Source: Candidatus Borrarchaeum weybense
GTDB lineage: Archaea > Asgardarchaeota > Sifarchaeia > Borrarchaeales > Borrarchaeaceae
Assembly: GCA_019057385.1 (NCBI GenBank)
Contig: JAHQJS010000005.1
Location: 96,001 to 160,000 of the forward strand
Reading direction: 5' to 3'
DNA: 64,000 bases
Part shown: positions 1 through 64,000 of the stretch, piece after piece
How the letters are laid out: each line of letters opens with the position of its first letter
Numbering within the stretch: the first letter of the stretch is position 1
Position numbers and translations under genes: made by a program
Notes under the pieces: model-generated
Told to the model about the DNA's origin: nothing
Database searches by the model: none
The model's input: the letters and a program-made list of their open reading frames with translations, nothing else

Positions 1-677
1 GTACCACTGCATCCTAAATTCCCATTACACATAACATGTCCAATATCCGCTTTAACATAATCTAAAATATACCCCGTATGTGTGATGATTAAGCCAGCTT
101 TTGGAGATGGTTGGGTTCTTCTGTTTTCACAATTTAAATCTGCGCAGAATAAATCATTTATAATACTGCCAATAAGTGCAATATTTTCAAGATCGACTCC
201 AGAAGTAGGCTCATCTAGAAGCAAAAGATTTGGATTTTGTGCTAATAACTGTAAAAGTTCAGCACGTTTAATTTCTCCTCCTGAAAATCCTTGATTTATA
301 TCTCGCTCTAAAAAAGTTTCTAGATTTAGTTTTTCTGCACACCCTTTCACATTAAAAGGTTTATTCTTTGCACATAATTCCACAAGTTGTTTCATTTTCA
401 GTCCTTTAATAGTTGGAGGGCGCTGAAACATATATCCAATCCCTCGTTTTGCTCTTTCGTCTATAGTTAGATGAGTGATATTTTCCCCTCGAAATACAAT
501 CCGGCCAGTAGTCACATTATAATCGGGAAAGCCCATTATTGTCATAAGTAATGAGGTCTTTCCAGAGCCATTTGGACCAAATAGTGCATGAATTTCGCCC
601 TCTTTTATCTCCAAGTTGATTGAGTGTAAGACTTCTTTGTCATCTATTGAAACAGTTAAGTTCTCAATTTGAAGCAT
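1..677 (-). CDS. sufC: Fe-S cluster assembly ABC ATPase SufC/SmsC (3' end runs off the window)
   Basis: Manual translation from ATG at 677: MLQIENLTVSIDDKEVL..GPNGSGKT (Walker A), FQRPP, GFSGGEIKR signature, LLLLDEPTSGVD, LIITH; not in the ORF track because it is truncated. Confidence 0.85.
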   Translation of the reverse strand, partial: MLQIENLTVSIDDKEVLHSINLEIKEGEIHALFGPNGSGKTSLLMTIMGFPDYNVTTGRIVFRGENITHLTIDERAKRGIGYMFQRPPTIKGLKMKQLVELCAKNKPFNVKGCAEKLNLETFLERDINQGFSGGEIKRAELLQLLAQNPNLLLLDEPTSGVDLENIALIGSIINDLFCADLNCENRRTQPSPKAGLIITHTGYILDYVKADIGHVMCNGNLGCSG

Positions 678-905
678 ATCTCAAAGTCACCTTTGAAAAC
701 TTATGGACTTTGAAAATGACAATCAATGGATAGATATTTGAATGTTTTCACATGCTAGGTAATCGGTAGTTTGTGGCGTTGAAAAAATAGAGACTTTCAC
801 TAAGAAGAAAATTTATATTCTTAGATTTTAATAATTAGAAAGCTTCAAGATATAATCGCAAATCAATTGAACAAAAGAATTTAACTTGTAAAAGGTTGTG
901 AACTA

Positions 906-1208
906 ATGAGATCTTCAAAGGGCTATAGAGCAAGGACGAGAAAGTGCCTAAAGAAACACCCGAGAAATCGAGGAATGCCTCCTTTATCAAAGATGACAAC
1001 AAACTATGAAATCGGAGACTATGTAGACGTAGATCCAGAACCAGCCATACATAAAGGTTTACCTCATCGAAGGTTTATTGGGAAGACAGGAGTTGTAATT
1101 GGTAAAAGAGGACGCGCATACTTGATCCGGATTAAAGACAAAAAGAGGGAGAAGACGCTTATCACTCTTCCAGAGCATATATCTCCTAGTAAATCAATTA
1201 TGAGATAA
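906..1208 (+). CDS. rpl21e: 50S ribosomal protein L21e
   Basis: SKGYRARTR, HKGLPHRRFIGKTG, PEHI motifs; conserved rpl21e-rpoF-DUF655-ksgA order. Confidence 0.97.
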   Translation: MRSSKGYRARTRKCLKKHPRNRGMPPLSKMTTNYEIGDYVDVDPEPAIHKGLPHRRFIGKTGVVIGKRGRAYLIRIKDKKREKTLITLPEHISPSKSIMR

Positions 1209-1227
1209 TAATCGAGAGGTAAATTAG

Positions 1228-1563
1228 ATGCCGAAAAAAATTATGGAAGAAAAACTTCTTACACTTCCAGAAGTTAAAGAAATTCTCACAAAACGTGGAG
1301 AGGATGACGAACTTGGCTATATACAAAGAGTTACTCTCGATTATACTATGAAATTTGCTGCGGCTGATAAAGACAATGCACGTAAGCTTGTGAGTGATTT
1401 AGTATCCAAATTTGATTTTGTAGATGAAAATATGGCCGTTCAGATAGTCAATGCTATGCCTACATCAATTCCTGAATTAAAAGTGTTTGTAACTGAAAAA
1501 CACAAAGTTGTTTTATCGAGTGATATGGAAAAAATGCTTGGAATTATTGATAAATACAGATAA
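1228..1563 (+). CDS. rpo4: DNA-directed RNA polymerase subunit Rpo4 (RpoF)
   Basis: LTLPEVKEIL..ELGYIQRVTLDY..AVQIVNAMP; synteny. Confidence 0.93.
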   Translation: MPKKIMEEKLLTLPEVKEILTKRGEDDELGYIQRVTLDYTMKFAAADKDNARKLVSDLVSKFDFVDENMAVQIVNAMPTSIPELKVFVTEKHKVVLSSDMEKMLGIIDKYR

Positions 1564-1632
1564 ATGGAACATTTATGTTTTCTAATTAGCTTTTTTCTAT
1601 TTTGAACTTTTAATTTTTCCAGGGGTAAGTAT

Positions 1633-2235
1633 ATGCGAGATCAAATCACAAGTCGCAATAAAAAGGAATATGAAGAATATGTGGTGGTACTCGATTTTTT
1701 GCCTCTTGGTCGACTGGGTAAGAAACCTGCATATTTACAAGAACCCCTGGTTCAAGTGGTTGGTGAGAAGCGTTTCACTTTATTAGAACTCACAACCACA
1801 AAAGATGCCCTTATCAACTTACATGATCGTTTAAACATCAATCCACGTGTAAAACGGAAAGGCGACAAAATTTTACATGTCAAGCGGCGTATAAATGACG
1901 AAGAATTAACCACAACTGCAAAAAGAGAACTACCGTTTGCAATTGAAAAAATTGTGACAATGCAAGAAACTCGTTTCGTTAAGTTTTTCAACAATGCACG
2001 CCCTATAACTACTCGAAGGCACCAACTCGAACTTTTACCTGGCGTAGGGAAAAAACTTGTTATTGATACCTTAAATGAGCGAAAAAAAGGGCCGTTTAAA
2101 TCATTTACAGATATTGAGGAACGGACACGCATCCATCCAAAAAAAGTAATCGAGAAACGCATCTTGTTAGAACTTGAGAGAAATGAAAAACACTATCTTT
2201 TCGCACGACCTCCCATCAGGGAGGATAATAGATGA
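1633..2235 (+). CDS. DUF655 nucleic-acid-binding protein (OB fold + HhH)
   Basis: EEYVVVLDFLP, FTLLEL, HQLELLPGVGKK; canonical position after rpoF. Confidence 0.9.
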   Translation: MRDQITSRNKKEYEEYVVVLDFLPLGRLGKKPAYLQEPLVQVVGEKRFTLLELTTTKDALINLHDRLNINPRVKRKGDKILHVKRRINDEELTTTAKRELPFAIEKIVTMQETRFVKFFNNARPITTRRHQLELLPGVGKKLVIDTLNERKKGPFKSFTDIEERTRIHPKKVIEKRILLELERNEKHYLFARPPIREDNR

Positions 2236-3077
2236 CAAATCTCTTGACTGAGACTCAGAAAACTTTGAATAAATATAATATCAAGCTAAGAAAACGAATG
2301 GGCCAAAATTTTCTTGTAAATTCAAATGTGCTTGATAAACAAATTGCTTACGCCAGTTTAAAAAGATCGGACACCGTCTTAGAGATCGGTGCAGGCATTG
2401 GGACATTAACAAGACGCTTAGCAGACTATGCAAAAGAAATAATAGCCGTTGAAAAAGATTCACGCCTTTTAGAAATTTTAACGGAACAATGTGCGAAATA
2501 TGATAACATTACGATTATTCACGCTGACATCCTACAGATAGATATACCTCCCTTCACAAAAGTTGTTTCAAATATCCCTTACTCAATTTCTTCACCTTTG
2601 ACATTCAAATTACTTACTTATGATTTTGAATATGGGATAATAACCTACCAAATTGACTTTGCTGAAAGACTAGTCGCAAAACCTGGTTCTCGTGAATACA
2701 GTCGGCTTTCCGTAACAGCCTATTATCGAGCACATACCAAAATCCTTGAAAACATTTCGCGAACTGCGTTTTATCCGTCACCTAAAGTAGATTCTGCACT
2801 TGTAAAAATCACACCACATCCCCCCCATTTTCGTGTAGACAATGAAAATCTTTTTTATGACGTTGTTCGTGCCCTTTTCGGTCGAAAAAACAGAAAAATA
2901 AAAACAATGCTTGCGATATATTTGGATAAACAAGAGACATCTACATCAAGAAAGCAAATTCTTCAAGAATTGACCCAAGAACTTCCATTTCTTGAAAAGA
3001 GGGTCAGGCAGATGTCACCAGAAGAAATCGGTCTTTTAACCAACCACCTCCAGGGAACGATAAAAACAGCAGCGTAA
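2232..3077 (+). CDS. ksgA: 16S rRNA adenine dimethyltransferase KsgA/Dim1
   Basis: GQNFL, VLEIGAGIGTLT, VSNIPYSIS, YSRLSV, FYPSPKVDS. Confidence 0.96.
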   Translation: MTNLLTETQKTLNKYNIKLRKRMGQNFLVNSNVLDKQIAYASLKRSDTVLEIGAGIGTLTRRLADYAKEIIAVEKDSRLLEILTEQCAKYDNITIIHADILQIDIPPFTKVVSNIPYSISSPLTFKLLTYDFEYGIITYQIDFAERLVAKPGSREYSRLSVTAYYRAHTKILENISRTAFYPSPKVDSALVKITPHPPHFRVDNENLFYDVVRALFGRKNRKIKTMLAIYLDKQETSTSRKQILQELTQELPFLEKRVRQMSPEEIGLLTNHLQGTIKTAA

Positions 3078-3093
3078 AGGAGGAACATCCAAG

Positions 3094-3705
3094 ATAAAGA
3101 CATTTAAATTCAATAACCTTGTCTTTCAAATTTTTAATGAAGTATATGAGCCTGCAGATGATTCATTGTTATTGGCAGACTATTTAAAGCACGAAATTCG
3201 CTCAAAAGATATAATCCTTGACTTAGGAACTGGCTGTGGAATCCAAGCTATCACAGCAACTACTTTAAAGGACGATGTGCGGGTTATTGCGACAGATATT
3301 AACCCTATTGCAGTAAAAAACGCAGTGAAAAACGCAAAACTAAACAACGTAAATGAAAGAATAGAATTTATTCATGGTGATTTATTTCAGCCATTTCTTA
3401 AAAAAGAGTATTTCAATCTAATAATTTTTAATCCACCTTACCTTCCTCTCCCACTACCCGATCAAAAAAAACAAGATTGGATTTCACTTGCTTGGGCTCA
3501 AGGAATAGGTTCTGATATAATTCAGAGATTTCTTCTAGAATCGAATTCATATCTTAAGGAAAATGGGCGCATCCTACTGATTATTTCTACATTATCAAAT
3601 ATTGATTTTAAAAGATGGGAGGGTACATATTCCTTTGAAAGACTATCAGAGCGTGCCTTTTTCTTTGAAAAGTTAATTCTATTAAAGATAACGAAAGTTC
3701 GTTAA
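3094..3705 (+). CDS. HemK2/N6AMT1-like (release factor) methyltransferase; probable ATA start
   Basis: DLGTGCG and FNPPY motifs; family motif VYEPADDSLLL lies in frame upstream of the ORF-track TTG (3166); AGGAGG at 3078-3083 precedes ATA at 3094. Confidence 0.85.
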   Translation: MKTFKFNNLVFQIFNEVYEPADDSLLLADYLKHEIRSKDIILDLGTGCGIQAITATTLKDDVRVIATDINPIAVKNAVKNAKLNNVNERIEFIHGDLFQPFLKKEYFNLIIFNPPYLPLPLPDQKKQDWISLAWAQGIGSDIIQRFLLESNSYLKENGRILLIISTLSNIDFKRWEGTYSFERLSERAFFFEKLILLKITKVR

Positions 3706-3828
3706 TAACATCAATTAAAATGTGGTCTTTAAATTATTTTGTGTAGATAGGTAAAATGGACGTGCATCGCAAAAGAGAGTCATGTCTGAAATCTTTTATA
3801 TCTGAAAGACAAGTAAATACAACATTAG

Positions 3829-4107
3829 GTGGAGCAGATGGCAAAACTCTATAAAGTGGTAGATGAAGATTTGGAAATCGCACCTTATCAAAATACAACT
3901 TTAATGAACGCTTCTAATGAGGTTTTCGTGCTAGACGATAGTGAAAACAAGAAAATTTGGATTTGGATTGGTAGGAAAGCCAGTACTCGCCAAAGATTCA
4001 ATGCTGCACGGTTATCTGAGAAATTAGATAAAGAGGCTGGAGGCTTACCTGTCATTAAGACGATAGATGAAGCGGAAGAACCTCAGGAATTCCTTGATAT
4101 GTTCTAA
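3829..4107 (+). CDS. Single-domain gelsolin-family protein (eukaryotic signature protein)
   Basis: EVFVLD..IWIWIGRKAS..RFNAA..IDEAEEPQEFLDMF fits the gelsolin repeat consensus. Confidence 0.85.
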   Translation: MEQMAKLYKVVDEDLEIAPYQNTTLMNASNEVFVLDDSENKKIWIWIGRKASTRQRFNAARLSEKLDKEAGGLPVIKTIDEAEEPQEFLDMF

Positions 4108-4563
4108 AAGTTATCTACTTCAAAATTAAACCAAGAAAACAGTTCTTAATCCCATAATGTTTCTTTTAATAAAGGGTAATTAAGAAACTAAGTTTATACT
4201 TTTTCTAATTTTTGCTAATTTAGTTAAGAGGAATCTATTCTTCTTTTTTAGTATTAAATGATCAGTGAGATATAGAACTCTATATGTGAAGAGATTAATT
4301 TTAATTGGAAAAACGGTGATAAAATCGTTATTTTTGAAAATTACAACGATAATATTGACAATGAGTTTTAAGAGATAAGTCTTATACATATCATTAGTTA
4401 GTCATGAGCACGAATTAGTTCTATATCTCCGAGTAATGAAACTGATTTGAGCATTAAAGGAGAGAAGGATTTATATAGACGTAATGACGTTAAATGTTTA
4501 GTACAGAGATTATATAATATCTTGATTTTACAGAATTGGGGGTACCTATAGGAGGTCAAATAT

Positions 4564-4809
4564 TTGGCAAAAAAGAAAAAAGCTGCACCGAAAAGAGCAG
4601 CTAGCAAGACACGATTAGCCCTTGCCCCAGTAAGAGAACTTATGAAAGATGCTGGAGCGGACCTTGTAGCTAAAGATGCTATTATGGCAGTTGTGGAGCA
4701 TTTGGAGACCACAATTAAAAAGGTCAGCAAAAATGCCCTTGAGCTTGTAAAACTTTCTAAACGGAAGAAGGTCACTGGCGCTGATGTTGCCAAGGCTTTC
4801 ACGATGTAA
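4564..4809 (+). CDS. Archaeal histone with Lys-rich N-terminal tail
   Basis: LALAPVRELMKDAGA..VAKDA..KRKKVTGADV histone fold; TTG start after GGAGG; poly-T tract at ~4842-4850. Confidence 0.88.
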   Translation: MAKKKKAAPKRAASKTRLALAPVRELMKDAGADLVAKDAIMAVVEHLETTIKKVSKNALELVKLSKRKKVTGADVAKAFTM

Positions 4810-4921
4810 TAACTTTGTTACTTCAATCCAGACCTTATTCCTTTTTTTTTATTATTTTTAAAAAATTTACTTTAAAGTTATGTCCTTGTTTTATATTGAT
4901 TTTCTCCTAAGAGGATAAAAC

Positions 4922-5737
4922 ATGAAAAAATTAAGTATAAATCGCTGGTGGCTTTTTGAAGGTAAAGAAATATCTGATACAATTGAAGAAATTTCCACTT
5001 TTGGATTTAATGGAATAGAATTGGATTTAGCAGACCCCACTAACTACAACATAAATGAACTCAAAAAGATATTAAACAAATACAAAATGAAGCCTTCTGG
5101 CATCGCAGCGGTAAATACTCTGTACTCTGAATATGATCTCTGTAGTTTAGAGGAAGATATCAGAAAAAGAGCGATAAATGACGTAAAAAGTTGTTTATCT
5201 TTTGCTAAGAAAGTAGGTGCACCAGTTGTCGTTATTCTTCCTGGGCTTAAACAGGAAGGAAAAGATGACGAATTGCTATTCAATAATTTCATAGGAAACC
5301 TAAAGGAACTTGGAGAGGTGTGTGAGGAACTAAATCTTAGAATTTGCATAGAGAACGCACATGGACGTATTTGTGAGAATTCAGATGATCTATTGAAAGT
5401 ATTTGAGACCATTGGAAGCCTATCACGATATATAGGCGCTGTATTTGATACAGGACATTTTTTACTCAGCAAAGAGAATTTAAACGATGTTGCAACAAAA
5501 TTAAGGCGCTACATATACCATCTTCATATAGATAACAATGGAGGCAAATTAGACGATCATGCACTGCCCACAGTGGGACTTTTAACGGAACATGATTTCG
5601 TCAAGTTTTTTGAGACACTAAAAGCAAATAACTATCAAGGTTGGTACAGTTTCGAAATACGACCTAAAAATGAAACGGTTTCTTTTATTCTTAAGTCTTG
5701 TAAAAAGTTTTTTGATAACGTTGTGGCGCAAGATTAA
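4922..5737 (+). CDS. Sugar phosphate isomerase/epimerase (AP-endonuclease-2 TIM barrel)
   Basis: GFNGIEL, ICIEN, FDTGH, HLHIDN..DDH, YSFE metal ligands. Confidence 0.85.
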   Translation: MKKLSINRWWLFEGKEISDTIEEISTFGFNGIELDLADPTNYNINELKKILNKYKMKPSGIAAVNTLYSEYDLCSLEEDIRKRAINDVKSCLSFAKKVGAPVVVILPGLKQEGKDDELLFNNFIGNLKELGEVCEELNLRICIENAHGRICENSDDLLKVFETIGSLSRYIGAVFDTGHFLLSKENLNDVATKLRRYIYHLHIDNNGGKLDDHALPTVGLLTEHDFVKFFETLKANNYQGWYSFEIRPKNETVSFILKSCKKFFDNVVAQD

Positions 5738-5856
5738 ACATTTTTTGAAAATATGTGACATGCCACGAACAGAATTAAATTATATCCCTAAATCCCATTT
5801 TTACTAGGATTGAAGACCACAAGCGTGAATCTTTTCCAGCTGAATAAGGTGATAAA

Positions 5857-6684
5857 GTGTCACTTCACAAAGAAAATATCTCCTTTTTTAATAAGAAAAG
5901 CATTCGAGAGGATAGGATCAATGAAGCTATACGGATAATTGATGTTGCTAGAAAAAAGGATGCTATCTTAAGGCTTATAGGCGGTCTGGCAGTACGAAAT
6001 CATTGTGAAATAATTGATTTTTGTGAGAGAGACTACGGAGATATAGACCTCGTAGGCTTAAAGAAGCATTTTAAGAAAATTAACGAGACTTTTAAGGAAC
6101 TTGGATACACAGAAAACAGAAACGTGGCTATTGCAACTTCAGGCCAACAGATGCAGTTCTATAAAAAAGATTTAGAAGACCACGTGGATGTCTTCTTAGA
6201 TACTTTTCGTATGGAGCATGATGTCGTTTTAAAAGACAGGCTTACTCTTGAAGATTACACCATATCTATAAGCGATATCCTGATCACCAAACTGCAAATA
6301 TACACGATGAACGAGAAAGATCTTCGGGACATTCTCACTATTGTTAAAGATGTATCTCTAGATGAAGAAGACAAATCTGGTGTCATCAATGTGAAATACA
6401 TTGCTCAACTGTGTGCGAAGGACTGGGGACTTTATACTGATATTATTTCTAATATTAACAAATGTCTTAATCTAATGCATCATTACAACCTTTCGCCTGA
6501 GGAAGTTAAGCAAATCCAAATTAAACTAAAAACTATCAAAGAGATGATAGAAAATGAACCGAAGACACGTAGATGGAAATTGAGGGCAAAAATTGGAAAG
6601 AAAAAGTCATGGTATAGGGTAGTAGAAGAAGAAGGAGCAATACCAATTTCCTTAGAAGAGGAACTTGAAAAAAGAAAGAATTAA
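5857..6684 (+). CDS. Nucleotidyltransferase-superfamily protein
   Basis: RLIGGLAV..RDYGDIDLV motif, LITKLQI..NEKDLRDI. Confidence 0.7.
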   Translation: MSLHKENISFFNKKSIREDRINEAIRIIDVARKKDAILRLIGGLAVRNHCEIIDFCERDYGDIDLVGLKKHFKKINETFKELGYTENRNVAIATSGQQMQFYKKDLEDHVDVFLDTFRMEHDVVLKDRLTLEDYTISISDILITKLQIYTMNEKDLRDILTIVKDVSLDEEDKSGVINVKYIAQLCAKDWGLYTDIISNINKCLNLMHHYNLSPEEVKQIQIKLKTIKEMIENEPKTRRWKLRAKIGKKKSWYRVVEEEGAIPISLEEELEKRKN

Positions 6685-6751
6685 ATAATAGCAACGTTTT
6701 GCAGATAAAAAAGAAAGGAGAATAACTTCTCCAACAAGAGGAACTCGGGTT

Positions 6752-7375
6752 TTAGGCTAAGTCTTTGTTTAGAGTATAGGTTCCTGTGATTTTTACTTCA
6801 GCTAGAATATGCCCTTTTATAGCTTCTAAAACCTCAGGTCTGCCGAATTTTTCTGGGACATGAATATGGTCGATATCTAAAGCGTAGAGTGTGAAATGAT
6901 AGTGGTGGATGATGGAATCATTCCAAGGAGGGCAGGGACCATCGTAACCATAATAATCGCCTTCCATGTTTTCGTCGCCCTTGAACCAATCCGTATAATT
7001 ATTGAGACCTTGTCTTGTTCCCTGTGAAACTCTTCCACTTGGCTTACCGCGAGCCGTAATGCCACTAGAAAATTCTCCCTCCTTGATGCCTGCTGAATCA
7101 GCCGGAATCTCGATAAGAACCCAATGCGCAAAATCAACACGAGGTAGATCTTTTGGCACCGTCATGCCTTCTTTATTGACTTGATCTGGTTTTGAAGGTA
7201 CATCTGAGTCGTGACAGATGAATACAAAGGACTGTGTTCTTGCGGGAACATCCGACCACGAAAAGTCTGGGTTAATGTTTTCTCCCATCTGCACGCCTTC
7301 AGGAGTGAGCACACAGAAGCCATATTTTCCTGGAATTCGCTCGCCATCTTTAAATGCAGTTGTTGTCAATTTCAT
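6752..7375 (-). CDS. YbhB/YbcL (PEBP/RKIP-like) protein
   Basis: NPDFSWSDVP, HDSD, FAHWVL, YDGPCPP, HHYHFTLYALD; start moved to MKLTT. Confidence 0.92.
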   Translation of the reverse strand: MKLTTTAFKDGERIPGKYGFCVLTPEGVQMGENINPDFSWSDVPARTQSFVFICHDSDVPSKPDQVNKEGMTVPKDLPRVDFAHWVLIEIPADSAGIKEGEFSSGITARGKPSGRVSQGTRQGLNNYTDWFKGDENMEGDYYGYDGPCPPWNDSIIHHYHFTLYALDIDHIHVPEKFGRPEVLEAIKGHILAEVKITGTYTLNKDLA

Positions 7376-7673
7376 GGGAATCTCTCCTGCTAAGCCTATA
7401 TGTATGCAAGAATTATATAATAGTTGTAGATTGTTACAAAAAAGATACAAAAATGTCTACTGCTTTAGCGATGGGAAAATGTCAAAAATTTTCAAATAAT
7501 GAGTACCTAGAATTTTCCAAAAATTTAATTGATGCACCAGCGATAATATGTTGTCAGAACTACACAGTCCTGTTCTATGCTTCGTATCTTTTTCTTTACA
7601 AAGTCTAATTATAAAACTTAATATATTCATGTTTACATATAGTTTGAGTACTATTTTTCTTGGAGGTGGAGTT

Positions 7674-8327
7674 GTGTGTAAAGTAGGTGTAGTTTTGTCT
7701 GGGTGCGGTGTATACGACGGCGCAGAAATCCATGAAGCAGTAATTACCCTTTTAGCACTTGATCGTGCTGGCTGCAAAATCGTTATGATGGCACCAAATA
7801 TTCCTCAAATGCATGTTGTCAATCATTTGACAGGGGAAGAAGCTAAGGGCGAAACAAGAAACGTGTTAGTAGAGTCTGCACGCATTGCACGTGGAAACAT
7901 TAAAGATATGAAAGACGTAAAGAGCGCAGATTTGGATGCACTTGTTTTCCCAGGTGGATTTGGAGCAGCTAAAAATCTATCAAACTTTGCGACCAAAGGA
8001 ACTGGAATGGAAGTTAATCCTGAAGTTGATCGGTTATTTAAGGAAATGTTTGGTAAAAAACCAATCGGGTTAATTTGCATTGCTCCAGCAATTGGCGCGA
8101 AGTCTGGAGAAGGCGTGACACTGACGATTGGCACTGATAAAGATACAGCAGCCGCATTAGAGACGATAGGTGCTAAACATGTAGACAAACCTGTGAACGA
8201 TATTGTCGTGGATGAAAAAAATAAGGTTGTCTCAACACCTGCCTATATGTTAGGACCACGCATATCCGATGTTGCTACCGGCATTGAAAAATTGGTTGAC
8301 CAAGTTCTGAAAATGGCACAAGCGTAA
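7674..8327 (+). CDS. elbB: Glyoxalase ElbB / ES1 (DJ-1 superfamily)
   Basis: VVLSGCGVYDGAEIHEA, RNVLVESARIARG, PGGFGAAKNL, CIAP, STPAYM; GTG start after GGAGGTG. Confidence 0.93.
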   Translation: MCKVGVVLSGCGVYDGAEIHEAVITLLALDRAGCKIVMMAPNIPQMHVVNHLTGEEAKGETRNVLVESARIARGNIKDMKDVKSADLDALVFPGGFGAAKNLSNFATKGTGMEVNPEVDRLFKEMFGKKPIGLICIAPAIGAKSGEGVTLTIGTDKDTAAALETIGAKHVDKPVNDIVVDEKNKVVSTPAYMLGPRISDVATGIEKLVDQVLKMAQA

Positions 8328-8335
8328 ATTAAAGG

Positions 8336-8369
8336 ACTGCTTAATTTAACAGCAGTTCTCTCTTTTTTT
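8336..8369 (+). terminator. Hairpin plus T-tract after elbB
   Basis: ACTGCT..AGCAGT stem followed by TCTCTCTTTTTT. Confidence 0.45.
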
Positions 8370-8479
8370 AAGGTTCATCGGCGTTCCTTTCAGCTTTAGA
8401 GACGTGTGATGAGTGATCGATGAAAAAATAATCCACATTAGATTTGTTTAACGATAAAGCCAAAAAAAAGGAAAGGATA

Positions 8480-8761
8480 TCAGACATACATTTCAGGCAT
8501 GTTTTTGTTATAATAATGAACGGATTCGCGTTTTTCTTTCAGGAAAACTAATTTTTCTGTCAATTCAGCTAATTCTGCAAAATGATCTTGAATGTCATTT
8601 ATGACATCTGCAACACGTTTTATAGACTCAAACAAGGCTTTTTGATTCTCAATAAGTATTTTTTGACCTTTATAGAGTTTTTCAAGTTTTTTATCGGTAT
8701 ATTTATTTGATTCATTCATTTTAAATACACGTTGATTCATGTTTTTTGGTATACTAATCAT
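8480..8761 (-). CDS. Small coiled-coil hypothetical protein
   Basis: Heptad-like helical 93-aa ORF with no competing ORF; start uncertain. Confidence 0.5.
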   Translation of the reverse strand: MISIPKNMNQRVFKMNESNKYTDKKLEKLYKGQKILIENQKALFESIKRVADVINDIQDHFAELAELTEKLVFLKEKRESVHYYNKNMPEMYV

Positions 8762-9035
8762 GATATGATAATACTTTAAGAACCTTTTGATTAAACAAGC
8801 ATTTGGTTAAAAGGATTTATGTTCTTTTGGGGAAAGGGTGGATTATAGTGAATGCTTTCTTTTCAGTAATTGTCTTTGAAACTATGAGGCAGTGAGAAAA
8901 AATGTAAGGCGATCTCTTAGTAACTAAAATATAATAGCCTCAAAAAGGCATAGATTCTCTCAATTATTTTATTTATTGATTAAAACCACAATAAAAGGAA
9001 AATATTAACGGGTGTGACCTTATGTGAATAATTCG

Positions 9036-9746
9036 TTAAGTTTCTGTTTTAATTGCCACAAGACCCTTTTCTCTAAGAAATTCAATTGCATCAATAGTTG
9101 CTGTCATAGATAAGGCTGTCCTTTTTGAGATTTCTCGAATAGTCAATTCCCCCTCAGTAAGAAGTGGAAGAATTTTTTGAACAATATTTGAAGGAAGATA
9201 CGGTATATAACTAGTAAGAAGGTCAAGGCGCGTGCTGATAATAATAGGTTTTAAAGAGGCCAGTTCGTATATAAGCATCTTTTCTTTTTGATCCAATGGT
9301 GGACTGGTTTGCTGGGCATCAAGTTCTGATACAAGGAAGTTGTATAAACCATCAATAAGTCCTTGAAATGGCTGCCCCTTCCTTATGGCTTTCACGATAG
9401 GTACAATTCGATGCGTAAACATCCATGCTTTTTCATACAGAAGTGATAAATAGTTTCTTTCAACAAGAATTGAAACAGTAGCAGGAACTACACCGCCTCT
9501 TTTCTCAGGATTTTCAATATAGAAATAATAAGCGAATGAAATAAACTGTTCCATAGGGAATGGAATAATAGACTTACCCTCCACACTAGATGTTTTTCCT
9601 TTTTCTTCTACACCTATAAAACAAATCGTCATGATTTTAATGACCTTATCGTTAATAAAGTCTTCATCTAAAGCATCAGGATGCCAATAAATAGGTTGAG
9701 GTCCAATGTTTTCGTCAATAACTGAATAAATGACACCACGAACCAC
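9036..9746 (-). CDS. Longin/uDENN-like domain protein with C-terminal winged HTH
   Basis: N-terminal IYSVIDENIGPQP (hD-x3-GP motif), RGG hairpin; C-terminal LTIREISKRT..IEFLREKGLV wHTH. Confidence 0.65.
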   Translation of the reverse strand: MVRGVIYSVIDENIGPQPIYWHPDALDEDFINDKVIKIMTICFIGVEEKGKTSSVEGKSIIPFPMEQFISFAYYFYIENPEKRGGVVPATVSILVERNYLSLLYEKAWMFTHRIVPIVKAIRKGQPFQGLIDGLYNFLVSELDAQQTSPPLDQKEKMLIYELASLKPIIISTRLDLLTSYIPYLPSNIVQKILPLLTEGELTIREISKRTALSMTATIDAIEFLREKGLVAIKTET

Positions 9747-9772
9747 TTTAAGTGCCTCAAAGAGATCGATTT

Positions 9773-10969
9773 TTATTTTTTATGTCCATGTGAAACATCT
9801 AATTGTACTGACTTCCACAGATCATCCAGTTGTCTTTCTACCCATCCTAACTCATAGAGAATCTTTTCACAATCTTGGTAAAATACATCTCGTGTGTGAG
9901 CATTTGAGTATTTTTTGTGAAAAAGCCCAATATCTAACAAACGACGATAAATCAGCCATCTGTATTTATCTATTTGATTAAGTTTTATAGCGATGAGTTG
10001 CTGAAACAAGGAATCAGCATTATAAATTGGTTTTTTGTGCTTAATGAAGTTTTCTAACTTAAAATAGAGCAGTTCAACACATTGATATCTCATCAATACT
10101 GCATTTCTGCGAATCCACATTTTGTGAAAAAAGCTGTCATCAAAGAAAATACTCAGGTCTTCAGCCCATGTTGTGATACCATCAAAGGAATATGATCCTA
10201 CAACTGGAGATTTATTCAGAAGTTCATTTGCATGCCAAATAGAGATATCTGTTCTTTGTGATTCTTTCTCAAATATATACCATAATAATGAAAAATAGAC
10301 ATCCGAACGATAATATCCAAAGGTTTCTGCATCAAGTGCAATAAGTAAAGGAGAAAGATGATTCTTGTGTGTTACCTTATCAAGGATTTGTTCGGCACGA
10401 GGCCATCCATGACTTAAAGCATAACTAAGGTCACGATTTCTTGGGAAAAGCTTCATTTCTGTTCCATAGAACTCACAATTATAAATACCCCCAAGATCTT
10501 GCTTGTCAAAAGCGATGGGATCTCCATCCACAATAATATAGCTAAGTCCTAACTCTGACAATGTGGGCACAATATCTTTTGCAAAAATCAATTCTGGGGG
10601 AAAAAATCCTGTTGGCGTAATCCCAAAAGAGTCACGTATCATTTTTAGATGATGAAAAGTCTGTTCTTTTAACAGACCATCTGGTGTAAAGATAGAGGGG
10701 GCCTGGTGAAAGGGGGAAGTCATCAGTTCAAGAACCTGGGAATCAACTAATTCCCCTATTAGACTGAAAAGATCATCTCTTTTCCTCTCAAACCATTTTA
10801 ATAACGCACCAGTAATATTTGCGGTGATTCTGACAGGGCTAAAGTTGTGTTCTAAATCTCGAATTAAATATAGTAGTCTTTCATAGCACTTTTTACAAAT
10901 TTCGAAAAAGATTTCGTCAGGACCGTAATAAGGATAATGAAAATGAAGTAATAGTGCGATATCTGTCAT
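9773..10969 (-). CDS. Glycoside hydrolase family 57 protein
   Basis: LHFHYP, ELMTSPFHQ, GFFPPEL (nucleophile Glu), ALDAETFG. Confidence 0.85.
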   Translation of the reverse strand: MTDIALLLHFHYPYYGPDEIFFEICKKCYERLLYLIRDLEHNFSPVRITANITGALLKWFERKRDDLFSLIGELVDSQVLELMTSPFHQAPSIFTPDGLLKEQTFHHLKMIRDSFGITPTGFFPPELIFAKDIVPTLSELGLSYIIVDGDPIAFDKQDLGGIYNCEFYGTEMKLFPRNRDLSYALSHGWPRAEQILDKVTHKNHLSPLLIALDAETFGYYRSDVYFSLLWYIFEKESQRTDISIWHANELLNKSPVVGSYSFDGITTWAEDLSIFFDDSFFHKMWIRRNAVLMRYQCVELLYFKLENFIKHKKPIYNADSLFQQLIAIKLNQIDKYRWLIYRRLLDIGLFHKKYSNAHTRDVFYQDCEKILYELGWVERQLDDLWKSVQLDVSHGHKK

Positions 10970-11166
10970 TTAAACTCCACAATGTTTTTTTTAATACTTA
11001 ATATTTTATTTTGGTCAAATAGATTCTAGGTGAAATAATTGCAATCATTTCTTTTCTAGATTGTGGATGATCTTCTAAATATAGAGTTAGATTTTTGTAA
11101 AGAAGCATTTTTAACCTGACCTACTTAAATTGCATAAACATTAGCCTCAGTCAGGAGGAGGCCATC

Positions 11167-11412
11167 ATAAAAGAAATCCTTTATAAGCTTTCAAAAATCG
11201 ATAATGCAAGAATAATTGGTGTAAATACCACCGAAAAAGAAGTACATATAGAATTGTTTGTTCCAAAGGTTATGGAAGAAACTCAAGAAAATGGACAAAT
11301 AAACAAGATAGTTAAAGAGATATCTAAGATCATAGATGAAGGATCATCCCAAAGACATTCAATAAAGGTCAAAGGTGCGGTTATTTCTATAAAAATTCCA
11401 GTTTTTAAATAG
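11167..11412 (+). CDS. Hypothetical 81-aa protein with non-canonical (ATA/ATC) start
   Basis: AGGAGGAGG followed by ATC ATA AAA GAA..., open to TAG at 11410-11412; fills the gap between GH57 and radA; missed by the ORF track. Confidence 0.5.
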   Translation: MKEILYKLSKIDNARIIGVNTTEKEVHIELFVPKVMEETQENGQINKIVKEISKIIDEGSSQRHSIKVKGAVISIKIPVFK

Positions 11413-11468
11413 AAAGAAGAAAAAGTTTGTGTAAGATTATCTTGTGCTTTTTTGTTTTGTTTTAAACA

Positions 11469-12404
11469 TCAGGGGTCTCCAATGCCATCTTCCTTGATCA
11501 CAAATACGGCTTCAGATTCAGGAAGGCAGGGGCTATCTACTACTCTTGCAACGCGTCGATCACCCTTGGATTTGCGCAGGTACACACGCGTGGTACAGGC
11601 ATGAGCAACAATATGTCCACCGACTGGGGCTGTAGGATCGCCAAAGAACATATCTGGTCGAGCCATCACCTGGTTGGCCACCACTACCGCTAAATGATGA
11701 ACTTCTGCAAGACGAAGCAGTTGATGCAAGTGCTTATTAAGTTTCTGCTGTCTTTCTGCTAGTGTACCGCGCCCAATGTATTCGCTTCTGAAGTAACTGG
11801 TCAGAGCATCCACTATAACCAGTTTAATGTTTTTTTCCTGAATGATATTAGGGGCTTCTTCTATAAGTAAAATCTGATGATCACTATTATACGCTCTTGC
11901 ATAGACAACATTTTGTAATGCAGAATCAATCTCAAGATCTTCTTTTTCCATCATTTGAACAAGGCGCTCTGGACGGAATGTACCCTCTGTATCGACATAT
12001 AAGGCTCCGCCGCCTAATCCTCCTTTTTCAGGAGGAAGTTGGGTCTTTATACATAGTTCGTGGCAAATCTGTGTCTTGCCCGATCGAAAAGGTCCGTAAA
12101 ATTCAGTAATACCATTAGTTTCTATGCCGCCGCCTAGAACTGCGTCTAATTGTTCACTACCTGTGGTTATACGCCCTACAACTTTTCGAATTTCATAAAA
12201 TTCCAAGGCGGTGGAATAACCAATCTCTAATTGTTCTCGCGCCGATTGTATTATCTTCTGGGCGGTGCTTTCGCCAATATCGACAGTTGTAGACAGTTCT
12301 TTGGGTGCAGCGACAGCTAATGTTTCGAGAGAAGTGTATCCTGCTTCTTTCAATTTTGCTGCTGTAGCGGGGCCTACACCGGGCAGTTCCTCTAATTCAA
12401 CCAT
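11469..12404 (-). CDS. radA: DNA repair and recombination protein RadA
   Basis: LEELPGVGPATA HhH, GPFRSGKTQ, DTEGTFRPER, GRGTLAERQQKL. Confidence 0.98.
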   Translation of the reverse strand: MVELEELPGVGPATAAKLKEAGYTSLETLAVAAPKELSTTVDIGESTAQKIIQSAREQLEIGYSTALEFYEIRKVVGRITTGSEQLDAVLGGGIETNGITEFYGPFRSGKTQICHELCIKTQLPPEKGGLGGGALYVDTEGTFRPERLVQMMEKEDLEIDSALQNVVYARAYNSDHQILLIEEAPNIIQEKNIKLVIVDALTSYFRSEYIGRGTLAERQQKLNKHLHQLLRLAEVHHLAVVVANQVMARPDMFFGDPTAPVGGHIVAHACTTRVYLRKSKGDRRVARVVDSPCLPESEAVFVIKEDGIGDP

Positions 12405-12769
12405 ACTATCACCTTATCACACTTTATGTTGGCTTCATGGTCTTTAAACAAAACTGAGGGGTAAGTGAAAGTAAAACTATTTTACATATGAATAGGCATC
12501 CCTGAAACAAGAAATTCGCCTTATACTACAAATCCTATGTTTTTAAAATAACCCTCATCATATATTTTCTCTTTATGGTTAATTTTAATCTCATGAAAAT
12601 GTTGTTAAACTGCCTCCTTAAATTTTCAATTCTCAAATAACTATCCAATGCTTGTTCCGCACTCCAAAAGTATTTAACTAAAATAGAAAAACCTTAATTA
12701 GTTTTGTGTTCTATAAGGAAGGCAAAATCTCACTAAGCAACGCTGCAAAAATTTTACCATCTTTACGCA

Positions 12770-13765
12770 TTGGAAAAGGAGTTTAATAGTGAAATGCAAC
12801 TGCTAATGCCAACAAGTTGTGCATTCGCAATCACCTATAAATGTAACTCTAGGTGCACAATGTGCAACATTTGGCAGAAATATGAAAAAGATCCTCAGGC
12901 ATATCAAAAGGAAATTCGAAGTGACCAATTCTTCGCGTTTGTAAAGAAATGGCAAACCATTACATCATATAATATTGTTGGAGGAGAACCTTTTTTAAGC
13001 CCATATATCGAAGATGCAGCTTTGTTTTTACTTTCAAACGGAAAAAACTTTACCGTTACAACTAATGGTGTCCTATCATCCAAAATCACTGATTTTGTTA
13101 CAAAATTGTCTACATTTCCTCAACAGTATGGTATCTCGATCTCTCTTGATGCAATTGGCGAAATTCATGATAAAATGCGAGGCAGAAGAAAATCATATGA
13201 AAGGGCAATGCAGACGCTAAAAAACTTAATACAAACAAAAGAAAACGGTTCGAATATTCGACTTTCAATACATTTTACTTTATCGCCCCTCAACTACAGC
13301 CAATTGTGGCAAGTATATGAATTGACCAAAGAATTAAAGCTTGGTTTTCGTTTCAATTTTATGGCATACAGCGATTTTTACTTTGAAAACAAAGATACAC
13401 GCATGAAATTTACTGAAACTCAATTTAATATTATAGAAAACCAGATAAACAAGATTATTTCTGATGAAAGAAATGGAAAGAATACAAACGATAAATTAGA
13501 AAAACGTCATGCTCATTTTCGAGCAATGCTAGCCTATGAAAAAAACCAGGTGAAAAATATGTTATGCACGGCGTATACAACACACATGTATCTTGATCCC
13601 TATGGGGCGATTTACCCGTGCTGTTTTTTAAATAAAAAAGTTGGAACTATAGATGATCCTCCAGAAGTCGTATGGGCAAATGAAGAACTTAAAGAGTTTA
13701 TTAAATGTGATTGCAAATGTAATATCTGCCCACATTGGTTTGAAAGTGTTTGTCTTATGAGTTGA
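12770..13765 (+). CDS. Radical SAM / SPASM(twitch) domain protein
   Basis: CNSRCTMC (CxxxCxxC), GGEP, C-terminal C..DPYGAIYPC. Confidence 0.9.
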   Translation: MEKEFNSEMQLLMPTSCAFAITYKCNSRCTMCNIWQKYEKDPQAYQKEIRSDQFFAFVKKWQTITSYNIVGGEPFLSPYIEDAALFLLSNGKNFTVTTNGVLSSKITDFVTKLSTFPQQYGISISLDAIGEIHDKMRGRRKSYERAMQTLKNLIQTKENGSNIRLSIHFTLSPLNYSQLWQVYELTKELKLGFRFNFMAYSDFYFENKDTRMKFTETQFNIIENQINKIISDERNGKNTNDKLEKRHAHFRAMLAYEKNQVKNMLCTAYTTHMYLDPYGAIYPCCFLNKKVGTIDDPPEVVWANEELKEFIKCDCKCNICPHWFESVCLMS

Positions 13766-13769
13766 TACC

Positions 13770-15059
13770 ATGAAAAAGGATAATCTGACCTCTGTTTGTT
13801 TCTATTTTGAAGTACATCAGCCTTTTCGATTGCGAAAAGATTTTCATGTCAAAAGATTTTCACTGCTTGGTCGTTCTTTATTTGATCAATATTTTGACGA
13901 TGATGTTAATAAGGCCTTATTCAATAGAATTGCAGAAAAATGCTATTTACCCACAAATGAAATTCTGTTGAAAAAAATTGACCAGTTCAAAAAGGAACGC
14001 CGCCAATTCAAGGTATCATTTGGATTAACAGGGCTTTTTATTGAACAATGCGAGCGCTACAATACAGACCTACTAGACTCATTTAAGCAACTTGTTGATA
14101 CGGGATGTGTTGAGCTACTAAACGAAACGTATTATCACTCAATATGTAGTCTATATGATGTAGAGCGAGAAGAATTCATAGACCAAGTGGCTTTACATCA
14201 ACAATTGATTCAAGATGTTTTCAGTTACAAACCTACAGCCTTCATCAATACTGAATGCTTATATAATAACAGTATTGCGCGGGTAGTAGAAGAAATGGGC
14301 TATAAAGTCATCCTGACTGAAGGAGTCGATTGGGTTTTAAGTAACTGGAAATCACCAAATTTTGTATATAAACCACCTTCTAATTTCTGTAAGCGCTTAC
14401 GAGTTTTGTTGAGGAATTATCGATTAACGGATGATATTGGTTTTAGATTTTCTTCGCGGGACTGGGCAGAGTGGCCTCTTACTGCAGGTAAATACGCCTC
14501 ATGGTTATCCGCAACTTCAGGACAATGTATTAATCTATTCATGGACTATGAGACCTTTGGAGAACATCATTGGACAGATTCAGGGATCCATTGGTTTTTA
14601 CAGGCGCTCCCTGATGAAATTTTCAAACATAAATCCCTTGATTTCGCCACACCAAGCGAAATTGTTGAAGAAAATGCTTCAATTGGTGGTGAAATTAGTA
14701 TAGGAGACTATGAAACAATTTCATGGGCCGATGAGGAACGAAGTACCGAGAGTTGGATTGGGAATTGGATGCAACAAGAAATTTATCGAGAGTTATTGGC
14801 TTTGGAAAAACCAGTGAAAGCAATTGCTGATAAATCTTTAATTCAAATATGGCGAAATTTACAGGCGAGTGATCATCTTTATTACCTAGCAACCTTTGGT
14901 GGAGGACCTGGAGAAGTTCATAGTTATTTTAGTCCCTATCATACTCCTTTTGAAGCGTATTCAGTTTATGTCAGAATACTTGCAGATTTCGCACGAGTTG
15001 TGAACGAACGAAAAAAAAAGCAAACTGACGAACAAAATGAGTTAGAAAAGATTTCTTAG
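13770..15059 (+). CDS. GH57 alpha-amylase
   Basis: FYFEVHQP, ETYYHS, NTE, DYETFGEH, SWADEER, QASDHLYY. Confidence 0.93.
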   Translation: MKKDNLTSVCFYFEVHQPFRLRKDFHVKRFSLLGRSLFDQYFDDDVNKALFNRIAEKCYLPTNEILLKKIDQFKKERRQFKVSFGLTGLFIEQCERYNTDLLDSFKQLVDTGCVELLNETYYHSICSLYDVEREEFIDQVALHQQLIQDVFSYKPTAFINTECLYNNSIARVVEEMGYKVILTEGVDWVLSNWKSPNFVYKPPSNFCKRLRVLLRNYRLTDDIGFRFSSRDWAEWPLTAGKYASWLSATSGQCINLFMDYETFGEHHWTDSGIHWFLQALPDEIFKHKSLDFATPSEIVEENASIGGEISIGDYETISWADEERSTESWIGNWMQQEIYRELLALEKPVKAIADKSLIQIWRNLQASDHLYYLATFGGGPGEVHSYFSPYHTPFEAYSVYVRILADFARVVNERKKKQTDEQNELEKIS

Positions 15060-15350
15060 AAGAGCTTTTTCAATTTTTTTTTAAATAGTCTTCCAGAAGC
15101 CACAAGAACAGCGTAAAAGACGGTTTAATTTATAAAGTAAAGCTCCACATCTAGGACAGTGACCATATAAAGAAATATTCAACTCTGAATGAGTCTTAGT
15201 AGAATGAAAATTGCTGCTCACGGTTTATCAAGCATAATAATATATTTCTACCTTATAAGGATAAGAGAGGCTTTCATGTAAGTGAAAAAAGCAAAAGAAG
15301 AACTCTTAGAAACGTAAACGTGTTACAAATTTGTTTAAGGGTAATCCTAA

Positions 15351-16253
15351 TTGGTGAGAATGATGGATAGAAAGACACTTTCTTTGATCTTAATTCTAAC
15401 AGCGATATGGGGTACCGGCCCAGTTACTGCACGATTTCTTGTGGGAGTTTCAGGGGAGATCACCCCAACTGACCTTACTCTCTTGAGGTGGGTGATTGCG
15501 TTCATTTTCCTATTTGTACTACTTTGTAGAACTCAAAGTTTTAACGAATCAAAACTTTCATTTAGGGCAGATTGGTTGAATTTTCTGGCTATTGGCGCCG
15601 CAAATGCAGCATTTGGTTTATTGTTTTTGTTTGGAGTCAGTTTGAGTTTTGCTGTAAATGCTGCACTTTTAACAAATCTTCATCCTATTTTTATAGCTAT
15701 TTTAGCACATGTTTTATTAAACGAAAAAACTGGAATCAAGCAATCTCTTGGAATTTTTTCAGCAATAATTGGAATGCTGGTAGTTGTAACGCAAGGTGAT
15801 TTTTCATCATTAGTTCTTTCAGGACAGTTTATTGGAGATTTTCTATTAATACTTTCAGCTTTGGCGTGGTCTATTCAATCTCTTCTCGCCAGGAAACATG
15901 TTAAGACGTACGGAGGATTACAAACTCTTGCTTTAAGTGCTCCATTCACCATTATAATCTTGATTCCATTTGCAGTTATTTTAGGAAATATGCAGACGAT
16001 ATTCACCGTATCTCTGATTGGATGGCTTTTGATATTGCACTTCAGTTTGGGTATTTCTGGAATAGGTTATGTTTTATGGTTCTTAATTCTTCGTAGAATC
16101 GAAACCGCAAAGGCCAGCGTATCAATATTAATAGTCCCTTTATATACGATAATCTTCGCAAATATATTCTTAAACGAACCAATTACATTGATGGTAGTTA
16201 TTGGAACGGTGTTTGTATTGACAGGTATTTATTTGGTTCAAAAAGCTAAGTAG
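15351..16253 (+). CDS. EamA/DMT family transporter
   Basis: ~10 TM helices, IWG motif, two LNE(K/P) repeats. Confidence 0.9.
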   Translation: MVRMMDRKTLSLILILTAIWGTGPVTARFLVGVSGEITPTDLTLLRWVIAFIFLFVLLCRTQSFNESKLSFRADWLNFLAIGAANAAFGLLFLFGVSLSFAVNAALLTNLHPIFIAILAHVLLNEKTGIKQSLGIFSAIIGMLVVVTQGDFSSLVLSGQFIGDFLLILSALAWSIQSLLARKHVKTYGGLQTLALSAPFTIIILIPFAVILGNMQTIFTVSLIGWLLILHFSLGISGIGYVLWFLILRRIETAKASVSILIVPLYTIIFANIFLNEPITLMVVIGTVFVLTGIYLVQKAK

Positions 16254-16333
16254 TTGATGCGTCGAACCATTTTATACGAATTGGATCAGGTTCATATGGT
16301 CCAAATGGGGATTTGATGCAGAAAAATTTGCAA

Positions 16334-16813
16334 TTACGTCCCATTCTTAAGAGCTATTATTTCTTTAACATCTATAAGTTTCCATACGTAATTTCTTTCT
16401 TCTTTGACTATAGATTCAAGAGGTTCTTCAGGCGAATGACCAAGGGCTTTCAGGATATTCTTTGAAAGATTCTTATCTTTAATTAGTTGTACAAATCTTT
16501 CCCGTATGGTCTTCTTCTTGTTATCACCCTTCACTTCTACCAAGCGTCCTAAGAGGGTTACAAAGGAATAATCAGAGAGGTCTCGACTATATCTGTCCAC
16601 TTCAACGGAAACATTAGGATTTTGCTGGAAAAATTCGATTTTTTTACCATATTTGGTTGACAGAAAAAACATGTGCTTTCCATCAAAAATGTAAAGAAAC
16701 GGCGCAATATAGGGATGTTCTTTGCCTTTAAAAGCAATCCGACACACATATTCATCAATAATTAATTGATCATATTCCTTTCTGTCCATTTGTGGGATTT
16801 TTTGAATATCCAT
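16334..16813 (-). CDS. Pyridoxamine 5'-phosphate oxidase-like FMN-binding protein (NimA-like)
   Basis: VCRIAF..PYIAP..GKKIE..NPNVSVEVD. Confidence 0.85.
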   Translation of the reverse strand: MDIQKIPQMDRKEYDQLIIDEYVCRIAFKGKEHPYIAPFLYIFDGKHMFFLSTKYGKKIEFFQQNPNVSVEVDRYSRDLSDYSFVTLLGRLVEVKGDNKKKTIRERFVQLIKDKNLSKNILKALGHSPEEPLESIVKEERNYVWKLIDVKEIIALKNGT

Positions 16814-17007
16814 AGATATCCCTGCATTCCATTAAATTTTCAACAGTTACCTCAATAAATCTTAGACTATAAAACTTATCAGGATTCATTCTCTTTTTCA
16901 ACCAATGTTTTGACAGATTCGATGAAGCAAAACACAAAAATGATGATTTCAATAGATATTACAATCAAGATTTTTAGTAAATATTGGTAAAAAAGAGTTG
17001 AGATTTT

Positions 17008-17910
17008 ATGACGTTCTCAATTATTGGTTATGATCCTAACACAGGTGATTTAGGAGTTGCCGTACAGAGCAAGTTCATGTGTATTGGAATTGTAACTCCA
17101 TTTGCGAAAGCAAATGTTGGAGCTCTTGCAACCCAATCTTGGATAAACACAACTTACGGCCCACGAGGGATTGAGATGCTAGAAACAGGTATGGGCGCGA
17201 AACAAGTCTTAAAAAAACTCATATCAACTGATGAAATGCGAGAATATCGTCAAGCAGCGATTATAGATTCCACAGGTGCAGTTGACGCATTTACAGGAAA
17301 GGATTGCTTCTATTGGGCGGGACACATCATTGGAGACAACTTCAGTTGTCAAGGTAATATTTGTTACGAAGGAACAGTTGAAAGTATGGCTAAGGCATTT
17401 GAAACTCAAAAAGGAGATTTAATTGACAAATTGCTTGCAGCAATGAAAGCGGGGGATGAAGAAAGAAGAGGGGACGTTAGAGGGAAACAAGCTGCTGCGC
17501 TTTTGGTTGTGCGTGAAAAAGGTGGTTATGAAGGCCTAAATGATCGTTACGTTGATATTCGAGTTGATGAGCATACAGAACCTATTAAAGAACTCTGTAG
17601 AATATTTGAACTCTATGATCTGACTTTCCTTGCCAGAGAAGCTACATCAAATTTGTTGACGATTGAAGGAGAAATTTCAATAAAAATAAAGCAAATTCTT
17701 ATAGAACTTGGTTATCTCAATGAGGCTGAAGCAGCGAAAGGGGATGGCTGGGAAAAAGTAGAGAGGGATGCCTTAGAGGCATGGATTGGAATTAACAATT
17801 TCGAAAGCAAATGGCGTGATGACGGTACGATATGGAAGTCAATCTACGGCTATATGATGAAAGAAAAAGGAACGTCTTTCGTTTCGCTCAGAAAAATGTC
17901 AGAATGGTGA
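17008..17910 (+). CDS. DUF1028 (Ntn-hydrolase-like) protein
   Basis: MTFSII, GVAVQSKF, GALATQS, GDVRGKQAAALLV, VDIRVDEH. Confidence 0.9.
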   Translation: MTFSIIGYDPNTGDLGVAVQSKFMCIGIVTPFAKANVGALATQSWINTTYGPRGIEMLETGMGAKQVLKKLISTDEMREYRQAAIIDSTGAVDAFTGKDCFYWAGHIIGDNFSCQGNICYEGTVESMAKAFETQKGDLIDKLLAAMKAGDEERRGDVRGKQAAALLVVREKGGYEGLNDRYVDIRVDEHTEPIKELCRIFELYDLTFLAREATSNLLTIEGEISIKIKQILIELGYLNEAEAAKGDGWEKVERDALEAWIGINNFESKWRDDGTIWKSIYGYMMKEKGTSFVSLRKMSEW

Positions 17911-17953
17911 ACTACCACCCTACAAGTTGGGGGGGTCTTCTTGCGGAGAAGGG
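17907..17953 (+). mobile_element. 47-bp non-autonomous IS200/IS605-type (IscB-family) mini-element
   Basis: Left end GTGAACTACCACCCTACAAG and right end GGGGTCTTCTTGCGGAGAAGGG followed by ATAAA; ends shared with elements at 36757 and 44489. Confidence 0.65.
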
Positions 17954-18023
17954 ATAAAGGGGAGACAAAATAACAATACTTTGAAAAACTAATGGTGTTT
18001 TGTCACAACAAATTATTATTTTG

Positions 18024-18342
18024 ATGGTTAGACTTCTTTAACCATATAAATGGTTGGTTAGATATATATTACCTATAGGTGAACCTACTATGAGCATTAT
18101 CATCAACACCAAATACACAAACAACAAACCCTATTATTACGTGTATGTAGTCTATGGTGAAGGCAATAAAGAAACCCATTACATTGGTAGTGCAAAAAAC
18201 CCAATATCATATGAAAAAGCATTGTATAAAGTCAAAGAGATCCTTAAACAAGAAATGCAGAAGAAACTTCACCATGCGGAAACACGAGCCGAGAACTTAA
18301 AGAATGAATACCTTTCTAAATAGGTTAAATATATCTAACCTA
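18024..18342. repeat. Three GGTTA-N8-T(A/T)ACC palindromes flanking a small ORF
   Basis: 18026 GGTTAgacttcttTAACC; 18056 GGTTAgatatataTTACC; 18323 GGTTAaatatatcTAACC; sites 2 and 3 are ~21-bp inverted copies. Confidence 0.7.
18090..18323 (+). CDS. Small basic putative DNA-binding protein (KPYYY..HYIG motif, typical of archaeal mobile elements)
   Basis: AGGTGA SD before ATG 18090; beta-rich YYY..YIG motif followed by a helix. Confidence 0.6.
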   Translation: MSIIINTKYTNNKPYYYVYVVYGEGNKETHYIGSAKNPISYEKALYKVKEILKQEMQKKLHHAETRAENLKNEYLSK

Positions 18343-18384
18343 TATATGCTGCGTTTTTCTATTGTTATGTTTTCTATAATAGAT

Positions 18385-18969
18385 TCATACTATTTTGACT
18401 GTTCTAAATGCTTTTCTCATTGACTTAATGCTTTTCCGCGCGATTGATTCAGGATAGAATCCTAGAACCGCCTGATTTAGTGCTTCTAGGGATACTTCTC
18501 CGCTTATTCTGCAGAAAGCACCTAAAATTCCTATGTAATTATTACCGCCATAATTTTGATTTGTTAGGCTTTCATCTATTTCATTCATTGAAACTTTGTC
18601 AACATCTACTGTTGCTGTGGAGAATCCTATGCCGAAGAGTTCTATTAACTCGTATGGGGAATATGATGAATTGACAAGGAGAATGCCTGACCTTTTTAAT
18701 CCCTCTGTAACGTCCAATATTTTCAAAAACGAATCATCCAGTACTATGGTGTAATTTGGGCAGCAGATCTGTGGATAAGTAGATAAAAGTTTCTTGCTAA
18801 TTCGAATGGCAACTTTTAGAATCACTTCTGGTGTTGTGGTTTTAGGTTGAAACACTTGGGAACACTTATTCCTATAAGCTATTGCCTCAGCAAGGATCTC
18901 TGCTAATGTAACTACATTCATGTCTCCTCGACCGATTAAGAGAATTTCTTTGATTTTATAAAATGACAT
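18385..18969 (-). CDS. 2-oxoacid:ferredoxin oxidoreductase gamma-subunit-like protein (divergent, stand-alone)
   Basis: IGRG..VVTLAEILAEA, IRIS, PNYTIVLD, GLKRSGILLVNS, ILGAF. Confidence 0.75.
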   Translation of the reverse strand: MSFYKIKEILLIGRGDMNVVTLAEILAEAIAYRNKCSQVFQPKTTTPEVILKVAIRISKKLLSTYPQICCPNYTIVLDDSFLKILDVTEGLKRSGILLVNSSYSPYELIELFGIGFSTATVDVDKVSMNEIDESLTNQNYGGNNYIGILGAFCRISGEVSLEALNQAVLGFYPESIARKSIKSMRKAFRTVKIV

Positions 18970-19188
18970 GAGGGTACAACCTTTCTTAGAATAAATTGAA
19001 TCCTGTGTTTTGCTCCTTTTTATCGCATACTTATACTTTGAAATTAAAATTTAGACACTTTTTAATGGATATTTTTGTCTTAAGAACGCAGATTCTAGTA
19101 AAAACATTTGAATAGCGATTTAAAATTAGATCAAATCTTAAAACTTTTTAAGTAATAATAATTGACTTTGTAAATAGCAAATTTTTTC

Positions 19189-19608
19189 ATGGAGGAAAAA
19201 TTTATGCAATTCTCTCAGTTCTCTATAGCATTCCTGATTGACTTTATTGTGTTTGTAGCTATTGTGGCAGTTTCTGTAGCCATAACGTGCTGGCTTTGGG
19301 GCTATTCGAGATACAAATTTGCTTGGGGGTCAAGTATCGTTACTGGAATTGTAGCCGCTGTCGTATGGATTATATTTAGAATGTTACCGCTCGGTCGTTA
19401 TACCTTGGCTATTGCATTTGTTGCAGTCTTTGTAGTGATTCTTCTTGCACTTCGTCACTTTTGGCCTAAATTTTCTGAATGGCCAACAGCGTTTCTCGGT
19501 ACGCTGGTTTGTATCGTTATAGTCATTGTCATTTGGCTGGTAATTTCATTTATCATTGCGGGGCTGGGTTTGATAGCAGGATATCTGCCCCCACTGAGTA
19601 TATTCTAA
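19189..19608 (+). CDS. Hypothetical 4-TM membrane protein
   Basis: Four hydrophobic segments. Confidence 0.7.
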   Translation: MEEKFMQFSQFSIAFLIDFIVFVAIVAVSVAITCWLWGYSRYKFAWGSSIVTGIVAAVVWIIFRMLPLGRYTLAIAFVAVFVVILLALRHFWPKFSEWPTAFLGTLVCIVIVIVIWLVISFIIAGLGLIAGYLPPLSIF

Positions 19609-19774
19609 CACCAGAATCTAAAAAATTCTTTTCTTTTTTTTTAAGACGGTCATATGAGTTTTTTGAGAAGCTAAAATGAACTAAGAGATAATAAAATTCA
19701 AGACAACGAATGAAGAGCTGAAATAGATTATTATAAAAAAAAGGCGAAAAAGAGAAAAAATGGATCGGGATAGA

Positions 19775-20098
19775 CTATGTAACTTGTGCAATTATTGCAA
19801 GAATAGCGCCTATTATAACGAGTAATCCCCCGAGACCAAGCACAATTATACCAAAGATTAGGGCAAGTATTATGTATACCCACTCATCTAACTGATCTGC
19901 AACGCGGAGAACAATAATTATTATTCCGATAATTATTGATATAGCCGCTGCAATTAAGCCACCAAGAGCACCTAGCGAACTTGGAACACCAAGTCCGATT
20001 CCCACGAAACTCAACGCTCCTTGGACAATCATAAGGATTGCACCGACAATCACTAGTATCCATGCCGCTAATAAAATACCACCAGACGGTCTAGCCAT
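19775..20098 (-). CDS. Small Gly/Ile-rich membrane protein
   Basis: Hydrophobic GxxxG-rich helices; GGTGA SD. Confidence 0.7.
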   Translation of the reverse strand: MARPSGGILLAAWILVIVGAILMIVQGALSFVGIGLGVPSSLGALGGLIAAAISIIIGIIIIVLRVADQLDEWVYIILALIFGIIVLGLGGLLVIIGAILAIIAQVT

Positions 20099-20340
20099 AC
20101 AATCACCATTTCAATATCTTATTTCAGGTTAGGATGAACCCGATTTCCTAGTATATAACTTGTTCGCATTCAAGCTTGTAGAGAACCATGGACTTAAACA
20201 AATATCATAGAAGAAATCAACTTCAAGAGAATCAAATAATAACTATTTGAACACTATCGTTTTCTAGATCGAATAAGTGCCAATAACAAAGAATAAGGAT
20301 TCTCTAAAATTATATAGAAAAAAAGGAAAAAATAATAGGA

Positions 20341-21699
20341 TTATACTTTTGGCAAGATTTCGAGCGATTTATCGATTTGTTCCTGTGGCATTTCATAGTC
20401 AACAAGGTTTCCAGCGAGATATTCTTCATATCCTTTTAAATCAAAATGACCGTGTCCGCTGTAATTAAAAGCAATCACTTTTTCTTCACCAGTTTTTTTA
20501 CATTTTTGTGCTTCTTTGATCACTGCAACGATAGCATGATTGGTTTCTGGCGCTGGAACGATCCCTTCTGTCTTTGCAAAGATCACTCCTGCTTCAAAGG
20601 TTTCTATTTGATGGTATGCAACGGACTCCAAGATACCTTCTTTTTGCAGTAGACATAAACTGGGGGCGTCTCCGTGGTATCTTAATCCTCCAGAATGAAT
20701 TGGTGGTGGGACAAACTCGTGCCCAAGAGTGTACATTTTCACTATAGGAGCTAACTTACCAGTATCTCCGTAATCGTAGGCATAAGGTGCTCTTGTCAAT
20801 GTAGGAACCGCCTTCGGCTCAACAGCAATAAATCGGATATCTTTTCCTTTCAATTTGTCTGGAACAAACGGATAAAAGAACCCTGCAAAATTACTGCCGC
20901 CTCCAACGCAGCCAAGCATCATATCAGGATATTCCCCAATCTCTTCAAACTGTTTTTTAACCTCCTGACCTACAATTGTTTGATGTAGCAGGACGTGATT
21001 GAGCACGCTTCCTAGACTGTACTTAATTTTATCGTCGTTTAGAGCATCCTCCACAGCTTCAGATATTGCTAAACCAAGGCTTCCAGGATGGTCAGGATTT
21101 TCCTTTAAAACACTTCGTCCGACCTCTGTATTATTAGACGGACTTCGGAAAACTTCGCTGCCATAAGTCTGCATTAATACGCGTCTATACGGTTTCTGGT
21201 CGTAACTGACACCAACCATATATACACGGCATTTTATGTCAAAAAGGGCACATGCGAGGGAGAGCGCACTTCCCCATTGACCTGCACCTGTTTCAGTTGT
21301 AATTTGTTCTACACCTTCTTTCATTGCAAAATACGCTTGGGCGATAGCTGTGTTGGGCTTATGACTTCCCGTAGGGCTGAGATCCTCTCGCTTATAGTAG
21401 ATCTTAGCTGGCGTATCCAAATACTCCTCAAGCCGTTTTGCCCGATATAGTGGGCTTGGTCTACCTAATCGCCTGTAAGCCTCTTGTAACTCTTCAGGAA
21501 TAGGAATGTATCTTTCTGGGGACATCTCCTGTTGTAGAAGTGCAACAGGGAACAAAGGCATTAAATCAGGAGGACCACAAGGTTCTTTCGTTACAGGGTG
21601 TAACGGAGGAGGGAGAGGGGCTGGTAGGTCGGCTAATACATTATACCATTGAGTTGGTAACTCATCAAGGTTTAAGACAACTTTTACACCATCATACAT
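20341..21699 (-). CDS. trpB2: Tryptophan synthase beta chain, TrpB2 type
   Basis: [17 protein letters not shown] (PLP Lys), [28 protein letters not shown]. Confidence 0.96.
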
Positions 21700-21742
21700 T
21701 TTCAATCACCTCAAATTTTTTAGATTTCTATTTTTATTTTTC

Positions 21743-21748
21743 AAAAAA
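21743..21748 (-). terminator. Oligo-T tract between Trp leader and trpB2 (candidate attenuation terminator)
   Basis: T6 on the minus strand, 41 nt after the leader stop. Confidence 0.4.
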
Positions 21749-21789
21749 GTTGGAAACGAGGGGGTATCAATAGCTGTTGAAATAGTGGG

Positions 21790-21843
21790 CTACTGCCACC
21801 GCCAAGAATGCCAGGGATGCCAAGAAAAGTTTGAAAAGCTCAA
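21790..21843 (-). CDS. Trp-rich leader peptide (MSFSNFSWHPWHSWRWQ)
   Basis: TTG-started 17-aa uORF with 4 Trp in the last 10 residues, between a BRE/TATA and trpB2. Confidence 0.7.
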   Translation of the reverse strand: MSFSNFSWHPWHSWRWQ

Positions 21844-21886
21844 AGCTAAGTCAATTAAAAATTCAGGAGTAAAATCTGTTGGAGTT

Positions 21887-21903
21887 TTATAAAAACCTTT
21901 TTC
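21887..21903 (-). promoter_or_regulatory. BRE/TATA promoter for Trp leader-trpB2
   Basis: GAAAAAGGTTTTTATAA on the minus strand. Confidence 0.6.
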
Positions 21904-21951
21904 CGGGCAGGGTGGTTTAGCTTCAAGACTGAGAGAAAAGAAAAGACATTT

Positions 21952-21988
21952 TGTTAAAGCAAATCCCATTGGCGCAATCAAACCACCT
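21952..21988 (-). repeat. Motif B, copy 1 (similar to 23672-23709)
   Basis: + strand TGTTAAAGCAA..CC(A/G)TTGGCGCAATCAAA..CC(A/G)CCT at both sites. Confidence 0.85.
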
Positions 21989-22035
21989 AATCTGCCTATT
22001 TCTTTAGGCTTGTTATTTAAATCTTTCTCTGTTTT

Positions 22036-22183
22036 ATTACATTTTTCGTCCCCTGCGAGTCATCCATTCCCAACAATTGAGGCGTCGGACCTCTGAATTG
22101 GTTCAGTCTCATGCACAAGAACGTGTCCCACGTGATATACGAGGAACATACCGCCTTGTAACTCATGTATTCTCTTTCAAAGA
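22036..22183 (-). ncRNA. Long structured repeat, copy 1 (candidate guide-RNA scaffold)
   Basis: 139/148 identical to 23447-23594; own TATA upstream; nested hairpins on the minus strand. Confidence 0.65.
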
Positions 22184-22186
22184 TTC

Positions 22187-22194
22187 TATATAAA
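22187..22194 (-). promoter_or_regulatory. TATA box for repeat copy 1
   Basis: TTTATATA; predicted start site ~22166. Confidence 0.55.
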
Positions 22195-22351
22195 CACCGC
22201 GATTCTGCTAAACCAACTTTTTCTTACCACTTTTCGATCCTGAAAGCAAAGCAGAGCTGAGTTTTCTACAGCTTATTTTTATCCCTCATTAAGTTGCTTC
22301 CTGAAAAAACGAATTTTTACTGCCACTCCTCTCGAAAACAATTTAACGTTG

Positions 22352-22534
22352 TCACTTCTGTCGATTTTGCATCGCTCCCCACCTTGAAGATTTCTTCCTG
22401 TTCGTCAAATTTAACTCATGATGTTCCGCTAGGAGCCGATACAAGTTGTAACGTGGCAATAAAAAGTTGCATTCGAGGCAACAAAATGTTGTTTTAACAG
22501 ATTCAATACAATGATCCATTCTTGTCATGTTCAC
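22352..22534 (-). CDS. Small putative Zn-finger protein coupled to the Cas5-HD gene
   Basis: Overlaps the upstream stop (GTGA); CLEC..HH. Confidence 0.35.
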   Translation of the reverse strand: MNMTRMDHCIESVKTTFCCLECNFLLPRYNLYRLLAEHHELNLTNRKKSSRWGAMQNRQK

Positions 22535-23343
22535 AAACCACTATTCAAGTCGTCAAGATAGAGATTTACCATTAATAAGAGATGATTTTTCAAAGACGAA
22601 AACCCAAATTTTAACGCTTCGTTGATCTTATCAAGTGCTTGACATTTTCGAATAAAAGTATAAAGGGCATACGGGGAATATTGGCACTTTTCTATCTCTC
22701 TTTTTAATGCATCGAAATTTATCTTTTCTAGTTCAGTCACACGATAACGCGTGAACGCAGACCATCTAAATTTTCGAGAAATCATTGCAGAAAGTCTATC
22801 ATAATACTGAAGAAGAGGGAGAAGAGGCAATTCAGCCTCATCTGTATCATAGTTGTGGTGATTTTCCACAAACTTACGGACTTCTTCATCAAGTATATTA
22901 ACTTCAGAGTAGATTTTGCTCTGATGTCGATTAGTGTGTACGAAATCATGTAGTAACATAGCTATAACTAATGTTTCTTGCACGTTGGAGAGTTTAGGGA
23001 GTTTTTTACGGATCTTAATTGTTCTTGAAATATAGAGCGGATTTTTTTTGAGTTTACTAACAGAAGTCCATAAGATTTGCCCCATCCCTTCACATGTATA
23101 ACTCCCAACACTGTCAATGGCGAGCGCTTCTTCAAGTTTATATTCTGGAACGATGAACTCAACATTTCCATACCATGCCCTAAAGGTCATAGGCGCACGT
23201 CTTTGCCCTACAGTCAATTTTCCGAATACCCTAGGACGACCATTTATGGTCATCGCTCCAATATCGGCAATTCCAAAATGCCTGCGCCTTGAAACGATAG
23301 GAGTTTTTGTATAACCCATTAATTTAAAGTATTTTTGTGACAT
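22531..23343 (-). CDS. RAMP (Cas5-like)-HD nuclease fusion
   Basis: N-terminal YFKLMGYTKTPI strand and G-rich loop VGSYTCEGMGQI; HD motifs LLHD..HH..YDRLSA with C-terminal SLKNH (Cas10-type permuted order); GAGGGG SD. Confidence 0.75.
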   Translation of the reverse strand: MSQKYFKLMGYTKTPIVSRRRHFGIADIGAMTINGRPRVFGKLTVGQRRAPMTFRAWYGNVEFIVPEYKLEEALAIDSVGSYTCEGMGQILWTSVSKLKKNPLYISRTIKIRKKLPKLSNVQETLVIAMLLHDFVHTNRHQSKIYSEVNILDEEVRKFVENHHNYDTDEAELPLLPLLQYYDRLSAMISRKFRWSAFTRYRVTELEKINFDALKREIEKCQYSPYALYTFIRKCQALDKINEALKFGFSSLKNHLLLMVNLYLDDLNSGL

Positions 23344-23365
23344 TTAATCCCCTCTTTTTAGGTCT

Positions 23366-23396
23366 TATCTCCTCTTGAAACAAAAGAGAGGAGATA
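23366..23396 (-). other. Perfect 10-bp hairpin closing the copy-2 variable segment
   Basis: TATCTCCTCT-N11-AGAGGAGATA. Confidence 0.7.
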
Positions 23397-23397
23397 C

Positions 23398-23446
23398 AAA
23401 CCTTGCCAAAGTAAACGCTTTTGCAACTTTTATTAGTAAAGTGGGT
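23398..23446 (-). other. Variable segment after repeat copy 2: putative guide matching the cas7 promoter (24727-24776)
   Basis: 35/40 ungapped match with mismatches at positions 1, 6, 24, 30, 36, then 9 more matches after a 1-nt gap. Confidence 0.7.
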
Positions 23447-23594
23447 ATGACATTTATCGTTCCTTGCGAGTCATCCTTCCCCAACAATTGAGGCGTCGGA
23501 CCTCTAAATTGGTTCAGTCTCATGCACAAGAACGTGTCCCACGTGATATACGAGGAACATACCGCCTTGTAACTCATGCATTCTCTTCCAAAGA
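23447..23594 (-). ncRNA. Long structured repeat, copy 2
   Basis: Near-identical to copy 1; AT-rich TATA-like sequence upstream (~23600-23612). Confidence 0.65.
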
Positions 23595-23671
23595 GATACT
23601 ATTATTAATATAGTACACGTACAGGCGTCAAGAAGGAAGGAGAGGATTAACCTCTCCCTAAAGTAGGACGG

Positions 23672-23709
23672 TGTTAAAGCAACATCCGTTGGCGCAATCA
23701 AAACCGCCT
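23672..23709 (-). repeat. Motif B, copy 2 (within the variable segment after repeat copy 3)
   Basis: Matches 21952-21988; associated stem TACAGGCG (23620-23627)/CGCCTGTA (23705-23712). Confidence 0.85.
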
Positions 23710-23717
23710 GTATTTTG

Positions 23718-23845
23718 ATGACATTTTTCGTCCCCTGCGAGTCATCCTTCCCCAACAATTGAGGCGTCGGACCTCTAAATTGGTTCAGTCTCATGCACAT
23801 GAACGTATCACTCACAAAAGTAAGTGATAGTCCGTTATGAGATGA
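23718..23845 (-). ncRNA. Long structured repeat, copy 3 (core 23718-23806; 5' part structurally equivalent but different in sequence)
   Basis: 85/89 identical to the copy-2 core; replacement hairpin at 23806-23829. Confidence 0.65.
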
Positions 23846-23868
23846 GAAAAAAGAATGAGATGGAGTTA

Positions 23869-24687
23869 TCATGCAGTCACCGTTTCTTCGTTTTGTTCGT
23901 TTTGTTCGCTAAAATTCAAAGAATCCCTCCAATCCTCGATATTACTGAGAGAGATAGGTTTTTCAGTTGCTTTTTCGACAATTTTATAATTTCCTTTGTT
24001 ATCTTCCGCGACATTGCGAGTAGTTTCGATCTTCTGGAGGTCGAAATTGAAAATCGTGACGCGACCATAACCACTCGCTCGTCCTGCGCCCAGAATCTCA
24101 ACATATAATAGCGATTCCATGAGAAACTTGATTTCTGTATTCGTTAATTTGGTCACATCAATGTAAAAACTGAAATAGCCGCTGAAATAACTCTCCCTAA
24201 AATCTTGGATAGCTATACCATCATAGGTGAGCGCAATTCTGTTTTCACTAGCGATATGGACTTTTTGGACTGGAACTTCAGTTAAGTATTCTTTATGTTT
24301 GATTGAGGCAATAGGATCTGCTAACACATTAATAGAAGATTTCTCGCCAAATGCACCAAAGATTTTTCGCAGAATGCAGGGAGGATCACATGTACCAAGT
24401 GCATGAAAACCAGAAGGGATGAGTCCAGTGCCATCTTTGAATGTCTCCTTTTCACTGGTATGACATACCTCGATACCGCACTCCTGAGCGAGCGCCATAC
24501 AGGCATGTCTTAGCATCCCTCGAATACCTTTGATATAATAGAATTTAGTGTTGAAGGTTTTGTCTCCATTCACATACGGAAGTTCTCCTAACAAAAGCAT
24601 GGTCGAATTTTTTTGAATCGAGGCATTAAGAGGCTTAGCAATAGGGGTAAAAGCATGAACCACTAACTGTTTTTTGATTTTTCTCAT
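23869..24687 (-). CDS. cas7: Cas7-group RAMP protein (Csm3/Csf2-like)
   Basis: AFTPI, KGIRGMLRH helix, Cys cluster C..C..C-ILRKIFG, ENRI thumb, C-terminal LGAGRASGYGRV G-rich loop. Confidence 0.85.
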   Translation of the reverse strand: MRKIKKQLVVHAFTPIAKPLNASIQKNSTMLLLGELPYVNGDKTFNTKFYYIKGIRGMLRHACMALAQECGIEVCHTSEKETFKDGTGLIPSGFHALGTCDPPCILRKIFGAFGEKSSINVLADPIASIKHKEYLTEVPVQKVHIASENRIALTYDGIAIQDFRESYFSGYFSFYIDVTKLTNTEIKFLMESLLYVEILGAGRASGYGRVTIFNFDLQKIETTRNVAEDNKGNYKIVEKATEKPISLSNIEDWRDSLNFSEQNEQNEETVTA

Positions 24688-24721
24688 GTTTCTAACCTCA
24701 ATTATAGTTAGTACAAGTACC

Positions 24722-24776
24722 TATATAAACCTTGCTCAAAATAAACACTTTTCCAACTTTTATTAGTAAATTGGGG
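24722..24776 (-). promoter_or_regulatory. cas7 promoter (AAGGTTTATATA) and putative protospacer
   Basis: TATA at 24722-24729; upstream sequence duplicated at 23398-23446. Confidence 0.7.
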
Positions 24777-24780
24777 AATT

Positions 24781-24866
24781 AATTGACTTCCTTCTGAGAA
24801 AATAAGTATTTTAAACGGCTTTTAGCAAAAAAATCATTAAAAAAGTAGAACCCCCTTTATAAATAA
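24781..24866 (+). repeat. 86-bp degenerate direct repeat, copy 1
   Basis: 66/86 ungapped identity with 30135-30220. Confidence 0.8.
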
Positions 24867-25033
24867 CAACGTATTGAGACGATTTGTATTATTGTCTTTT
24901 TAAAAGAATAGTTGAACAATTTAACAAAATGAAACATTCTTGAAGATTCAAAAGGAATAAATTTATGGTCTCAACTGAACTAACACACGTTTTTAAAAGA
25001 ATATGTATACTATAACTGATTCTTAATTAAGTA

Positions 25034-28000
25034 TTAGGGTAAAAGATCCTTTACAGCAACTGGAGGACCTTTTTTCGGTGGTTTATAGATGCCTTCCAGA
25101 TGTTGAAACCGCTCATACATCAAGTGGAGAGTTTCCTTATCTGGAGCGTAGATAAAGGGGACAAAGCGCTTTTTTTCCAACAAAAAACCCTTGAGTTGTA
25201 GTGCGCACCGCCTTATAGCTTCCTTTACTGTCATATATTCTTCTAGATAGTATACCTTTTGAGCGAGTATGTTGTTAACCAATCTCTCAACTTTGTAGTG
25301 TCCATTCCAGTTAAGATGATAGAATCGTTCACGCTCTAGTGTTTTACGTCGAATGAAATCAGTTTTCGCAAATTTATCATGTATACATGCAAAGATGAAG
25401 GCGAACCTGAACAGGGGAAGAAACACCTCTCGGAAGTCAACAACAGTGCCAAGAAAAGATCTTTGTTTTTTCTTATAATGCAATATCAGTTCGTTGGGTA
25501 CCCAGGAGAACCCTGCCTCAGCGAGTGCTTTTCGACAGTAAAAGTTAAGGTGTCGATAGACAGCATTGAGTGCAGCACTAAAGGGAGTTCGCGCCTTTGC
25601 TTCCCCCAGAAGCACCACTGTGGCAATATAGCGGTCGAGGGTACGACTGATGATTTCAAAATAACTGCCCTGAAGCAAATGCTTGGGAACCTCCCAGGCA
25701 ATGCTTTCCACTACGCCTTCAAGACCGCGAAGGTTGTCAATATTGCCCCGCCAATAGAGAAACGTATACGCCACGCGATCCAGTAGTTGGGATAAGAATT
25801 CCTGTGCCTCTGCAGGAGATAATAATCCCTCTTTTTCAAAATGGAGAATTGCATTGGCGAGTCCCATATTTTTACTCATCACCAGCAACCTCGCTAATAA
25901 CTTGCCTCGTTCCGTCTCTCTGAGTTGCTGGGCGGCGTGTTTCAGTTCATCGGCTAATTGTTGTTTCTCGGGTGTCAGTGTATGCTCTACAAAGAATCTG
26001 CCTTCGGGCGAATTAATATCAATGAGTTTTTTACCATAGTTCTTACGAACCTGTTGCGTAACTTCTCCACCCTCGATGATGATGTGACGGATAGCACCGA
26101 TTAAATATCGCTGTGTTGTTTTCCCGTCCTTTAAGGAATGAGTAAATCGTTTTTTCTTAATATCAAGCTGTTCACCGCACTTGACACGGATGATTCGTTT
26201 TGGTCGTCGAATGTAAACCCTTGTTTTTTTAACCCGCGGGACATAATTTCCAGCCTTGCCTAAAAGCAATTCCAACCCTTTTAACATCAAACCTCGGCGG
26301 CCTGGTTTCACCACTAGGTCACCTTTCATGGTTAAATAATAGCGGGAATTGCATTCAGGACAGACGGTGTATTCGTTATAGCGTGACGGCAGTTCCACTG
26401 TACCGTCGGAGTTGCAGAAGTAGCATGGAGTATCATCAAGTGTTTCTTGTAAGACACGAATTGTGCGCTTTTTTAACTTCCGCGCTTTCGTATGATATTC
26501 GCAGGCACCCATCTTTGGTGCGACATAAGACTTTCTTGCTCGCCTTCCAACTTTTGTGTTATACTTACGATTCAACACGCAAATATGTGCACGTTTCGAT
26601 CTGCGACGGTCCTTCATGGAGTTTATCCGAAAGAAGCCACATGAGCCACAGGTGAGGCGCAGATGTTCAGGAAGACTCACATTCACATCTGCCACATAGA
26701 TTTTGGGGCGACCTCGTAACTGCCCTTGAGAGATAAACTGGATTTTTCCCTGGATTCCTAACCGCTTGACATGTTTAACTACCGTGGTGTAGTGAACTGG
26801 TCTTTTATATTGCTTACGAACTTTTGTCGTAATTTGTTTATAAGAAATAAGTTTATACTGTTTAATAAAGGTGTAGATTGCTTCCTGAAGTCCTGGATAT
26901 GGTTTCGGTCTATGTTTTGGATACCAGCGTCTCCTTCTGCCTTTGTTCCCTCTTTCAACTTCAGGCTCTTTGTATTCAGGATTTAGTTTTGAGGTAAGTT
27001 CTTTAGCAACCCTTGCCGCCCTCGGGTCGCTGCGCCCCAGATAGTCATAACTTGCTTCTGCGATCCATGACGCCGTCTTTCTATGTGCTTCTGCATCACC
27101 CGGTCTTATGTTTACCCGAGTTGCCGCTTCTGTGACTGAAGAACCCTGACTGAGTAACCATACGAAAGAGGTATATTGTTGGGTGGTGTATCGTGTGGTG
27201 CTGCTCACTTCATGCATGCTTCGCCCGATTAGTGTAATCACGTGCCGGGAGAATTCCCGTTCTGAGGAGCAGTGATGTGTGGCAAAAAAATTCTTGATCC
27301 TGATGGCGGTTTTAGTCGGCAGTAAAAATTGGCTGGCCCAGCGTCCTTTGGCTGTTGCACTAAACTTTCCACCATTTCTTTTGATAAAACCTTCCTTGAT
27401 AAGTGTGTGAAGGATTCCCTCTCTTTTTTTCTTCGGTTCATCCTGCTTAGGTCGAGCTAACAGTTTCTCTCTTAGTTGTTGTGTAAAGTCTTTCAACTGG
27501 TCGTGGGTGAATGGTGTCAACAGTAAGCGAAGCTCTCCATTTTTGATTCCGCGTGTAGTGGTGTTCTTCTTGACCCACATGAAGAATTTTCTCGTTACGC
27601 GTTTCAAGTCGAATGGGAGAGAGCCTTCGTGCGTTTCGCGCAATAAGGAGAGTAAATGAAGTTCGTTATTGAGCCAGCAAAGCTCCTCCTCATGAGTCAA
27701 GAGTGCGGTATTCATTAGTTCGGACCAATTCTGTAGCAACGCTTTGTGTTGATGCCAGAAGTAATGTCTTTCAAGTTTGAGGAGCAATTGTTTCGTGGAT
27801 ACCGAGCCTCTAGCTATCAGGGTGAGTACAATATCTGCCAAAGAAGAACGAGCTTGGCTTACTATACGATGTTCTTTGACTATCAATTGTCCTTCAACGA
27901 TTTGAATATCCTTTTGCTTCAAAATCTCTTGGTCGTCCCCCACGAAGATCAGATCGGCATAGCCCACCCGATGATGGCGCGGTCGTGCCGCCCTGCCGCT

Positions 28001-29125
28001 CAATTGTATCAACAGTTGAGAGCTGAACATTCCTGCATCGGCAATTATCACCCTTTTGATCGGAAAGTCCACCCCCTCTCCGTATTGAGTCGTTGATAAA
28101 AAGACCTGAAATTCACCCTTCTTAAGTTTTCTCATAGCTTTTTGTTGTTTCTCTTTACTGAGCCCAGCATGGCTGTAGCCAACGGTTAGATTGAGCCCAA
28201 AACTCTTTAGAAAGGTCTGCAATTCTTCAGCGCGTTGTTCAACCTGATTTCGTGTGTAGCAAAAGATATGCACGATTTTAGTCCGCTGATCATCGCCATA
28301 TGAGTGTAGTTCAAAGGTCTTTTTGATCAAGCGAGCGAACAGAAAGCGCTTTTTTCGTTCGATCTGCTCTATTGTGCTGCCTGAAACTCCAAAAGACGAT
28401 ACAATAAGTTTCGACCGCCGTTCTTTGGTATGGATAAGTTGAGCATCGAGCCAGCTTGCCAGTTCCTCAGCATTCCCCAAAGTAGCCGAGAGATAGATGA
28501 TGTGAGGACGAGGTCGCAACCACGCTTTCGCATTGACAATCGCGGTTTCTAGACACGTACCCCGCCCTTTGTTACCCAGATTATGCAGTTCATCGACTAC
28601 AATTAATCCTATCCTGTCTAAAAACGGATACTCGAAATGTTTGGCTAGCAGCCCATTGAAGGATTCGTAGGTGATGATGAGGATATCCGCAGTTTCAAGC
28701 TCTTCAGGAGACGGTCGGTTATCTCCGCTGACCCGGAGGATGGTGCAGATGTCGTGATACCACTCTTTGAACCTGTCATACATCTGATCGATCAGCCGTT
28801 TGGTCGGCTCAAGGATCACACAGCGCATCCCTTTTCCAAGGATGCGGGTGGACACTATTTGGGCGATCAAGGTTTTTCCAGAAGCGGTGGGAGTGTATAA
28901 CACTTTGTCATGTCTTTGCTTACCAGAAAAGCATGCCTCCCATTGAAAGTCATAGAGAAGTTTAATGTCAGCCTGTTCCAATTGTTGACGTATAAATTCG
29001 TAGTTTAACCCTCTTTTCGTCATTGTAAGGAACTGTCCCCTCAATCCCTGTGTCTCACTTATGATGGTTGAAAAGTTCTTTATAAAGAGGGCAAACCTTT
29101 GGATCACTGGCTTGATAACTGTCAC
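25034..29125 (-). CDS. SF2 (Ski2/Hel308-like) helicase - wHTH - Zn finger - Cas1 fusion
   Basis: PTASGKT, DELH, SAT, QLSGRAARP; CGSC/CYFC/CPEC; Cas1 motifs LRGLEG..W, PFSAALNAVYRHL, ILH, DFREVF; GAGGGG SD before GTG. Confidence 0.85.
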   Translation of the reverse strand: MTVIKPVIQRFALFIKNFSTIISETQGLRGQFLTMTKRGLNYEFIRQQLEQADIKLLYDFQWEACFSGKQRHDKVLYTPTASGKTLIAQIVSTRILGKGMRCVILEPTKRLIDQMYDRFKEWYHDICTILRVSGDNRPSPEELETADILIITYESFNGLLAKHFEYPFLDRIGLIVVDELHNLGNKGRGTCLETAIVNAKAWLRPRPHIIYLSATLGNAEELASWLDAQLIHTKERRSKLIVSSFGVSGSTIEQIERKKRFLFARLIKKTFELHSYGDDQRTKIVHIFCYTRNQVEQRAEELQTFLKSFGLNLTVGYSHAGLSKEKQQKAMRKLKKGEFQVFLSTTQYGEGVDFPIKRVIIADAGMFSSQLLIQLSGRAARPRHHRVGYADLIFVGDDQEILKQKDIQIVEGQLIVKEHRIVSQARSSLADIVLTLIARGSVSTKQLLLKLERHYFWHQHKALLQNWSELMNTALLTHEEELCWLNNELHLLSLLRETHEGSLPFDLKRVTRKFFMWVKKNTTTRGIKNGELRLLLTPFTHDQLKDFTQQLREKLLARPKQDEPKKKREGILHTLIKEGFIKRNGGKFSATAKGRWASQFLLPTKTAIRIKNFFATHHCSSEREFSRHVITLIGRSMHEVSSTTRYTTQQYTSFVWLLSQGSSVTEAATRVNIRPGDAEAHRKTASWIAEASYDYLGRSDPRAARVAKELTSKLNPEYKEPEVERGNKGRRRRWYPKHRPKPYPGLQEAIYTFIKQYKLISYKQITTKVRKQYKRPVHYTTVVKHVKRLGIQGKIQFISQGQLRGRPKIYVADVNVSLPEHLRLTCGSCGFFRINSMKDRRRSKRAHICVLNRKYNTKVGRRARKSYVAPKMGACEYHTKARKLKKRTIRVLQETLDDTPCYFCNSDGTVELPSRYNEYTVCPECNSRYYLTMKGDLVVKPGRRGLMLKGLELLLGKAGNYVPRVKKTRVYIRRPKRIIRVKCGEQLDIKKKRFTHSLKDGKTTQRYLIGAIRHIIIEGGEVTQQVRKNYGKKLIDINSPEGRFFVEHTLTPEKQQLADELKHAAQQLRETERGKLLARLLVMSKNMGLANAILHFEKEGLLSPAEAQEFLSQLLDRVAYTFLYWRGNIDNLRGLEGVVESIAWEVPKHLLQGSYFEIISRTLDRYIATVVLLGEAKARTPFSAALNAVYRHLNFYCRKALAEAGFSWVPNELILHYKKKQRSFLGTVVDFREVFLPLFRFAFIFACIHDKFAKTDFIRRKTLERERFYHLNWNGHYKVERLVNNILAQKVYYLEEYMTVKEAIRRCALQLKGFLLEKKRFVPFIYAPDKETLHLMYERFQHLEGIYKPPKKGPPVAVKDLLP

Positions 29126-29176
29126 AAAATCCCCTCTTTATAAATTAATTATAACCTATTGACAGTAGTGGCAACA

Positions 29177-30124
29177 ATGTCTTTCGAAGAACACCTTAAG
29201 CAAGGAAATGAGTTTTATGAACAGAAACAATACCGAAGGGCGTTAAAACATCTCACAAAGGCTGCAAAATTAAAACCAAAAGACTATCAACCTTGGCAGA
29301 AATGTGGAGATATTTATTTTACTTTGCACATCTATCAGAAGGCAATCAAATGTTGGAAAAAGGCGTTTGCGAAAAAACCTGACGAAATGTCACCCTTGGT
29401 CGGCATAGCTAATTCATACGGATTCTTGGGCGAATACGAAAAAGCCATCAAATACTGTCAAAAGATATTGAATACACAACCAAACTTTCCTTTAATTAAA
29501 CTCTTGATGAGCAATATAAAAGATGTACAAGAACATTCACCTCTTACCGATGAAGAGGTAGCAAAAATAAAAGAAGCAGATTCAAAAAAGGTCATCACAA
29601 GTGTCGTAATCCGTGGTATAGACTATTATGTTATTAATAACACATTAAAACTTCGCGATCTAAATATCAAAGATATTAAACACATCAAAGGATTGGAAAA
29701 TCTTACCAATCTCCAAGAACTTGATCTAAGCGGGAATAAAATATCAGTAATTGAGGGATTAGACACACTTTGCAATCTTCAAGAACTTAATTTAAGTGCG
29801 AATAAAATTACTATGATACAAGGTTTAGATACCCTTACCAAGTTACAAGTTTTAGAACTTTACGACAACCAGATCAATAGGATAACTGGACTGGATAACC
29901 TTACGCAATTGAAAAAGTTATATCTTAATGGGAACTCGATAGAAACAATTGACGGAGTGGAACAACTCACGAATTTGGAAGTTTTAAGCCTTGCAGATAA
30001 CCCTCTATGTGAGGAAGATCGACGCGTGTACGAACGAAGTGTGACAGCTATGGATGCCCAGTATTGTGTAAAATATTGCCAGAAAAAGATGTCGATATTT
30101 TCTACCAAGAGTCCTAATAACTAA
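29177..30124 (+). CDS. TPR + leucine-rich repeat (SDS22-like) protein
   Basis: Three TPRs, then 22-aa LRRs LxxLxLSxNKIxxIxGL; TTTATAAA at 29137. Confidence 0.88.
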   Translation: MSFEEHLKQGNEFYEQKQYRRALKHLTKAAKLKPKDYQPWQKCGDIYFTLHIYQKAIKCWKKAFAKKPDEMSPLVGIANSYGFLGEYEKAIKYCQKILNTQPNFPLIKLLMSNIKDVQEHSPLTDEEVAKIKEADSKKVITSVVIRGIDYYVINNTLKLRDLNIKDIKHIKGLENLTNLQELDLSGNKISVIEGLDTLCNLQELNLSANKITMIQGLDTLTKLQVLELYDNQINRITGLDNLTQLKKLYLNGNSIETIDGVEQLTNLEVLSLADNPLCEEDRRVYERSVTAMDAQYCVKYCQKKMSIFSTKSPNN

Positions 30125-30134
30125 ATAGAGAATC

Positions 30135-30220
30135 AATAGACTTCCTTTTATGATATAAAGTGATTAAAAAGGCTTTTAGTTGAAAAATCAAAGAAAGAGT
30201 AGAACCCTCTTTGTAAATAA
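30135..30220 (+). repeat. 86-bp degenerate direct repeat, copy 2
   Basis: See 24781-24866. Confidence 0.8.
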
Positions 30221-30603
30221 TATGAAGACTAAGAATGTAAGTTGATGAGATCTGAAAATATTTATTTTGTTGATTTACAGATCTCTTCAAATTAATTAGT
30301 CATAATTAACTTTTCAGAAAATTTATGTAGGAGAATCCATATTACATTTTAGTTAATCATAAGAAGCGATATTAAGAAGTTACTATATGAAAGATTATTC
30401 TGATTTAAATTTTACTTTCACCCATCACACTCTAACTCTTATTTGGGTTACATTAAATGTATTAATTATGAAGTTTAGTTGTGCATTTTTGTCAAAATAA
30501 AAATGATAATAATGCAAGTATGTGCTATCAAATAAGATGAGGGGCAGAGTTTACTCTTTTTAATGGGGAAATTCAATCTTCATCTTAACAATGATTTTAG
30601 AGA

Positions 30604-31308
30604 GTGATAAACATGGGAGCGATCGAAGGGTTTGTAGTAGGTATTGCCTCTAATGTAGCTTATGATTTAATCAAAAAGCTTTCAAGAATTGAAATATTCA
30701 AGCAGATACCAATAAGAACTAGTTTCAGTCTTGTAATTAATTTTAGAGAAGGTATCGAGGTTATTGAAATTGATAATAATTTGACTAAGACATTTCGAGA
30801 AGAGTTTGGAATCAAAAAAGATCAGAAGAAAGTACCATTTATTGAAATTGATAATCTAAAATTATATGTACTTATAGACTACCATTATCTTGAAGATAGC
30901 GAAAAAATCATTGATGCTTTGAATGATATCTTTGAAATAAGAGAGGAAGATGCAGTTCAACCAGAATTCATAGATGCATTAACCATACAAATTTTTCCCG
31001 ATGATACGAAAGAATTAGATGACATATTAATGGTTATGGATGTTTTGAAAGATATAAAGAGACTTATTCAACGTGATTACAATATTGAAAAAGATTTGAT
31101 CTGGCTACGCTTGGATGTTGATGATGAAAAATCAGCGATCTTAATACAAAAGAAACTTGTTGAAAGTTTTCCCGAATTAATTATTATTAAAAATAAAGAT
31201 ATGCAGAATAATGTTTTTTTGAAAATAAAAGATACTAGTGACTTAGAATTAAAACAAATAATAGATGTTCTAAAATCTAACAGAATCAGAAAAATACTAC
31301 ACATTTGA
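30604..31308 (+). CDS. Hypothetical acidic protein (island cargo)
   Basis: 234-aa ORF, very AT-rich, no recognised motif. Confidence 0.7.
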   Translation: MINMGAIEGFVVGIASNVAYDLIKKLSRIEIFKQIPIRTSFSLVINFREGIEVIEIDNNLTKTFREEFGIKKDQKKVPFIEIDNLKLYVLIDYHYLEDSEKIIDALNDIFEIREEDAVQPEFIDALTIQIFPDDTKELDDILMVMDVLKDIKRLIQRDYNIEKDLIWLRLDVDDEKSAILIQKKLVESFPELIIIKNKDMQNNVFLKIKDTSDLELKQIIDVLKSNRIRKILHI

Positions 31309-31317
31309 GATGATTTA

Positions 31318-32031
31318 ATGGTTTTTGTCTGCCGAGTTTTGAAAATTATGCCAAGATATGATGATCAAGTCAAGCAATTATTGAAAAAACCATCTGAAAT
31401 AGTATTTGATACAATAAGACAAAGTGAACTCATTGAATTAAAGCTATACATAGATGAACCTGCTGAAGAGAACGATTTTGGCTTTTTAATAACAGCCTAT
31501 GTTGATATACCTCAAACATTATGGAGTAAAGATACAGGTACTTATTCTACGAAAATCACAAAAAAACTAGAAGTTCAAATATTTACTACTCCTGAAGTTG
31601 GAAACTATTTAGTCGTATTTGCATCAAATATTCTTGTAAAGGAATTTGTAAATTCTGTAACTAAGATATTAAATACAGTTGAATGGTTTAAGCCAGTATT
31701 AATAGATACTGACCGAAAAGAGGAAGAGATAAGAAATGAGTTAGGCGATTTTAGGCGTGTTTACGTGAAAGATATGGATGATGATCTTGTAAAAACAGCA
31801 ACAATGGGTGGTCTAAGACTAGAATTGTCGTCAGATTATGCTAGATATATTAGAGATTATGGGGGTAGGCTAAGTGCAGTTTCGCTTATTTATGAAGGTA
31901 ATTGGATGATGATAACGTTTAGAGGAATTTTTTATTCACCTAGTAAAGATGCCGAAAGTAGGAAAGTTGAAATAATTCACAACTTACTGAAACTTCTAAA
32001 AGAAATTGATGCGCTAGATACATCATCTTAA
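31318..32031 (+). CDS. Hypothetical protein (island cargo)
   Basis: 237-aa ORF 9 bp after the previous one. Confidence 0.7.
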   Translation: MVFVCRVLKIMPRYDDQVKQLLKKPSEIVFDTIRQSELIELKLYIDEPAEENDFGFLITAYVDIPQTLWSKDTGTYSTKITKKLEVQIFTTPEVGNYLVVFASNILVKEFVNSVTKILNTVEWFKPVLIDTDRKEEEIRNELGDFRRVYVKDMDDDLVKTATMGGLRLELSSDYARYIRDYGGRLSAVSLIYEGNWMMITFRGIFYSPSKDAESRKVEIIHNLLKLLKEIDALDTSS

Positions 32032-32722
32032 GAATTTGCGGATTTTTAATTCTTTTCTTCACTCATCATTACCTAATATAGGAAAATACTCTTTCATCCG
32101 TTCTTTCAGTAATTCCTCCTGCAATGTTTTTTAGCATAAGACGTTTTATTTCCTCTTATTCTTATGCATGCTCCAATGCCCACCCTAGTTTCAGATAAAC
32201 TGTTTCTGGGAGCATGTCTTCTAGGTGATCACGCTTAAGAATTACAAGTAGGGCAACATCCAAGCAATTAAAAAGCAGTAATAAAATGTGGATCATAGTT
32301 TAAACTCAAGCTAAATTCCTCTTTAATTAAAACCGTCATTGCTAGCTAACAAAGGGTTCTGTTCATGTAAATCTTTATTTTATAAAAAACATCAAAAAAT
32401 AAAGTTTTCTCTGATTTTTTCATTACGATTAATGTTGTAAATTCATTTTCAAATTAACAAATTAACTAAAATTAATTTTAATTAAGTCAAAAGTCGAAAC
32501 AACGTAGGTACGTAATCAATTACCTGTTTTAAGTTTTTTTAGAGCATCAGCAGTATTAGCTTTTTGTTTATAAACTTAACGTTTTTGTAAGAATTGCCTA
32601 CTAACTCAGATAATGCAGAAAAAATAAGCAGGCAATGAATGCAAAAGAAAAATGTTCGATAGCCTTCTTGTAAATGAAGACAAAAGAGATGTATATGATA
32701 TATTGAGGGGCAGTCTAAAAAA

Positions 32723-34486
32723 CTATCCTATCAATGTTGCGAATTGTTCATCGATCTCCTTTGAAAGTTCATCACATGTCGCGTCTATTTTTTCGGGATC
32801 AATTATTTTGAGACGAGAGATGTTTTCGTAGACGCCCAGTTTAAGGATGTCCGCTATAGATGCACCACTTTCACTTGCTGCTCTCATCTTTTGATGTGTC
32901 TGCATGATTATTCCAAGCATTCGCTTTGCCTTATCTAGGGAACAGTAAGAATCGACTGGATGATATGCATGTTGCATCAAGTAGTCCTCGCGAATGATAC
33001 GCGCGGCCTCAAGCACTACTCTTTCAATCTCAGGTAACGCATCAGGACCTACTAATTGTACGATTTCCTTGAGTTCTTTCTCCTTTTGTAAAAGCGACAT
33101 AGCTTCAATTCTCAAATCTCTCCAATCCGCGCCTAAATTGTCTTTATACCATTCCTCAAGTGTTTCTTGATACAATGAATAACTAGTTAACCAATCAATA
33201 GCTGGGAAATGCCTTCGTGATGCTAAGTCTTTAGATAACGCCCAGAAGACCTTTACAACACGTAATGTGTTTTGCGTAACTGGTTCAGAAAAGTCACCGC
33301 CAGGTGGGCTAACTGCGCCAACAACGCTTACAGATCCATAACGTTCGTCAGAACCTAGAGTTTTAACTCTTCCTGCGCGTTCATAAAATTCAGCGATGCG
33401 GGATGCAAGATATGCTGGATAGCCTTCTTCTCCAGGCATTTCCTCAAGCCGTCCAGAGATCTCGCGAAGCGCTTCGGCCCATCTTGATGTTGAATCTGCC
33501 ATGATAGAAACATCATAACCCATATCACGGAAATATTCGGCAAGTGTAATGCCCGTGTAAATACTCGCCTCTCGTGCAGCGACTGGCATATTTGAAGTAT
33601 TGGCAATAAGGACAGTTCTTTTCATTAAAGGTTCGCCAGATCGAGGATCCTCTAGTTCTGGAAATCTTTCTAATACTTCCGTCATTTCATTGCCACGTTC
33701 ACCACAGCCAACATAGACAACAACTTGTGTGTCAGCCCACTGAGCAAGTTGGTGTTGCATGACTGTTTTTCCGGTCCCAAACCCCCCAGGAATGGCGCCC
33801 GTGCCTCCCTTGGACATGGGGAAGAAAGTATCAAAAATCCGTTGTCCAGTAAATAGAGGAACTATTGCGGGAATGTTTTCTTTGATTGGTCGAGGGACAC
33901 GAACAGGCCATTTCTGCATCATAGTCAAATCTTGACGTCCTTTATCCGTTTCAACTACTGCAATGACATCTTCAATTGTGTAGTCTCCTGCTGGAACAAT
34001 TTCAACAACCTTTCCAGAGGTTCGTGGTGGAACCATAATTCTGTGCTCGACTAAAGTCGTTTCAGGCACTGTTCCAAGAATGTCTCCACCAGTAACATTA
34101 TCACCAACGCTCAAGCGAGGCGTAAATGACCATTTCTTTGTCCGATCAAGAGGGCTCGCGACAATTCCTCTTGTAATGAAATCACCAGATAATTCTTTTA
34201 AGGAAGGTAAGGGACGCTCAATGCCATCGTAGATCTGGCTGATCAATCCCGGTCCTAATTCAACGCTTAAAGCGCCACCGGTAGCTATAACTTTTTCTGT
34301 AGGTCGAATTCCGGCAGTTTCTTCATATACTTGGATACTACACACGTCGCCTTCTAAGGCGATAACTTCTCCGATAAGTTCTTCACTTCCTACACGACAT
34401 ACTTCGTACATTTGTACGCCTGTCATGTTTTTAGCTTGAATTAACGAACCTGCAACTCGTGTAATTTCGCCTTCTATTGTTGCCAT
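32723..34486 (-). CDS. atpA: A/V-type ATP synthase subunit A
   Basis: [40 protein letters not shown]; no intein. Confidence 0.98.
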
Positions 34487-34552
34487 AATTTTTCACCTAT
34501 AATCCCAGCGGCACTCTACCGCGATTTTAATTATAATAATATGTCGACTTTC

Positions 34553-34864
34553 TCACAAGTCAACTCCAACAGCCCTCTTGACTAGGGCTTTAATTGGATC
34601 AATTTCTCGTTTCATTGGTCCATGTTTGTCTTGGAGTTCTACAACAATGGGAAATTCCTTTTCGGTAATTTGAGTTATAATTGAACGAACAGAGGCAGAA
34701 TCAGCTATCCGTTCAGTAGTAATAATGAGACCAATATCTTTTCTTTCTGAGAGGGTTAAAAAAATGGACCTTGCGTCGTCATCAGTAGTTACATAACCCT
34801 CATCAATCCCAGCTAATTTCAAACCAGTAACAGTATCTTCATCCGCTACAGCTACTATCTTCAA
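34553..34864 (-). CDS. atpF: A/V-type ATP synthase subunit F
   Basis: KIVAVADEDTVTGLKLAG..VKRAVGVDL. Confidence 0.94.
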   Translation of the reverse strand: MKIVAVADEDTVTGLKLAGIDEGYVTTDDDARSIFLTLSERKDIGLIITTERIADSASVRSIITQITEKEFPIVVELQDKHGPMKREIDPIKALVKRAVGVDL

Positions 34865-34890
34865 AAAAATCGCTCCTCTACTTATTAGAT

Positions 34891-35232
34891 CTAAGAGATT
34901 ATGCGGAGGAGAGTCTCAATAACTGTGTCTAAAGCCTTAGATAGGTTTTGATTTGCTTTTTCTTTAAGCGATGCAATTTGTGATTCAGATTCTTTGAGTA
35001 TAACATTTACCGCTTCATCGATTTGTTTCTGAATATCCTGTTGAATTGTTTCAGCTTGCCCTTCGGCATTATTCTTTGCTTCTTCAAGCACTTGCCGAGC
35101 TTTTAGGTTTGCTTCTTCTTCAATTTTTTTAGCCTTTTCATTTGCTTCGGAAAGAATTGTGCGTGCTTGTTCCTCTAAATCTCGAATTGCTTTGAGTGTC
35201 TCAATGCTGGACATAAATGATATTCTCCTCAA
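34891..35232 (-). CDS. A/V-type ATP synthase subunit H/G (peripheral stalk)
   Basis: Charged EA-rich coiled coil upstream of atpF. Confidence 0.75.
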   Translation of the reverse strand: MRRISFMSSIETLKAIRDLEEQARTILSEANEKAKKIEEEANLKARQVLEEAKNNAEGQAETIQQDIQKQIDEAVNVILKESESQIASLKEKANQNLSKALDTVIETLLRIIS

Positions 35233-35509
35233 TTTTCATGTAAACATTATGAATCGGTTTTATAATAGTTCCCTTTATATTCCTTTCTATCGCTGGCTTC
35301 GTTTTTCGAGGTCGGGACTTAGATGGAAGAAGATTGCTGTAAATTGAATCTATGAGGGATCTTAAGAGAAATTCTATAAATCTCTGATGCGTTTATATAT
35401 AGTATCCAGTTTTCTGCGTCCAGTGTAAAGTTTTTATTTCAATTATTTCAATTTGAATCTGTACGTTTATGAAATTTATTTTTGTAAAGGTATTAACTGT
35501 GGGATAATA

Positions 35510-36760
35510 ATGAAAAAGGGATTTAAAAAACTTATACCAGTCTCTGAAGCCATAAATGCCGTTTTAAGCGAACTTAAGCCACTAAAAAGCGAAATAATAC
35601 ATGTTAAAGAGGGCTTAAATCGGGTAATTGTCAATGATATCGTTGCTCGATATGATGTACCAATGTTTGACCGTTCTGCAATGGATGGCTACGCAATTAG
35701 ATCAGAAGATTCTTTTGGTGCTAGTGTAACTGACCCTGTGTATCTTAAAATTACAGGGAGAATTGAGATAGGAACTATCCCAGATATTGAAATTAAAACT
35801 GGAGACGCCGCTCAGATTATGACGGGTGCAGCGCTCCCAAAAGGAGCAGATGCTGTTATAAAAGTCGAGGATACACGAGAACATGGACATAGTATAGAGG
35901 TAATTAAACCATATCCTCCGAGAAAAAATGTTAGTATTAGAGGAGAGGATGTAAGGAGAGGTGACGTTATCCTAAAGCAAGGTCATCTTCTTCATCCTCA
36001 AGACATAGGCATCATAATAGCATCTGGACATGATCAAATAAGTGTAATCCGCAAACCAAAAGTAAGTATTATATCGACTGGGAGTGAACTTATTGATCCT
36101 GGCGAGATACTTGAACCCGGAAAGATATTTGATGTCAATAATGCCACTTTGTCTAGTTTAGTAAGTCAATTTCATTCAATCCCCTCTTTTACCAGAAGAG
36201 TAAAAGATGACAGAGACGAATTATTACAAGCCCTTGAAAAGGCAATTGAACAAACAGATGTCATCGTGTTTTCAGGGGGCAGCTCTGTCGGAGAATATGA
36301 TATAATTGATGAGATTATTCTACAAAAGGGTAAGTTATTAGTTCAAGGTGTAGCTATGCGACCAGGCGCTCCAACACTCATTGGAATCATTAACAATAAA
36401 CCAGTTTTTGGTCTTCCAGGCTCACCAGTAGCGGCAATGATTTCCTTTGATGTATTTGTGCGACCAACCCTTCAAACTCTGCTTGGAATGACACCATATG
36501 ATCCAAAACCAATAATTAAAGCGAAACTCAAACGTAGTATTCCATCAGAAGTTGGAAGACGAGATTTTGCGAGAGTAAGGATAGTAAAAGAAAACAACGA
36601 ATTCTTTGCAGAACTTGTAAGAGTAAGAGGATCAGGAATTATAAGCACCTTGGTGAAAGCAGATGGCATAATTGAAGTTTCTGAAGAGCGAGAAGGCTTA
36701 AGCAAAGGAGATTCTGTTGATGTTAAACTCTTTTCACAGCATTATTTTCCCAGTTCGTGA
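35510..36760 (+). CDS. moeA: Molybdopterin molybdenumtransferase MoeA
   Basis: FDRSAMDGYA, IMTGAALP, STGSEL, SGGSSVG, GLPGSP. Confidence 0.95.
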   Translation: MKKGFKKLIPVSEAINAVLSELKPLKSEIIHVKEGLNRVIVNDIVARYDVPMFDRSAMDGYAIRSEDSFGASVTDPVYLKITGRIEIGTIPDIEIKTGDAAQIMTGAALPKGADAVIKVEDTREHGHSIEVIKPYPPRKNVSIRGEDVRRGDVILKQGHLLHPQDIGIIIASGHDQISVIRKPKVSIISTGSELIDPGEILEPGKIFDVNNATLSSLVSQFHSIPSFTRRVKDDRDELLQALEKAIEQTDVIVFSGGSSVGEYDIIDEIILQKGKLLVQGVAMRPGAPTLIGIINNKPVFGLPGSPVAAMISFDVFVRPTLQTLLGMTPYDPKPIIKAKLKRSIPSEVGRRDFARVRIVKENNEFFAELVRVRGSGIISTLVKADGIIEVSEEREGLSKGDSVDVKLFSQHYFPSS

Positions 36761-36834
36761 ACTACAACCCCTACAAGTAGCGTGGCTCCCTGAACCATCC
36801 ATTCCCGTTGAGGGGATTTTCTTGCGGAGAAATG
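36757..36834 (+). mobile_element. 78-bp non-autonomous IS200/IS605-type mini-element
   Basis: GTGAACTACAACCCCTACAAG...TTCTTGCGGAGAAATG followed by ATAAC. Confidence 0.65.
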
Positions 36835-36910
36835 ATAACAGGCTTAAGGAAATTTATCAAAAACTCTCTTAGAGAGTTCACATGACTTCAAGTGGTTAAT
36901 AGGAGGTAAA

Positions 36911-38887
36911 ATGTTGAAACGCAAAGTCTACTTAGATCTAGTGTCTATAGAAGAAGCAAAAAGAAGGTTTTATGAGCATTTTAAAATAACTTATCACCTC
37001 ACTAATTCATCTATATGGGATGCAGGTGGAAAAGTTTTAGCAGAAGATATTGTTGCAGGATACGATGTACCTCCTTTTGATAGGGCTCGAATGGATGGAT
37101 ATGCACTTATTGCCAGAGATTCCTTTGAGGCGGATGAAGACAATCCTATTACATTGAAAATAGTAGATGAAATACCCGCAGGTGTTATTCCAGATGTTGA
37201 AGTCAATTCTGGGGAATGTACTGTTATATCAACAGGTGCAGTAATTCCAAAAGGTGCAAATTCTGTCATCATGGTAGAGTACACAGAACAAGAAGAAAAA
37301 CAAGTGAGATTATTTAGATCTGTTGTGCCTGGCGAAAACATCATGTTTGCAGGATCTGACATTAAAATAGGCGAAATTGTGTTAAGAAAGGGTGAACGAT
37401 TATCACCACGAGAAATTGGTGTTCTAGCCGCTCTAGGAGTTTCTGAAATCCCTGTTTATCAACAACCAAATGTAGCAATAATCTCAACAGGAGATGAAAT
37501 AACATCACCAGGTGAACTTCTTGAACCTGGGAAGATTTTTGATATAAATGGTGCTACATTAACAAATGCCGTGAGAGAGTGTGGATGCAAACCCAACTTT
37601 TTAGGTATTATAAAAGATTCTCCTGAAATGTTAAAAGAGCAACTCAAAAAAGCGCTCTCTAAAGCTGATGTTGTACTTATATCTGGAGGAACCTCTAAAG
37701 GTGTTGGAGACCTTTCCTACAAGGTCATCAATGAGTTAGGAACGCCAGGTATACTAGTTCACGGCGTGGCAATTAAACCAGGTAAACCACTGCTTTTGGC
37801 GGTAGTAGATAATAAAGCGATAATAGGACTGCCTGGATACCCAACATCAGCGCTAACTGTTTTTGAGCGTCTTGTAGCACCGTTCTTGCGTTCATTAGCT
37901 GGGATAAATAGTCTTGAAAAAAAGGTTCTTGAGGCATACATGGTCACACGAGTAGATCATGCTCTTGGTCGCCATGAATTTCTTCCTGTCCATATTATTA
38001 GAAAGGACTCCAAATATTTTGCATATCCAGTTCTTACTGGTTCAGGCGCAATAACTACTCTGAGTTTTAGTGATGGGTTCGTTGAAATTCCCTCAAACCA
38101 ACTTTTCATTGATGAAAATGAAAGGGTTACTGTAGAATTATTTAGCAACACTATTGAGCCCGCAGATCTTGTCTTTATTGGAAGCCACTGTCTTGGATTA
38201 GATCTCATCTACAATTTAATGCAAAAACATGATCCAAGTGTTTCTTTCAAACTAATCAATGTAGGATCGATGAGTGGTATAAAGGCAATAAGAAGGGGAG
38301 AAGCAGATATTGCAGGAATACATCTTTTTGACGCAAAATCAAATGAATATAATTTACCATTTCTTCAAGACATTATTGGTCAAGTCATAGTTATAAGAGG
38401 TTATAAACGAGAGCAAGGTTTGATAGTTGAAAAAGGGAATCCAAAAAATATAACGGGGCTACGAGATCTACTGAGAGATGACGTGTCTTTTATTAATAGA
38501 CAAAAAGGATCTGGAACACGGATCCTCACTGATTTCGAATTAGAAAAAATCGCTCAACAAGAAAATATGAAGTTCTCAGAACTTATTTGGGCTATTAAAG
38601 GCTATGAAGTTGAGGTGAAAACACATAGTGCTATTGCATCATCCATAGCGTACAAAAAAGCGGATATTGGGGTGGCAATATATTCCGTTGCTGCAAAATA
38701 TGATCTTGATTTTATACCAATTCGTGAAGAACTCTACGATTTTATAATCCTCAAAGACCGCTTAGATAAGGAAAGCGTTAAACTCTTCATTAAAACTCTC
38801 AGATCAAAAAAATTCAAAGAAAAACTCAGTTTAGTCTATCCTGGTATGCAGCCTACTGAAAAAACGGGATCTATAATATCTGAGTAA
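36911..38887 (+). CDS. moeA: MoeA fused to C-terminal PBP (LysR substrate-binding-like) domain
   Basis: MoeA motifs plus GSHC, GIHL, REQGL, FINRQKGSGTR. Confidence 0.93.
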   Translation: MLKRKVYLDLVSIEEAKRRFYEHFKITYHLTNSSIWDAGGKVLAEDIVAGYDVPPFDRARMDGYALIARDSFEADEDNPITLKIVDEIPAGVIPDVEVNSGECTVISTGAVIPKGANSVIMVEYTEQEEKQVRLFRSVVPGENIMFAGSDIKIGEIVLRKGERLSPREIGVLAALGVSEIPVYQQPNVAIISTGDEITSPGELLEPGKIFDINGATLTNAVRECGCKPNFLGIIKDSPEMLKEQLKKALSKADVVLISGGTSKGVGDLSYKVINELGTPGILVHGVAIKPGKPLLLAVVDNKAIIGLPGYPTSALTVFERLVAPFLRSLAGINSLEKKVLEAYMVTRVDHALGRHEFLPVHIIRKDSKYFAYPVLTGSGAITTLSFSDGFVEIPSNQLFIDENERVTVELFSNTIEPADLVFIGSHCLGLDLIYNLMQKHDPSVSFKLINVGSMSGIKAIRRGEADIAGIHLFDAKSNEYNLPFLQDIIGQVIVIRGYKREQGLIVEKGNPKNITGLRDLLRDDVSFINRQKGSGTRILTDFELEKIAQQENMKFSELIWAIKGYEVEVKTHSAIASSIAYKKADIGVAIYSVAAKYDLDFIPIREELYDFIILKDRLDKESVKLFIKTLRSKKFKEKLSLVYPGMQPTEKTGSIISE

Positions 38888-38962
38888 CAAATCATAGAAA
38901 AGAAAAAGAAGTGCGAGATTTTAAAAGACTCAATTGGTTATTCTCAGTAGAATCTCATTATT

Positions 38963-40102
38963 TTAGAAGCATCGATGAATGGCAGCGGCGCCCATGTCTT
39001 GGTATTCTTTTTTAGTCACCCACATTTTCTGGAAGGTCTTAAGTGACGATAGAATACTACCTCCGATCCAGACACTGTAGCGTCTCTCTGGTGGGGCAAT
39101 GATTTTGATCTCTACGCCTTCGGGTACCAGTTCGGTGAGTTCCTTGTGCATGCGTTCCTTTAGTCCGGGGAACATGGTGGAACCGCCTGATAACACGATG
39201 TTACCGTAGAGTTCGCGGCGCAAGTCGACGTCACATTTCATGATGGCTTGGTAGATGGCTTCGTCAATTGGTGAAGCTTCTAAGCCGATCACACCTGGGT
39301 TGAAGAATACTTCGGGAGCCAAGAAACGTTCAGGACCGACCACTAAGGATTGGCCATCTGGCAGAGTATAGGTTTTCTCCATACCGGAGACTTTCTCCGC
39401 TAATTTCATTTCCTTCTCGGGGTCTAGGGCCACGTAACAAAGTTTTTCCTTGATGTCACGGACGATTTCACGTTCGGCAGATGAGGTCAATGAATAGCCT
39501 CGCTGTCGGAGCAGTCGTCTTAAATACTCGGTGAGGTCACGACCGGCTAAATCGACACGAGAGATGGCGTGAGTGATGGCGAACCCTTCATAGATGGGCA
39601 CGATATGTGTCACTCCGTCACCGCTGTCGACTACGATACCCGTAGTTCTTCCGCTGGCATACAGACTCAATACTGCCTGCATGCTAATATATACGGCGGG
39701 TACGTTGAATGTTTCAAACATGACTTCCGTCATCTTCTCTCTGTTGACTTTGGGATTGAGTGGCGCTTCGGTCAGCAAAACAGGGTGCTCATTAGGGTTA
39801 ACTCGCAGGTCATTATAGAAGGTATAATGCCAGATTTTTTCCATAGCATCCCAGTCGTTGATAACCCCATGTTCTACAGGGTAGATGAGTTTCAACACAC
39901 CTCGTAAGTTCAAGGCTTCTTCGCCGATATAGTACTCCCTTACGTAATGCTCAACATCGGTCATAATAGACTTATATTTTGGGTAGCCAATGAGCGTTGG
40001 GAAGACACTCCTGGGCTGATCCTCTCCAGCATAGCCGTTTTTGGACAGACCAGTCCCGTTATCTACCACCAACGGCTTTCCAGTTATTCCTTCTTCTTCC
40101 AA
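38963..40102 (-). CDS. Asgard actin (eukaryote-like)
   Basis: [56 protein letters not shown]-terminal HRCF. Confidence 0.97.
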
Positions 40103-40343
40103 TGGTTTTCCTCCATTTAAAAATCTTTAAAACACTTATTAAAAGAACTTAATCGTATTAAAAAAAACTTGTGGTAAAAGTCTGCGTTTTTCATGTTCCA
40201 TATCGTAAACTACTTTAGATTTCAACTTCTTGTCTGCAGATAGTTTCAGTCTATGGAATGAAAAAAACTATATATTCCCAACGTTAAATAACGCGACTTT
40301 TTCACTGTTTGAACTCATTAGCTTTCTTAGTACCTCATTATAA

Positions 40344-41315
40344 TCAAATAAGTTTCATGGGTGCTGCTAGTTTGCTTAACAAAACAACTCTACTTGGGGT
40401 CGATTCGTCTAATATTCGATATCCGGTCAATTGACTCAAGTTTTCTGAAAATTCACGGATTTCCTCATGTGTTGGCATATGAGATAAGGCTAACCTATCG
40501 CGAGAGTGACCCACCCACATATATGCTTTTGGCTCTATGTATACGCTTTCAGCTTTTGCTATTAACTTTGCATAGTCCTCTACATGCTCTAGGTTGTGTT
40601 GCTTTACTAGCGTCAATCGAAGCACAGTCGGACAGCTGAAACTATGAAGCATTTCCAAGGTTTCATTAAGTTTTTGCCATCCGTCATGGATTTGAGGTCT
40701 GCAAAGTCGTCTATAAATCTCTTCAGTGGGCGCAGAAACCGATACATATAATTGGGTAGGTTCTGTTATCTCAGATAGTCGCTCTGGAACCGTACCATTT
40801 GTAACTAAGAAGGTAGTGAAGTCCATTCGGTGAAATTCTTCAATTAACTCGCCCAGTCGGGGGTACAAAGTCGGTTCTCCGGAAAGACTGATCGCAACAT
40901 GTTTTGGAGAGAGCGCTTCGCTATATTTCAAAGGATCGACTTTGTTATGCGCTTTTGGATTATAACCGCTTAAGAGTCGTTTTTGTTCAATTAATGCACC
41001 TTGAATGATTTCCTGAGGATCATCGACTTCTATATCTGTCATCTTTGTTCTATCTATTGAACTATCATAATAGCGCCAACAGTATAGACATTGTTGTGTA
41101 CAAAAATTCAAGGCACATGTCATTTGCAAGCATCTATGTGTTTGAATTCCATAGAATTTAGACTTATAGCAGACAGTGTTTTCTACCAAACTTTTGCGTA
41201 CCCAGCGGCAAGTTTTTACTGCGCTATGGCGTCCTACAATATGATATTTTTGTTTAAGAAGGGTTTTTTTCACGCTTTCAGGAATAAGTTCTCCATACAT
41301 TCTTGTCGCGCCCAT
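40344..41315 (-). CDS. taw1: 4-demethylwyosine synthase Taw1/TYW1
   Basis: HSAVKTCRW, CYKSKFYGI, CTQQCLYCWR, AISLSGEPT. Confidence 0.95.
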   Translation of the reverse strand: MGATRMYGELIPESVKKTLLKQKYHIVGRHSAVKTCRWVRKSLVENTVCYKSKFYGIQTHRCLQMTCALNFCTQQCLYCWRYYDSSIDRTKMTDIEVDDPQEIIQGALIEQKRLLSGYNPKAHNKVDPLKYSEALSPKHVAISLSGEPTLYPRLGELIEEFHRMDFTTFLVTNGTVPERLSEITEPTQLYVSVSAPTEEIYRRLCRPQIHDGWQKLNETLEMLHSFSCPTVLRLTLVKQHNLEHVEDYAKLIAKAESVYIEPKAYMWVGHSRDRLALSHMPTHEEIREFSENLSQLTGYRILDESTPSRVVLLSKLAAPMKLI

Positions 41316-41363
41316 TATAAGAATACTAGACTAGAATAACTGGATTGTATTATAACTCTTTTT

Positions 41364-43379
41364 TTATACGGGAGGTGAAACCTTCTCTATACGATCTTTT
41401 TTGATTAATGGTTTTTCTGAGAAAAGTAAAAGGGAAGGACAGGTATCTAAACATTGAGTACAGTTTATACACTTTTTCTCATCGATTATCGGATAATTAC
41501 GTTGTACATCAAGAATTGTCGCTCCTTGAGGACAAAATATCTCACAAAAGCCACATCCGACACATTTCTGAGCTCTTGCAAAAATCTTTGCAAGATTTTT
41601 TATCAACTTTTTTCCCGCTTTTAGATGTGATGTGCTCACTTTGAAAGTTCCATCAGCAAATATGGTGACAGACGACTCGTTTATTTGCATATTAACTTGG
41701 TCAAACGCTTCATTTGTCCAACTCTTTCCTAGAATATTAAGGAGGTTTCCTATCCGCTGAATATCTAATGGGTATGGAAATCGTCCTTCCATTGTATAAA
41801 AATCATCATTATGAGAGCGAATTTTCTCTTTTATCACATATCGGGTAGGTTGTATGTCTATATGAGATTCAAGCTCATTAGTTTGTAAGCCCAGTTGTTT
41901 GGCTACTTGTATCTGACCTTTTGCAAGGGTTCTCCATCTCCAAAATCCGTGTGTTGCCCATTCTTCTGCATATCCATTTGATTTCGCCCAGTTCGTTAGA
42001 AATTCCATCCAGAATCTGTAAAGATGTTCGTGGGTCTCTTTAATATCATGTAATTCAGAAAGTTTCATAGCAGGGCAATAAATGCATCCAATTCGCTCAA
42101 ACCCTTTATAATAGAGAGGATTAGCAATAGCATTTTTCATAAGCAGATAGAGCCAAACATGAAGTGCAGTCCAGTTTTTTATGGGACTCGCTCCGATCTG
42201 TCCTGGCACAAAGGGGTTCTTCCACACTCTATGCTCTTGTGCACGTGGCTGAGATTCGTATCGTCTAACGCCGAGAAAGGTTACTACTCCCTCTGGATAG
42301 TTTTCTCTAATGATCTGTGCAGTGGGAGACAGTTTTAGAAGTTTGCAGCACCATCGAAAATCTCGCGCTGGAGGACCAAATTTTTCAAGCATAACATCCC
42401 AATCAGCTTCGGTCTTTTTGTAAATTAATCGGTTTTCTATACCTAGGTCTTTCATAGTAGTAAATACATTTTCTATTGTTTCAGGGAACTCTATTCCCGT
42501 ATCAGCAAAAAATACATCAAACTGATCTTCTAAAGCCTCTAATGCCAATAATAGAAGACATAAACTATCCTTTCCACCGCTATAAGCTACTGCTTTAGGT
42601 TTTCTGTAACTCTTAGCTAGGGATCTCATAAATTGAATGGCTTCTTCTGCCCTTGAGTTCAAAATCTGCACGTTTGCCTGTACTGCCATATCCCATGTTT
42701 GTCCGTCATGATGAATAGTTGGAGGAGTTGGGGGTTCACGGTGTTTTATTTTTACGACCATACCTCTCTTTGTAGCAAGAATTGTCTCTCCTGAGAATTT
42801 CGCTACACCTACCGCTAAAACCTCGTCGGATGGAGTTATTATCAACACATCATCTCCAGGTTGAATTGAGGGATCACAATCCTTTACACCAGGTGCAAGG
42901 AGACTTGCGCCCTTAAGAAGTGGATCAACTGCTCCTTCGTATATTTTTACCCACTTATTACATCCAGCAAGCCATAACCGCCTTGCTCCTTCAACCTTAG
43001 GCAAAAACTTCCATCTTTGATGCAGTATATCGAAATAAAGTGCGCCTATAATGACTCCATCAAGAATTATTTCGTTCCTTCTGTCAAGTGCAGGTGCCTT
43101 ATTGAGCACAACGAGTTTCTTGTCAGGAATCAATTTTTGTCCTACACCTTCACCTGCAAACTGAAAATCTATAGTTTGCCGAATTAATTCGATATCATGA
43201 GCAAATGCGGGACGTGTATCTCCTGGAGGTGTGATTTTGCATTTTATAGTAGGACTTCCGCATAGAGTGCAGTTTTCCATTTCCAAGATAGGTAGGTTAC
43301 ACTGAAAACACCAATATAGCAGAAGAGGACCAAGATAAACTTTCTTTGGCATTTTTACTGAAGACTCCTTAGAGAACAT
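41364..43379 (-). CDS. PAPS-reductase-family protein with Zn ribbon, PUA and ferredoxin domains
   Basis: SGGKDS PP-loop, RWCC, RIGCIYCP, PUA LLAPGV, two CxxCxxCxxxCP. Confidence 0.88.
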   Translation of the reverse strand: MFSKESSVKMPKKVYLGPLLLYWCFQCNLPILEMENCTLCGSPTIKCKITPPGDTRPAFAHDIELIRQTIDFQFAGEGVGQKLIPDKKLVVLNKAPALDRRNEIILDGVIIGALYFDILHQRWKFLPKVEGARRLWLAGCNKWVKIYEGAVDPLLKGASLLAPGVKDCDPSIQPGDDVLIITPSDEVLAVGVAKFSGETILATKRGMVVKIKHREPPTPPTIHHDGQTWDMAVQANVQILNSRAEEAIQFMRSLAKSYRKPKAVAYSGGKDSLCLLLLALEALEDQFDVFFADTGIEFPETIENVFTTMKDLGIENRLIYKKTEADWDVMLEKFGPPARDFRWCCKLLKLSPTAQIIRENYPEGVVTFLGVRRYESQPRAQEHRVWKNPFVPGQIGASPIKNWTALHVWLYLLMKNAIANPLYYKGFERIGCIYCPAMKLSELHDIKETHEHLYRFWMEFLTNWAKSNGYAEEWATHGFWRWRTLAKGQIQVAKQLGLQTNELESHIDIQPTRYVIKEKIRSHNDDFYTMEGRFPYPLDIQRIGNLLNILGKSWTNEAFDQVNMQINESSVTIFADGTFKVSTSHLKAGKKLIKNLAKIFARAQKCVGCGFCEIFCPQGATILDVQRNYPIIDEKKCINCTQCLDTCPSLLLFSEKPLIKKDRIEKVSPPV

Positions 43380-43536
43380 TCAACAAGAGCTCTCTGAAAC
43401 TTCTTTTTCATCCTTTAAAATCTTTCTGTAACTCACTTTGCGGTAGAATAATCATCATTTCGTAATTGTACGGGTTGGATTCTCTACTTCCTTTGTTGGC
43501 AAGAGTTTAAAAAGGGTAGAAAGCACTAAACCATCT

Positions 43537-44511
43537 ATGAGCCCCTTCGTCTCTATCCTTGTTCCTTGCTTAAACGAAGAAAATACTTTGCGTTCTCTTA
43601 CAGGACGTGTTGAAAAGACTCTTGCTGGACTACAAAATATTCAATGCGAACTTATCTTTATAGATGATGGAAGTACAGACGAAACGGGGTCAATAATTGA
43701 TCAATTAAGTCAAGAAATTCCATGGGTGAAGGCATATCATCATTCAACAACAAAAGGAAAATCTGCAGCCATAATGAACGGTTTTTACCATTCTAAAGGA
43801 AATATCATAATTCTATTAGATGCAGATCTGCAATTCTTTCCTGAAGACATTCCAGCAATCCTTTCAGAAATGACTCAGAAAAAATTAGATATTGTTAATG
43901 GCTGGAGAAAGGAGCGAAAAGATCCTTTGTCCAGAAGGGCTGCATCTCGTCTCTATAATTCCTTTGCAAGTTCTCTCTTCGGACTAAAGGTTCATGATTA
44001 TAACTGTGGGATCAAAGGTCTAAAACGGGAGGTATTAGAATCCTTCAGATTAAGAAAAGGATATCATCGTTATATACTGGCCCTTGCAAAGCATCACGGG
44101 TTTCGTATAGGCGAAGTAGTAGTTCAACATGCCCCTCGCCCGTATGGAAAGTCTAGATACCGAACTAGTCGACTATTTGCAGGATTTGTGGATTTGATGA
44201 GTTTAAAACTTCAATTCATGTTTATGGAGCGCCCCATGTCACTGTTTGGCGTGCTTGGCGCATTTATCTTCCTCCTCGGTCTTATTTCTGGAGCTTATCT
44301 TGTATATCTTTGGTTTCTTGAAGGCGGTATTGGTACACGACCACTTCTCTTCCTTACAGTCCTCTTACTTGTTGCAGGCATTCAGTTTTTCTCATTTGGA
44401 TTTTTAGCTGACGCAATTGCATCTTTAAAAACAGACGTTGATTATCTTAATCAATTAGTCATACAGAGGAAAGAAGAAAACACAAAAGGTCAATCACCCC
44501 CTAACAAGTGA
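43537..44511 (+). CDS. GT2 polyprenol-phosphate glycosyltransferase (ArnC/DPM-like)
   Basis: PCLNEE, DDGSTD, DADLQ, two C-terminal TM helices; last codons supplied by the inserted element. Confidence 0.92.
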   Translation: MSPFVSILVPCLNEENTLRSLTGRVEKTLAGLQNIQCELIFIDDGSTDETGSIIDQLSQEIPWVKAYHHSTTKGKSAAIMNGFYHSKGNIIILLDADLQFFPEDIPAILSEMTQKKLDIVNGWRKERKDPLSRRAASRLYNSFASSLFGLKVHDYNCGIKGLKREVLESFRLRKGYHRYILALAKHHGFRIGEVVVQHAPRPYGKSRYRTSRLFAGFVDLMSLKLQFMFMERPMSLFGVLGAFIFLLGLISGAYLVYLWFLEGGIGTRPLLFLTVLLLVAGIQFFSFGFLADAIASLKTDVDYLNQLVIQRKEENTKGQSPPNK

Positions 44512-44735
44512 GGGGGCTTGTTCCGTGAGGAACAAGAGTAATTGGTTGATTAGCCTAAGAGAGGTCGTGGTGGAACACACATGACGGTATCTACGTTATC
44601 AGGAGAGTTAAAGAACACACCAAGGGATGCTTCTCTAGTCCCGTGCTCTGTAAACGGTGGTTTAAACAGAGAGGAAACTCTCAGTGATCATCGTAGAGTA
44701 CTGACTGATAACCTTGGCGAAGAGAACCTACTCCC
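44489..44735 (+). ncRNA. omegaRNA/HEARO-like scaffold
   Basis: GTCAATCACCCC..GTTGATTAGCCTAAG..CTACGTTATCAG..GGGATGCTTCTCTAGTCCC..CTCTG..TTAAACAG..CAGTG..CTGATAACCTTGGCGAAGAGAAC, the motif order I recognise from HEARO/omegaRNAs. Confidence 0.8.
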
Positions 44736-44897
44736 CTGGTGTTGGGAGCGGCGGGACTTGCGAGTACCCGTTATTAAAACACCACCCGAGGTTGGGTACA
44801 CCAACCCCTGTCTTCGCAGAAAGGGTTGTGTGAGCAACGCTCGACCTCAATTCATGTATCCCCCCAACAAGTTGAGGGGTCTTCTTGCGAGGTAGTT
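44489..44897 (+). mobile_element. Non-autonomous IscB-family IS200/IS605 element lacking a nuclease ORF
   Basis: Subterminal hairpins CCCC(T)AACAAGT(T)GAGGGG at both ends; followed by ATAAA. Confidence 0.75.
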
Positions 44898-44916
44898 ATA
44901 AAATGGTCTTCCTTTA

Positions 44917-46233
44917 TCAAATCTCGATAGTTTCTCCAACACGAGGAACAAATGTTTCAACACCCTCCTTTAGCTCCTGAACTCTTTTACTGAAAGCAAA
45001 CGCCTTTTCTTTCTCGCCATGTACCACTATAACCCTTTTCAGGCCTTCTATTTCTGAAAGAATGCGCATGAGCCCGGCCTGATCGGCATGTGCACTAAAT
45101 TCAAAATGGTGTACTTTCGCGTTTATTTCTACTTTTTCACCGTCGATTTCTAATACACGTTCGCCTTCTTGAAGTTGACGACCTCGCGTTCCTTTTACCA
45201 TGTATCCAGTAAGACAAATGAGGTTTCGTTCATCATCTCCTAACTCTTTGAGATAACGTATTACCGGACCGCCTTGTACCATCCCGCTTGTTGTGATAAC
45301 AATAGCAGGTTGTTTTGTATTAATAAACTCGTCACGTTCAGAGGACGTTACTTCATGAAACATCTCAGATTCCCATGGTGACCTCTTAGTATATCTTATT
45401 TGTCGGCGAATTTCAGGACGAAGATATAGCCAATATAACTTGTAGATTTCGTTCATTTTTCTTATCATTCCATCGATATAAACTGGCACTTCAGGTAAGA
45501 ATCCGCTTCTCATGTAGGCCTCGATGGAGAGCATCGCCTGTTGAGCTCGTCCTGCCGCAAAAGCTGGAATAATGACTTTTCCTTGCCTCTTTAATGTGTT
45601 CTTAACAGCGAGTGCAAATTCTTTTTCGGTCTTTTTAAGATTGGGTAAACGATCATTAGGGTCACCATAAGTAGATTCAATAATCACAGTCTCTGTTGGT
45701 AAGGTGCTATCAGCTTGGTGAAGTGTTCTTGTATGGCGCGCGTTTACATCACCTGTGTAAAGAACAGTGTGCCCATCTATTTCTAGCCAAACCATGGCGC
45801 TCCCTAGAAGATGCCCTGAACGATATAAGATCATTTGTGCATTCGATACATCTAAAGGTACTCTGAATCGGACATCAACGGCATGAGATCTCATAGCTTG
45901 AACATCTTCTGCCTCATATGGACTTTCTTCGTGAGCTCTAGAAAGACGAAGATAATCGAAAACTAGCAGTTCAGTCATATCTTGTGTCACAGGCGTGGCG
46001 TAAATCGGACATTTGTATCGTTTTATGAGTGCAGGAGCGTGCCCAGAGTGATCTAAATGTGCATGTGTTAAGATCACAGCGTCTGGAGTATCAGGTAGCG
46101 GAAGAGGGTATCTATTTTCATCAGAAGCACCTAAATGCACACCAGCATCAAGAACTAACTTTGTGTCTTTGCTTTCCACAAATACACACGATCTACCGAC
46201 CTCTTGCGCTCCTCCTTGAAATGTAATGTTCAT
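44917..46233 (-). CDS. MBL/beta-CASP ribonuclease (aCPSF2-like, no KH domains)
   Basis: GGAQEVGRSC, THAHLDHSG, GHLLGS, YTGD, ESTYG, FSAHAD, VHGE. Confidence 0.92.
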   Translation of the reverse strand: MNITFQGGAQEVGRSCVFVESKDTKLVLDAGVHLGASDENRYPLPLPDTPDAVILTHAHLDHSGHAPALIKRYKCPIYATPVTQDMTELLVFDYLRLSRAHEESPYEAEDVQAMRSHAVDVRFRVPLDVSNAQMILYRSGHLLGSAMVWLEIDGHTVLYTGDVNARHTRTLHQADSTLPTETVIIESTYGDPNDRLPNLKKTEKEFALAVKNTLKRQGKVIIPAFAAGRAQQAMLSIEAYMRSGFLPEVPVYIDGMIRKMNEIYKLYWLYLRPEIRRQIRYTKRSPWESEMFHEVTSSERDEFINTKQPAIVITTSGMVQGGPVIRYLKELGDDERNLICLTGYMVKGTRGRQLQEGERVLEIDGEKVEINAKVHHFEFSAHADQAGLMRILSEIEGLKRVIVVHGEKEKAFAFSKRVQELKEGVETFVPRVGETIEI

Positions 46234-46393
46234 TAAATCAACAGCCTCCATTCTTACTTTAAATGGCTTCATATAAAACAGTAATGAGTTAAATGAAAAA
46301 GTCAATCACTTTTATTTGTCAACTATAATATAATTATTAAAGGGATATTTAGAAAAAAAGATTTAGATAAAAATCGACTTATCTAAGAAACCG

Positions 46394-47140
46394 TTAGTGT
46401 AGGGCATCTGCAACATCTTGAAAAAGGTATGCGTTAGATTCTTTAAGTAAGACTTTAGGAACAAGTAGATATCGATCTACCTGGAGACAAAGATCTATAT
46501 CCCTTTCATATCCCAAGCGCTTCAATTTAGCGCCTTCTGCGGAATTCTTTATTAAATTGTTAATATTGTCTTTATTTCTTTCATAACTTTCTGATGCTAA
46601 TTTCGCATCTTCATCAAGAATGCATCCCTTCTCACCCAATTTAGAAGCTATAAGTCCTGCAGCGAGCCAATCTTCGCATTCCTCTATTGGACCACATGCT
46701 ATAAGTACTATATCCAAATTCGTTTGTTTTGCTATGGTATATGCTGTTGCAGATACAGCAGAGGCGTTTAAAAAACCACCAACTAGTATATGCTCTGAAT
46801 TTCCCACACTGTGTATTATTCGAGTTCCGTTGGAAGTCGTAAGGACGAGAAATTTTTGAGAAACTGAATTTTCTAAGATTTCAATGGGTGAATTGCCATG
46901 ATCAAATCCTGACACCTTTTTATAATCCCGTTCTCCAGCTAAGATACAGTTTTCAATGCGATCTTTCAAAAGCCATACTGTATCAAGATCTGGAGCTGCA
47001 TATACTCCTTTTGCTCCTGCCGCTAAACTACAGGTAATCATAGTACCTGCACGGATAACATCTACAATAATATACACAGCGTTTTTCTTTTCCAATTCAA
47101 TAGAATTTTCCATTCCGAATAAATGAACTTCAGGTTTCAT
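46394..47140 (-). CDS. comB: ComB-family (2-phosphosulfolactate phosphatase-like) phosphatase
   Basis: DVIRAGT, AGER, GNSP, TTSNGT, NASAV, ED; AGGTGA SD before MKPEV. Confidence 0.88.
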   Translation of the reverse strand: MKPEVHLFGMENSIELEKKNAVYIIVDVIRAGTMITCSLAAGAKGVYAAPDLDTVWLLKDRIENCILAGERDYKKVSGFDHGNSPIEILENSVSQKFLVLTTSNGTRIIHSVGNSEHILVGGFLNASAVSATAYTIAKQTNLDIVLIACGPIEECEDWLAAGLIASKLGEKGCILDEDAKLASESYERNKDNINNLIKNSAEGAKLKRLGYERDIDLCLQVDRYLLVPKVLLKESNAYLFQDVADALH

Positions 47141-47173
47141 TAAACGATTCACCTTTTTGTTTTATAAAATCAC

Positions 47174-47180
47174 AAAAAAA
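47174..47180 (-). terminator. T7 tract between Ser leader and comB
   Basis: 35 nt after the leader stop. Confidence 0.45.
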
Positions 47181-47215
47181 GCGGATACTAAACGTGAATT
47201 TAATTGTGATTAACA

Positions 47216-47302
47216 CTACGACGACGAGGAGGACGAGGATGACGACAAACTACTTAAAACTAATAATGTTGAAGAAATAGAAGTCAACCTCTTTGTTATC
47301 AT
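47216..47302 (-). CDS. Poly-Ser leader peptide (MITKRLTSISSTLLVLSSLSSSSSSSSS)
   Basis: 28 aa, 14 Ser, 9 consecutive TCN codons before TAG; TATA (TTTTATAA) at ~47343-47351. Confidence 0.7.
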   Translation of the reverse strand: MITKRLTSISSTLLVLSSLSSSSSSSSS

Positions 47303-47609
47303 ATTATCACATCATCTTGTAAGGCAAGTACTACTGTCATCTTTTATAAAATTTTCTAAAGATACCTTTTCGAGATTTTATCTTAAAATATGATTTGCTG
47401 GAACACTTATTGCTACTATGTGGTATTAAAACAACATATTTTCTTCTTAAAGACACTCTTAGTATCATAAAAGTGTTTTATTTAAATAAAGCTTCAAAAA
47501 GTAATCTTTAAGAGCATTAAATAAACACCAAAATAAATTGAGGGGTAAATAGTGGATCCAGGCAGACCTTGGCTATGGTGAGCCTTACAAAAATTGCTTT
47601 ATTGGAAAC

Positions 47610-48743
<1,134 letters not shown>

Positions 48744-48866
48744 TTATAGTTTTTTTATCTTCCTAAAGATATGCATTCCACATTATCAGATATATGTCAA
48801 TAGAAGAGTGATACAATCATTTTTGCTTTAAGAGAATTTCTATTTCAAATGCTAATTAGAATTGGG

Positions 48867-49292
48867 TTAAATATCCAGAACAAACTGTAAGCGAACATGA
48901 GACTCTTTTTTTTGTATTTGCATCTCAGCATAGGTGATTGCCTTAACTTCTGTTCCTTGTGAATGTTTATCTATATCGAACGCTTCACCCCAGACGTCTC
49001 CTGTAAGATACCATTCAGCATTTTTCAGTTCTATTTTGTGCACTTTAAACCTTGAAAATACTAAGCCATCCGCGTCAAACAAGACAATCAATGCTTCTAG
49101 CCATTCATATAAAAGAGCAAAAAGATCCTCGCCAGTTACAGTAACTGATCTCTTCTCTTTCGCCTCTACCTTTGATATTTCGGTCATAATCTCTGTTAGC
49201 GCTTGACCAGCGACTTCAAAAGTTTCTTCAAGTGAACTTCCGAGTACTTCAAATTTTACATCAGCAGTATGATCCAATATATTATAAGTCAT
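48867..49292 (-). CDS. Archease
   Basis: LDHTADV, EVKAITY, C-terminal LDI; divergent from rtcB. Confidence 0.95.
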   Translation of the reverse strand: MTYNILDHTADVKFEVLGSSLEETFEVAGQALTEIMTEISKVEAKEKRSVTVTGEDLFALLYEWLEALIVLFDADGLVFSRFKVHKIELKNAEWYLTGDVWGEAFDIDKHSQGTEVKAITYAEMQIQKKESHVRLQFVLDI

Positions 49293-49632
49293 AACAACAC
49301 CTTGAGGAACTTCACTTCTTTAGGCGTATAATTTACGCATTTATCATTCTTGTTTGGTATACATCCCCTATTTTTTCTTCTTCGACATTTAATAACTCAT
49401 TCAATTTCAACTGAAATTCATAAGTAATTATATACGTTTCACTCAGATGTGCTTTGAACCTTATAGGGACTCTAGCCATCAACAGAATGCTTATATAAGG
49501 ACACGCTTCTCATAAAAAAGAATGTTTGGTATATGAACAGTTCTCCCCAGAAAATTGGAGGAATCAAATAAAGAGTTTCTTAATACTTGAATAAGATTTA
49601 TTGTAATTATTGAATTTACGCGAGGTTATGAA

Positions 49633-51090
49633 ATGCCATATCAAGGTCCATTAAACCAGATTTCGGAAAACATTTACGAAATTCCTATCAAACATAAACA
49701 AGGGATGAGAGTTCCAGGAAGAGTTTATGCTAGTCCTGAACTTCTAGAAAAAATGAAGGGTGATCTTACACTTACACAGTGTGTAAATGTAGCGCATCTA
49801 CCAGGGATACAAAAGTTTGCGATTACCTTGCCCGATGGTCATCAGGGCTACGGCTTTCCTATTGGTGGTGTGGGTGCTACTGACGTAAATGAAGGAGGCG
49901 TTATTTCCCCTGGAGGCGTTGGCTATGATATTAACTGTGGTGTACGTCTACTTTGGACGACTCTTGAAAGAAAGGAGGTCGAGCCTAAGTTAGATGACCT
50001 CTTATCAACACTCTTTAGGACAGTCCCCTCTGGTGTTGGGAGGACGGGACAAATACGTTTTTCAAAAGGAGAATTAGATGAGGCATTACTTGGGGGAGTA
50101 AAATGGGCTGTTGAGCAAGGATATGGATGGCGTATAGATGCAAGTCATTGTGAAAGCCAAGGATCTCTTGAACACGCAAATCCTGACAAGATTAGTGAAA
50201 AAGCAAAAAGTCGTGGACAACCTCAATTAGGTACATTAGGTAGTGGAAATCATTTCCTTGAGCTTCAATATGTAGAGAAAATCTATGATGAACGCATAGC
50301 TAAAGCTTTTGGTATAACTAATGAAGGACAAGTCACAGTAATGATTCATACAGGATCACGTGGATTTGGACATCAAGTTTGTTCAGATTATCTTCGTGTT
50401 ATGGAAAATGCAGTGAGAAAGTATAAAATAATGATTCCTGATAGAGAACTGGCATGTGCGCCTGGGACGAGTAGAGAAGGTGAAGATTATTTTGCCGCGA
50501 TGGCATGTGCAGCTAACTTTGCATGGGCAAATAGACAGTTCATCACTCATTGGGTAAGAGAAGGATTTGATAAATGGTATAAAACAGACCCCGACGAACT
50601 TGGACTTCAACTTATTTATGATGTAGCACATAATATTTGCAAACAGGAACGTCATGTCATTGATGGTAAAACAAAATCACTGTTTGTTCATCGAAAAGGT
50701 GCAACACGAGCATTTCCAGCAGGTCACACCGATCTTCCGCAAGATTATAAACCTATTGGCCAGCCAGTAATTCTACCTGGCTCGATGGGTACGGCATCAT
50801 ATCTACTTTGTGGACAAGATACTGCAATGGAATATAGTTTCGGTAGTACTGCACATGGCGCTGGACGAGTTATGAGTAGATATAAGGCAAAAAAGAGATA
50901 TTTCGGAGAGAAAGTTGCTAGTGATTTAAGGCAGAGAGGAATATTTGTATATGCCACAAGTAACAAAGTAATCGCAGAAGAGGCACCAGGGGCATATAAA
51001 GATATTAATCAAGTTGCCAAAGTCTCTAATGACGTAGGGATCGCATCTTTTGTTTGTAAATTACGTCCTATGGGTGTTGTAAAGGGATAA
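49633..51090 (+). CDS. rtcB: tRNA-splicing ligase RtcB
   Basis: PDGHQGYGFPIGG, DINCG, GNHFLE, HTGSRG, HRKGATR, HGAGR. Confidence 0.98.
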   Translation: MPYQGPLNQISENIYEIPIKHKQGMRVPGRVYASPELLEKMKGDLTLTQCVNVAHLPGIQKFAITLPDGHQGYGFPIGGVGATDVNEGGVISPGGVGYDINCGVRLLWTTLERKEVEPKLDDLLSTLFRTVPSGVGRTGQIRFSKGELDEALLGGVKWAVEQGYGWRIDASHCESQGSLEHANPDKISEKAKSRGQPQLGTLGSGNHFLELQYVEKIYDERIAKAFGITNEGQVTVMIHTGSRGFGHQVCSDYLRVMENAVRKYKIMIPDRELACAPGTSREGEDYFAAMACAANFAWANRQFITHWVREGFDKWYKTDPDELGLQLIYDVAHNICKQERHVIDGKTKSLFVHRKGATRAFPAGHTDLPQDYKPIGQPVILPGSMGTASYLLCGQDTAMEYSFGSTAHGAGRVMSRYKAKKRYFGEKVASDLRQRGIFVYATSNKVIAEEAPGAYKDINQVAKVSNDVGIASFVCKLRPMGVVKG

Positions 51091-51176
51091 CAAAACTCAA
51101 AAGTCCTAATTCCAATAATAAAACATTCTCAAGACCTTTTAATTCTAAAAATCAATAGTAGTTAATGCCATTCAAA

Positions 51177-51443
51177 CTAGGGTTTTGGGATATATTTTCG
51201 AACAGTTGCAATTGAATTATCTGAAACTCCACTAGTTTTCATACTCTCTTCGTTTACCCATACTTCCATTTCTGGAGTATCTGCATTACTGTTTGCAGTA
51301 AAATAAAAACGCTTCTTTTTTGTAACAACAAGTTCTATTTCATCATCTTCGGCTATCCCAAGTTCTTCCATAAGAGTTGGATGAAGTAATGCCTTTTTGG
51401 GAGGAATATCCTTTAAGTATACACGTATACGCTTTTGTTGCAC
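51177..51443 (-). CDS. Small double-psi beta-barrel protein (CDC48 N-domain-like)
   Basis: Two half-repeats: ALLHPTLMEELGIAEDDEI / VWVNEESMKTSGVSDNSIA. Confidence 0.6.
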   Translation of the reverse strand: MQQKRIRVYLKDIPPKKALLHPTLMEELGIAEDDEIELVVTKKKRFYFTANSNADTPEMEVWVNEESMKTSGVSDNSIATVRKYIPKP

Positions 51444-51505
51444 AGTTCAACCCTCGCTAATTTGTAGAATTAAACTACCTTAAATAATTATGTTATGAAT
51501 AGTTA

Positions 51506-54505
51506 TTGCAAGTTATCCAAAAGCTTGGTGAAAAACTGGTGTACAATGAACTCAACTATGAAGTCGTCAAAAGCCTTAAAGCATGGATAAAATTCATTTC
51601 AAAGGTTATTTTTGTCACTGATCGAAAAACTAAAACTGAATTTATCGTCTTTTTAATCGCTAAACTCATTTCTATCCAAACATTAGCGGATTTTGGCATT
51701 ATTGATCCACAATGGCTTAAGAATTCGTGGAATTCCTTCAATAAAAAATTGTATTCGAACGGCAAACTTACTGTATTAAAGAAGTTTTTTGAACAAATTG
51801 ATGTACTATTTAGGGAATATTTTCATCGTGATCTGTTTAAGTTAAATATTCTTGAATATATTGACGAGAACGAAGATAATATTGCAATCTTCTATCAAAA
51901 CCTGCAATTAGTTCTGGGTCTTAACAATAGCCAAGATTCATCTAGCAAGCTTAAGGGCATAACACAATATAATTATCAACATATCAATGAAAATATCTTC
52001 GGAAAAGTCTATGAAAACTGCCTTACTGAGATACGTCACGAAGAGGGCGTCTACTATACTCCTTCACATATTGTGGAATTTATCGTTGAGAACACTGTAG
52101 GCGAGGTATTTGATCAATATCTCACAGAAATAGAGTTTCAGATGAATGAAAAAAACTTCGAAGAAATAACAAGATTACTTCATAAATTTGTATCATTAAA
52201 AGTCTTAGATCCTTCCTGTGGTTCAGGAGCTTTTCTCATTGAAGTTTTTCGAGTAATAGAAAAGAAATACTCGACGCTTAATCAATTAATTTCGAAACTT
52301 GAGACGAGATATTATTCATACAGAGGCTACAAACATAAATCTGGTGAAATGGAAATAAAAACTTCAAAAATTAATGAAATGAGAAATATTTTTGGAACAC
52401 AAGACGAACACAAACTAATATTCAGTATTCCTATAAGACACCTATTTGGAATTGAATTGGATAAAACTGCTCTCAATATAGCCAAGATCAGTATCTTGCT
52501 AGAAACTATAAAACTAGCTTCATCACAACCTGGATTGGAAGAAAGTCTAAGAGAAGGTGGTCATCAGTTTTCTTATTTGGAAATGAATTTTATACATGGT
52601 AATACTGTTGTAGGGCTTCCTAATGAACATATTATTAAACATCTAAAACAAAAGAAATTAGAGATCCGCCAACTTTTTGAGGTAAGGAATTCATATCTTG
52701 CTAATTTTGAAAATCCAAGACCTCTAGTAGACATAGAATGCGTTAAATCAAGTCTAAGAAAAGAACTAGATGAATGTTTCCAAAGATATCTTGAAAATCT
52801 GAATTTAACTTCAGATATTTTGGAGGATACAATTCCATTATATTGGGCTCTTGAGTTTTGGTATGTTTTTTTCGATCAAGAGGGAATCACTTTAAGCGAG
52901 GGTGATTCAGGTTTTGACATTGTTATAGGTAATCCGCCTTATATCGATTCTGAGACAATGACGAAGATGAGTCCCAATATCAGACATTATTGTGCAAAAC
53001 AATATGTAAGCGCGTCTGGCAATTGGGATTTATTCTGTGTATTTATCGAAAAGGGAATTACACATACTAAGAAAGATGGATATTTTAGCTATATTATCCC
53101 AAATAAACTTCTCGCTGCTGAGTATAGCTTAGAAACACAGAAAATACTTGAAAAATATGCTCTCAAGAGGATAAGTGATTATTCAAGAACGAAAGTTTTT
53201 GAGTCAGATACAAGTGTGTATCCCATTGTGATTGTTTTACAAAAATCATCTCCTAAGAGCAATGATATTATCCAAGTAGAGATTATTGAAGAGTCAGAAG
53301 AAAACGAACTCAAATTATCCTCTGAAAACCAAATTACTGTGGAAACGTTTAGGGAACTTCCAAAAGGTTTGTGGTCTCCTTTAGTTAGAGAAAACTTTCC
53401 ATTTATTCAAAAGGTTTTGAACATTTCCAACGCTCTTCTTCAACATAGTAAAATTGTTGGAGCTGCCTCTGTTTCAGAGGCGTATAAAATAAAAGAAATT
53501 TTAAAGGAAACCTCAGAAAGCGAATTTAATCAAAGTAATTTAGCGTTTATAAACACAGGAACCATAGATCGTTATAATGTACTTTGGGGACTTCTACCAA
53601 CAAGGTATATTAAAAAAACTTATAGCAAACCTATTGTCAGACGTAGCGATCTTAGAAATATCTCAGAAAAGAGATTAAATGAATCAACTTCTCAAAAAAT
53701 CATTATTGCTGGAATGACACTAAGACTTGAAGCAATATATGACCTAGGCTATCTGGTGGCTGGAAAATCAACTATTCTCGTGCTCCCAAAAGACTTAGAC
53801 TTGAAATTTTTGATAGCGTGTATTAATAGCAAACTGATTAGTTTTATTTATAGAGAACTTTTTGAATCACTGTCATTGCATGGGAGATATCTTCGTATCG
53901 GTCCCCCTCAAATTTCACGCATTCCCATTCGCCGCATCAATTTTTCCACAGCAACAAACACCCGTAAGGCTCTTTTTGAAGAAGCAAAAAAACTCTATAA
54001 AAAATATCTAGTAACTAAAGATTACAACATAATCAGCGATTTCATCGAAGATCGTCTACCAAAAGACAAAAAGGGTGATCTAATCATCGAAAATGAAGAA
54101 AGTGACATTATTTATGACATCTTAATTTATTTAGCTGAACAGATAATAGAGCTGAACAAACAGAAAAATGAAGTAATTACAGAATTCATCGAATGGTTCG
54201 AAAAGGAACTAGATACGAAAATTGAGAATATGATTCACAAAAAGAAGTTGATATTTTATTATGATCTTGATTGTAATGAGTTTCTAGACGTTCTGGGAAA
54301 AAATCAAGCTCAAATTCCCATAATACTCTCAGATAGGGCAGTTCAAGATAGTCTAAGGAAAGTGTTTGAAAAAAACCTTGCGATACTTTCCCCTCTGATA
54401 AATAAACTCAAATTAGTTGATGAACTCATTGACCAAGTCGTTTACAAACTCTATGGGTTAACTGATGAAGAAATTGAGACAGTGGACACTACTATTCCAC
54501 GTTAA
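51506..54505 (+). CDS. N6-adenine DNA methyltransferase, type IIG/Eco57I-like with TRD; N-terminal nuclease not evident
   Basis: GVYYTP, VLDPSCGSGAFL, GIELD, DIVIGNPPY, TaqI-C-like region, IDQVVYKLYGLTDEEI tail. Confidence 0.88.
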   Translation: MQVIQKLGEKLVYNELNYEVVKSLKAWIKFISKVIFVTDRKTKTEFIVFLIAKLISIQTLADFGIIDPQWLKNSWNSFNKKLYSNGKLTVLKKFFEQIDVLFREYFHRDLFKLNILEYIDENEDNIAIFYQNLQLVLGLNNSQDSSSKLKGITQYNYQHINENIFGKVYENCLTEIRHEEGVYYTPSHIVEFIVENTVGEVFDQYLTEIEFQMNEKNFEEITRLLHKFVSLKVLDPSCGSGAFLIEVFRVIEKKYSTLNQLISKLETRYYSYRGYKHKSGEMEIKTSKINEMRNIFGTQDEHKLIFSIPIRHLFGIELDKTALNIAKISILLETIKLASSQPGLEESLREGGHQFSYLEMNFIHGNTVVGLPNEHIIKHLKQKKLEIRQLFEVRNSYLANFENPRPLVDIECVKSSLRKELDECFQRYLENLNLTSDILEDTIPLYWALEFWYVFFDQEGITLSEGDSGFDIVIGNPPYIDSETMTKMSPNIRHYCAKQYVSASGNWDLFCVFIEKGITHTKKDGYFSYIIPNKLLAAEYSLETQKILEKYALKRISDYSRTKVFESDTSVYPIVIVLQKSSPKSNDIIQVEIIEESEENELKLSSENQITVETFRELPKGLWSPLVRENFPFIQKVLNISNALLQHSKIVGAASVSEAYKIKEILKETSESEFNQSNLAFINTGTIDRYNVLWGLLPTRYIKKTYSKPIVRRSDLRNISEKRLNESTSQKIIIAGMTLRLEAIYDLGYLVAGKSTILVLPKDLDLKFLIACINSKLISFIYRELFESLSLHGRYLRIGPPQISRIPIRRINFSTATNTRKALFEEAKKLYKKYLVTKDYNIISDFIEDRLPKDKKGDLIIENEESDIIYDILIYLAEQIIELNKQKNEVITEFIEWFEKELDTKIENMIHKKKLIFYYDLDCNEFLDVLGKNQAQIPIILSDRAVQDSLRKVFEKNLAILSPLINKLKLVDELIDQVVYKLYGLTDEEIETVDTTIPR

Positions 54506-54565
54506 GGTAAAAAGACGTTTTTTTTGTAAGGTAAACATACTCAGTCAAAAGAATTTAAGTTAGGC

Positions 54566-54880
54566 TTATTTCTTAGAACGCGATTTCTTTTCTTGAATGC
54601 GAGTTCTCAATTTTTTAATACCAAGTGCAATCTTTTGGAGTGCTTTGCTCTTTGTATCCTTCTTACTGATTTTTACATAGCCTGGATCTTCCCACCATGC
54701 CCTGGAGTAATATGCGGAAGAATTTACGATAGGCTCATATTTGAATGCTTGAGCAACAAGATATATTTCCCGAACTGTTGGGTTCTCAACCGCAATCTTC
54801 CGTGAGATTTTACGCCCTTGATTTCTTGTTTTTAAGGCATTAATGTAAGCCGGCCAAATTGTATAAGCATCGTCTTTCAT
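54566..54880 (-). CDS. srp19: Signal recognition particle protein SRP19
   Basis: IWPAYI..TRNQGRKI..AVENP..YSRAWW..G. Confidence 0.92.
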   Translation of the reverse strand: MKDDAYTIWPAYINALKTRNQGRKISRKIAVENPTVREIYLVAQAFKYEPIVNSSAYYSRAWWEDPGYVKISKKDTKSKALQKIALGIKKLRTRIQEKKSRSKK

Positions 54881-54965
54881 GAAAACTCCTCAATGATTAT
54901 GTTATTTATAAATTAAAATCATAGCTCTTATATTTTTAATACAAGATTTTTTAAGTTTAAGCTAT

Positions 54966-55343
54966 TCATTTTGATGCTATGATATCTTTTACACCCAGTT
55001 CTCGCCCGCCAATAATTTCAGTGTGGGTATCACCACACTTGGGACATTTTAAAGATGACATAAGAAGGTTTTGTAGTGGGTCATCTTCTATTGGAGGGCT
55101 CTCTCCTTCATAACCGCATTTCTTGCAACGAATTCTTCCTGGCATTCTCGTTATATTAATCTTAGCATCTTCCGCGATGGTATCTTTCGAAGTAATTTCT
55201 AGTGTAAATCTCAGACGATCTTCGCTGACAACTGTCAGATCGCCAATCTCCACGTTAATTTCTAAGATTTTCTTCGCATCATATTCTTTTGCAGCCTTAA
55301 GAACAGTTTCGATGATGGAAACAGCTAAACTGAGTTCATGCAT
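54966..55343 (-). CDS. hypA: Hydrogenase maturation nickel metallochaperone HypA
   Basis: MHELS, CKKC, CPKC, GREL. Confidence 0.95.
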   Translation of the reverse strand: MHELSLAVSIIETVLKAAKEYDAKKILEINVEIGDLTVVSEDRLRFTLEITSKDTIAEDAKINITRMPGRIRCKKCGYEGESPPIEDDPLQNLLMSSLKCPKCGDTHTEIIGGRELGVKDIIASK

Positions 55344-55385
55344 CTTTTATGACTCCTTTAATTAAACATTGCATAATTATGTTAT

Positions 55386-55832
55386 TTACGTATTCCATTC
55401 TTTGTGCGCAATAATACCTCCGAATGAAACAAATCCTCCTCCAATAATGGCCAATATCAAAGCAATTGTGTCCATAAGATTAAATCGAGACTGACTATAG
55501 ACAACACTCCATATGAAAACATCTAAAACAACAAAGCCGAATGCCATGAGACTCAAAGTGGATGCAGCTGACGTTTCACCCAGATATCGTGAGGGTTGTA
55601 AATATCTAGTGTGAAATACTGCCATATCCATATCTGTTGCTGCAGCATATGTTGCAATAGCTGCCAAAAAGTTTGGTATCAACGTGAAGATAATACCTGG
55701 GCTTTCTGGATAATAAAAGAAGGTTGTAATCCAGCTTATAAATAAAGCACCAGTGGCGATTATTAGGATTTGCGTAGCTTTCGTGAAGTCAATTTCAGTC
55801 ATAATATCTTCTCTTATTATCGCAAAACTCAC
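55386..55832 (-). CDS. Hypothetical 4-TM membrane protein
   Basis: Hydrophobic helices; in operon with traB and hypA. Confidence 0.7.
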   Translation of the reverse strand: MSFAIIREDIMTEIDFTKATQILIIATGALFISWITTFFYYPESPGIIFTLIPNFLAAIATYAAATDMDMAVFHTRYLQPSRYLGETSAASTLSLMAFGFVVLDVFIWSVVYSQSRFNLMDTIALILAIIGGGFVSFGGIIAHKEWNT

Positions 55833-55844
55833 AGCGTTTCATTT

Positions 55845-56561
55845 TTATATATTCTGTTCGTGATGTTTCGAAAAATGTGCGTTTATTCGTTTCTTAATTC
55901 CATTAAGATGCCCTAGCCCAATTACAGCGACTATTTTCTTTTCAGGGAATGTATTAAGCAATGAAATTATGCGTTTTGAAATATAGGCATCCCTTTCTTG
56001 AATTAAGATTCTTGAAATACCTGGAAATTTTTTATGCAGAGTGCCCATGAACTCTGGAAGGATGTCATTCGGATTTGTCTCCAAGTCTAAAAGAGAATAA
56101 CTGATATCTTTCTCAGCCCCAAGGATGCCCTTTACGAGTTCTATTATCAATCGATTCTTCTCAAGACCTACTGATTGAAAACGTTGAAGGGTAATCGGAA
56201 GTGGTTGGTCAACAAAAAAGATTTTTGAACCAGTTTCCTTTGCTGATTTGATAGCAACAAGCATTTCCTCACCTGGGATGACACCAAATTCTTCGCCAAG
56301 CCCTTGTTCAAGGTGAGAAATTAACCAGACCATCAAATTTGTCGAGAAACTCCCTTGGCGCGCAGATAACAGGAGTTCACCAAAACTTAAGGTTGCTTTA
56401 GGCTGTTCTAATAATGCCTCATATCGTCCTTGATCAAGTTCAACTGCGACAATTTCTGGTTTTTTTTCAAGGATCAAATCACGAACTCGCCGTTTACTCT
56501 CAGGACTGACATGAATAGTACCAACAAGAAACAGCCTATCAAAAAGTACTTCGATTTGCAT
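55845..56561 (-). CDS. TraB/PrgY/GumN family protein
   Basis: LVGTIHVS, VAVELD..R, PGEEM, ERD, VIGLGH. Confidence 0.9.
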   Translation of the reverse strand: MQIEVLFDRLFLVGTIHVSPESKRRVRDLILEKKPEIVAVELDQGRYEALLEQPKATLSFGELLLSARQGSFSTNLMVWLISHLEQGLGEEFGVIPGEEMLVAIKSAKETGSKIFFVDQPLPITLQRFQSVGLEKNRLIIELVKGILGAEKDISYSLLDLETNPNDILPEFMGTLHKKFPGISRILIQERDAYISKRIISLLNTFPEKKIVAVIGLGHLNGIKKRINAHFSKHHEQNI

Positions 56562-56564
56562 TAA

Positions 56565-57359
56565 CTATTCCGACTCCCAGCGATAACTTTCTTCTGGATC
56601 CCAGCTATAACTGTCGAATATATGCTCCAGACCACCAGCGAGATCGTTCATACCATCCATCGTTACAGAAGATACAGGGATTACCTCTCCGATGTATCCC
56701 TGCATTTTGAGAGCATTGAGAAGCGTTACATTTAATTCTCTTTGCTGCCCTCTCGTAGAGATTTCCAAGGCATCCGCAAGAACTACTGGATCATTCCATC
56801 TACAAATCCGTTCTATTTCCTCTTCTGATATCAAGTCTGTCTTTGAGAGCACGGTAATATGGGGGACTGGAAAACGCACCTTTAATGATGCGCCAAGGAG
56901 CACCATTGATACGAAACTGGCAGGCGTTTTTGCAAGTAAAGCATCGATTAAATGAACGACAACGCTGTTTTTACTTAATGCAGTCACAAATAACAAACCT
57001 GCGCTTCTATAAGCAAAAATCTCCATTTGACCGACAGTATCAACAACAATATAATCTGCATCGAAGCTCTCGATCTCTTTTTTGATGTCGTCAATTTTTG
57101 TAACCAAGATATCGGACGCTGCGATGAGTGCACCGTTCGGTCCTAGACCATATTGTTCTATAATCTGCTCTAAGTTTACATAATCTCTCACATCAACTTC
57201 TGGAGTGTATGGCAATTGACGCACTCCAGGATCCATATTCACTCGAACGACTCTCCAGCCTTCATCAAACAATAGTCCTGATAATTTCAAAGTCAGAGCA
57301 GATTTTCCACTCCCAGCAGTTCCAAGAATGTAAACAATATGAGATGAATCTGATTCCAT
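56565..57359 (-). CDS. GPN-loop GTPase
   Basis: GTAGSGKS, NMDP, GLGPNGAL, DTVGQ, SKTD. Confidence 0.93.
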   Translation of the reverse strand: MESDSSHIVYILGTAGSGKSALTLKLSGLLFDEGWRVVRVNMDPGVRQLPYTPEVDVRDYVNLEQIIEQYGLGPNGALIAASDILVTKIDDIKKEIESFDADYIVVDTVGQMEIFAYRSAGLLFVTALSKNSVVVHLIDALLAKTPASFVSMVLLGASLKVRFPVPHITVLSKTDLISEEEIERICRWNDPVVLADALEISTRGQQRELNVTLLNALKMQGYIGEVIPVSSVTMDGMNDLAGGLEHIFDSYSWDPEESYRWESE

Positions 57360-57682
57360 GCGATATATCTCCCAAGAACATCTTGTTAAACAATAATCAT
57401 TATTTTGCAATCAATTACTAAAAGGGCGTTAAATATTTGCACTTATCACAGAACTTTCTATCCAGATAACAATGAACTTTCATAGAATAGAAAAATTTTC
57501 TAATACTACATGTAAATATATACGATTAAAGACGAAGACACATTAATCAACATATTTGTATATTATATAATAAACCCGCGAAGTGATATCACTCATCATC
57601 AAGTAGAGTTATTGCAGGCAGTATGTGATGAATCAACTACTCCTCTCTGTCGGAAGGACTGAGTCTCCTTCGGTGATTTAAG

Positions 57683-57970
57683 ATGAATATAAGAGTTTCT
57701 TCTGTGCGTGGTAAAAAGGTATATACCTCTGTAGGAAAGTATCTTGGACATGTTAATAGCTTGAAATTTGATATACAAAGGAATAAAATTGCTTCGCTTT
57801 TAGTCAAAATCGATAGACGCATAAAAAGATTGCAATCTCGTGTTGTTTCAATCCCATATGATTGGGTAACTGCCGTCGGAGATATCGTGATTATTGATAA
57901 AAAACTGTCAGCTTCTTGGAGTAAAAATAAAGAATCTAATATTCAAAACAAAGATTTTGTTGAATTATAG
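57683..57970 (+). CDS. PRC-barrel domain protein
   Basis: GKKVYTSVGKYLGHV..IPYDWVTAVGDIVII. Confidence 0.88.
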   Translation: MNIRVSSVRGKKVYTSVGKYLGHVNSLKFDIQRNKIASLLVKIDRRIKRLQSRVVSIPYDWVTAVGDIVIIDKKLSASWSKNKESNIQNKDFVEL

Positions 57971-58078
57971 ATATTAAGAGAACAATATCCACAGATATTG
58001 TTGAAAAAAGTCTCATTTTGAAAAATATTAATGCTACTGCATACACATTGCACTAGATCTTGTCAATATGATCGATTT

Positions 58079-58561
58079 CTATTCTGTGAATATAGTTTCC
58101 TCTGACAAGACAACGATATAATCTGCAGCATTTTCTAATGTTTCACTAAACCCTTCTGTTCTCCCAAGCACGACCGTTTCCTTACCTAATTCCTTTGCTT
58201 TAATGAAAATCGGAAGAAAATTAATATCAGATGTCCAAAAAGCAACTATTTCAAGTTCATCACTGTAAATTAAGTCCATGGCTTCAATCGACATGTAGAC
58301 ATCTATATCTCCAGGTACAACAATTGGTAGGTATCCTTTCGTCAATATTTTGTCAATATAGGTATCTGGTAACTGTTGATCGAGAATTACTTTCGCAATT
58401 CGTAAATCACCAATTGATGCAATAGTTTCATCAATTTTTTCTAGATCTTCCTCAATATTTTCTACAAAAAGATTAGAACCATCGATCAAAAGACCAAGTT
58501 TCTCTTTTTTTACATCTTTCTTTCTACGAAGTACCCTTCCAACTCTGCGAAGAACACTCAA
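58079..58561 (-). CDS. NYN-domain protein (TIGR00288-like)
   Basis: LLIDGSN, DIDVYM, SDINFLP, LENAAD. Confidence 0.85.
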   Translation of the reverse strand: MSVLRRVGRVLRRKKDVKKEKLGLLIDGSNLFVENIEEDLEKIDETIASIGDLRIAKVILDQQLPDTYIDKILTKGYLPIVVPGDIDVYMSIEAMDLIYSDELEIVAFWTSDINFLPIFIKAKELGKETVVLGRTEGFSETLENAADYIVVLSEETIFTE

Positions 58562-59010
58562 ACTGTCACCTTCCTAGCAACATATGTACATTGAACATAA
58601 CATTGTATATGACTTTTGATATAAGATTTCTCGATAGTTTCACCTATGCGAGTATCTTCTTTCTTTAAAAATGCAGTGATCTATCACTCATTGAATTAGT
58701 GGACTTAATATTCATTGCTGAATTGTTTGACTTGGAATAGTGCATTTCATATTGCTAAAGTCAATATAACTGCAAAGGGATTATATTTGCGAATCAGGCA
58801 TAGTGCACCTAACTAAAAGCACCTAAACGTCTAAAATGGAAATCTTTATGAGTGCACCCAGCGATGTAGGTGTACATTTATTTCATAGATTATATGAATA
58901 TTTATATCTATTTGTCAGGACATCTTCTCTACAACGAATATCATCTATATCAGTCCATTCTCACCAATATTAAAAGATAAGAAACTTCGACAGTGAAAAG
59001 GTGAGTACTA

Positions 59011-59787
59011 GTGAATTTGATTTCTCCCATCTACAAACTTTACAAAGCGTGGTTAAAAAGACAGATCAAAAATGGAGATGAAACCCGGCAACCTCCGCAC
59101 CACATTGGTATAATACTAGACGGAAATAGACGATTCGCGCGTGAAAAGGGATTGGATGTCTGGATGGGGCATCAATTTGGTGCTGCCAAAATAAATGCAG
59201 TTCTTGATTGGTGTTGGGAGGCTGGCATTAAGATTGTAACCATTTATTCCTTTTCGACAGAAAACTTTTCGCGACCCTTACAAGAAGTCGCTGAAATTAT
59301 GAAAATTGCTATTCAAAAGTTTGAAGAAATTCTTACTAATCCGAAAATCCACTCACGTGAGGTCCGAGTTAAGGCTATTGGACGTGTTAAAGACCTCCCA
59401 AAGAGTGTACAGGAATCAATAACTAGAGCCGAAGAGGCTACTAAACATTATGATAAACATTATCTTAATGTCGCCATAGGTTATGGTGGTCGTGCCGAAC
59501 TAGTTGATGCGTTTAGAAATATTGCTTCACTGATAGAGGAAGGGCAAATAGAGCCTGATGAGGTCACAGAAAAGACAGTTGAACAATTTTTATACACGTC
59601 TGGGATACCAGATCCAGATCTGATCATCAGAACCTCAGGAGAAGAACGCCTCAGTGGTTTCCTTCTTTGGCAAAGTGCTTATTCTGAATTGTACTTTGCA
59701 GATGTTTTTTGGCCCGAGTTTAGAGAAATTGATTTGTTACGAGCTATTAGAACCTACCAACATAGAAAAAGACGATTCGGTTCTTAA
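59011..59787 (+). CDS. uppS: cis-prenyltransferase UppS
   Basis: HIGIILDGNRRFA, FSTEN, YGGRAE, IRTSGEERLSGFL, RRFG. Confidence 0.97.
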   Translation: MNLISPIYKLYKAWLKRQIKNGDETRQPPHHIGIILDGNRRFAREKGLDVWMGHQFGAAKINAVLDWCWEAGIKIVTIYSFSTENFSRPLQEVAEIMKIAIQKFEEILTNPKIHSREVRVKAIGRVKDLPKSVQESITRAEEATKHYDKHYLNVAIGYGGRAELVDAFRNIASLIEEGQIEPDEVTEKTVEQFLYTSGIPDPDLIIRTSGEERLSGFLLWQSAYSELYFADVFWPEFREIDLLRAIRTYQHRKRRFGS

Positions 59788-59882
59788 TGGTTAATTCTTA
59801 AGCTTTTTATTGTTTAGAAAGGACTAATCTTTATCTTGATTCTCTAAAAGAGTGTATTGAAATTACCTTTGAGGCTAATTAA

Positions 59883-60284
59883 ATGCCATTAACTTCTATT
59901 ACAGGCAAACCCGTAGTTTCTGGCAAGGTTAGAGGAGATATATTATTTTCATCAGAAACTATCTCATTTCTTGGTGGCGTTAACCCAAAAACGGGAATTG
60001 TGATCGCTCGTAACCATAATTTAGAAGGAAAATCTATTAAGGACACAATCCTTGTTTTTCCACACGGGAAGGGCTCAACTGTTGGATCTTATGTCCTTTA
60101 TTCACTTGCAAAGAATAATGTAGCTCCAAAAGCCATAATTAATCGAATAGGCGATCCAGTTGTCGTTGTAGGTGCAATTATTGGAGAGATACCCATGCTT
60201 ATTGATGTAGACATTGATCTACTACATGATGGAATGACAGTTGAAGTTGACGCGGACCAAGGGATTATTAAAATTTTAGACTAA
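59883..60284 (+). CDS. Phosphomevalonate dehydratase small subunit (AcnX swivel, DUF126)
   Basis: ISFLGGVNPKTG, GKGSTVGSY. Confidence 0.92.
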   Translation: MPLTSITGKPVVSGKVRGDILFSSETISFLGGVNPKTGIVIARNHNLEGKSIKDTILVFPHGKGSTVGSYVLYSLAKNNVAPKAIINRIGDPVVVVGAIIGEIPMLIDVDIDLLHDGMTVEVDADQGIIKILD

Positions 60285-60299
60285 AAGGCAGGGTCAGAT

Positions 60300-61511
60300 A
60301 TGTTTTTGACTGCTAAAGAAGAACGAATTCTTGATGGAGAAGAGGGTTACGCTCGCCAGTTAGCAATGAAAATCGTTGTTAAGCTAGGAGACATCTTTTC
60401 TGCAGACAAACTTATTCCCATAACTGCTGCACATATCTCAGGTGCGTCCTACAAGACTATTGGTGATGCACCAATCGCGTTTTTAGAGGATTTAGTAAAA
60501 AATGGTGCACGAGCTACGGTCAAAGCGACTTTAAATCCCATTGGTTTCGATCTTCACGATTACAAGAATTGGTCTCTTTCGCAAACCGTCATTGAGAAGC
60601 AAAAGTATATTATCCATCTGTATGAAAAGTTGAGCATTGAGCCTATATTGAGTTGTACTCCCTACGTGTTGGAAAACTTTCATCTATCTCTTGGCGATCA
60701 TATTGCATTTTCCGAATCCTCAGCGTGTGTTTATACAAATTCGGTTATTGGTGCAAGAACCAATCGTGAAGGCGGACCAAGCGCATTAGCAAGTGCAATT
60801 ATTGGAAAGACAGCAAACTATGGATTACATATCACAGAAATGCGTCAACCTAAATTGCTAGTTGAGGTAGAAAACCCACCTAAAGAATATGCCGAATTTG
60901 GAATGCTCGGCACTTATGTAGGACGATTAGCTCGGGACAATATCCCAATCTTTCAAGGTATTCGAAACGCTACAAATAATCAATTAAAGTACTTAGGTGC
61001 TGGACTTGCTTCGACTGGAATGGTTGCTATGTTTCATATGCTTGGAATAACACCTGAAGCTAAAGAAATTGATGTAAAAGAATATAGCGAGAAAATAACT
61101 GTATCACAAGATGAATTGAATAATGAACTAAATAAACTCTCTACAACAGATAATGTTCCAGACTTAATTTTCATAGGATGCCCACATTGCTCTCTTCAAG
61201 AAATACAAGAAATTGCAGCCTATCTGCAAAACAAAAAAGTGAGAGATGATCTTAAATTATGGGTTTGTACCTCTCAGGAAATAAAGAAAAGTGCACAACA
61301 AGAGATAAAAACAATTGAAAACTCGGGCGCCAAAGTAATTTGTGATACGTGCATCGTTGTTGCATATCTTGAGCAGTTAGGCATCAAAACTATGATGACA
61401 AGTTCTGCGAAAGCTGCGAACTACACACCACATTTCTGTGATATTGACTCTGTGATGAATACCGTTCAAGGCTGTCTCGAAACTGCTACTACCAAACTCA
61501 AAGATATATAG
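60300..61511 (+). CDS. Phosphomevalonate dehydratase large subunit (AcnX, DUF521)
   Basis: AHISG, SCTPY, SESSA, GARTNRE, GCPHCS, DTC, SAK. Confidence 0.92.
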   Translation: MFLTAKEERILDGEEGYARQLAMKIVVKLGDIFSADKLIPITAAHISGASYKTIGDAPIAFLEDLVKNGARATVKATLNPIGFDLHDYKNWSLSQTVIEKQKYIIHLYEKLSIEPILSCTPYVLENFHLSLGDHIAFSESSACVYTNSVIGARTNREGGPSALASAIIGKTANYGLHITEMRQPKLLVEVENPPKEYAEFGMLGTYVGRLARDNIPIFQGIRNATNNQLKYLGAGLASTGMVAMFHMLGITPEAKEIDVKEYSEKITVSQDELNNELNKLSTTDNVPDLIFIGCPHCSLQEIQEIAAYLQNKKVRDDLKLWVCTSQEIKKSAQQEIKTIENSGAKVICDTCIVVAYLEQLGIKTMMTSSAKAANYTPHFCDIDSVMNTVQGCLETATTKLKDI

Positions 61512-61553
61512 GGGAATTATCTAAAAGGTTTCTCATAGGAGAGTGCGAAAAAA

Positions 61554-62882
61554 ATGGATTTACGTACATTTTTAAGGGAGCAAGAAACGAATGGACGTCT
61601 TATCAAGGTCAATAAACCTGTTTCGCTCAAATATGAACTTTCTGCTTTATTAAAAAAGTTAGATGGTGGATCGACGATCATTTTTGAGAATATTGATGCA
61701 AATCAGATGAAGATAGTCGGAAATACTTGTGCATCGAGACAATCGCTTTGTATGGCGCTTCAAACAGATATGAAATCCCTTCATGATACTATAATAAATG
61801 CAACGAAATCTCCCCGTGTACCAAACAAAATTTCTTTCTCTTTGTTAGAAGATAGAGTGCAATATGCACCGGATCTCTCACGCTTGCCAATTCCTACATT
61901 TTATGAGAAAGATCGTGGACCATACCTAACTGCGTCTTTAGTCTTTGCAAAGAGTCCCACTTCTGGTGTTCAAAATGCTTCATTTCATCGAATGCTGGTG
62001 ATCAATAAAAGACAACTTGCTATTCGATTAGTGCCACGCAATCTCTATAAATTTTACCAACTAGCAAAAGAGTCAAACCAATCATTACCAATTGCGATAG
62101 CTATCGGGCTACACCCAGCGGTGCATATTGGTGCATCAACACCGCTCCCCTCTGAATTTGATGAAATGAGTGTTGCTAACGCTTTAATGAATGATGCGCT
62201 AAAAACGGTTTCAACACCATCTCTTCAGATTGATGTACCAAGTCATGCAGAAATCATTCTGGAGGGCTATATTCATCAAGATGAAACTGTTGAGGGACCA
62301 TTTACTGATATCACTGGTACTTACGATGAAACTCGATCGCAACCAATAGTAGAAATAACCAATATGATTTTTAGGAAAGATGCAATGTTTCAGACAATCT
62401 TACCGGGTGGTATGGAACATAAAATATTAATGGGCTTTCCAAAAGAGGCAAAAATTTATGAATACGCGAAAAATGTTGTTCCTGATGTCCATGCAGTCAA
62501 TTTAAGTGCGGGTGGGTCTGGCTGGTTGCATGCTATCATATCCATAACTAAACAAAAACAAGGAGATGCAAAGAACGCTATATTTGCTGCATTTGCAGCG
62601 CATCCAAGTCTAAAAATCTGTACTGTAGTTGATGAAGATATTAACGTTTACGATATTAATGATGTAGAATGGGCTATCTGTACAAGAATGCAGGCCGATG
62701 AAGATGTTTTTATTCTCCCAAAATGCCGGGGTTCGAGTTTAGATCCGTCAGGAGATCAGGATGCCTTGCTAACAACAAAGGTAGGAATTGACGCCACAAG
62801 GGATTTAACGAAACCAAAAGAACACTTTGAAAAAGCTAAAATCCCTGGAGAAGATGAAATCAATCCCGCGCAATATTTTTGA
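61554..62882 (+). CDS. UbiD-family decarboxylase (anhydromevalonate phosphate decarboxylase by context)
   Basis: NASFHRM, EGPF, VVDEDI, SSLDPS, GIDAT; follows the AcnX pair. Confidence 0.9.
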   Translation: MDLRTFLREQETNGRLIKVNKPVSLKYELSALLKKLDGGSTIIFENIDANQMKIVGNTCASRQSLCMALQTDMKSLHDTIINATKSPRVPNKISFSLLEDRVQYAPDLSRLPIPTFYEKDRGPYLTASLVFAKSPTSGVQNASFHRMLVINKRQLAIRLVPRNLYKFYQLAKESNQSLPIAIAIGLHPAVHIGASTPLPSEFDEMSVANALMNDALKTVSTPSLQIDVPSHAEIILEGYIHQDETVEGPFTDITGTYDETRSQPIVEITNMIFRKDAMFQTILPGGMEHKILMGFPKEAKIYEYAKNVVPDVHAVNLSAGGSGWLHAIISITKQKQGDAKNAIFAAFAAHPSLKICTVVDEDINVYDINDVEWAICTRMQADEDVFILPKCRGSSLDPSGDQDALLTTKVGIDATRDLTKPKEHFEKAKIPGEDEINPAQYF

Positions 62883-62937
62883 TTCATTAGAAGTCTTCTT
62901 TGAGATGGAATTTGGTTGTTTAACAGAGTGAAATTAT

Positions 62938-64000
62938 ATGAGAGGAGTTAACGGAAGAGGAGGGTACAGTCTGACAAACAAGAGCCAGTATCTCCCACTT
63001 CTTCAAATTATTGAAGGCAAAGAGGTTGTCAAAGTTGGTAGTATCCAGAAAATCAAGAACGTACTTATTTCTTCACAAAGAGGTGCCTATGATACTCCAC
63101 GAAAAATGACCTCGACATTTATGAGCATGTTTAAGACTTGGAATAAACGAACTGAAACCGTAGACAAGAAATATTGCCGATTTTGTAATCTAGATCTTGC
63201 GGAAACTGAAAATTCCTTCCTAATTCAGGTAGCTGATCATCAAGAACGATCACCAGCTCCAATTGATACACAAAAAGACTTTATTGAAAGAGGATTTTTA
63301 GTTCTCATTAATCCTCAACCATGGCAAATGATCCAAGAAATCTTAGTACTAAAACGTCATGTAGAAACAATTTATGACTTTTCAATGACTGAGCATGAAA
63401 ATCTCTTCTATTGTGCACTAAGTTGCTGGCAACGTTATTCCGCCCTAAAAACTGAGTTACAATTGCATGCAGAGATGTCGTTAAAAGAAAGTTGGCTAAC
63501 CTTATTCACAAATGATAGAATGGGTGCGACAGTTTTGCATGCTCATAGCCAACCAGGCGTTAGCCTACTACCTCCAGGAAAGGAAACGAAACCTGAATTC
63601 CTTTCACAAGAGGCATGGAATTTTGCAGAAACAGATGCCTTTTCTGTATCAACTGTTCCAGGCAGAAACAATGAAATCGTTGTTTTTTCGAAAAGATCAT
63701 ATACTATTGATGAACTAAACATGATTACGATAAGCGAACAGTTAGGGCTAATACGTACCGCAATTCTGGATTTATATAATGATCTTTTTGGAGGAAAATT
63801 GCCTCTTAACGAAGGCATGTTTTTAAAATTCGACAGTCCTTCAATTTTGGTTTACGTTATTGTACCTTATTTTAATGAGGGAGCACCTCAAAGGTTATTG
63901 AATCTGCAATATTATTCTGGAACTCCAAGAGAAGTAGCACAAAATATAGCCATAAAGTTGCAACAACTTGATGAGTGGAAAATGTTTGAAAAACAGGGAC
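62938..64000 (+). CDS. HIT/GalT-superfamily nucleotidyltransferase-like protein (runs off the window)
   Basis: Manual translation: CRFC, LINPQP, GATVLHAHSQ (HxHxQ); start uncertain. Confidence 0.65.
   Translation, partial: MRGVNGRGGYSLTNKSQYLPLLQIIEGKEVVKVGSIQKIKNVLISSQRGAYDTPRKMTSTFMSMFKTWNKRTETVDKKYCRFCNLDLAETENSFLIQVADHQERSPAPIDTQKDFIERGFLVLINPQPWQMIQEILVLKRHVETIYDFSMTEHENLFYCALSCWQRYSALKTELQLHAEMSLKESWLTLFTNDRMGATVLHAHSQPGVSLLPPGKETKPEFLSQEAWNFAETDAFSVSTVPGRNNEIVVFSKRSYTIDELNMITISEQLGLIRTAILDLYNDLFGGKLPLNEGMFLKFDSPSILVYVIVPYFNEGAPQRLLNLQYYSGTPREVAQNIAIKLQQLDEWKMFEKQG

Follow-up and report, generated by a model that had tools for sequence, protein, structure and literature searches.

A Trp-codon-rich leader reading frame upstream of trpB2 in Candidatus Borrarchaeum weybense: a candidate attenuator with counterparts across Asgard archaea

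The window analyzed here is a stretch of 64,000 nucleotides from Candidatus Borrarchaeum weybense, whose genome has Candidatus Borrarchaeum yapensis and Borrarchaeota archaeon as its closest relatives. Its minus strand carries a gene for a stand-alone TrpB-like PLP enzyme, preceded by a reading frame (...NFSWHPWHSWRWQ) that is rich in Trp codons at its end and closes with a TAG stop codon at 21790-21792. The downstream gene had been called trpB2 in a first-pass annotation of this DNA, and the identification was borne out by the NCBIfam models NF009057 (721.8 bits) and TIGR01415 (684 bits), both over their cut-offs. In this Asgard genome of the Borrarchaeota, 90 nt separate the stop codon of the Trp-rich frame from trpB2, which starts with ATG at 21697-21699. 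In the direction of transcription, the features of the locus are as follows.

22014-22021, minus strand: TATA-like box TTTAAATA, aligned with sister contigs that are free of a neighboring island
21983-21988, minus strand: SD-like element AGGTGG, 13 nt 5' of the leader ATG
21952-21982, minus strand: conserved 5' motif TTTGATTGCGCCAATGGGATTTGCTTTAACA, including the likely leader start codon and copied in an ARAMP element
21790-21969, minus strand: leader ORF MGFALTKCLFFSLSLEAKPPCPEKGFYKTPTDFTPEFLIDLALSFSNFSWHPWHSWRWQ, probably 59 codons plus stop, from the comparison of sister sequences
21796-21822, minus strand: four-Trp cluster TGG CAT CCC TGG CAT TCT TGG CGG TGG, read in frame
21763-21800, minus strand: predicted hairpin GGUGGCAGUAGC, 14-nt loop, GCUAUUGAUACC, spanning the last Trp, Gln and stop codons
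21757-21764, minus strand: anti-SD-like stretch CCCCCTCG, right after the hairpin
21743-21748, minus strand: T6 run, then an A run; a candidate signal for archaeal termination
21706-21712, minus strand: Shine-Dalgarno (SD) sequence GAGGTGA of trpB2, conserved in every sister sequence
20341-21699, minus strand: trpB2, 452 aa, assigned with Pfam PALP and NCBIfam

The four TGG codons of the leader frame (21820-21822, 21811-21813, 21802-21804, and 21796-21798) fall within its final 11 codons, so that the predicted peptide ends in WHPWHSWRWQ; Pfam and NCBIfam returned zero matches to it. The cluster is retained in the sister sequences L002 and L003, and its final TGG is TTG in L170. These in-frame Trp codons, the stop, the C/T-rich spacer, the T6 run, the SD and the trpB2 start are all present as the first-pass annotation had described them, but the start codon and promoter that it gave to the leader did not hold up. 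The TTG at 21841-21843, taken as the start, is TTA in a sister genome (G004, locus L002) and in contig L167, and at the BRE/TATA element TTTTTATAAAA (21885-21895), which falls within a frame that every sister sequence keeps open, L002 has GATTTTTTCGAAA and L170 has GGTTTTTGTAAAA. Both were discarded for this non-conservation, and the start and promoter originally proposed are thus probably wrong. The alignments make it more likely that the frame starts at the ATG at 21967-21969 and runs for 59 codons; this ATG is conserved in the sister sequences, and the homologous codon is CTG in five other families. It is embedded in the 5' motif, which in Borrarchaeota takes the form CCA-ATG-GGA-TTT-GCT-TTA-AC, and the start context in these leaders, GCGCCAATGG, resembles a Kozak sequence. 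The SD-like element 5' of the ATG is kept as (A/G)GGTGG in L001, L002, and L170, and other long-type leaders have purine-rich GGAG, GAGG or GGTG at a comparable distance from the start. Its spacing of 13 nt exceeds that of trpB2's own SD, and a role in ribosome binding is uncertain.

The TATA-like box at 22014-22021 aligns with TTTATAAA in L002/L167 and TTATATAT in L170, sister contigs without the 10.5-kb ARAMP island that adjoins the leader in the window. It stands approximately 45-50 nt from the leader ATG, a spacing that is likewise found in the 1.4-Mb genomes of family f3 and in L117 and L087, and on these alignments it is probably the native promoter of a leader-trpB2 transcript. The island ends with a terminal repeat at 22035-22183, leaving the box just on the host side. 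Because similarity to the sister contigs starts slightly 5' of the shared box and the island ends at this repeat, the native leader promoter seems to have been retained. The ARAMP element itself contains, at 23672-23702, a copy of the leader 5' motif with 27 of 31 nt identical (TTTGATTGCGCCAA[T/C]GG...GCTTTAACA). The copy includes the leader start codon and is located in the RNA tail of the island; at its four mismatches, three positions agree with L170 (TGGATGTTG), and the positions after them agree with G000. Such a copy of a conserved 5' motif suggests that the element homes to conserved regulatory sequence, and it seems to target this sequence in the way that other mobile elements use tRNA genes.

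How the leader frame has diverged indicates what is selected in it. The frame is open from the same ATG in L001, L002/L167, and L170, which are all the sister sequences that reach that far, with a single 3-nt in-frame insertion in L170; in family f3 the leaders exist in 45- and 46-codon versions. Substitutions in the Borrarchaeota leaders are spread evenly over the three codon positions (5/6/7, 12/13/13, and 14/15/17 in the three comparisons), as they are in f3 (8/8/8), with counts of 16/13/10 in f21, and most of the changed codons in the Borrarchaeota leaders are non-synonymous (13/15, 25/29, and 27/34). Even so, the frame has survived numbers of substitutions that closed it in 60-90% of random trials, and its indels are in-frame. 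Even substitution across codon positions in a frame that is kept open means that openness has been selected and the peptide sequence has not, which argues for a leader ORF rather than a functional small protein. Openness and the four terminal Trp codons thus appear to be the only selected features of the leader, an ORF that we infer to be translated.

The metabolic setting of trpB2 was examined in the same genome, which is 4.18 Mb in size and scored 100% complete. It holds two stand-alone TrpB2 genes, and the region upstream of the second (contig C6, 804494-805771) has no Trp-rich uORF. No match was obtained in the genome for PF00425 (TrpE) or PF00218 (TrpC), and PF00290 (TrpA) gave a borderline match only, at 26.7 bits. 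With no TrpE or TrpC, a borderline TrpA and two stand-alone TrpB2 enzymes, the organism probably lacks a route from chorismate to Trp and is probably a Trp auxotroph with indole salvage. Since trpE and trpC seem to be missing, the product of trpB2 probably makes Trp from scavenged indole, which it would join to serine.

A Trp-rich tail in this position is not a common occurrence in the genome. Over all six frames of the 4.18 Mb, 33 ORF tails have at least 4 Trp in their last 12 codons, and only 1 of the 33 lies outside ORFs of at least 100 aa, namely the leader before trpB2. With two TrpB2 genes among approximately 4,000, the chance that this single tail would precede one of them is about 5e-4. 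An nhmmer search of the genome found no second copy of the leader, the sole other match being a 39-nt piece inside the ARAMP island. Tails with three Trp before TPR, HD-domain and unknown genes were treated as chance occurrences. A scan of all intergenic ORF tails in the genome found no leader rich in another amino acid before a gene of the matching pathway: a Tyr run before a metallo-beta-lactamase-fold gene and a Cys run before a class-I tRNA synthetase gene were rejected as leaders on this ground, as were Thr and His runs before genes with no Pfam match. On contig C5, outside the window, an ORF tail at 425388-425426 (SSENCCCCTSCNCCSCCSAC) has 6 Cys in its last 12 codons and stands 192 nt 5' of a gene for a 997-aa class-I aminoacyl-tRNA synthetase with a LeuRS-type editing domain, for which a link to cysteine metabolism is not evident.

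The upstream regions of trpB2 orthologues were then compared at 106 Asgard loci, together with other genomes and metagenome contigs. At the Asgard loci, a tail with at least three Trp was found on the sense strand in 35 cases versus 2 on the antisense strand. No other amino acid had a comparable sense excess among these 106 loci; the next was Cys (9 sense versus 4 antisense), and tails of Pro and Gln were more numerous on the antisense strand than on the sense strand. The first-pass annotation had proposed a search for conserved Trp-rich uORFs before trpB2 across Asgard genomes, and they are plainly there: at least nine Asgard families have such tails, with a stop 0-5 codons after the final Trp, in sequences that are otherwise unalignable. 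Its proposal of a ribosome-stalling control by Trp is therefore supported in substance, the enrichment being specific to Trp and to the sense strand and the tails recurring across Asgard. Representative tails, each followed by its stop codon, are given below.

Own genus: SWHPW[HR]SWRWQ
Family f3 (1.3-1.4-Mb genomes): FWAWRWL[TL]WP
Family f26: LFWRWQWCWRWQ and FFWCWQ
Family f23: FWWHWF
Family f21: SWRWWHEK
Family f4: GWPWRGPWQ
Family f17: RWCICWASSWHW
Family f10, in nearly every sampled genus: M-A-T-x5-WRWQWPWRWR, for example MATVNNLAWRWQWAWRWR, in an ORF of 16-20 codons
MAGs labelled Thermococci: MSLEPSNTTKVVTKDSFLRFWWWRY, ending FWWWRY

The start of the long leaders is also shared. A motif GGA-(A/C)TG-G..TTA.C heads a long frame in seven further families, f3, f26, f14, f21, f4, and f17 among them, and in each case it shares its frame with the Trp tail, from which 41-79 unconserved codons separate it. 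The five Asgard families with CTG at the codon homologous to the leader ATG have it within GGA-NTG-G (L004, L005, L087, L101, L115, and L118), and in L004, L101, and L115/L118 there are zero canonical starts between the preceding stop and this CTG. Judged from the sequences, these leaders could use CUG initiation or could start further downstream. Trp-rich tails were absent in families f8, f9, f15, f18, f24, and f32. In family f7 (L103, L106, L107, L113, L149, L151, and L156-L161), a conserved uORF of approximately 16 codons, M-S-V-R-Y-Y-Q-W-x-x-G-P-x-G-P-V, lies 150-185 nt before trpB2. This uORF is of a different design, in which one Trp is invariant and the end, rich in Gly and Pro, is conserved; it may encode an arrest-type peptide or be conserved at the RNA level.

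The hairpin predicted at 21763-21800 lies in an 86-nt segment that folds at -16.8 kcal/mol, which is no better than shuffled sequences (z = 0.10); its core is invariant, and no covariation was found among the four sister sequences. Within 30 nt past the hairpin, CCTC is present in 4 of 4 sister sequences, and the CCCCCTCG stretch pairs with the trpB2 SD in the minimum free energy (MFE) fold (CCUC:GAGG). Counted from the T6 run, the leader stop lies 42 nt and the hairpin 14 nt upstream, and the trpB2 ATG 43 nt downstream. A T5-T6 run with an A run occupies the same aligned place in L001, L002, L003, and L170, where the flanks vary, and T6-T7 runs are similarly placed in family f3. T runs are common in AT-rich spacers, and the case for conservation of the T6 run as a termination signal is weak. 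One hairpin was predicted, and mutually exclusive terminator and antiterminator hairpins were not found. A scan of the minus strand gave no hairpin-plus-U intrinsic terminator, which agrees with the first-pass statement that no strong GC terminator hairpin is visible, and a search of 21600-22600 against Rfam returned no relevant family, RF00513 (Trp_leader) included, even at E values up to 10.

Several schemes of RNA switching were tried on these sequences and rejected. When the Trp region was masked in partition-function folds, the accessibility of the trpB2 SD changed by approximately 0 in Borrarchaeota and in most other lineages, which speaks against an SD occlusion switch; in g55, a genus of family f10, the modelled accessibility rose by approximately 0.3 when the Trp codons were masked. 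Pairing of the stop codon with downstream RNA was unsupported as a general rule across lineages. A long-range helix enclosing the ORF, predicted at -40 to -48 kcal/mol in f3, was weak and inconsistent in the Borrarchaeota sequences, and the pairing of GGUGGUUU with AAACCACC in the MFE fold is lost in L170.

RNA structure clearly matters in the leaders of relatives in families f10 and f3. In the f3 leaders, codons 4-10 pair with the RNA immediately past the stop in a helix of at least 12 bp. In f10, the largest Asgard family sampled (L130-L148, L165, and L166), approximately 250 nt of RNA around the short Trp leader are conserved, and the hairpin at the stop codon shows compensatory changes by RNAalifold (GGCGU/ACGCC, GGUGC/GCACU, GGCAU/AUGCC, and GGUCUU/AAGACC). 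A helix enclosing the f10 uORF was read by eye, in which GGUUUA before the ATG pairs with UAAACC after the ORF; variants read in the same way are UGGUUUAG/CUAAACCA, UGAUUUAG/CUAAAUCA, and AAUAAGA/UCUUAUU. In addition, GCAUUGGA and AUUGA compete for UUCCAAU in the f10 RNA, and a variable hairpin immediately precedes the trpB2 SD.

Leader-peptide attenuation is a textbook bacterial mechanism that requires coupled transcription and translation. Leaders with Trp codons control bacterial trp operons, and archaea also couple transcription with translation. Archaeal RNA polymerase terminates at oligo-U, and aCPSF1/FttA ends transcription that has become uncoupled. Against this background, it is highly likely from the sequence comparisons that the Borrarchaeum leader is a ribosome-read sensor of charged tRNA-Trp that controls trpB2. 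The best full explanation, which we consider likely, is that the 59-codon leader is translated, that ribosomes stall at its Trp codons, and that the position of the ribosome decides transcription into trpB2. A shortage of charged tRNA-Trp would make the ribosome stall at the TGG cluster, where it would cover the final codons, the stop codon and the hairpin's 5' arm; with ample Trp, it would run on to the UAG and be released. Its position would then determine whether RNA polymerase proceeds into trpB2. Among the possible outputs, we favor one in which the C/U-rich leader RNA left bare by the released ribosome, whether or not the hairpin contributes, would allow premature termination at the T6 run, either intrinsically at oligo-U or through aCPSF1/FttA, and a stalled ribosome would block this termination. 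The genome contains beta-CASP genes, which makes a factor-dependent route possible. Termination at the T6 run as the output is conceivable, although we hold it somewhat doubtful. More tentative still, and rather unlikely as a general statement, is the proposal that Asgard leader ORFs act as amino-acid sensors and that, in the long form, the stalled ribosome shields the nascent RNA from termination by aCPSF1/FttA or at oligo-U, in place of a hairpin switch of the bacterial kind.

The same sensor could have a different output, with the stalled ribosome altering translation of trpB2 or stability of its mRNA, either by freeing the SD from CCCCCTC or through cleavage at the stall. The pairing of CCUC with the SD GAGG in the MFE fold, the CCTC kept past the hairpin in all sister sequences and the gain in modelled SD accessibility in g55 are all consistent with such an output, but the pairing comprises just 4-5 bp, and the masking effect of approximately 0 in the four sequences from Borrarchaeota, as in most other lineages, leads us to regard it as unlikely. 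Readings that dispense with a sensor were also weighed. If the frame encoded a functional small protein whose C-terminus is rich in Trp and Arg, with an only incidental position beside trpB2, a length of 59 codons, greater than that of typical leaders, and a frame that stays open in sister genomes would be readily explained. However, the even and mostly non-synonymous substitutions described above, the lack of shared similarity among families outside the start motif and the Trp tail, the lack of Pfam or NCBIfam matches, and an association that is specific to trpB2 and restricted to Trp make a small protein very improbable.

An equally improbable reading is that the RNA acts without being translated, as a riboregulator that binds a protein or the tRNA CCA end through its UGG repeats. 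It would account for the recurrence of UGG triplets at 6- or 9-nt spacing and for the f10 region, where the nucleotide sequence itself is conserved and forms part of a hairpin with compensatory changes. All UGG triplets share one frame, though, and in every lineage a stop follows within 0-5 codons; moreover, the frame begins with a conserved ATG in f10, Borrarchaeota and f3, gaps in the ORF are multiples of three, and no Rfam family matches. Finally, the frame might be open by chance or as a by-product of an antisense ORF (21785-21892, plus strand). An antisense frame is open for 73-92 codons in three Borrarchaeota sequences and for 97 codons in L101, yet its openness is not kept in family f3, L087, L117, and f10, and a codon-position bias is seen on neither strand. 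Because its openness is not kept outside the Borrarchaeota clade and L101, the antisense reading was rejected; with the 35 versus 2 strand distribution of Trp tails and the low positional probability as well, a chance or antisense origin is scarcely credible.

The ribosome-read Trp sensor that we prefer has its nearest textbook counterpart in the trpL attenuator (RF00513; relatives his, leu, thr, ilv, and phe). In both, an upstream ORF carries cognate codons clustered near its stop (E. coli TrpL ends in WWRTS, the Borrarchaeum leader in WHPWHSWRWQ), a U run lies between leader and gene, openness and codons rather than the peptide are selected, and the controlled gene belongs to the pathway of the sensed amino acid, here through TrpB2. 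In contrast to trpL, the Borrarchaeum leader has 59 codons instead of 14, its host is an archaeon whose RNA polymerase is eukaryote-like, and the controlled gene is a stand-alone trpB2 rather than a trp operon. Because the Borrarchaeum locus also has neither the alternative 1:2, 2:3, and 3:4 hairpins nor a hairpin-plus-U terminator nor an Rfam match, it is a variant of the trpL type and not a member of it.

In the tna operon of E. coli, a ribosome held at the end of the leader masks the adjacent RNA and a termination factor cannot load. The favored model for Borrarchaeum, in which a stalled ribosome would mask C/U-rich RNA from FttA, shares this logic, and by this comparison its output may be closer to tna/Rho-type attenuation than to the hairpin switch of trpL. 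TnaC senses free Trp through an arrest peptide (W12, D16, and P24-stop) and activates a catabolic operon, whereas the Borrarchaeum gene is anabolic and its signal would presumably be uncharged tRNA-Trp at tandem codons. The arrest residues of TnaC are absent from the Borrarchaeum peptide, which ends in SWRWQ with no Pro before the stop and is not conserved between families. Closer at hand, the short f10 leaders share with the Borrarchaeum leader the gene, the position and the tail with its run of Trp, and L101 (f26), f10, and Borrarchaeum leaders all end in WRWQ. The Borrarchaeota leader differs from the f10 form in being three times longer, in having another conserved start motif and in having no enclosing helix of the f10 kind.

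Two published systems deserve comparison. According to a preprint on mycobacteria, leaderless short ORFs with poly-cysteine tracts sense cysteine for downstream genes (bioRxiv 10.1101/834739); as presented there, they resemble the present leader in using a uORF rich in a single amino acid as the sensor with no classical enterobacterial hairpin set, and they are unlike it in being bacterial and leaderless and in sensing cysteine. The only archaeal Trp-responsive control of trp genes that we found cited is TrpY, which represses these genes in Methanothermobacter and Thermococcus (Xie and Reeve 2005, cited in PMC1854888); as cited there, it is a DNA-binding repressor with no upstream ORF or Trp codons. 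In the open-access literature, we found no published report of an archaeal leader-peptide attenuator, of a link between Asgard uORFs and Trp, or of archaeal transcription-translation coupling used for gene control. With its conservation in many Asgard families and its at least two architectures, one short as in f10 and one long as in Borrarchaeota, the Trp leader would provide a concrete and testable case of archaeal attenuation. If shielding from termination proves true, transcription-translation coupling would for the first time be seen to serve regulation in archaea. Asgard archaea are the closest prokaryotic relatives of eukaryotes. The sensor would switch on indole salvage, which fits a partner-dependent life of a Borrarchaeon apparently unable to make Trp.

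Trp-rich frames were also encountered outside the Asgard set. In a group of MAGs and metagenome contigs (L040, L043, L072, L171, and L179), some of which are labelled 'uncultured Thermococci archaeon', the tail ending FWWWRY stands 133 nt before a trpB2 that is 61-63% identical, and a hairpin UAAGCG...CGCUUA is found at the stop codon. If the Thermococci label is right, the Trp leader extends beyond Asgard. On the betaproteobacterial contigs L050, L184, L187, and L049, MRWW(WW) occurs within or at the end of ORFs approximately 400 nt before trpB2 homologues, and these ORFs may be ordinary bacterial trp leaders of a neighboring gene.

Follow-up and report, generated by a model that had tools for sequence, protein, structure and literature searches.

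The window, i.e., the whole 64-kb stretch of DNA that was analysed, contains three genes on the minus strand that encode a helicase-Cas1 fusion, a Cas7-family RAMP protein and a RAMP-HD fusion (Cas5-HD), and interleaved with them are three copies of a long repeat (Table 1). This arrangement, as well as the open reading frames, agrees with a preliminary description of the locus, which also supposed that the proteins are probably not new. Indeed, they represent the known ARAMP (Asgard RAMP) system, the divergent Cas1/Cas7/Cas5 module described from Asgard archaea. In the 1363-aa helicase-Cas1 protein, Pfam detects DEAD (E 2.8e-27), Helicase_C (E 1.2e-14) and Cas_Cas1, the last with 36.5 bits (E 3.9e-9) and above the gathering score, and NCBIfam yields Hel308 and cas1 matches. 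The Cas1-like motifs LNAxYR, LH[YF] and DFRExFxPxFR are unchanged across seven paralogs. The true start is likely the ATG at about 29023, and homology among the paralogs sets in about 60 nt upstream of a TATA box, near 29145.

Table 1. Features of the ARAMP locus and its right junction (window positions)
Feature	Position	Strand	Remarks
Host target	21952..21993	-	native chromosomal sequence just beyond the element's right end; contiguous with flank in the G004:C77 empty site
Whole insertion versus sister species	21994..32540 (left end approximate)	-	10.5 kb
Copy A unique tail	21994..22031	-	part of insertion, absent from G004 empty site
RNA copy A scaffold	22032..22156	-	R1 covariance-model match, 140.1 bits
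Cas5-HD	22531..23343	-	270 aa; predicted Cas5-like RAMP (residues 1-108) and Cas10/Csm1-type HD domain (119-270)
box5	23407..23445	-	promoter/operator upstream of cas5-HD; repeat family; 90% identical to box7
RNA copy B scaffold	23443..23567	-	R1 match, 139.8 bits
Terminator-like hairpin	23630..23658	-	GGGAGAGGTTAATCCTCTCC, then T-rich run; directly 3' of copy C guide-like segment
Copy C guide-like tail	23672..23709	-	34-38-nt copy of host sequence at right junction
RNA copy C scaffold	23714..23837	-	R1 match, 124.8 bits
Cas7-family RAMP	23869..24687	-	272 aa; Pfam RAMPs E 1.5e-7
box7	24737..24775	-	promoter/operator upstream of cas7; aligned with box5 within each module
Helicase-Cas1 fusion	25034..29125	-	1363-aa ORF; Hel308/Ski2-type helicase, Zn-cluster/wHTH linker, C-terminal Cas1
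TPR + LRR repeat protein	29159..30124	+	Pfam; within insertion, divergent from helicase-Cas1

The best Foldseek matches of the AlphaFold model of the 272-aa protein (pLDDT 82.8) are Cas7 proteins of type VII, IV, III-E and III-A complexes (E 1e-7 to 1e-5), and at the level of the model the Cas7 fold is confirmed. For Cas5-HD, Pfam reports HD alone, and weakly (E 0.013). In its predicted structure (pLDDT 80.3) the C-terminal domain resembles the Csm1 HD domain (VIA-align, 6ifk_A: Z 8.7, rmsd 3.3, 138 aligned), and the N-terminal domain resembles RAMP subunits of type IV, III and I-D effectors as well as Cas6 (VIA-align; 7xfz_B, 9g9a_G, 7sbb_H, 3qjj_A; Z 5-6.5), matches that we read as Cas5-group subunits. 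A Cas5-like RAMP joined to a Cas10-type HD domain is likewise confirmed by the model, and residues H132, D133, H140, H162, H163 and D182 are invariant. A complex of Cas7 and Cas5-HD, with the interface via the RAMP domain, is predicted with an ipSAE of 0.65 (best control 0.00). When the tool was calibrated, 58 of 80 solved complexes attained this mark, as against 2 of 110 mismatched pairs, and the score may mirror the resemblance to solved Cas5-Cas7 complexes. Between the model runs the contacts agreed to at least 69%, with a partner pLDDT of at least 71.

The repeat copies lie at 22035-22183 (copy A), 23446-23594 (copy B) and 23717-23865 (copy C). Copies A and B are 94% identical, and copy C is conserved over its last ~93 nt only. 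The minus-strand sequence of each copy ends in AAATGT(A/C)AT, which includes the AATGT(C/A)AT end recognized before, and each copy is followed by a different segment. The best explanation of the repeat is a gene for a structured small RNA of ~125 nt, which is probably transcribed. Its scaffold comprises a covarying stem P1, a closing helix P2, a hairpin P3 and a single-stranded 3' end ...GACGAnAAAnGT[C/G]A. In the genomes of the Borrarchaeum group, 57 copies were found, and an ARAMP module normally has two of them. Among these, standard pairs occupy 93.5% of the cells, compared to 87.2% after shuffling and 41-56% with slid partners, and compensatory changes occur at 15 pairs of the model, in P1 at 8/9. 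G-U pairs are common on the sense strand but not on the opposite one. A TATA-like hexamer is located at -26 to -42 (mode -31) in 18/52 copies versus 3/52 controls; copy A has its own TATA box, GTTTATATAG, at about 22186-22195. Copy B is similar to copy A in its 5' half and promoter region, and its 3' flank is the cas5-HD promoter box. The 5' half of copy C is of the type located after cas7, and its scaffold plus tail folds with a z of -4.5. The RNA element has no match in Rfam, and the 125-nt repeat is new within the searchable literature.

About 25 copies are present within this 4.18-Mb genome, nearly all of them at two fixed places of about 11 paralogous cas7/cas5-HD modules, namely after cas7 and after cas5-HD, and therefore the repeat is not due to chance. 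Moreover, the homology between the paralogous modules ends at the 3' end of the second RNA. The earlier idea of a scaffold is thereby strengthened, as the repeat is a structured RNA linked to cas7/cas5-HD and not a dispersed unrelated repeat. A wide occurrence apart from cas7, which had been named as evidence against this idea, was partly found: many solo RNA genes exist in fragmentary sister MAGs, and G005 and G001 (MAGs 80% and 76% complete) harbor 23 and 9 RNA copies, respectively, with no intact cas7 detected by the queries used. The three-copy layout of the window is atypical, two copies per module being the norm, and looks as if a 271-nt promoter-RNA-guide-terminator unit had entered the first RNA of a canonical two-RNA module by recombination.

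The whole module lies on an insertion. In the empty site G004:C77 of a sister genome, positions 6196-8966 correspond to 19216-21987 of the window (94%) and positions 8978-9929 to 32549-33500 (96%), and just 11 nt separate the two matches. The insertion contains RNA A, a Zn-finger ORF, cas5-HD, RNAs B and C, cas7, helicase-Cas1, a divergent TPR-LRR gene and two ORFs of unknown family; a paralogous element on contig C4 has a divergent 746-aa TPR protein in the equivalent position. Two further elements have empty sites as well, the 10.3-kb C4 element in ftsY and the 6.9-kb C3 element in a PRC-barrel gene. ARAMP modules behave as insertions that some of the sister genomes have and others lack. Among the scanned ORFs of the window's insertion, helicase-Cas1 is the sole integrase-like gene, the ORFs other than the three cas genes having TPR/LRR matches or none, and no other recombinase was detected by Pfam among the scanned ORFs of the window and the C4 element. 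Since the module resides on an insertion with helicase-Cas1 as its only integrase-like gene, the coupling to Cas1-mediated integration that had been suggested is plausible.

The preliminary description proposed an individually encoded guide behind each repeat copy. This applies to copy C only, which is followed by a discrete guide-like segment; behind copy B lies the cas5-HD promoter, and copy A, which sits 48 nt from the junction, has a 48-nt tail with no match in its own genome or five relatives. For the tails of modules L014 and L010 no match was found either. The copy C segment corresponds to host chromosomal DNA at the junction where its own element is inserted, and not to a foreign target. 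Its best local match in window positions 1-23600 (same strand) is 21952-21988, with 34 identities in 39 columns and a score of 47, compared to a mean of 22.6 (sd 2.0, maximum 29) for shuffled controls, and it also matches the G004 empty site. The host target spans the start codon of a 63-aa ORF (21790-21981). The order of scaffold, host-sequence copy and terminator hairpin seen at copy C recurs in four further ARAMP elements, at ftsY, pyrD, a PRC-barrel gene and a G004 gene. The tail of the ftsY element matches G004 ftsY directly past the break (28/35), that of the pyrD element matches in 36/38 positions, and the match of the G004:C46 element spans 78 nt. Over 32 nt, the tail at the PRC gene matches the empty site of G004 with 97% and that of G002 with 94%, and its own resident copy with just 25/30. 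A hairpin or T-run follows the target-copy segment in 5/5 elements. Altogether, 14 of the 15 terminal RNAs that have an empty site match it with their tails (z 7-50), and the match begins at a fixed place, about 9-10 nt past GT[C/G]A. No clear PAM-like motif was found.

The duplication of host DNA right beside the insertion by the tail of one copy points to RNA-guided homing by a Cas1 integrase. We give about an even chance to the explanation that scaffold and target-matching tail guide Cas7/Cas5-HD to the host site for Cas1-dependent homing, and not for array-based immunity. The RNA unit would then consist of a TATA promoter, the conserved scaffold and a sequence equal to the host DNA at the insertion site. 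Cas7 and the Cas5-like RAMP of Cas5-HD would assemble on this RNA, whose scaffold would act as the handle and whose tail would act as the guide. As the tail is in the sense of the co-oriented host gene, it would pair with the DNA template strand only and not with the mRNA. The complex would find the host site, helicase-Cas1 would insert or maintain the element at the 5' edge of this site, and the element would provide the interrupted host gene with a terminator, a promoter and, if needed, a new 5' end.

Alternatively, the RNA might be real and element-borne without its tail being a guide, which we consider possible, if rather doubtful. The host-like segments would then be flank or target-site duplications from Cas1-type staggered integration and from later insertions, and the RNA could, for instance, be a terminal element for processing or stability to which the RAMPs bind, or it could be a leader that drives and regulates the downstream host gene. 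Some insertions have the look of plain target-site duplications, and the length of the direct duplications is not constant, with 3 to 38 bp and up to 118 bp (L072 38 bp; L073 about 27-30 bp, twice; L018 about 13 bp; L019 and L079 3 bp). The tail copies could therefore have arisen as by-products when the element integrated or when a second insertion followed. Plain contiguity with the host flank accounts for the "guide" in 8/14 tail matches, and the 3' ends of eight solo RNA genes are flush with host flank. In at least five insertions (L019, L079, L080, L087, L016) the RNA 3' end lies 3-9 nt ahead of a co-oriented host start codon, and tandem RNAs in G001 have nothing but a promoter between them. 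Also the range of guide lengths, 30 to 78 nt, the missing PAM-like motif, the unmatched tails of copy A, L014 and L010 and the RNA copies in G005 and G001 count against the homing explanation, as does the canonical CRISPR array elsewhere in the genome (contig C4:145062-168289, 37-nt repeat, 48 spacers), which could in principle supply crRNAs. However, five independent elements show the succession of scaffold, 30-78-nt target copy, hairpin, element DNA and target, a two-step origin in ftsY would require a broken single-copy gene as intermediate, and at the PRC gene the sister empty site is approached more closely by the non-coding tail (97%) than by the resident coding copy (25/30).

It is unlikely that the element acts as DNA, i.e., as a folded single-stranded recombination site like integron attC that helicase-Cas1 recognizes at cassette ends, with incidental transcription. 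The architecture is cassette-like, each module having the succession of promoter, gene and RNA element two times, the RNA element also closes cargo cassettes (L072, RidA-like gene; L019, 286-aa ORF), the insertion boundary is the exact 3' end of the element, and the integrase is fused to a helicase. Yet a TATA box at fixed distance upstream, terminators downstream, the many one-strand G-U pairs, which as G-T in DNA are weak, and the two RAMP (RNA-binding) proteins travelling with the element speak against this. Very unlikely is the freely programmable effector of the preliminary description, with individually encoded guides against invading nucleic acids: it would suit the Cas7 and Cas5-HD folds and the constant scaffold with variable tails, but all placeable tails match the host target or flank at their own insertion site, none matches elsewhere in the genome, and the modules behave as insertions. 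A small protein encoded by the repeat is extremely improbable, because despite a frame open in all three window copies, stop-free in 36/44 copies and with 5/7 differences between copies A and B synonymous, the start codon is not conserved, the copy lengths (121-131 nt) fall into all classes mod 3, compensatory double substitutions in the variable stem keep the pairing and rewrite the peptide, and the 122-aa ORF over the repeat at copy C has no Pfam or NCBIfam match.

Several known systems resemble the locus in part. Homing guides are used by CRISPR-associated transposons, the Tn7-like CAST I-F3, I-B and V-K. As in these, an element-borne RNA has a guide, here a putative one, that matches the chromosomal attachment site just outside one element end, and recognition would fall to Cas7/Cas5-type proteins without interference. 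In contrast to CAST, no transposase family match was obtained for the scanned ORFs of the element, in a scan that did not look for TnsA/B/C and TniQ by name, the helicase-Cas1 fusion is the candidate for the integrase, one long scaffold per guide replaces the CRISPR repeat or array (Tandem Repeats Finder found no CRISPR-like array in the 64-kb window, as noted before), the insertion is at the target edge instead of about 50 bp away, and terminal inverted repeats were not found on the element. The omega-RNAs of TnpB/IscB, the OMEGA systems of IS200/IS605, likewise have the scaffold at the element end and a guide templated by whatever follows this end, a layout that is literal in the eight solo RNA genes. 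However, OMEGA uses a RuvC nuclease and not RAMPs, HD and Cas1, the full elements here hold an internal target copy followed by a terminator, and the RNA has no Rfam match. In casposons, the Cas1-solo self-synthesising transposons, a Cas1 homolog is also the presumed integrase of a mobile element, and target duplications occur at some insertions (PMC9939771). In contrast, the element described here has no PolB domain among its scanned ORFs, again no terminal inverted repeats, variable duplications instead of fixed ones of 14-15 bp, and RAMP proteins with an RNA. VIPR shares the combination of a RAMP-family protein with a non-array RNA encoded beside it, the non-CRISPR vrRNA (bioRxiv 10.64898/2026.04.26.720920). 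However, VIPR RNAs consist of tandem GGY/NN pentamer repeats with a gapped code and are mostly phage-borne without Cas1 (bioRxiv 10.64898/2026.04.26.720920), whereas the present locus encodes a folded scaffold of 125 nt whose tail is contiguous. The ARAMP systems themselves, to which the proteins belong, are CRISPR derivatives without an array (Makarova, Wolf, Shmakov, Liu, Li & Koonin 2020, CRISPR J 3:156; summarised in PMC8730458, PMC12669027). In their passages on ARAMP, the two summaries describe the mechanism as enigmatic, and an RNA component is not mentioned in them. According to these accounts, ARAMP and the present locus share a diverged Cas7, a diverged Cas5 and a nuclease domain, as well as a distinct Cas1, an Asgard host and a type III affinity (the HD domain here being Cas10-like), and neither has an array next to it. 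To these accounts our analysis adds a covarying structured RNA in every module, a terminal RNA tail that matches the host target, and modules that are insertions with empty sites in sister genomes. The RNA element is best explained as the RNA partner that has been missing from this ARAMP subtype, and as a marker of the right end of a mobile ARAMP element.

The helicase-Cas1/Cas7/Cas5-HD gene set of the window is the Asgard RAMP system (ARAMP), which two published summaries present as array-less, type III-derived and occurring in Asgard archaea (PMC8730458, PMC12669027). The features of ARAMP that are present here comprise a diverged Cas7 RAMP, a Cas5-like RAMP fused to a nuclease domain, a distinct and highly diverged Cas1 adjoining the RAMP genes, and the Asgard host. 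The proteins are already known, as the preliminary description had supposed, and its statement that the locus has no CRISPR array holds for the entire window. A canonical array lies elsewhere in the same genome, with 51 repeats of 37 nt (ATTTCAATCCTTATTACTTAAGGAATTCTTTTGCAAC) and 48 spacers of about 38-41 nt, none of which matches elsewhere in this genome.

The helicase part of the 1363-aa protein has Hel308 as its nearest NCBIfam model, and its Cas1 domain is found by Pfam Cas_Cas1 with 36.5 bits at a cut-off of 22.3 bits. Among seven aligned helicase-Cas1 paralogs the Cas1-like motifs LNAxYR, LH[YF] and DFRExFxPxFR are invariant, which we take to be the NYGY, catalytic His and DxxEPFRP motifs of Cas1. 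Neither sequence nor profile searches of the PDB returned a match for this domain, which fits its extreme divergence. The 272-aa protein matches Pfam RAMPs (E 1.5e-7), and Foldseek relates its model (pLDDT 82.8) to Cas7 subunits of types VII, IV, III-E and III-A with E-values of 1e-7 to 1e-5. The N-terminal domain of Cas5-HD most resembles RAMP subunits of type IV, III and I-D effector complexes as well as Cas6 (Z 5-6.5), and from its model it is read as a Cas5-group RAMP. The C-terminal domain has its best match, well above all others, in the HD domain of Csm1/Cas10 (6ifk_A; Z 8.7, rmsd 3.3, 138 residues) and is invariant in its H, HD, H, HH and D residues. Structure modelling, proposed as a check in the preliminary description, thus confirms the Cas7, RAMP and Cas10-type HD folds. 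Moreover, Cas7 and Cas5-HD are predicted to form a complex with an ipSAE of 0.65 (best control 0.00; in calibration, 58 of 80 solved complexes but only 2 of 110 mismatched pairs attain this mark), with a contact agreement between runs of at least 69% and a partner pLDDT of at least 71. The modelled interface involves the RAMP domain of Cas5-HD and its glycine-rich loop; the score may simply mirror the likeness to solved Cas5-Cas7 pairs.

Features of the window and of related loci in the same genome (bare numbers are window positions; C3, C4 and C5 are contigs of this genome)
Feature	Position	Strand	Content
Helicase-Cas1 ORF	25034-29125	minus	1363 aa; DEAD/Helicase_C and C-terminal Cas1
Cas7 ORF	23869-24687	minus	272 aa; RAMP, Cas7 fold
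Cas5-HD ORF	22531-23343	minus	270 aa; RAMP and HD domains
RNA copy A	22032-22156	minus	
RNA copy B	23443-23567	minus	
RNA copy C	23714-23837	minus	
Copy C tail	23672-23709		guide-like segment
Host junction segment	21952-21993		
box5	23407-23445		promoter box upstream of cas5-HD
box7	24737-24775		promoter box upstream of cas7
Small ORF	22352-22534	minus	60 aa; C2H2-like zinc-finger pattern
TPR-LRR gene	29159-30124	plus	divergent TPR-repeat gene
Direct repeat	24769-24866 and 30123-30220		98 nt, 76% identical
Repeat-related motif	29132-29159		just upstream of helicase-Cas1
ftsY element	C4:338955-349293		10.3 kb
PRC-barrel element	C3:91580-98503		6.9 kb
Canonical CRISPR array	C4:145062-168289		outside the window
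Second ARAMP subtype	C5:80675-82390		locus L021, about 15 kb before the window

All three repeat copies of the window were confirmed where the preliminary description had placed them, and the covariance-model search that it suggested puts the repeat at fixed sites in the modules of the whole genome. Helicase-Cas1 accompanies six of the roughly 11 cas7/cas5-HD modules of this genome (4.18 Mb, 8 contigs), and within the modules the repeat takes two fixed positions, one after cas7 and one after cas5-HD. A consensus fold and a covariance model, R1, were built from an alignment of 22 copies. In 57 copies from five genomes standard pairs fill 93.5% of the cells, compared with 87.2% after column shuffling and 41-56% with slid partners; compensatory changes occur at 15 pairs, with eight of nine in stem P1. 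At several pairs G-U predominates when the gene-sense strand is read; the opposite strand would have A-C there. A TATA-like box at -42 to -26 (mode -31) precedes 18 of 52 copies compared with 3 of 52 controls; at this fixed distance it is a feature of solo copies and of those after cas5-HD, and further sequence upstream of the TATA-bearing copies is conserved as well, whereas the copies located after cas7 are preceded by a T-run. That the repeat encodes a small protein was rejected, since the ATG is not conserved, the lengths fall into all classes modulo 3 and the substitutions in the variable stem are paired. Rfam 15 gave no match at E <= 1 on either strand of window positions 20000-31000.

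R1 finds 25 copies in the own genome, 21, 9, 4-5 and 3 copies in the same-genus genomes G004, G001, G003 and G002, respectively, and 23 copies in the same-class genome G005; these five are the only ones with matches among the 150 further genomes sampled from the phylum, the remaining 145 having none. Among more distant ARAMP loci, 11 from Heimdall and Hod archaea (one on a contig filed under a Scalindua MAG) gave no R1 match even with filters off, and a search for related loci with one single Cas7 protein as query returned nothing. G005, which belongs to a different family and is 80% complete, combines its 23 R1 matches with no Cas7 match and with fragments of cas5-HD only; either the assembly misses its modules, or the RNA genes persist after loss of the proteins or spread without them. 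A second ARAMP subtype, present at L021 and at two further loci (L115, L025), has a Cas7 with 42% identity, a cas7 that abuts cas5-HD and no helicase-Cas1 nearby. Directly after its cas5-HD lies a different conserved element (C5:~82270-82390 in this genome, L021:7596-7715), whose stem is kept by compensatory changes in three sequences, and therefore an RNA partner may be general to ARAMP.

Comparison with the sister genomes shows that the modules lie in insertions. Contig C77 of G004 joins window position 21987 to 32549 with 11 nt in between and with flanks of 94-96% identity, so the window carries a 10.5-kb insertion, which contains the RNAs and the three genes along with a divergent TPR-LRR gene and two ORFs of no recognized family, and which shows no target duplication as a whole. 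The ftsY element is located inside the 5' end of ftsY with a clean empty site, i.e., the uninserted locus, in a sister genome; it left the first ~114 nt of the host ftsY at the left junction and brings its own diverged ftsY start. The third element sits in the 5' end of a PRC-barrel gene, again with a clean empty site, between ...ATTG and ATATCC..., and supplies a new start codon. Among the scanned ORFs of the window and ftsY elements, helicase-Cas1 is the only integrase-like protein. The ends of these two elements have no terminal inverted repeats above shuffles, and their left ends share no similarity. The right junction at 21994 is bridged by contigs of a second sample of the same study, among four sediment metagenomes, and in metagenome contigs of another study by a relative with ~91% identity; excision or empty-allele joints were not found among the contigs of the four sediment metagenomes. 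A divergent TPR-repeat gene neighbors helicase-Cas1 in both 10-kb elements (in the second at L146:730-2970, plus strand), yet the DNA of the two regions is not homologous, and LRRs occur in the window protein. The 98-nt direct repeat flanks helicase-Cas1 together with the TPR-LRR gene and includes a TATA-like box (TTTATAAAGGGGG, minus strand), and a related motif lies just upstream of helicase-Cas1.

Paralogous modules are homologous up to the 3' end of the second RNA and no further. Fifteen terminal RNAs have an empty site in a sister genome, to which the 80 nt following the scaffold were aligned; in 14 of them the tail matches this site (z 7-50 against shuffles), beginning at a constant point about 9-10 nt past a conserved GT[C/G]A. 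The best-supported reading of these sequence comparisons is that the RNA would be the RNA partner of ARAMP and that its tail would specify the host site at which the element sits. According to the main rival explanation, the tails are nothing but flanks and duplications, and eight of the matches are indeed plain contiguity: the insertion ends on the right exactly with the 3' terminus of the RNA, and a co-oriented host gene often has its start codon 3-9 nt further on. Duplications of 3, ~13, ~27-30 and 38 bp at some insertions, as staggered Cas1-type integration would leave them, speak for it as well, as do tails that match nothing, such as those of the L014 and L010 modules within the genus, and the many solo RNA genes without intact cas7 in sister MAGs that are 69-80% complete. 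It is countered by a composite layout that recurs across elements: five tail segments, all in ARAMP elements, are discrete, being followed by a hairpin or T-run, by 150-1700 nt of element DNA and then by the host target. These are the tail of window copy C (34 of 39 alignment columns identical with 21952-21988; the junction is its best match in 23.6 kb, with a score of 47 against a shuffle maximum of 29), those of the pyrD element (36/38) and the ftsY element (28/35 to the G004 gene, directly past the break), and those of a G004 module (78 nt) and of locus L073 (30 nt). The ftsY case itself argues against mere flanks, and so does the PRC-barrel element as a sixth case, whose 32-nt tail shares 97% identity with the empty site of G004 and 94% with that of G002, and matches its own resident target at 25 of 30 positions only. 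All tails are oriented like the downstream host gene, so base pairing would be possible with the template strand of the DNA and not with the mRNA. In the rest of the genome they match nothing except promoter boxes and junction copies.

If the tail acts as a guide, the Cas7/Cas5-HD complex would carry a single long-scaffold RNA, recognize the target and direct or maintain Cas1-dependent insertion at the target edge. New guides would then arise from flank that is read through at each new insertion, or from small promoter-RNA-guide units recombined into the module, as copy C of the window suggests. That ARAMP elements form a new class of RNA-guided mobile elements, in which guide-loaded Cas7/Cas5-HD finds the site and helicase-Cas1 integrates precisely at its 5' edge, is a tentative proposal, which we consider possible and still rather doubtful.

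Modules typically have two RNAs, and the window has three. Copy C has a 5' half of the type that lies after cas7, and the guide-like segment and a hairpin come next; copy B has the promoter and 5' half of the type that lies after cas5-HD, and behind it comes the cas5-HD promoter box. The spacing from C to B is 271 nt. We infer from this arrangement that a 271-nt promoter-RNA-guide-terminator circle may have recombined into the first RNA of a canonical module via the shared scaffold, as the layout would be expected in that case. The 48-nt tail of copy A belongs to the insertion and matches nothing in its own genome nor, with as many as 3 mismatches allowed, in five relatives; it is possibly a former guide. 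The boxes box5 and box7, at the same positions in paralogous modules, are 85-97% alike within a module and differ strongly between divergent modules, with a likeness that spans from the RNA 3' end to the TATA box, which suggests a module-specific regulator or gene conversion. A guide-target pair was set aside as explanation for this similarity, because a shared promoter/operator explains it equally well. The ~350-nt stretch between cas5-HD and copy A, which is absent from canonical paralogous modules, contains the zinc-finger ORF (weak Pfam zf_C2H2_ZHX match, E 0.022).

Solo RNA genes were seen at L072 (G004:C17), L019 (C4:1261785-1263006 of the window's genome), L079, L080 and L087. They travel with unrelated cargo, namely a RidA-like gene and a 286-aa ORF, and also occur 3-9 nt upstream of host start codons, including those of apparent rpS19e and glmM, and their insertions have empty sites in sister genomes and target duplications of 38, ~13 or 3 bp. 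At L081 (G001:C35, compared with C4:793420-793720 of the window's genome) the host sequence ...GGCGCATG is followed by an inserted fragment with the 3' two-thirds of the RNA. GCATG is common to this host sequence and to the GTGCATGAGAC of the scaffold, and the insertion looks like a microhomology-mediated partial one.

In the literature that was searched, neither an ARAMP RNA nor ARAMP empty sites nor target-matching tails are described. The current CRISPR classification treats both ARAMP and its haloarchaeal relative HRAMP as array-less and of unknown mechanism, and as RAMP proteins normally hold a crRNA, it is a puzzle how they function without one. This question becomes testable with a structured RNA in every module, clean empty sites in sister species and a tail that copies the insertion site. 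If RNA-guided homing were true, helicase-Cas1 would be the first Cas1 integrase directed by an RNA guide; RNA guidance would then be tied to both lives of Cas1, as casposon integrase and as enzyme of CRISPR adaptation, which bears on the origin of CRISPR, and Cas7, Cas5-HD and one helicase-Cas1 protein could make up a compact system for RNA-directed DNA insertion.

Compared with known systems, the module does not qualify as type III CRISPR-Cas, which has a Cas10 large subunit with Palm/cyclase domains and an array, whereas the Cas10-like part here is an HD domain only, fused to a small RAMP within a 270-aa protein. OMEGA systems pair an RNA with a RuvC-type TnpB or IscB nuclease, for which the element ORFs show no Pfam match at the thresholds of the general scan. 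Casposons combine Cas1 with a family-B DNA polymerase, terminal inverted repeats and a 14-15-bp target duplication; the ARAMP element does not fit this, and no PolB domain was found among the scanned ORFs of the window and ftsY elements. CRISPR-associated transposons (CAST) carry TnsB, TnsC, TniQ and transposon ends; in a general Pfam scan, the other scanned ORFs of these two elements gave TPR, LRR, HhH-GPD or no family. In CAST an element-borne guide matches the attachment site beside the element end, and likewise the copy C tail matches 21952-21988, a relation of tail and attachment site that four further ARAMP elements share.

Follow-up and report, generated by a model that had tools for sequence, protein, structure and literature searches.

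A repeat-adjacent guide matching its own cas7 promoter in a six-nucleotide register at an ARAMP locus of Candidatus Borrarchaeum weybense

The window, a 64,000-nucleotide stretch of contig JAHQJS010000005.1 of the Asgard archaeon Candidatus Borrarchaeum weybense, holds a cas7-like gene whose promoter is matched by a guide-like segment directly adjoining a structured repeat in the same locus (Table 1), with mismatches that fall on every sixth position. The same arrangement recurs in related loci, where guide and promoter change together, and the neighbouring genes encode a homologue of Cas7 and a Cas5-like RAMP with a Cas10-type HD domain. We assign the locus to ARAMP, a CRISPR derivative of Asgard archaea, and consider it fairly probable that its RNA-guided complex represses the operon from which it is made.

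A sequence-only reading of the window had proposed that the segment following repeat copy B is a guide against the cas7 promoter, and its particulars hold. With guide position 1 at 23446 and target position 1 at 24776, reading the minus strand gives the claimed ungapped alignment of 40 nt, in which mismatches (guide/target) are confined to positions 1 (A/C), 6 (C/A), 24 (C/G), 30 (C/T) and 36 (C/T); the guide has C at all four in-register mismatches, as had been noted. A repeat search of the window recovers the pair independently (23407-23445 versus 24737-24775, 90%). Past one extra target base (24736), the match resumes, 23406-23394 against 24735-24723 with 12 of 13 bases identical, and runs through the TATA box, while the perfect 10-bp hairpin said to close the segment is present and appears in the minimum-free-energy fold. 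The match is beyond chance: at positions other than multiples of six from the repeat end (6n), 33 of 34 guide bases agree with the own promoter, against 23-25 of 34 in the best unrelated match genome-wide, and the probability that at least four of five mismatches share one register is, for the window alone, 7.8e-4, or 4.7e-3 allowing all six registers. The mismatch at position 1 arises because the A there is probably the final base of the repeat; this A is conserved after nearly all repeat copies.

Table 1. Features of the locus, in window coordinates.
Feature	Position	Strand	Remark
Hel308-like helicase fused to Cas1, 1363 aa	25034-29125	(-)	Pfam DEAD, Helicase_C, Cas_Cas1; NCBIfam Hel308, cas1
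Predicted guide target ("protospacer") in cas7 promoter, positions 1-40	24737-24776	(-)	35/40 identical; with extra base 24736, reaches 24723
TATA box TTTATATA of cas7 promoter	24722-24729	(-)	sequence reading
Shine-Dalgarno GAGGT of cas7	24699-24695	(-)	cas7 ATG at 24687
cas7-like RAMP gene, 272 aa, backbone subunit	23869-24687	(-)	Pfam RAMPs E 1.5e-7
Repeat copy A	23717-23865 (core ~23814-23718)	(-)	R1-type context after cas7, different guide; extra unit specific to the window's locus
Repeat copy B, 148 nt, structured scaffold	23447-23594	(-)	adjoins self-targeting guide
Self-targeting guide (predicted)	23394-23446	(-)	positions 1-40 (23446-23407) ungapped; 23406-23394 resume after 1-nt offset
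3' hairpin closing guide unit	23366-23396	(-)	arms 23396-23387 and 23375-23366, 10 bp, 11-nt loop
cas5-HD gene, 270 aa: N-terminal Cas5-like RAMP, C-terminal Cas10-type HD domain	22531-23343	(-)	structure model
Repeat copy C (R2 unit)	22035-22183	(-)	own TATA upstream; guide without match in genome

The self-targeting guide belongs to the second of two units between cas7 and cas5-HD. Units of this type are built from a structured repeat of 95-148 nt, some 40-54 nt of guide, and a hairpin at the 3' end. Copy B forms a long imperfect hairpin closed by CGUUCUU/GGGGACG and followed by a single-stranded tag that ends in ...AAAUGUCAU(A), and all 28 repeat copies in the genome have conserved motifs and the closing stem in common; the same repeat precedes other guides within the window's locus. 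The hairpin at the 3' end of the guide is kept in all lineages, with differing sequence. The R1 unit lies directly after the cas7 stop codon and has no TATA box of its own, which fits co-transcription and feedback; R2 units, by contrast, have the GTTTATATAG motif of the cas7 promoter some 25 nt ahead of the repeat in its 148-nt form. In the distant ARAMP loci L020, L053, L054, L055 and C5:80k, cas7 adjoins cas5-HD and there is no R1 unit. The guides of R2 and solo units have no target above background in the genome, and the period-6-masked patterns of two guides gave no match in IMG/VR. Rfam returned no known RNA family (E <= 1) in 15000-35000, TRF no short-period array in the window, and the genome yielded no Cas6 (PF01881). 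Two other resemblances were set aside: the guide after repeat A agrees with DNA downstream of repeat C at 23 of 34 ungapped positions with no 6n pattern, which points to duplication and not targeting, and 21958-21983 is complementary to cas7 coding sequence at 24297-24322 (26 nt, 85%) at the level of chance inverted repeats, again with no 6n pattern.

The genome contains about 11 paralogous cas7/cas5-HD loci, with further ones on related Asgard contigs, and the sequence-only reading had suggested looking in such homologues for a repeat-adjacent promoter match with 6n mismatches. The outcome is clearly positive: in 4-5 sequence lineages a guide adjoining a repeat matches the cas7 promoter of its own locus, making 11 distinct pairs, 7 from this genome and the rest L036, L050, L022 (= L045 = L059) and L052. 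Over the 11 pairs mismatches occupy 57 of 74 6n positions (77%) and 17 of 410 others (4%), and in a test pooling four lineage representatives 22 of 27 mismatches fall on the 28 sites of one period-6 phase, a value reached in 0 of 200,000 permutations and by no other period; because the paralogous loci are related, these pooled counts overstate independence, a kinship addressed by per-lineage tests (p from 2e-4 to 5e-6 for each of the four representatives) and by covariation. Between lineages the guides diverge at 10-19 non-6n positions (two clade-2 loci at 5), the own promoter carries the matching change for 79-100% of them, and cross-lineage guide/target matches are at background level (14-23 of 33). 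Unrelated bases would mismatch at 75% of sites, near the 77% seen, so the 6n sites are free and the remainder constrained. Pairing of each guide with its own promoter is well supported, the related loci having made a strong case of what in the window alone was suggestive.

The register begins at the conserved repeat end, as it does in class 1 for crRNAs that carry a 5' tag, and Cas7 backbones flip out every sixth guide base. The exclusion of every sixth base from pairing, counted from the 5' tag, is read here as an evolutionary footprint, not as a structural observation. Whatever the spacing, the match in every pair stops at the TATA box or within it, running to position 53 in L052 and to position 47 in clades 2 and 3, and being interrupted after position 40 by the 1-nt offset in clade 1. 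The target's 5' flank is AATT (24780-24777), as previously stated; it is not a conserved PAM, because the flanks, A/T-rich throughout, vary among loci (ATT, AAT, AAA, ATA, ATC, ATG), and there are no other known targets from which to define one. The guide has the same sense as its target, the non-template strand of its own cas7 promoter, at a position predicted to lie upstream of the cas7 start site, so that the sole complementary nucleic acid known there is the template DNA strand, and the target would be dsDNA, in line with the argument of the sequence-only reading.

The proteins fit a guide-binding complex made of a Cas7 backbone and a Cas5-like RAMP joined to a Cas10-type HD domain. The AlphaFold model of the Cas7-like protein (pLDDT 86.5) has as its top Foldseek matches Cas7 of types VII, IV and III-E/III-A (E ~3e-8), with probability 1.0 for Cas7 of types VII, IV, III and I. 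For the Cas5-HD model (pLDDT 86.6) the Foldseek rows are weak; VIA-align places residues 119-270 with the Csm1/Cas10 HD domain (Z 8.3 and 7.3) and residues 1-108 with RAMPs of Csf3, Cas5, Cas6 and Csm4 type (Z 5-6.4), values with which a generic ferredoxin-like fold is also compatible. Residues H132, D133, H140, H162, H163 and D182 of Cas5-HD are invariant in 31 homologues. A PDB sequence search with both proteins gave no match. The helicase-Cas1 gene lies immediately upstream of the targeted promoter.

This gene content corresponds to that of ARAMP, which has a haloarchaeal relative in HRAMP. ARAMP is described as array-less and of enigmatic mechanism (Makarova et al. 2020, CRISPR J, as cited in PMC8730458 and PMC12669027); the passages on it in these two citing papers mention no guide RNA, and a derivation from type III is assumed for it (PMC12669027). 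As far as those passages go, ARAMP and the present locus have in common diverged Cas7 and Cas5 homologues, a nuclease, a distinct Cas1 (here fused to a helicase), the lack of a CRISPR array, and restriction to Asgard archaea: the named homologues come from Promethearchaeota, Sifarchaeia, Borrarchaeum, Hodarchaeales, Hermodarchaeota and Heimdallarchaeota, all Asgard, and a search bearing on this restriction found a match in 4 of 61 related genomes. Beyond ARAMP as described there, the locus has a predicted repeat-guide-hairpin RNA unit and a conserved self-target.

In the mechanism that we propose, guide RNAs would be derived from single repeat-guide-hairpin units and not from a CRISPR array, with a Cas7-like filament holding the guide in stretches of 5 nt, the base after each stretch flipped out, and Cas5-HD capping the repeat-derived 5' tag. 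The complex would pair with the template strand of the DNA over a region that starts some 50 bp before the TATA box and reaches or enters the box, TBP/TFB would be blocked, and cas7, the guide itself and cas5-HD would be repressed in a negative feedback. As guide and promoter form a pair peculiar to each lineage, paralogous systems in one cell would be regulated orthogonally. Production and loading of the RNA, dsDNA as its target and repression as the outcome are inferred; binding of the promoter DNA by the RNA-protein complex and repression of its own operon, by analogy with CreR, is a reading in which we have moderate confidence. Several features count against it. Complementarity is full-length, versus seed-limited in CreR, CreA and tracr-L; the HD motif is intact, so that the sparing of its own promoter from cutting needs explaining; the target flank holds no conserved PAM, and in clade 1 there is the offset after position 40. 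Type III complexes, moreover, bind RNA and not dsDNA, which weighs against a dsDNA target for a type III derivative.

Full-length complementarity and an intact HD site are unusual for a pure repressor, and the guide may bring Cas7/Cas5-HD to the promoter DNA for another purpose, be it activation, loading or parking of helicase-Cas1, a roadblock at which transcription of helicase-Cas1 stops, or nicking in the service of recombination and locus maintenance. A self-targeting guide is present in all 10 loci with helicase-Cas1 and in 1 of at least 12 without it, the target lies between helicase-Cas1 and cas7, and in types I and IV-A helicases are drawn to R-loop complexes. The match, however, tracks the TATA box and not the end of the helicase gene, locus C4:525k keeps guide and target without helicase-Cas1, and the association may be purely phylogenetic, both being features of one subclade; we regard these purposes, even taken together, as rather unlikely. 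The target might also be an antisense transcript across the cas7 promoter, whose binding would, by type III logic, trigger the HD nuclease or degrade the transcript, and the Cas7 and HD domains are indeed closest to type III, VII and IV proteins. Yet type IV, also type III-derived, binds dsDNA, and DNA-bound type IV-A is among the Foldseek matches of the Cas7 model. The derivation of ARAMP from type III in the literature (PMC12669027) speaks for an RNA target; there is, on the other side, no sign of an antisense transcript, and the matched region stops precisely at the TATA box despite lineage-specific spacing, as fits promoter occlusion, which makes this explanation improbable.

The sequence-only reading had itself raised the alternative of a duplicated promoter, noting a broken TATA box in the copy. 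The segment could be such a duplicate, or a transcription-factor site, that drives cas5-HD without any RNA guide: the start codon of cas5-HD follows some 50-100 nt downstream, the copy probably did arise by promoter duplication, and in three clade-1 loci (C4:341k, C3:94k, L036) it retains an intact TTTATAT, DNA that may there act as a cas5-HD promoter as well. In 8 of the 11 pairs, though, a mismatch (position 42 or 54) breaks the TATA box of the guide copy, and the window is no exception, reading TTTGTATC at 23400-23393 (A-to-G at 23397); the copy abuts the repeat tag in every case, and a start 25 nt past its TATA would sit within the hairpin. Neither neutral duplication nor a shared factor site predicts a period-6 pattern that is in register with the point where a structured repeat ends, and this pattern largely refutes the reading, a very improbable one. 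Integration can leave direct repeats around a cassette and a Cas1 integrase gene adjoins, so the similarity might be a neutral remnant, att-like or a target-site duplication flanking an inserted cas7 module, if not mere chance; random divergence without covariation would then be expected, whereas 79-100% of the differences between lineages have a compensating change and the mismatches lie at 6n, and this scarcely credible reading is refuted by the sequence comparison.

Natural guides that make a CRISPR effector repress its own or a linked promoter, as the self-guide would on the autorepression reading, include tracr-L and the CreA of CreTA modules, CreA repressing a toxin gene. Both lack the full-length pairing and the scaffold seen here; for tracr-L (type II-A) an 11-bp match with Cas9 is given in the introduction of one report (10.1101/2023.03.03.530964). 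With CreR and the mini-array cr-like RNAs of types I-B, I-E, I-F1 and V-A, which repress cas promoters (10.1101/2023.03.10.532045; 10.1101/2023.03.03.530964), the present locus shares a repeat-adjacent spacer within the cas locus that is complementary to the effector promoter; those RNAs bring about autorepression by directing the effector to that promoter, the counterpart of which is predicted here. Those systems have arrays and degenerate CRISPR repeats of 30-40 nt, whereas here the repeat is structured and 95-148 nt long, in an array-less system; they avoid cleavage by partial, seed-proximal pairing with a canonical PAM, whereas here pairing extends over 40-53 nt save the 6n sites, with no seed-only restriction and no conserved PAM. 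Type IV-A with the DinG helicase, among the structural matches of the Cas7 model, resembles the locus in its type III-derived Cas7/Cas5 complex, dsDNA binding and helicase partner, and differs in having arrays, Cas6 and Csf1, in lacking an HD or Cas1 fusion, and in natural self-regulation organised otherwise. Type VII (Cas7, Cas5, Cas14), mostly archaeal and with a minimal Cas7/Cas5 backbone, ranks first among the structural matches to the Cas7 model (8yhe, 9j9e, E ~3e-8); it has arrays, a beta-CASP nuclease and an RNA target, as against an HD nuclease on Cas5 and a presumed promoter DNA target here.

For ARAMP, previously called array-less and possibly non-programmable, this is the first sequence-level evidence that we have found for guide RNAs; it also defines how they are oriented, their 5' tag and register, a minimum length of 40-53 nt, and a hairpin at the 3' end. 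We give slightly better than even chances to the combined view that ARAMP is a programmable RNA-guided DNA-binding system with stand-alone guide genes, a two-protein effector (Cas7 filament and Cas5-HD) and, in company with helicase-Cas1, dedicated self-guides. If so, the period-6 pattern would read out Cas7 geometry and fix guide start, register and minimum length without experiment; saturated 6n mismatches beside covarying paired positions form an unusually clean signature of that geometry, usable as a criterion in searching for hidden guides. A natural, conserved target is at hand for binding and reporter assays, and an effector of two proteins whose guide comes from a single gene has practical interest. 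Each guide gene would comprise a long structured scaffold, some 40-54 nt of guide and a hairpin; many such units are scattered through the genome at a distance from cas genes, and the helicase-Cas1 subtypes would carry a full-length self-guide forming an orthogonal feedback loop for each paralogous system. Cas autoregulation by self-targeting guides, found in types I, II and V, would thus extend, repression being the predicted outcome, to a type III-derived array-less system, in a form that differs from those cases by full-length pairing and lineage-specific orthogonal pairs.

The locus is an ARAMP system, an array-less CRISPR-like system, type III-derived and with a distinct Cas1, whose mechanism has been called enigmatic (PMC8730458, PMC12669027); no report of guide RNAs for ARAMP was found in the literature searched, which did not cover the original 2020 description. 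Named homologues of its Cas7-like and Cas5-HD proteins are all from Asgard archaea. The Cas7-like protein (272 aa) has a Pfam RAMPs match, and its model (pLDDT 86.5) matches Cas7 subunits of type VII, IV-A/B, III-E, III-A and I-D complexes, with E down to 3e-8. Across 28 homologues its residues C75, H76, H95, C100 and C104 never vary, which suggests a zinc-binding insertion; in the same set, no invariant Asp was seen near the N-terminus, where the catalytic residue of Csm3 and Cmr4 lies. The model of the Cas5-HD protein (270 aa, pLDDT 86.6) has two parts, an N-terminal RAMP-like domain resembling Csf3, Cas5 and Cas6 (Z ~6), and a C-terminal domain (residues 119-270) whose best match is the Csm1/Cas10 HD domain (Z 8.3 and 7.3), with the HD-type residues H132, D133, H140, H162, H163 and D182 invariant in 31 homologues.

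Features of the ARAMP locus in the window
Feature	Position	Strand	Remark
TPR and leucine-rich-repeat protein	29159-30124	plus	divergent neighbour of helicase-Cas1; 66-nt tandem repeats at 29690-29953
helicase-Cas1 fusion	29125-25034	minus	
spacer, 346 nt		minus	between helicase-Cas1 and cas7
cas7-like RAMP gene	24687-23869	minus	
repeat A	23865-23717	minus	3' of cas7; extra unit with another guide, continuing over 23595-23716, ahead of the self-guide unit
repeat B	23594-23447	minus	
50-nt segment holding the guide		minus	directly after repeat B
hairpin, 10 bp	23396-23366	minus	
cas5-HD	23343-22531	minus	
repeat C	22183-22035	minus	

The 40 bases that follow repeat B (23446-23407) form an ungapped alignment with 24776-24737 in the cas7 promoter, and the guide carries C at all four mismatches that fall on positions 6, 12, 18 and so on (6n). 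Past one additional target base, 12 of 13 further bases match, crossing the TATA box TTTATATA (24729-22), which in the guide copy reads TTTGTATC. The sequence-only reading, which had described this match as a self-targeting guide in a 6-nt register, was correct in all its sequence details, as judged by reading the minus strand and by a separate repeat search that found the same pair. For the window locus alone, the concentration of mismatches in one register (p = 7.8e-4, or 4.7e-3 with all six registers allowed) is suggestive, not decisive. All lineages share another conserved stretch of ~40 nt, TTTAAAA-GCTTTATTT...AAGGAGT...ATTTAAT (24777-24830 and its equivalents in the paralogues), which lies immediately upstream of the target and could be another promoter, a helicase-Cas1 terminator or a binding site.

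Strong support for a self-targeting guide held in the Cas7 register comes from a comparison of 11 guide-promoter pairs, in which the predicted repeat-adjacent match with 6n mismatches recurs. The window's genome (4.18 Mb, 8 contigs, the window being C5:96001-160000) holds 28 repeat copies and about 11 cas7/cas5-HD loci (named by contig and position: C3:65k, C3:94k, C4:341k, 422k, 525k, 752k, 906k, 1002k, C5:80k, the window's own C5:120k, C6:562k and a partial C7:768k), six of them with helicase-Cas1, with the shared architecture [helicase-Cas1] - cas7 - R1 repeat - guide - hairpin - cas5-HD - R2 repeat - guide - hairpin. The guide of the R1 unit matches its own cas7 promoter in seven of these loci, at 31-33 of 34 non-6n positions, the best unrelated site for such guides across 4.2 Mb reaching 23-25 of 34.

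Guide-promoter mismatches in the 11 pairs
Locus	Source	Mismatch positions
window	window's genome	1, 6, 24, 30, 36
C4:341k	window's genome	1, 6, 12, 18, 24, 28, 36
C3:94k	window's genome	1, 6, 12, 18, 22, 24, 28, 36
L036	metagenomic contig near clade 1	1, 6, 12, 15, 18, 24, 28, 36
C4:422k	window's genome	6, 8, 42
L050	contig of second lineage	1, 6, 12, 18, 25, 30, 42
C4:525k	window's genome	6, 12, 15, 24, 30, 36, 42
C4:752k	window's genome	1, 3, 6, 12, 15, 24, 30, 36, 38, 42
C4:906k	window's genome	1, 6, 8, 12, 15, 24, 30, 36, 42
L022 (= L045 = L059)	contig titled Candidatus Borrarchaeum yapensis	1, 6, 12, 15, 24, 30, 36, 42
L052	fourth lineage, same-genus genome G004	6, 12, 16, 17, 18, 30, 33, 36, 42, 48 (and 54)

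From position 2 to the end of each match, mismatches occupy 57 of the 74 sites at 6n (77%) but 17 of 410 in the remaining five phases (1-8% per phase). Unrelated bases would give about the same as the 6n sites, 75%, so bases at 6n are in effect unconstrained, whereas all other positions stay matched nearly without exception. With one representative per lineage, hypergeometric p values are 1.8e-4, 8.8e-5, 5.1e-6 and 6.8e-6; pooled, these four place 22 of 27 mismatches on the 28 sites of period-6 phase 0, a count reached in 0 of 200,000 permutations. Periods 4, 5 and 7 to 10 gather far fewer mismatches in one phase, and periods 2 and 3 cover the period-6 sites solely as divisors of 6. The earlier remark on C in the window's in-register mismatches also extends to the set: with related loci counted together, the guide base is C at 33 of 74 6n sites (16% C elsewhere) and the target base, mostly T or G, at one of 74. 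C opposite A or C forms no wobble pair, and the abundance of C at 6n in guides may come from selection against pairing or from a preference of the binding pocket.

Guide and promoter also covary. Within positions 2-40, 10-19 non-6n differences separate representative guides from one another (5 for two clade-2 loci), and at 79-100% of these inter-lineage differences the own promoter carries the base of its own guide (17 of 17 between the window and C4:422k), while guides match promoters of other lineages at 14-23 of 33, background only. Neither period 6 nor the compensation would be expected from a duplicated promoter in neutral decay, from an att-like duplication or from a shared transcription-factor site. 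A copy serving as promoter in its own right is argued against by the TATA box, destroyed by mismatch in eight of 11 guide copies; the three that keep it all belong to clade 1 (C4:341k, C3:94k and L036), where a dual role as guide and promoter is possible.

The RNA unit has a repeat core of ~95 nt with strongly conserved motifs, a predicted consensus fold of an inner hairpin and a closing stem (CGUUCUU / GGGGACG), and a single-stranded tag 3' of that stem ending ...AAAnGUSRY-A. The A at guide position 1 is kept after nearly all repeat copies and is probably part of the repeat, which accounts for the mismatch there. Counted from the repeat end, the unpaired positions are exactly the multiples of six, as in class 1 crRNAs whose 5' tag derives from the repeat and in which each sixth position from the tag end is unpaired. 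All guide units close with a hairpin, its sequence varying by lineage. R2 units have a canonical TATA (GTTTATATAG) ~25 nt ahead of the 148-nt repeat form; R1 has none and comes after the cas7 stop codon and a T-tract, so that the transcript of the operon under its proposed control is probably also the source of the self-guide. Extra units precede the self-guide unit in the window (one) and in L052 (two, reverse complement 3190-3800), the self-guide always being last and adjoining cas5-HD, as if a mini-array were growing at its cas7-proximal side. A further insertion in L052, of ~800 nt with small ORFs, follows cas7.

Many scaffold repeats are solitary, far from cas7/cas5-HD, in the window's genome (C4:562853-562972, C4:1262867-1262998, C6:210639-210753, C7:108019-108105), Ca. 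Sifarchaeum subterraneum and Ca. Borrarchaeum yapensis (also L061-L086); they look like dispersed stand-alone guide genes, and their guides had no match in the genome. The R2 guide of C4:341k (C4:339351-339310), near-identical to one conserved in L036, resembles at positions 8-42 a sequence 519 nt downstream (C4:338832-338791), with mismatches at 15, 18, 21, 22, 27, 30 and 42, almost all multiples of 3, a pattern that looks more like divergence of two coding copies than like a Cas7 register.

For a genome of 4.2 Mb, the copy number of cas7/cas5-HD loci is unusually high for a CRISPR-derived system. Among the helicase-Cas1 genes, one (C4:417-421k) is found by tblastn as two separate pieces, and a cas5-HD gene at C4:523-524k seems to carry a frameshift. 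ARAMP may spread as a mobile cassette. On contig L053 (ENA REYS20-1 scaffold_5843, genes 3501-5016), a cas7/cas5-HD pair, its Cas7 50% identical to the window's, lies between portal, Mu-F-like and large terminase genes and is apparently encoded by a virus or provirus. A canonical Cas1 (PF01867, E 4e-80) at C4:153602-154474 points to a conventional CRISPR-Cas locus in addition to the ARAMP copies; Cas6 (PF01881) was not found in the genome.

The guide reads in the same direction as the cas7 coding strand, and its match, upstream of the inferred start site, ends at or in the TATA box in every lineage; in L052 a longer spacing is accompanied by a longer match (53 nt). The sole complementary strand known at the target is template DNA, and type IV shows that a type III-derived complex can bind dsDNA. 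On the best explanation, a Cas7/Cas5-HD complex would cover the upstream promoter, BRE and TATA box with an R-loop and so shut off its own operon, the most likely regulatory outcome; the intact HD nuclease would then have to spare the promoter. Each of the 10 loci that have helicase-Cas1 carries the self-guide, as does only one of at least 12 that lack it, an association that would also allow a function in recruiting helicase-Cas1 or in terminating transcription. Repression of the own promoter by a guide-directed effector follows the logic of CreR, mini-array cr-like RNAs and tracr-L, for which self-promoter shut-off has been shown experimentally (10.1101/2023.03.10.532045; 10.1101/2023.03.03.530964). 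Unlike these, the ARAMP self-guide has full-length complementarity, a long scaffold in place of the CRISPR repeat and no recognisable PAM. Autoregulatory guides are already known as a concept; what is new, as far as established, is the occurrence, form and evolutionary footprint of such a guide in an array-less Asgard system.

Follow-up and report, generated by a model that had tools for sequence, protein, structure and literature searches.

The window analysed here, a stretch of 64,000 nt from a contig of the Asgard archaeon Candidatus Borrarchaeum weybense, contains a locus in which CRISPR-related genes lie among three copies of a long repeat. The genes, RNA elements and promoter sites located below are all on the minus strand, and in the direction of that strand their order is helicase-Cas1 gene, cas7-like gene, repeat copy 3, copy 2, a 270-aa gene, and copy 1. 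The first gene (25034-29125) encodes a 1363-aa fusion of a Hel308-like helicase with Cas1, recognised by Pfam (DEAD, Helicase_C, Cas_Cas1) and NCBIfam models. The second (23869-24687) encodes a 272-aa Cas7-like RAMP protein (Pfam RAMPs, E = 1.5e-7) with ten paralogues in the Candidatus Borrarchaeum genome. The third (22531-23343) encodes a protein of 270 aa, here called RAMP-HD, which joins a small RAMP domain to a Cas10-type HD domain. In its AF2 model (pLDDT 87), residues 119-270 have the HD domain of Csm1 as their closest solved relative (Cas10; 6ifk_A, Z 8.3), and residues 1-104 are similar to Cas5- and Cas6-type RAMPs (Z 6-7.6). The RAMP half scores 7.6 against Cas6-type and 7.0-7.4 against Cas5-type proteins, values between which a structure search does not separate Cas5 from Cas6. 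These fold matches came from a wider structure search, as Foldseek against the PDB returned weak rows only (best E = 0.0086). A Pfam search of the window found no Cas6 at the locus. The single Cas6 reported for the genome (PF10040, 58.8 bits) is on contig C4 (161793-162149), adjoining an ordinary CRISPR array with a 37-nt repeat. Elsewhere in the window, Rfam detects a HEARO/omega RNA that is unrelated to the repeat described here.

The genome carries about ten paralogous cassettes of this type, six of which include the helicase-Cas1 gene, and their usual order is cas7-like gene, repeat, RAMP-HD gene, repeat. This gene content is that of ARAMP (Asgard RAMP; Makarova et al. 2020, CRISPR J), an array-less CRISPR derivative that is defined, in the summaries given by PMC8730458 and PMC12669027, by diverged Cas7 and Cas5 homologues, a nuclease domain, usually a distinct Cas1, the lack of an array, and an Asgard host. 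At our locus, the Pfam families RAMPs and Cas_Cas1 and, by fold, a RAMP joined to a Cas10-type HD domain occur without an array in an Asgard genome. The mechanism of ARAMP was termed enigmatic in a 2022 review (PMC8730458), and the 2025 CRISPR classification places it, together with its haloarchaeal cousin HRAMP, among the array-less systems (PMC12669027).

The three repeats can be aligned over approximately 125-150 nt. They are almost the same over the 3′ 90 nt, whereas in the 5′ 45 nt copy 3 differs from copies 1 and 2. Scored with the covariance model described below, copy 1 (22036-22159) reaches 156.1 bits, copy 2 (23447-23570), of the class B sequence type, 153.7 bits, and copy 3 (23718-23839) 140.5 bits. 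Copy 3 belongs to class A, the copies that stand right behind a cas7-like gene and have a T-rich 5′ flank. The dimensions are not those of a CRISPR array, in which repeats of 23-50 nt alternate with spacers of similar size. Here, the unit is about 125-150 nt long, the start-to-start spacings are 271 and 1411 nt, the second of them with a gene inside it, and most copies outside the window are solitary.

An earlier note on this DNA, made from its letters alone, had drawn the 5′ module of the repeats as a single shape that is conserved despite different sequence, and the strings that it quoted are all present on the minus strand where it had placed them. In copy 2 (module at 23526-23570), this shape consists of the 5′ strand of a lower stem, P1 (23563-23570), a GTA bulge (23560-23562), the hairpin P2 of 25 nt (23535-23559), and the 3′ strand of P1 (23526-23534). 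The module of copy 1 (22115-22159) is arranged in the same way. The corresponding parts of the copy 3 module (23798-23839) are the 5′ strand of P1 at 23833-23839, a GAC bulge at 23830-23832, a P2 of 24 nt at 23806-23829, and the 3′ strand of P1 at 23798-23805. When the 45-nt module of copies 1 and 2 is folded, its minimum-energy structure (-15.4 kcal/mol) is exactly the earlier drawing, with eight lower pairs and one bulged U, a three-base 5′ bulge, and the 25-nt hairpin, the last of which is equalled in stability by 84 of 20000 shuffles. For copy 3, the drawing holds in its upper part. The 24-nt hairpin is perfect (-11.7 kcal/mol) and more stable than all of 20000 shuffles, but the lower stem is weak, and the drawn fold (-14.7 kcal/mol) is outscored by one that lengthens the hairpin by GGAC/GUUC (-17.0 kcal/mol). 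The P2 hairpins of copies 1 and 2 and that of copy 3 have 11 of 25 aligned positions in common.

These repeats are members of a large family. By BLAST, 22 copies were located at 13 places across the whole genome, and a covariance model was then given only the two hairpins as structure, so that the lower stem was left unprejudged. Alignments made with this model are biased towards its two built-in hairpins, and carry no bias towards P1, towards the rival stem discussed below, or towards the pseudoknot. The model returns 27-29 matches in the genome itself, 9, 3, 6 and 22 in four genomes of the same genus (Candidatus Borrarchaeum), and 33 in a 2-Mb genome from one further genus of the class, and none in 55 other genomes of the phylum. 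Metagenome contigs having an 18-nt core word in common add 62 copies. The family comprises about 150 copies of an RNA of some 125 nt. Three sediment DNA runs yielded short contigs only, with paralogues mixed in. No match to the scaffold core was found in viral contigs. In the distant Heimdall-type ARAMP loci L113 to L116, and beside the divergent RAMP pair of L183, no scaffold was detected with filters off and E up to 1 or 10. These loci may lack it, or its sequence may have diverged beyond detection.

The family is tightly linked to ARAMP genes. Each of the cassettes examined in Borrarchaeia has one to three copies, and 21 of the 25 strong copies in the genome adjoin a cas7-like or RAMP-HD gene, the other four being distant from any ARAMP gene. 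A few low-scoring copies (L091, L185:2515 and L185:3741) lack P2 or the entire 5′ half, which suggests that the 5′ module may be dispensable. No Rfam family matches the repeats at its gathering score, and between 21900 and 24000 none does so at E up to 10, ribozymes included, a result that covers known families only and that a new class of ribozyme would escape. A hammerhead-like reading of the tail (GAUGA...CGAAA) was rejected, as its core bases do not fit by eye and no model matches.

The cleanest proof that the repeat acts as an RNA is provided by P2, in which sequence is free while length and pairing are fixed. In an alignment of 91 copies from six genomes, nine of its ten pairs have changed on both sides, with 91% of cells paired. 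This value was reached in none of 500 column shuffles, although the copies are paralogues and close relatives, so that shuffle statistics here overstate their independence. Sliding the partner strand by 1-3 columns reduces the paired fraction to 36-54%. Among 78 good copies, P2 takes 69 distinct sequences with a median pairwise identity of 48%, yet 59 are exactly 25 nt long and 57 have 9-11 pairs. In a scan of all pairs of columns, the P2 pairs rank with those of strongest covariation in the whole RNA. Several features of the hairpin and its surroundings are kept as well, namely its length, its closing U-A pair, the CGG that precedes it, and the three-base bulge (G, A/U, N). The check that the earlier note had named, covariation in a larger alignment, came out in favour of this hairpin.

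The same hairpin fixes the strand. As had been claimed, it is on the minus strand that the wobble pairs function, since G-U combinations outnumber A-C combinations by 89 to 29, and the sense strand gives stabler folds than does the antisense strand (p = 1.7e-6). The excess of G-U pairs and the greater stability of the sense fold indicate that the structure is an RNA feature of the minus strand. Compensatory changes and strand-specific G-U pairs, the signature by which structured RNAs are recognised, are both present. Together with the lack of a conserved reading frame, the approximately 150 copies and the linkage to ARAMP, they bear out the first half of what the earlier note had inferred, a functional structured non-coding RNA.

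The second hairpin lies at 22074-22100 in copy 1, 23485-23511 in copy 2, and 23756-23782 in copy 3, where its inner stem and loop occupy 23761-23775. It is preceded by an invariant single-stranded stretch. The GAGGU/GCCUC core hairpin described previously was found in all three window copies and covaries, with 59 GC and 26 AU at one pair. Across the family, the inner stem (helix 3) has 92.6% of cells paired and changes on both sides in four of five pairs. The outer stem varies in both sequence and length among sub-families, as CAAUU/AAUUG, CCAUC/GAUGG or CUCAUC/GAUGAG.

Three bases in the loop of this hairpin pair with three bases of the tail, 2-4 nt before the scaffold ends, to form a pseudoknot. 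In copy 2, tail GUC (23449-23451) pairs with loop GAC (23495-23497), and in copy 3, 23720-23722 pairs with 23766-23768. In copy 1, the pairing is broken, the tail reading GUA and not GUC. Overall, 91.2% of cells are paired, the middle pair being GC in 38 copies, CG in 26, AU in 14 and GU in 4, and none of 500 shuffles scores as high, with the same reservation that the copies are related. This covarying contact between loop and tail argues that the scaffold and the guide-like sequence behind it are one folded unit.

P1 has 8-9 pairs, interrupted by a single bulged or mismatched base. Since its 3′ strand hardly varies, evidence from covariation is scarcer here. Where that strand does change, in window copy 3, L016:8193 and L058:5687, the change is matched in the 5′ strand, which in copy 3 takes the form of a T-to-A on the 3′ side paired with an A-to-T on the 5′ side. 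In L105 and L089:2400, a U-to-C change converts a G-U pair of P1 into G-C. A variant lineage (L175:6214, L097:1826) replaces both usual strands with nine new pairs, formed by CCAAAGAGC with GCUCUUUGG, and despite this new P1 its 3′ purine run is unaltered. In terms of energy, the P1 duplex of copies 1 and 2 (-6.5 kcal/mol) is matched by 3% of random 11-mers. The duplex is weak in class A copies, those directly behind the cas7-like gene: that of copy 3 has -2.8 kcal/mol and those of its nearest relatives -1.6 and -0.5, and 21% of random 11-mers reach -3.0.

A competing pairing is also available to the molecule. The purine run close to the 3′ end is a second possible partner for the 3′ strand of P1, with 94-98% compatibility, and thermodynamics favours this alternative in 24 of 78 copies, including copies 1 and 2 of the window. 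The proposed RNAalifold analysis of homologues, performed on the 22 copies of the genome itself, did not return the lower stem that had been predicted and picked the rival closing stem in its place, the two being inseparable by that alignment alone. Taken across the family, P1 is real in most copies and marginal in copy 3, and it is possibly one of two states in exchange with the rival pairing.

Most copies appear to be transcribed from a promoter of their own. In the largest group of promoter-driven copies, a TATA-like element is centred 24-26 nt upstream of P1, which is the usual archaeal distance from the TATA box to the start site. The RNA therefore probably begins at P1, and no 5′ cut is required. 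Copy 1 does have the TATA box of its own that had been noticed earlier (TTTATATA at 22187-22194), with its centre 31 nt upstream of the lower stem, and copy 2 has a TATA-like run at 23600-23612. Copies between the cas7-like and RAMP-HD genes have no clear promoter of their own. From the sequence, a GC-rich hairpin followed by a T-rich run can be read behind the 3′ extension of copy 3 (23639-23658), and a similar hairpin behind copy 2 (23367-23395). These probably mark the 3′ ends of the RNAs.

What the RNA might do is indicated by the sequence that follows the scaffold. This 3′ flank is variable between copies, except in those that precede the 270-aa gene, and the flanks of terminal copies are unrelated to one another. 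The flank of copy 2 (23399-23446) matches 24723-24775 in the same sense. The matched site, which contains the TATA-like TTTATAT, belongs to the promoter region of the cas7-like gene and lies 36-88 nt ahead of the ATG. Mismatches fall at positions 6, 24, 30 and 36 of the putative guide. In seven paralogous loci, this one included, a flank of 40-50 nt matches the cas7-like promoter of its own locus, at 36-90 nt before the start codon and with the TATA-like box included. The bases that differ are at positions 6, 12, 18 and so on to 48, counted from the first base past the scaffold. When 42 nt are compared without gaps, 5-6 of the seven sixth positions are mismatched in six loci and 2 of 7 in the seventh, as against 1-4 of the 35 other positions. 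No six-base rhythm appears when the guides of paralogues are compared with one another.

Mismatches at every sixth position are a known mark of guides bound by Cas7, and cr-like RNAs acting as repressors of cas promoters have been reported to show them (PMC10120712; 10.1101/2023.03.10.532045). The seven paralogous loci display this mark, complementarity to a target that is broken at each sixth base. As the flank has the same sense as the gene, the partner of such a guide would be the template strand of the DNA rather than the mRNA. When the genome itself was searched for targets of the other 3′ flanks, with 42 nt compared, up to 8 mismatches allowed and sixth positions not counted, the promoter-matching class alone gave matches. 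Viral contigs contained no match to the flanks of copies 1 and 3 over their first 29 nt, with sixth positions left free.

Because the flank matches the cassette's own cas7-like promoter except at every sixth base, the repeat is most likely the scaffold of a single-guide RNA. We consider it likely, with reasonable confidence, that the stretch under study is the 5′ domain of a non-coding scaffold RNA of approximately 125 nt that belongs to the ARAMP cassettes of Borrarchaeia and is followed by a guide. The scaffold would have a four-part fold, made up of P1, the three-base 5′ bulge, P2 with its ten pairs and nearly constant 25 nt, and the second hairpin with its pseudoknot between loop and tail. 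Transcription would in most copies start at P1 from the TATA box that the copy carries, and the variable 40-50 nt behind the scaffold would act as a Cas7-bound guide. The cas7-like protein may coat this guide, with the RAMP-HD protein holding the junction. Given the free sequence of P2 alongside its kept length, U-A closing pair, CGG and G-led bulge, the P1/P2 module is suited to recognition by shape or to protection of the 5′ end. From its anatomy, we infer that it may be a shape-specific handle, for docking a protein or protecting a (triphosphate) 5′ end, rather than a signal for cleavage.

The second half of the earlier inference, that the RNA may process itself or recruit a nuclease in place of Cas6, gained no support from the analysis. 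Under this reading, P1, the bulge and P2 would be cut to free the guides, whether by a self-cleaving fold, by the RAMP-HD protein, by the distant Cas6 of the genome, or by the archaeal splicing endonuclease acting at a junction that resembles a bulge-helix-bulge. The locus does lack Cas6, the N-terminal domain of RAMP-HD is as near to Cas6 as to Cas5 (Z 7.6 against 7.0-7.4), and copies that lie between the cas7-like and RAMP-HD genes without a clear promoter would need release from an operon transcript. The junction, a three-base bulge and 3-4 pairs with a one-base bulge opposite, recalls a relaxed bulge-helix-bulge, and splicing endonuclease substrates of this relaxed, one-bulge kind exist. 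It does not fit the strict archaeal motif, with two 3-nt bulges on opposite strands of a 4-bp helix, since the second bulge is of one base, or a mismatch, and not of three. Further, no ribozyme or other Rfam model matches, most copies have a TATA box at the right distance, and the pseudoknot binds the tail to the scaffold. With promoters of their own and a pseudoknot, the RNAs have less need of a processing step. We regard a general processing signal as unlikely, while processing of the operon-embedded copies is possible.

A second alternative makes the repeat a cis-regulatory element of ARAMP mRNAs, such as a stabiliser, attenuator or operator, and explains the promoter-like flank as a duplicated promoter that guides nothing. 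Copies are indeed found in the 3′ or 5′ untranslated regions of both RAMP genes. The promoter-matching flank has a TATA-like run, is situated some 55 nt before the start codon of RAMP-HD, and may itself be a promoter. A duplicated promoter, however, would not give mismatches at each sixth base counted from the scaffold end in seven loci. Nor would this explanation account for the four strong copies far from ARAMP genes or for terminal-copy flanks that are mutually unrelated. It seems to us highly unlikely.

It has also to be considered whether the palindromes act in DNA, as a recognition or integration site for the helicase-Cas1 protein or as the end of a mobile element. Such a role might be suspected from the many dispersed copies in each genome and from the Cas1 fusion in six loci, but the bias in wobble pairs and the more stable sense fold point to RNA, a covarying pseudoknot would be meaningless in duplex DNA, and copies are preceded by promoter-like boxes. 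This possibility is slighter still. Finally, a small protein gene might be suspected from a frame that runs without a stop in each of the three window copies (ORFs 23365-23577 and 23504-23872), and in which copies 1 and 2 show five synonymous and two non-synonymous differences. The 78 copies refute this notion, and its probability is negligible. Stops occur in 77, 70 and 34 of them for the three frames (34 being the frame open in the window), and there are one-base differences in segment length, with one segment of 33, 34 or 36 nt and another of 29 or 30 nt. Neither Pfam nor NCBIfam gives a match to the 122-aa ORF.

If the repeat is a single-guide scaffold, a more general proposal can be made for ARAMP. 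We speculate, as a tentative idea that is more doubtful than the scaffold itself, that ARAMP cassettes comprise class-1-derived, array-free, promoter-driven single-guide genes, in which the scaffold is pseudoknotted and the P1/bulge/P2 module docks the helicase-Cas1 protein, with guides steering both the repression of promoters and the Cas1-mediated insertion or homing of cassettes. In a variant of this proposal, the splicing endonuclease of the host would free operon-embedded units at the junction resembling a bulge-helix-bulge.

How the proposed single-guide scaffold relates to known systems can be seen first for ARAMP itself. The cas7-like RAMP, the second RAMP fused to a nuclease domain, the distinct and here helicase-fused Cas1, the missing array and the Asgard host are all shared with it. 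The difference is that the published summaries of ARAMP in PMC8730458 and PMC12669027 name no RNA, whereas the cassettes of Borrarchaeia carry a folded one. A folded RNA with a guide-like tail, present at all the cassettes examined in an Asgard class, provides ARAMP with the RNA partner that it had lacked and makes its mechanism testable.

The crRNAs of class 1 systems (types I and III) consist of an 8-nt 5′ handle derived from the repeat, followed by a guide on a Cas7 backbone. A constant part 5′ of the guide, mismatches at every sixth base, and partners of the Cas7 and Cas5 kind are common to them and to the RNAs described here. The constant part of the latter, however, is about 125 nt long, branched and pseudoknotted, in contrast to a repeat of 23-50 nt, and the units are solitary with promoters of their own. 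A comparison can also be drawn with CreR and other cr-like RNAs, whose guides are partly complementary to the promoter of their own cas genes and are likewise mismatched at sixth positions (10.1101/2023.03.10.532045; PMC10120712). Those RNAs derive from short repeats of a resident array, in degenerate mini-arrays, and work with the normal effector, whereas our locus has no array and a large folded constant part.

In overall architecture, the likeness is to class 2 systems and their transposon-borne relatives. The tracrRNA-crRNA pair or sgRNA, the reRNA of TnpB and the omega RNA of IscB each present a structured, pseudoknotted scaffold of 100-200 nt together with one guide. The Borrarchaeia RNA resembles them in its long pseudoknotted scaffold and single guide, which is placed 3′ as in TnpB. 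It differs in having multi-subunit RAMP proteins as its partners instead of a single RuvC nuclease, and shows no relation to them in sequence or in Rfam. To our knowledge, promoter-driven single-guide genes with a large pseudoknotted scaffold have so far been confined to class 2 effectors and their transposon ancestors. Should the effector keep its scaffold, this would bear on the evolution of guide RNAs and could yield a new programmable DNA-binding module, and the complex would be the first of the multi-subunit Cas7 type known to hold a long single-guide scaffold.

The scaffold RNAs probably end at GC-rich hairpins followed by T-rich runs, which lie on the minus strand 50-80 nt past copy 2 (window 23367-23395) and copy 3 (window 23639-23658). 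Comparable hairpins are found downstream of many scaffold copies at other loci. Part of the variable, guide-like 3′ flank of copy 3 (window 23672-23702) resembles a segment ~55-85 nt downstream of copy 1 (window 21952-21982; 87% over 31 nt). In a gapped alignment, the two differ at flank positions 12, 18 and 30, counted from the first base past the scaffold. The resemblance may stem from a match to an insertion site, or from a second guide that is self-directed.

Scaffold copies can also be closely spaced. In genome G001, two pairs (L098:1485-1625 and 1644-1784; L096:1350-1497 and 1182-1324) are separated by gaps of just 18-25 nt, each occupied by a TATA-like box and lacking any guide-length stretch, which leaves the upstream copy without space for a guide. 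Of the arrangements seen, the one most like an array is on a 29283-nt contig of Ca. Borrarchaeum yapensis, where four copies are clustered within 1.8 kb (L089:1295-3033), three of them spaced by only 85-118 nt. Many copies driven by their own promoter also share a conserved motif, ATGCTTCAA(A/T)TCATG, which precedes the TATA-like box by ~20 nt; among copies of the same sequence type as window copy 2 (class B), examples are L019:9150-9231 and L080:1440-1520. The motif could be a site for a regulator, or else a tiny ORF.

Two truncated scaffold copies are present on contig C7 of the source genome (L185:3741-3805 and L185:2515-2633), one retaining only the last ~40 nt, a tail with the GUC bases, and the other without the first hairpin. 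Such copies are either undergoing decay or mark the 3′ tail as the smallest conserved unit. On contig C5, scaffold RNA could not be detected within 10 kb of a divergent pair of cas7-like and RAMP-HD genes (L183:3631-5275, C5:80630-82274; phmmer E = 7e-60 and 8e-40).

The same genome carries an ordinary CRISPR array (L186:40-2131, C4:150039-152130) whose 37-nt repeats recur every ~75 nt. The Cas-like genes adjoining it (L186:11752-12582) include the sole PF10040 Cas6 of the genome, and ~190 kb separate the site from the nearest ARAMP cassette, the array-less combination of RAMP genes and scaffold copies. Within the window itself, a full-length HEARO (IscB-type omega) RNA on the plus strand (44489-44731; 128.7 bits, gathering score 83) is a second guide-RNA scaffold, unrelated to that of ARAMP.
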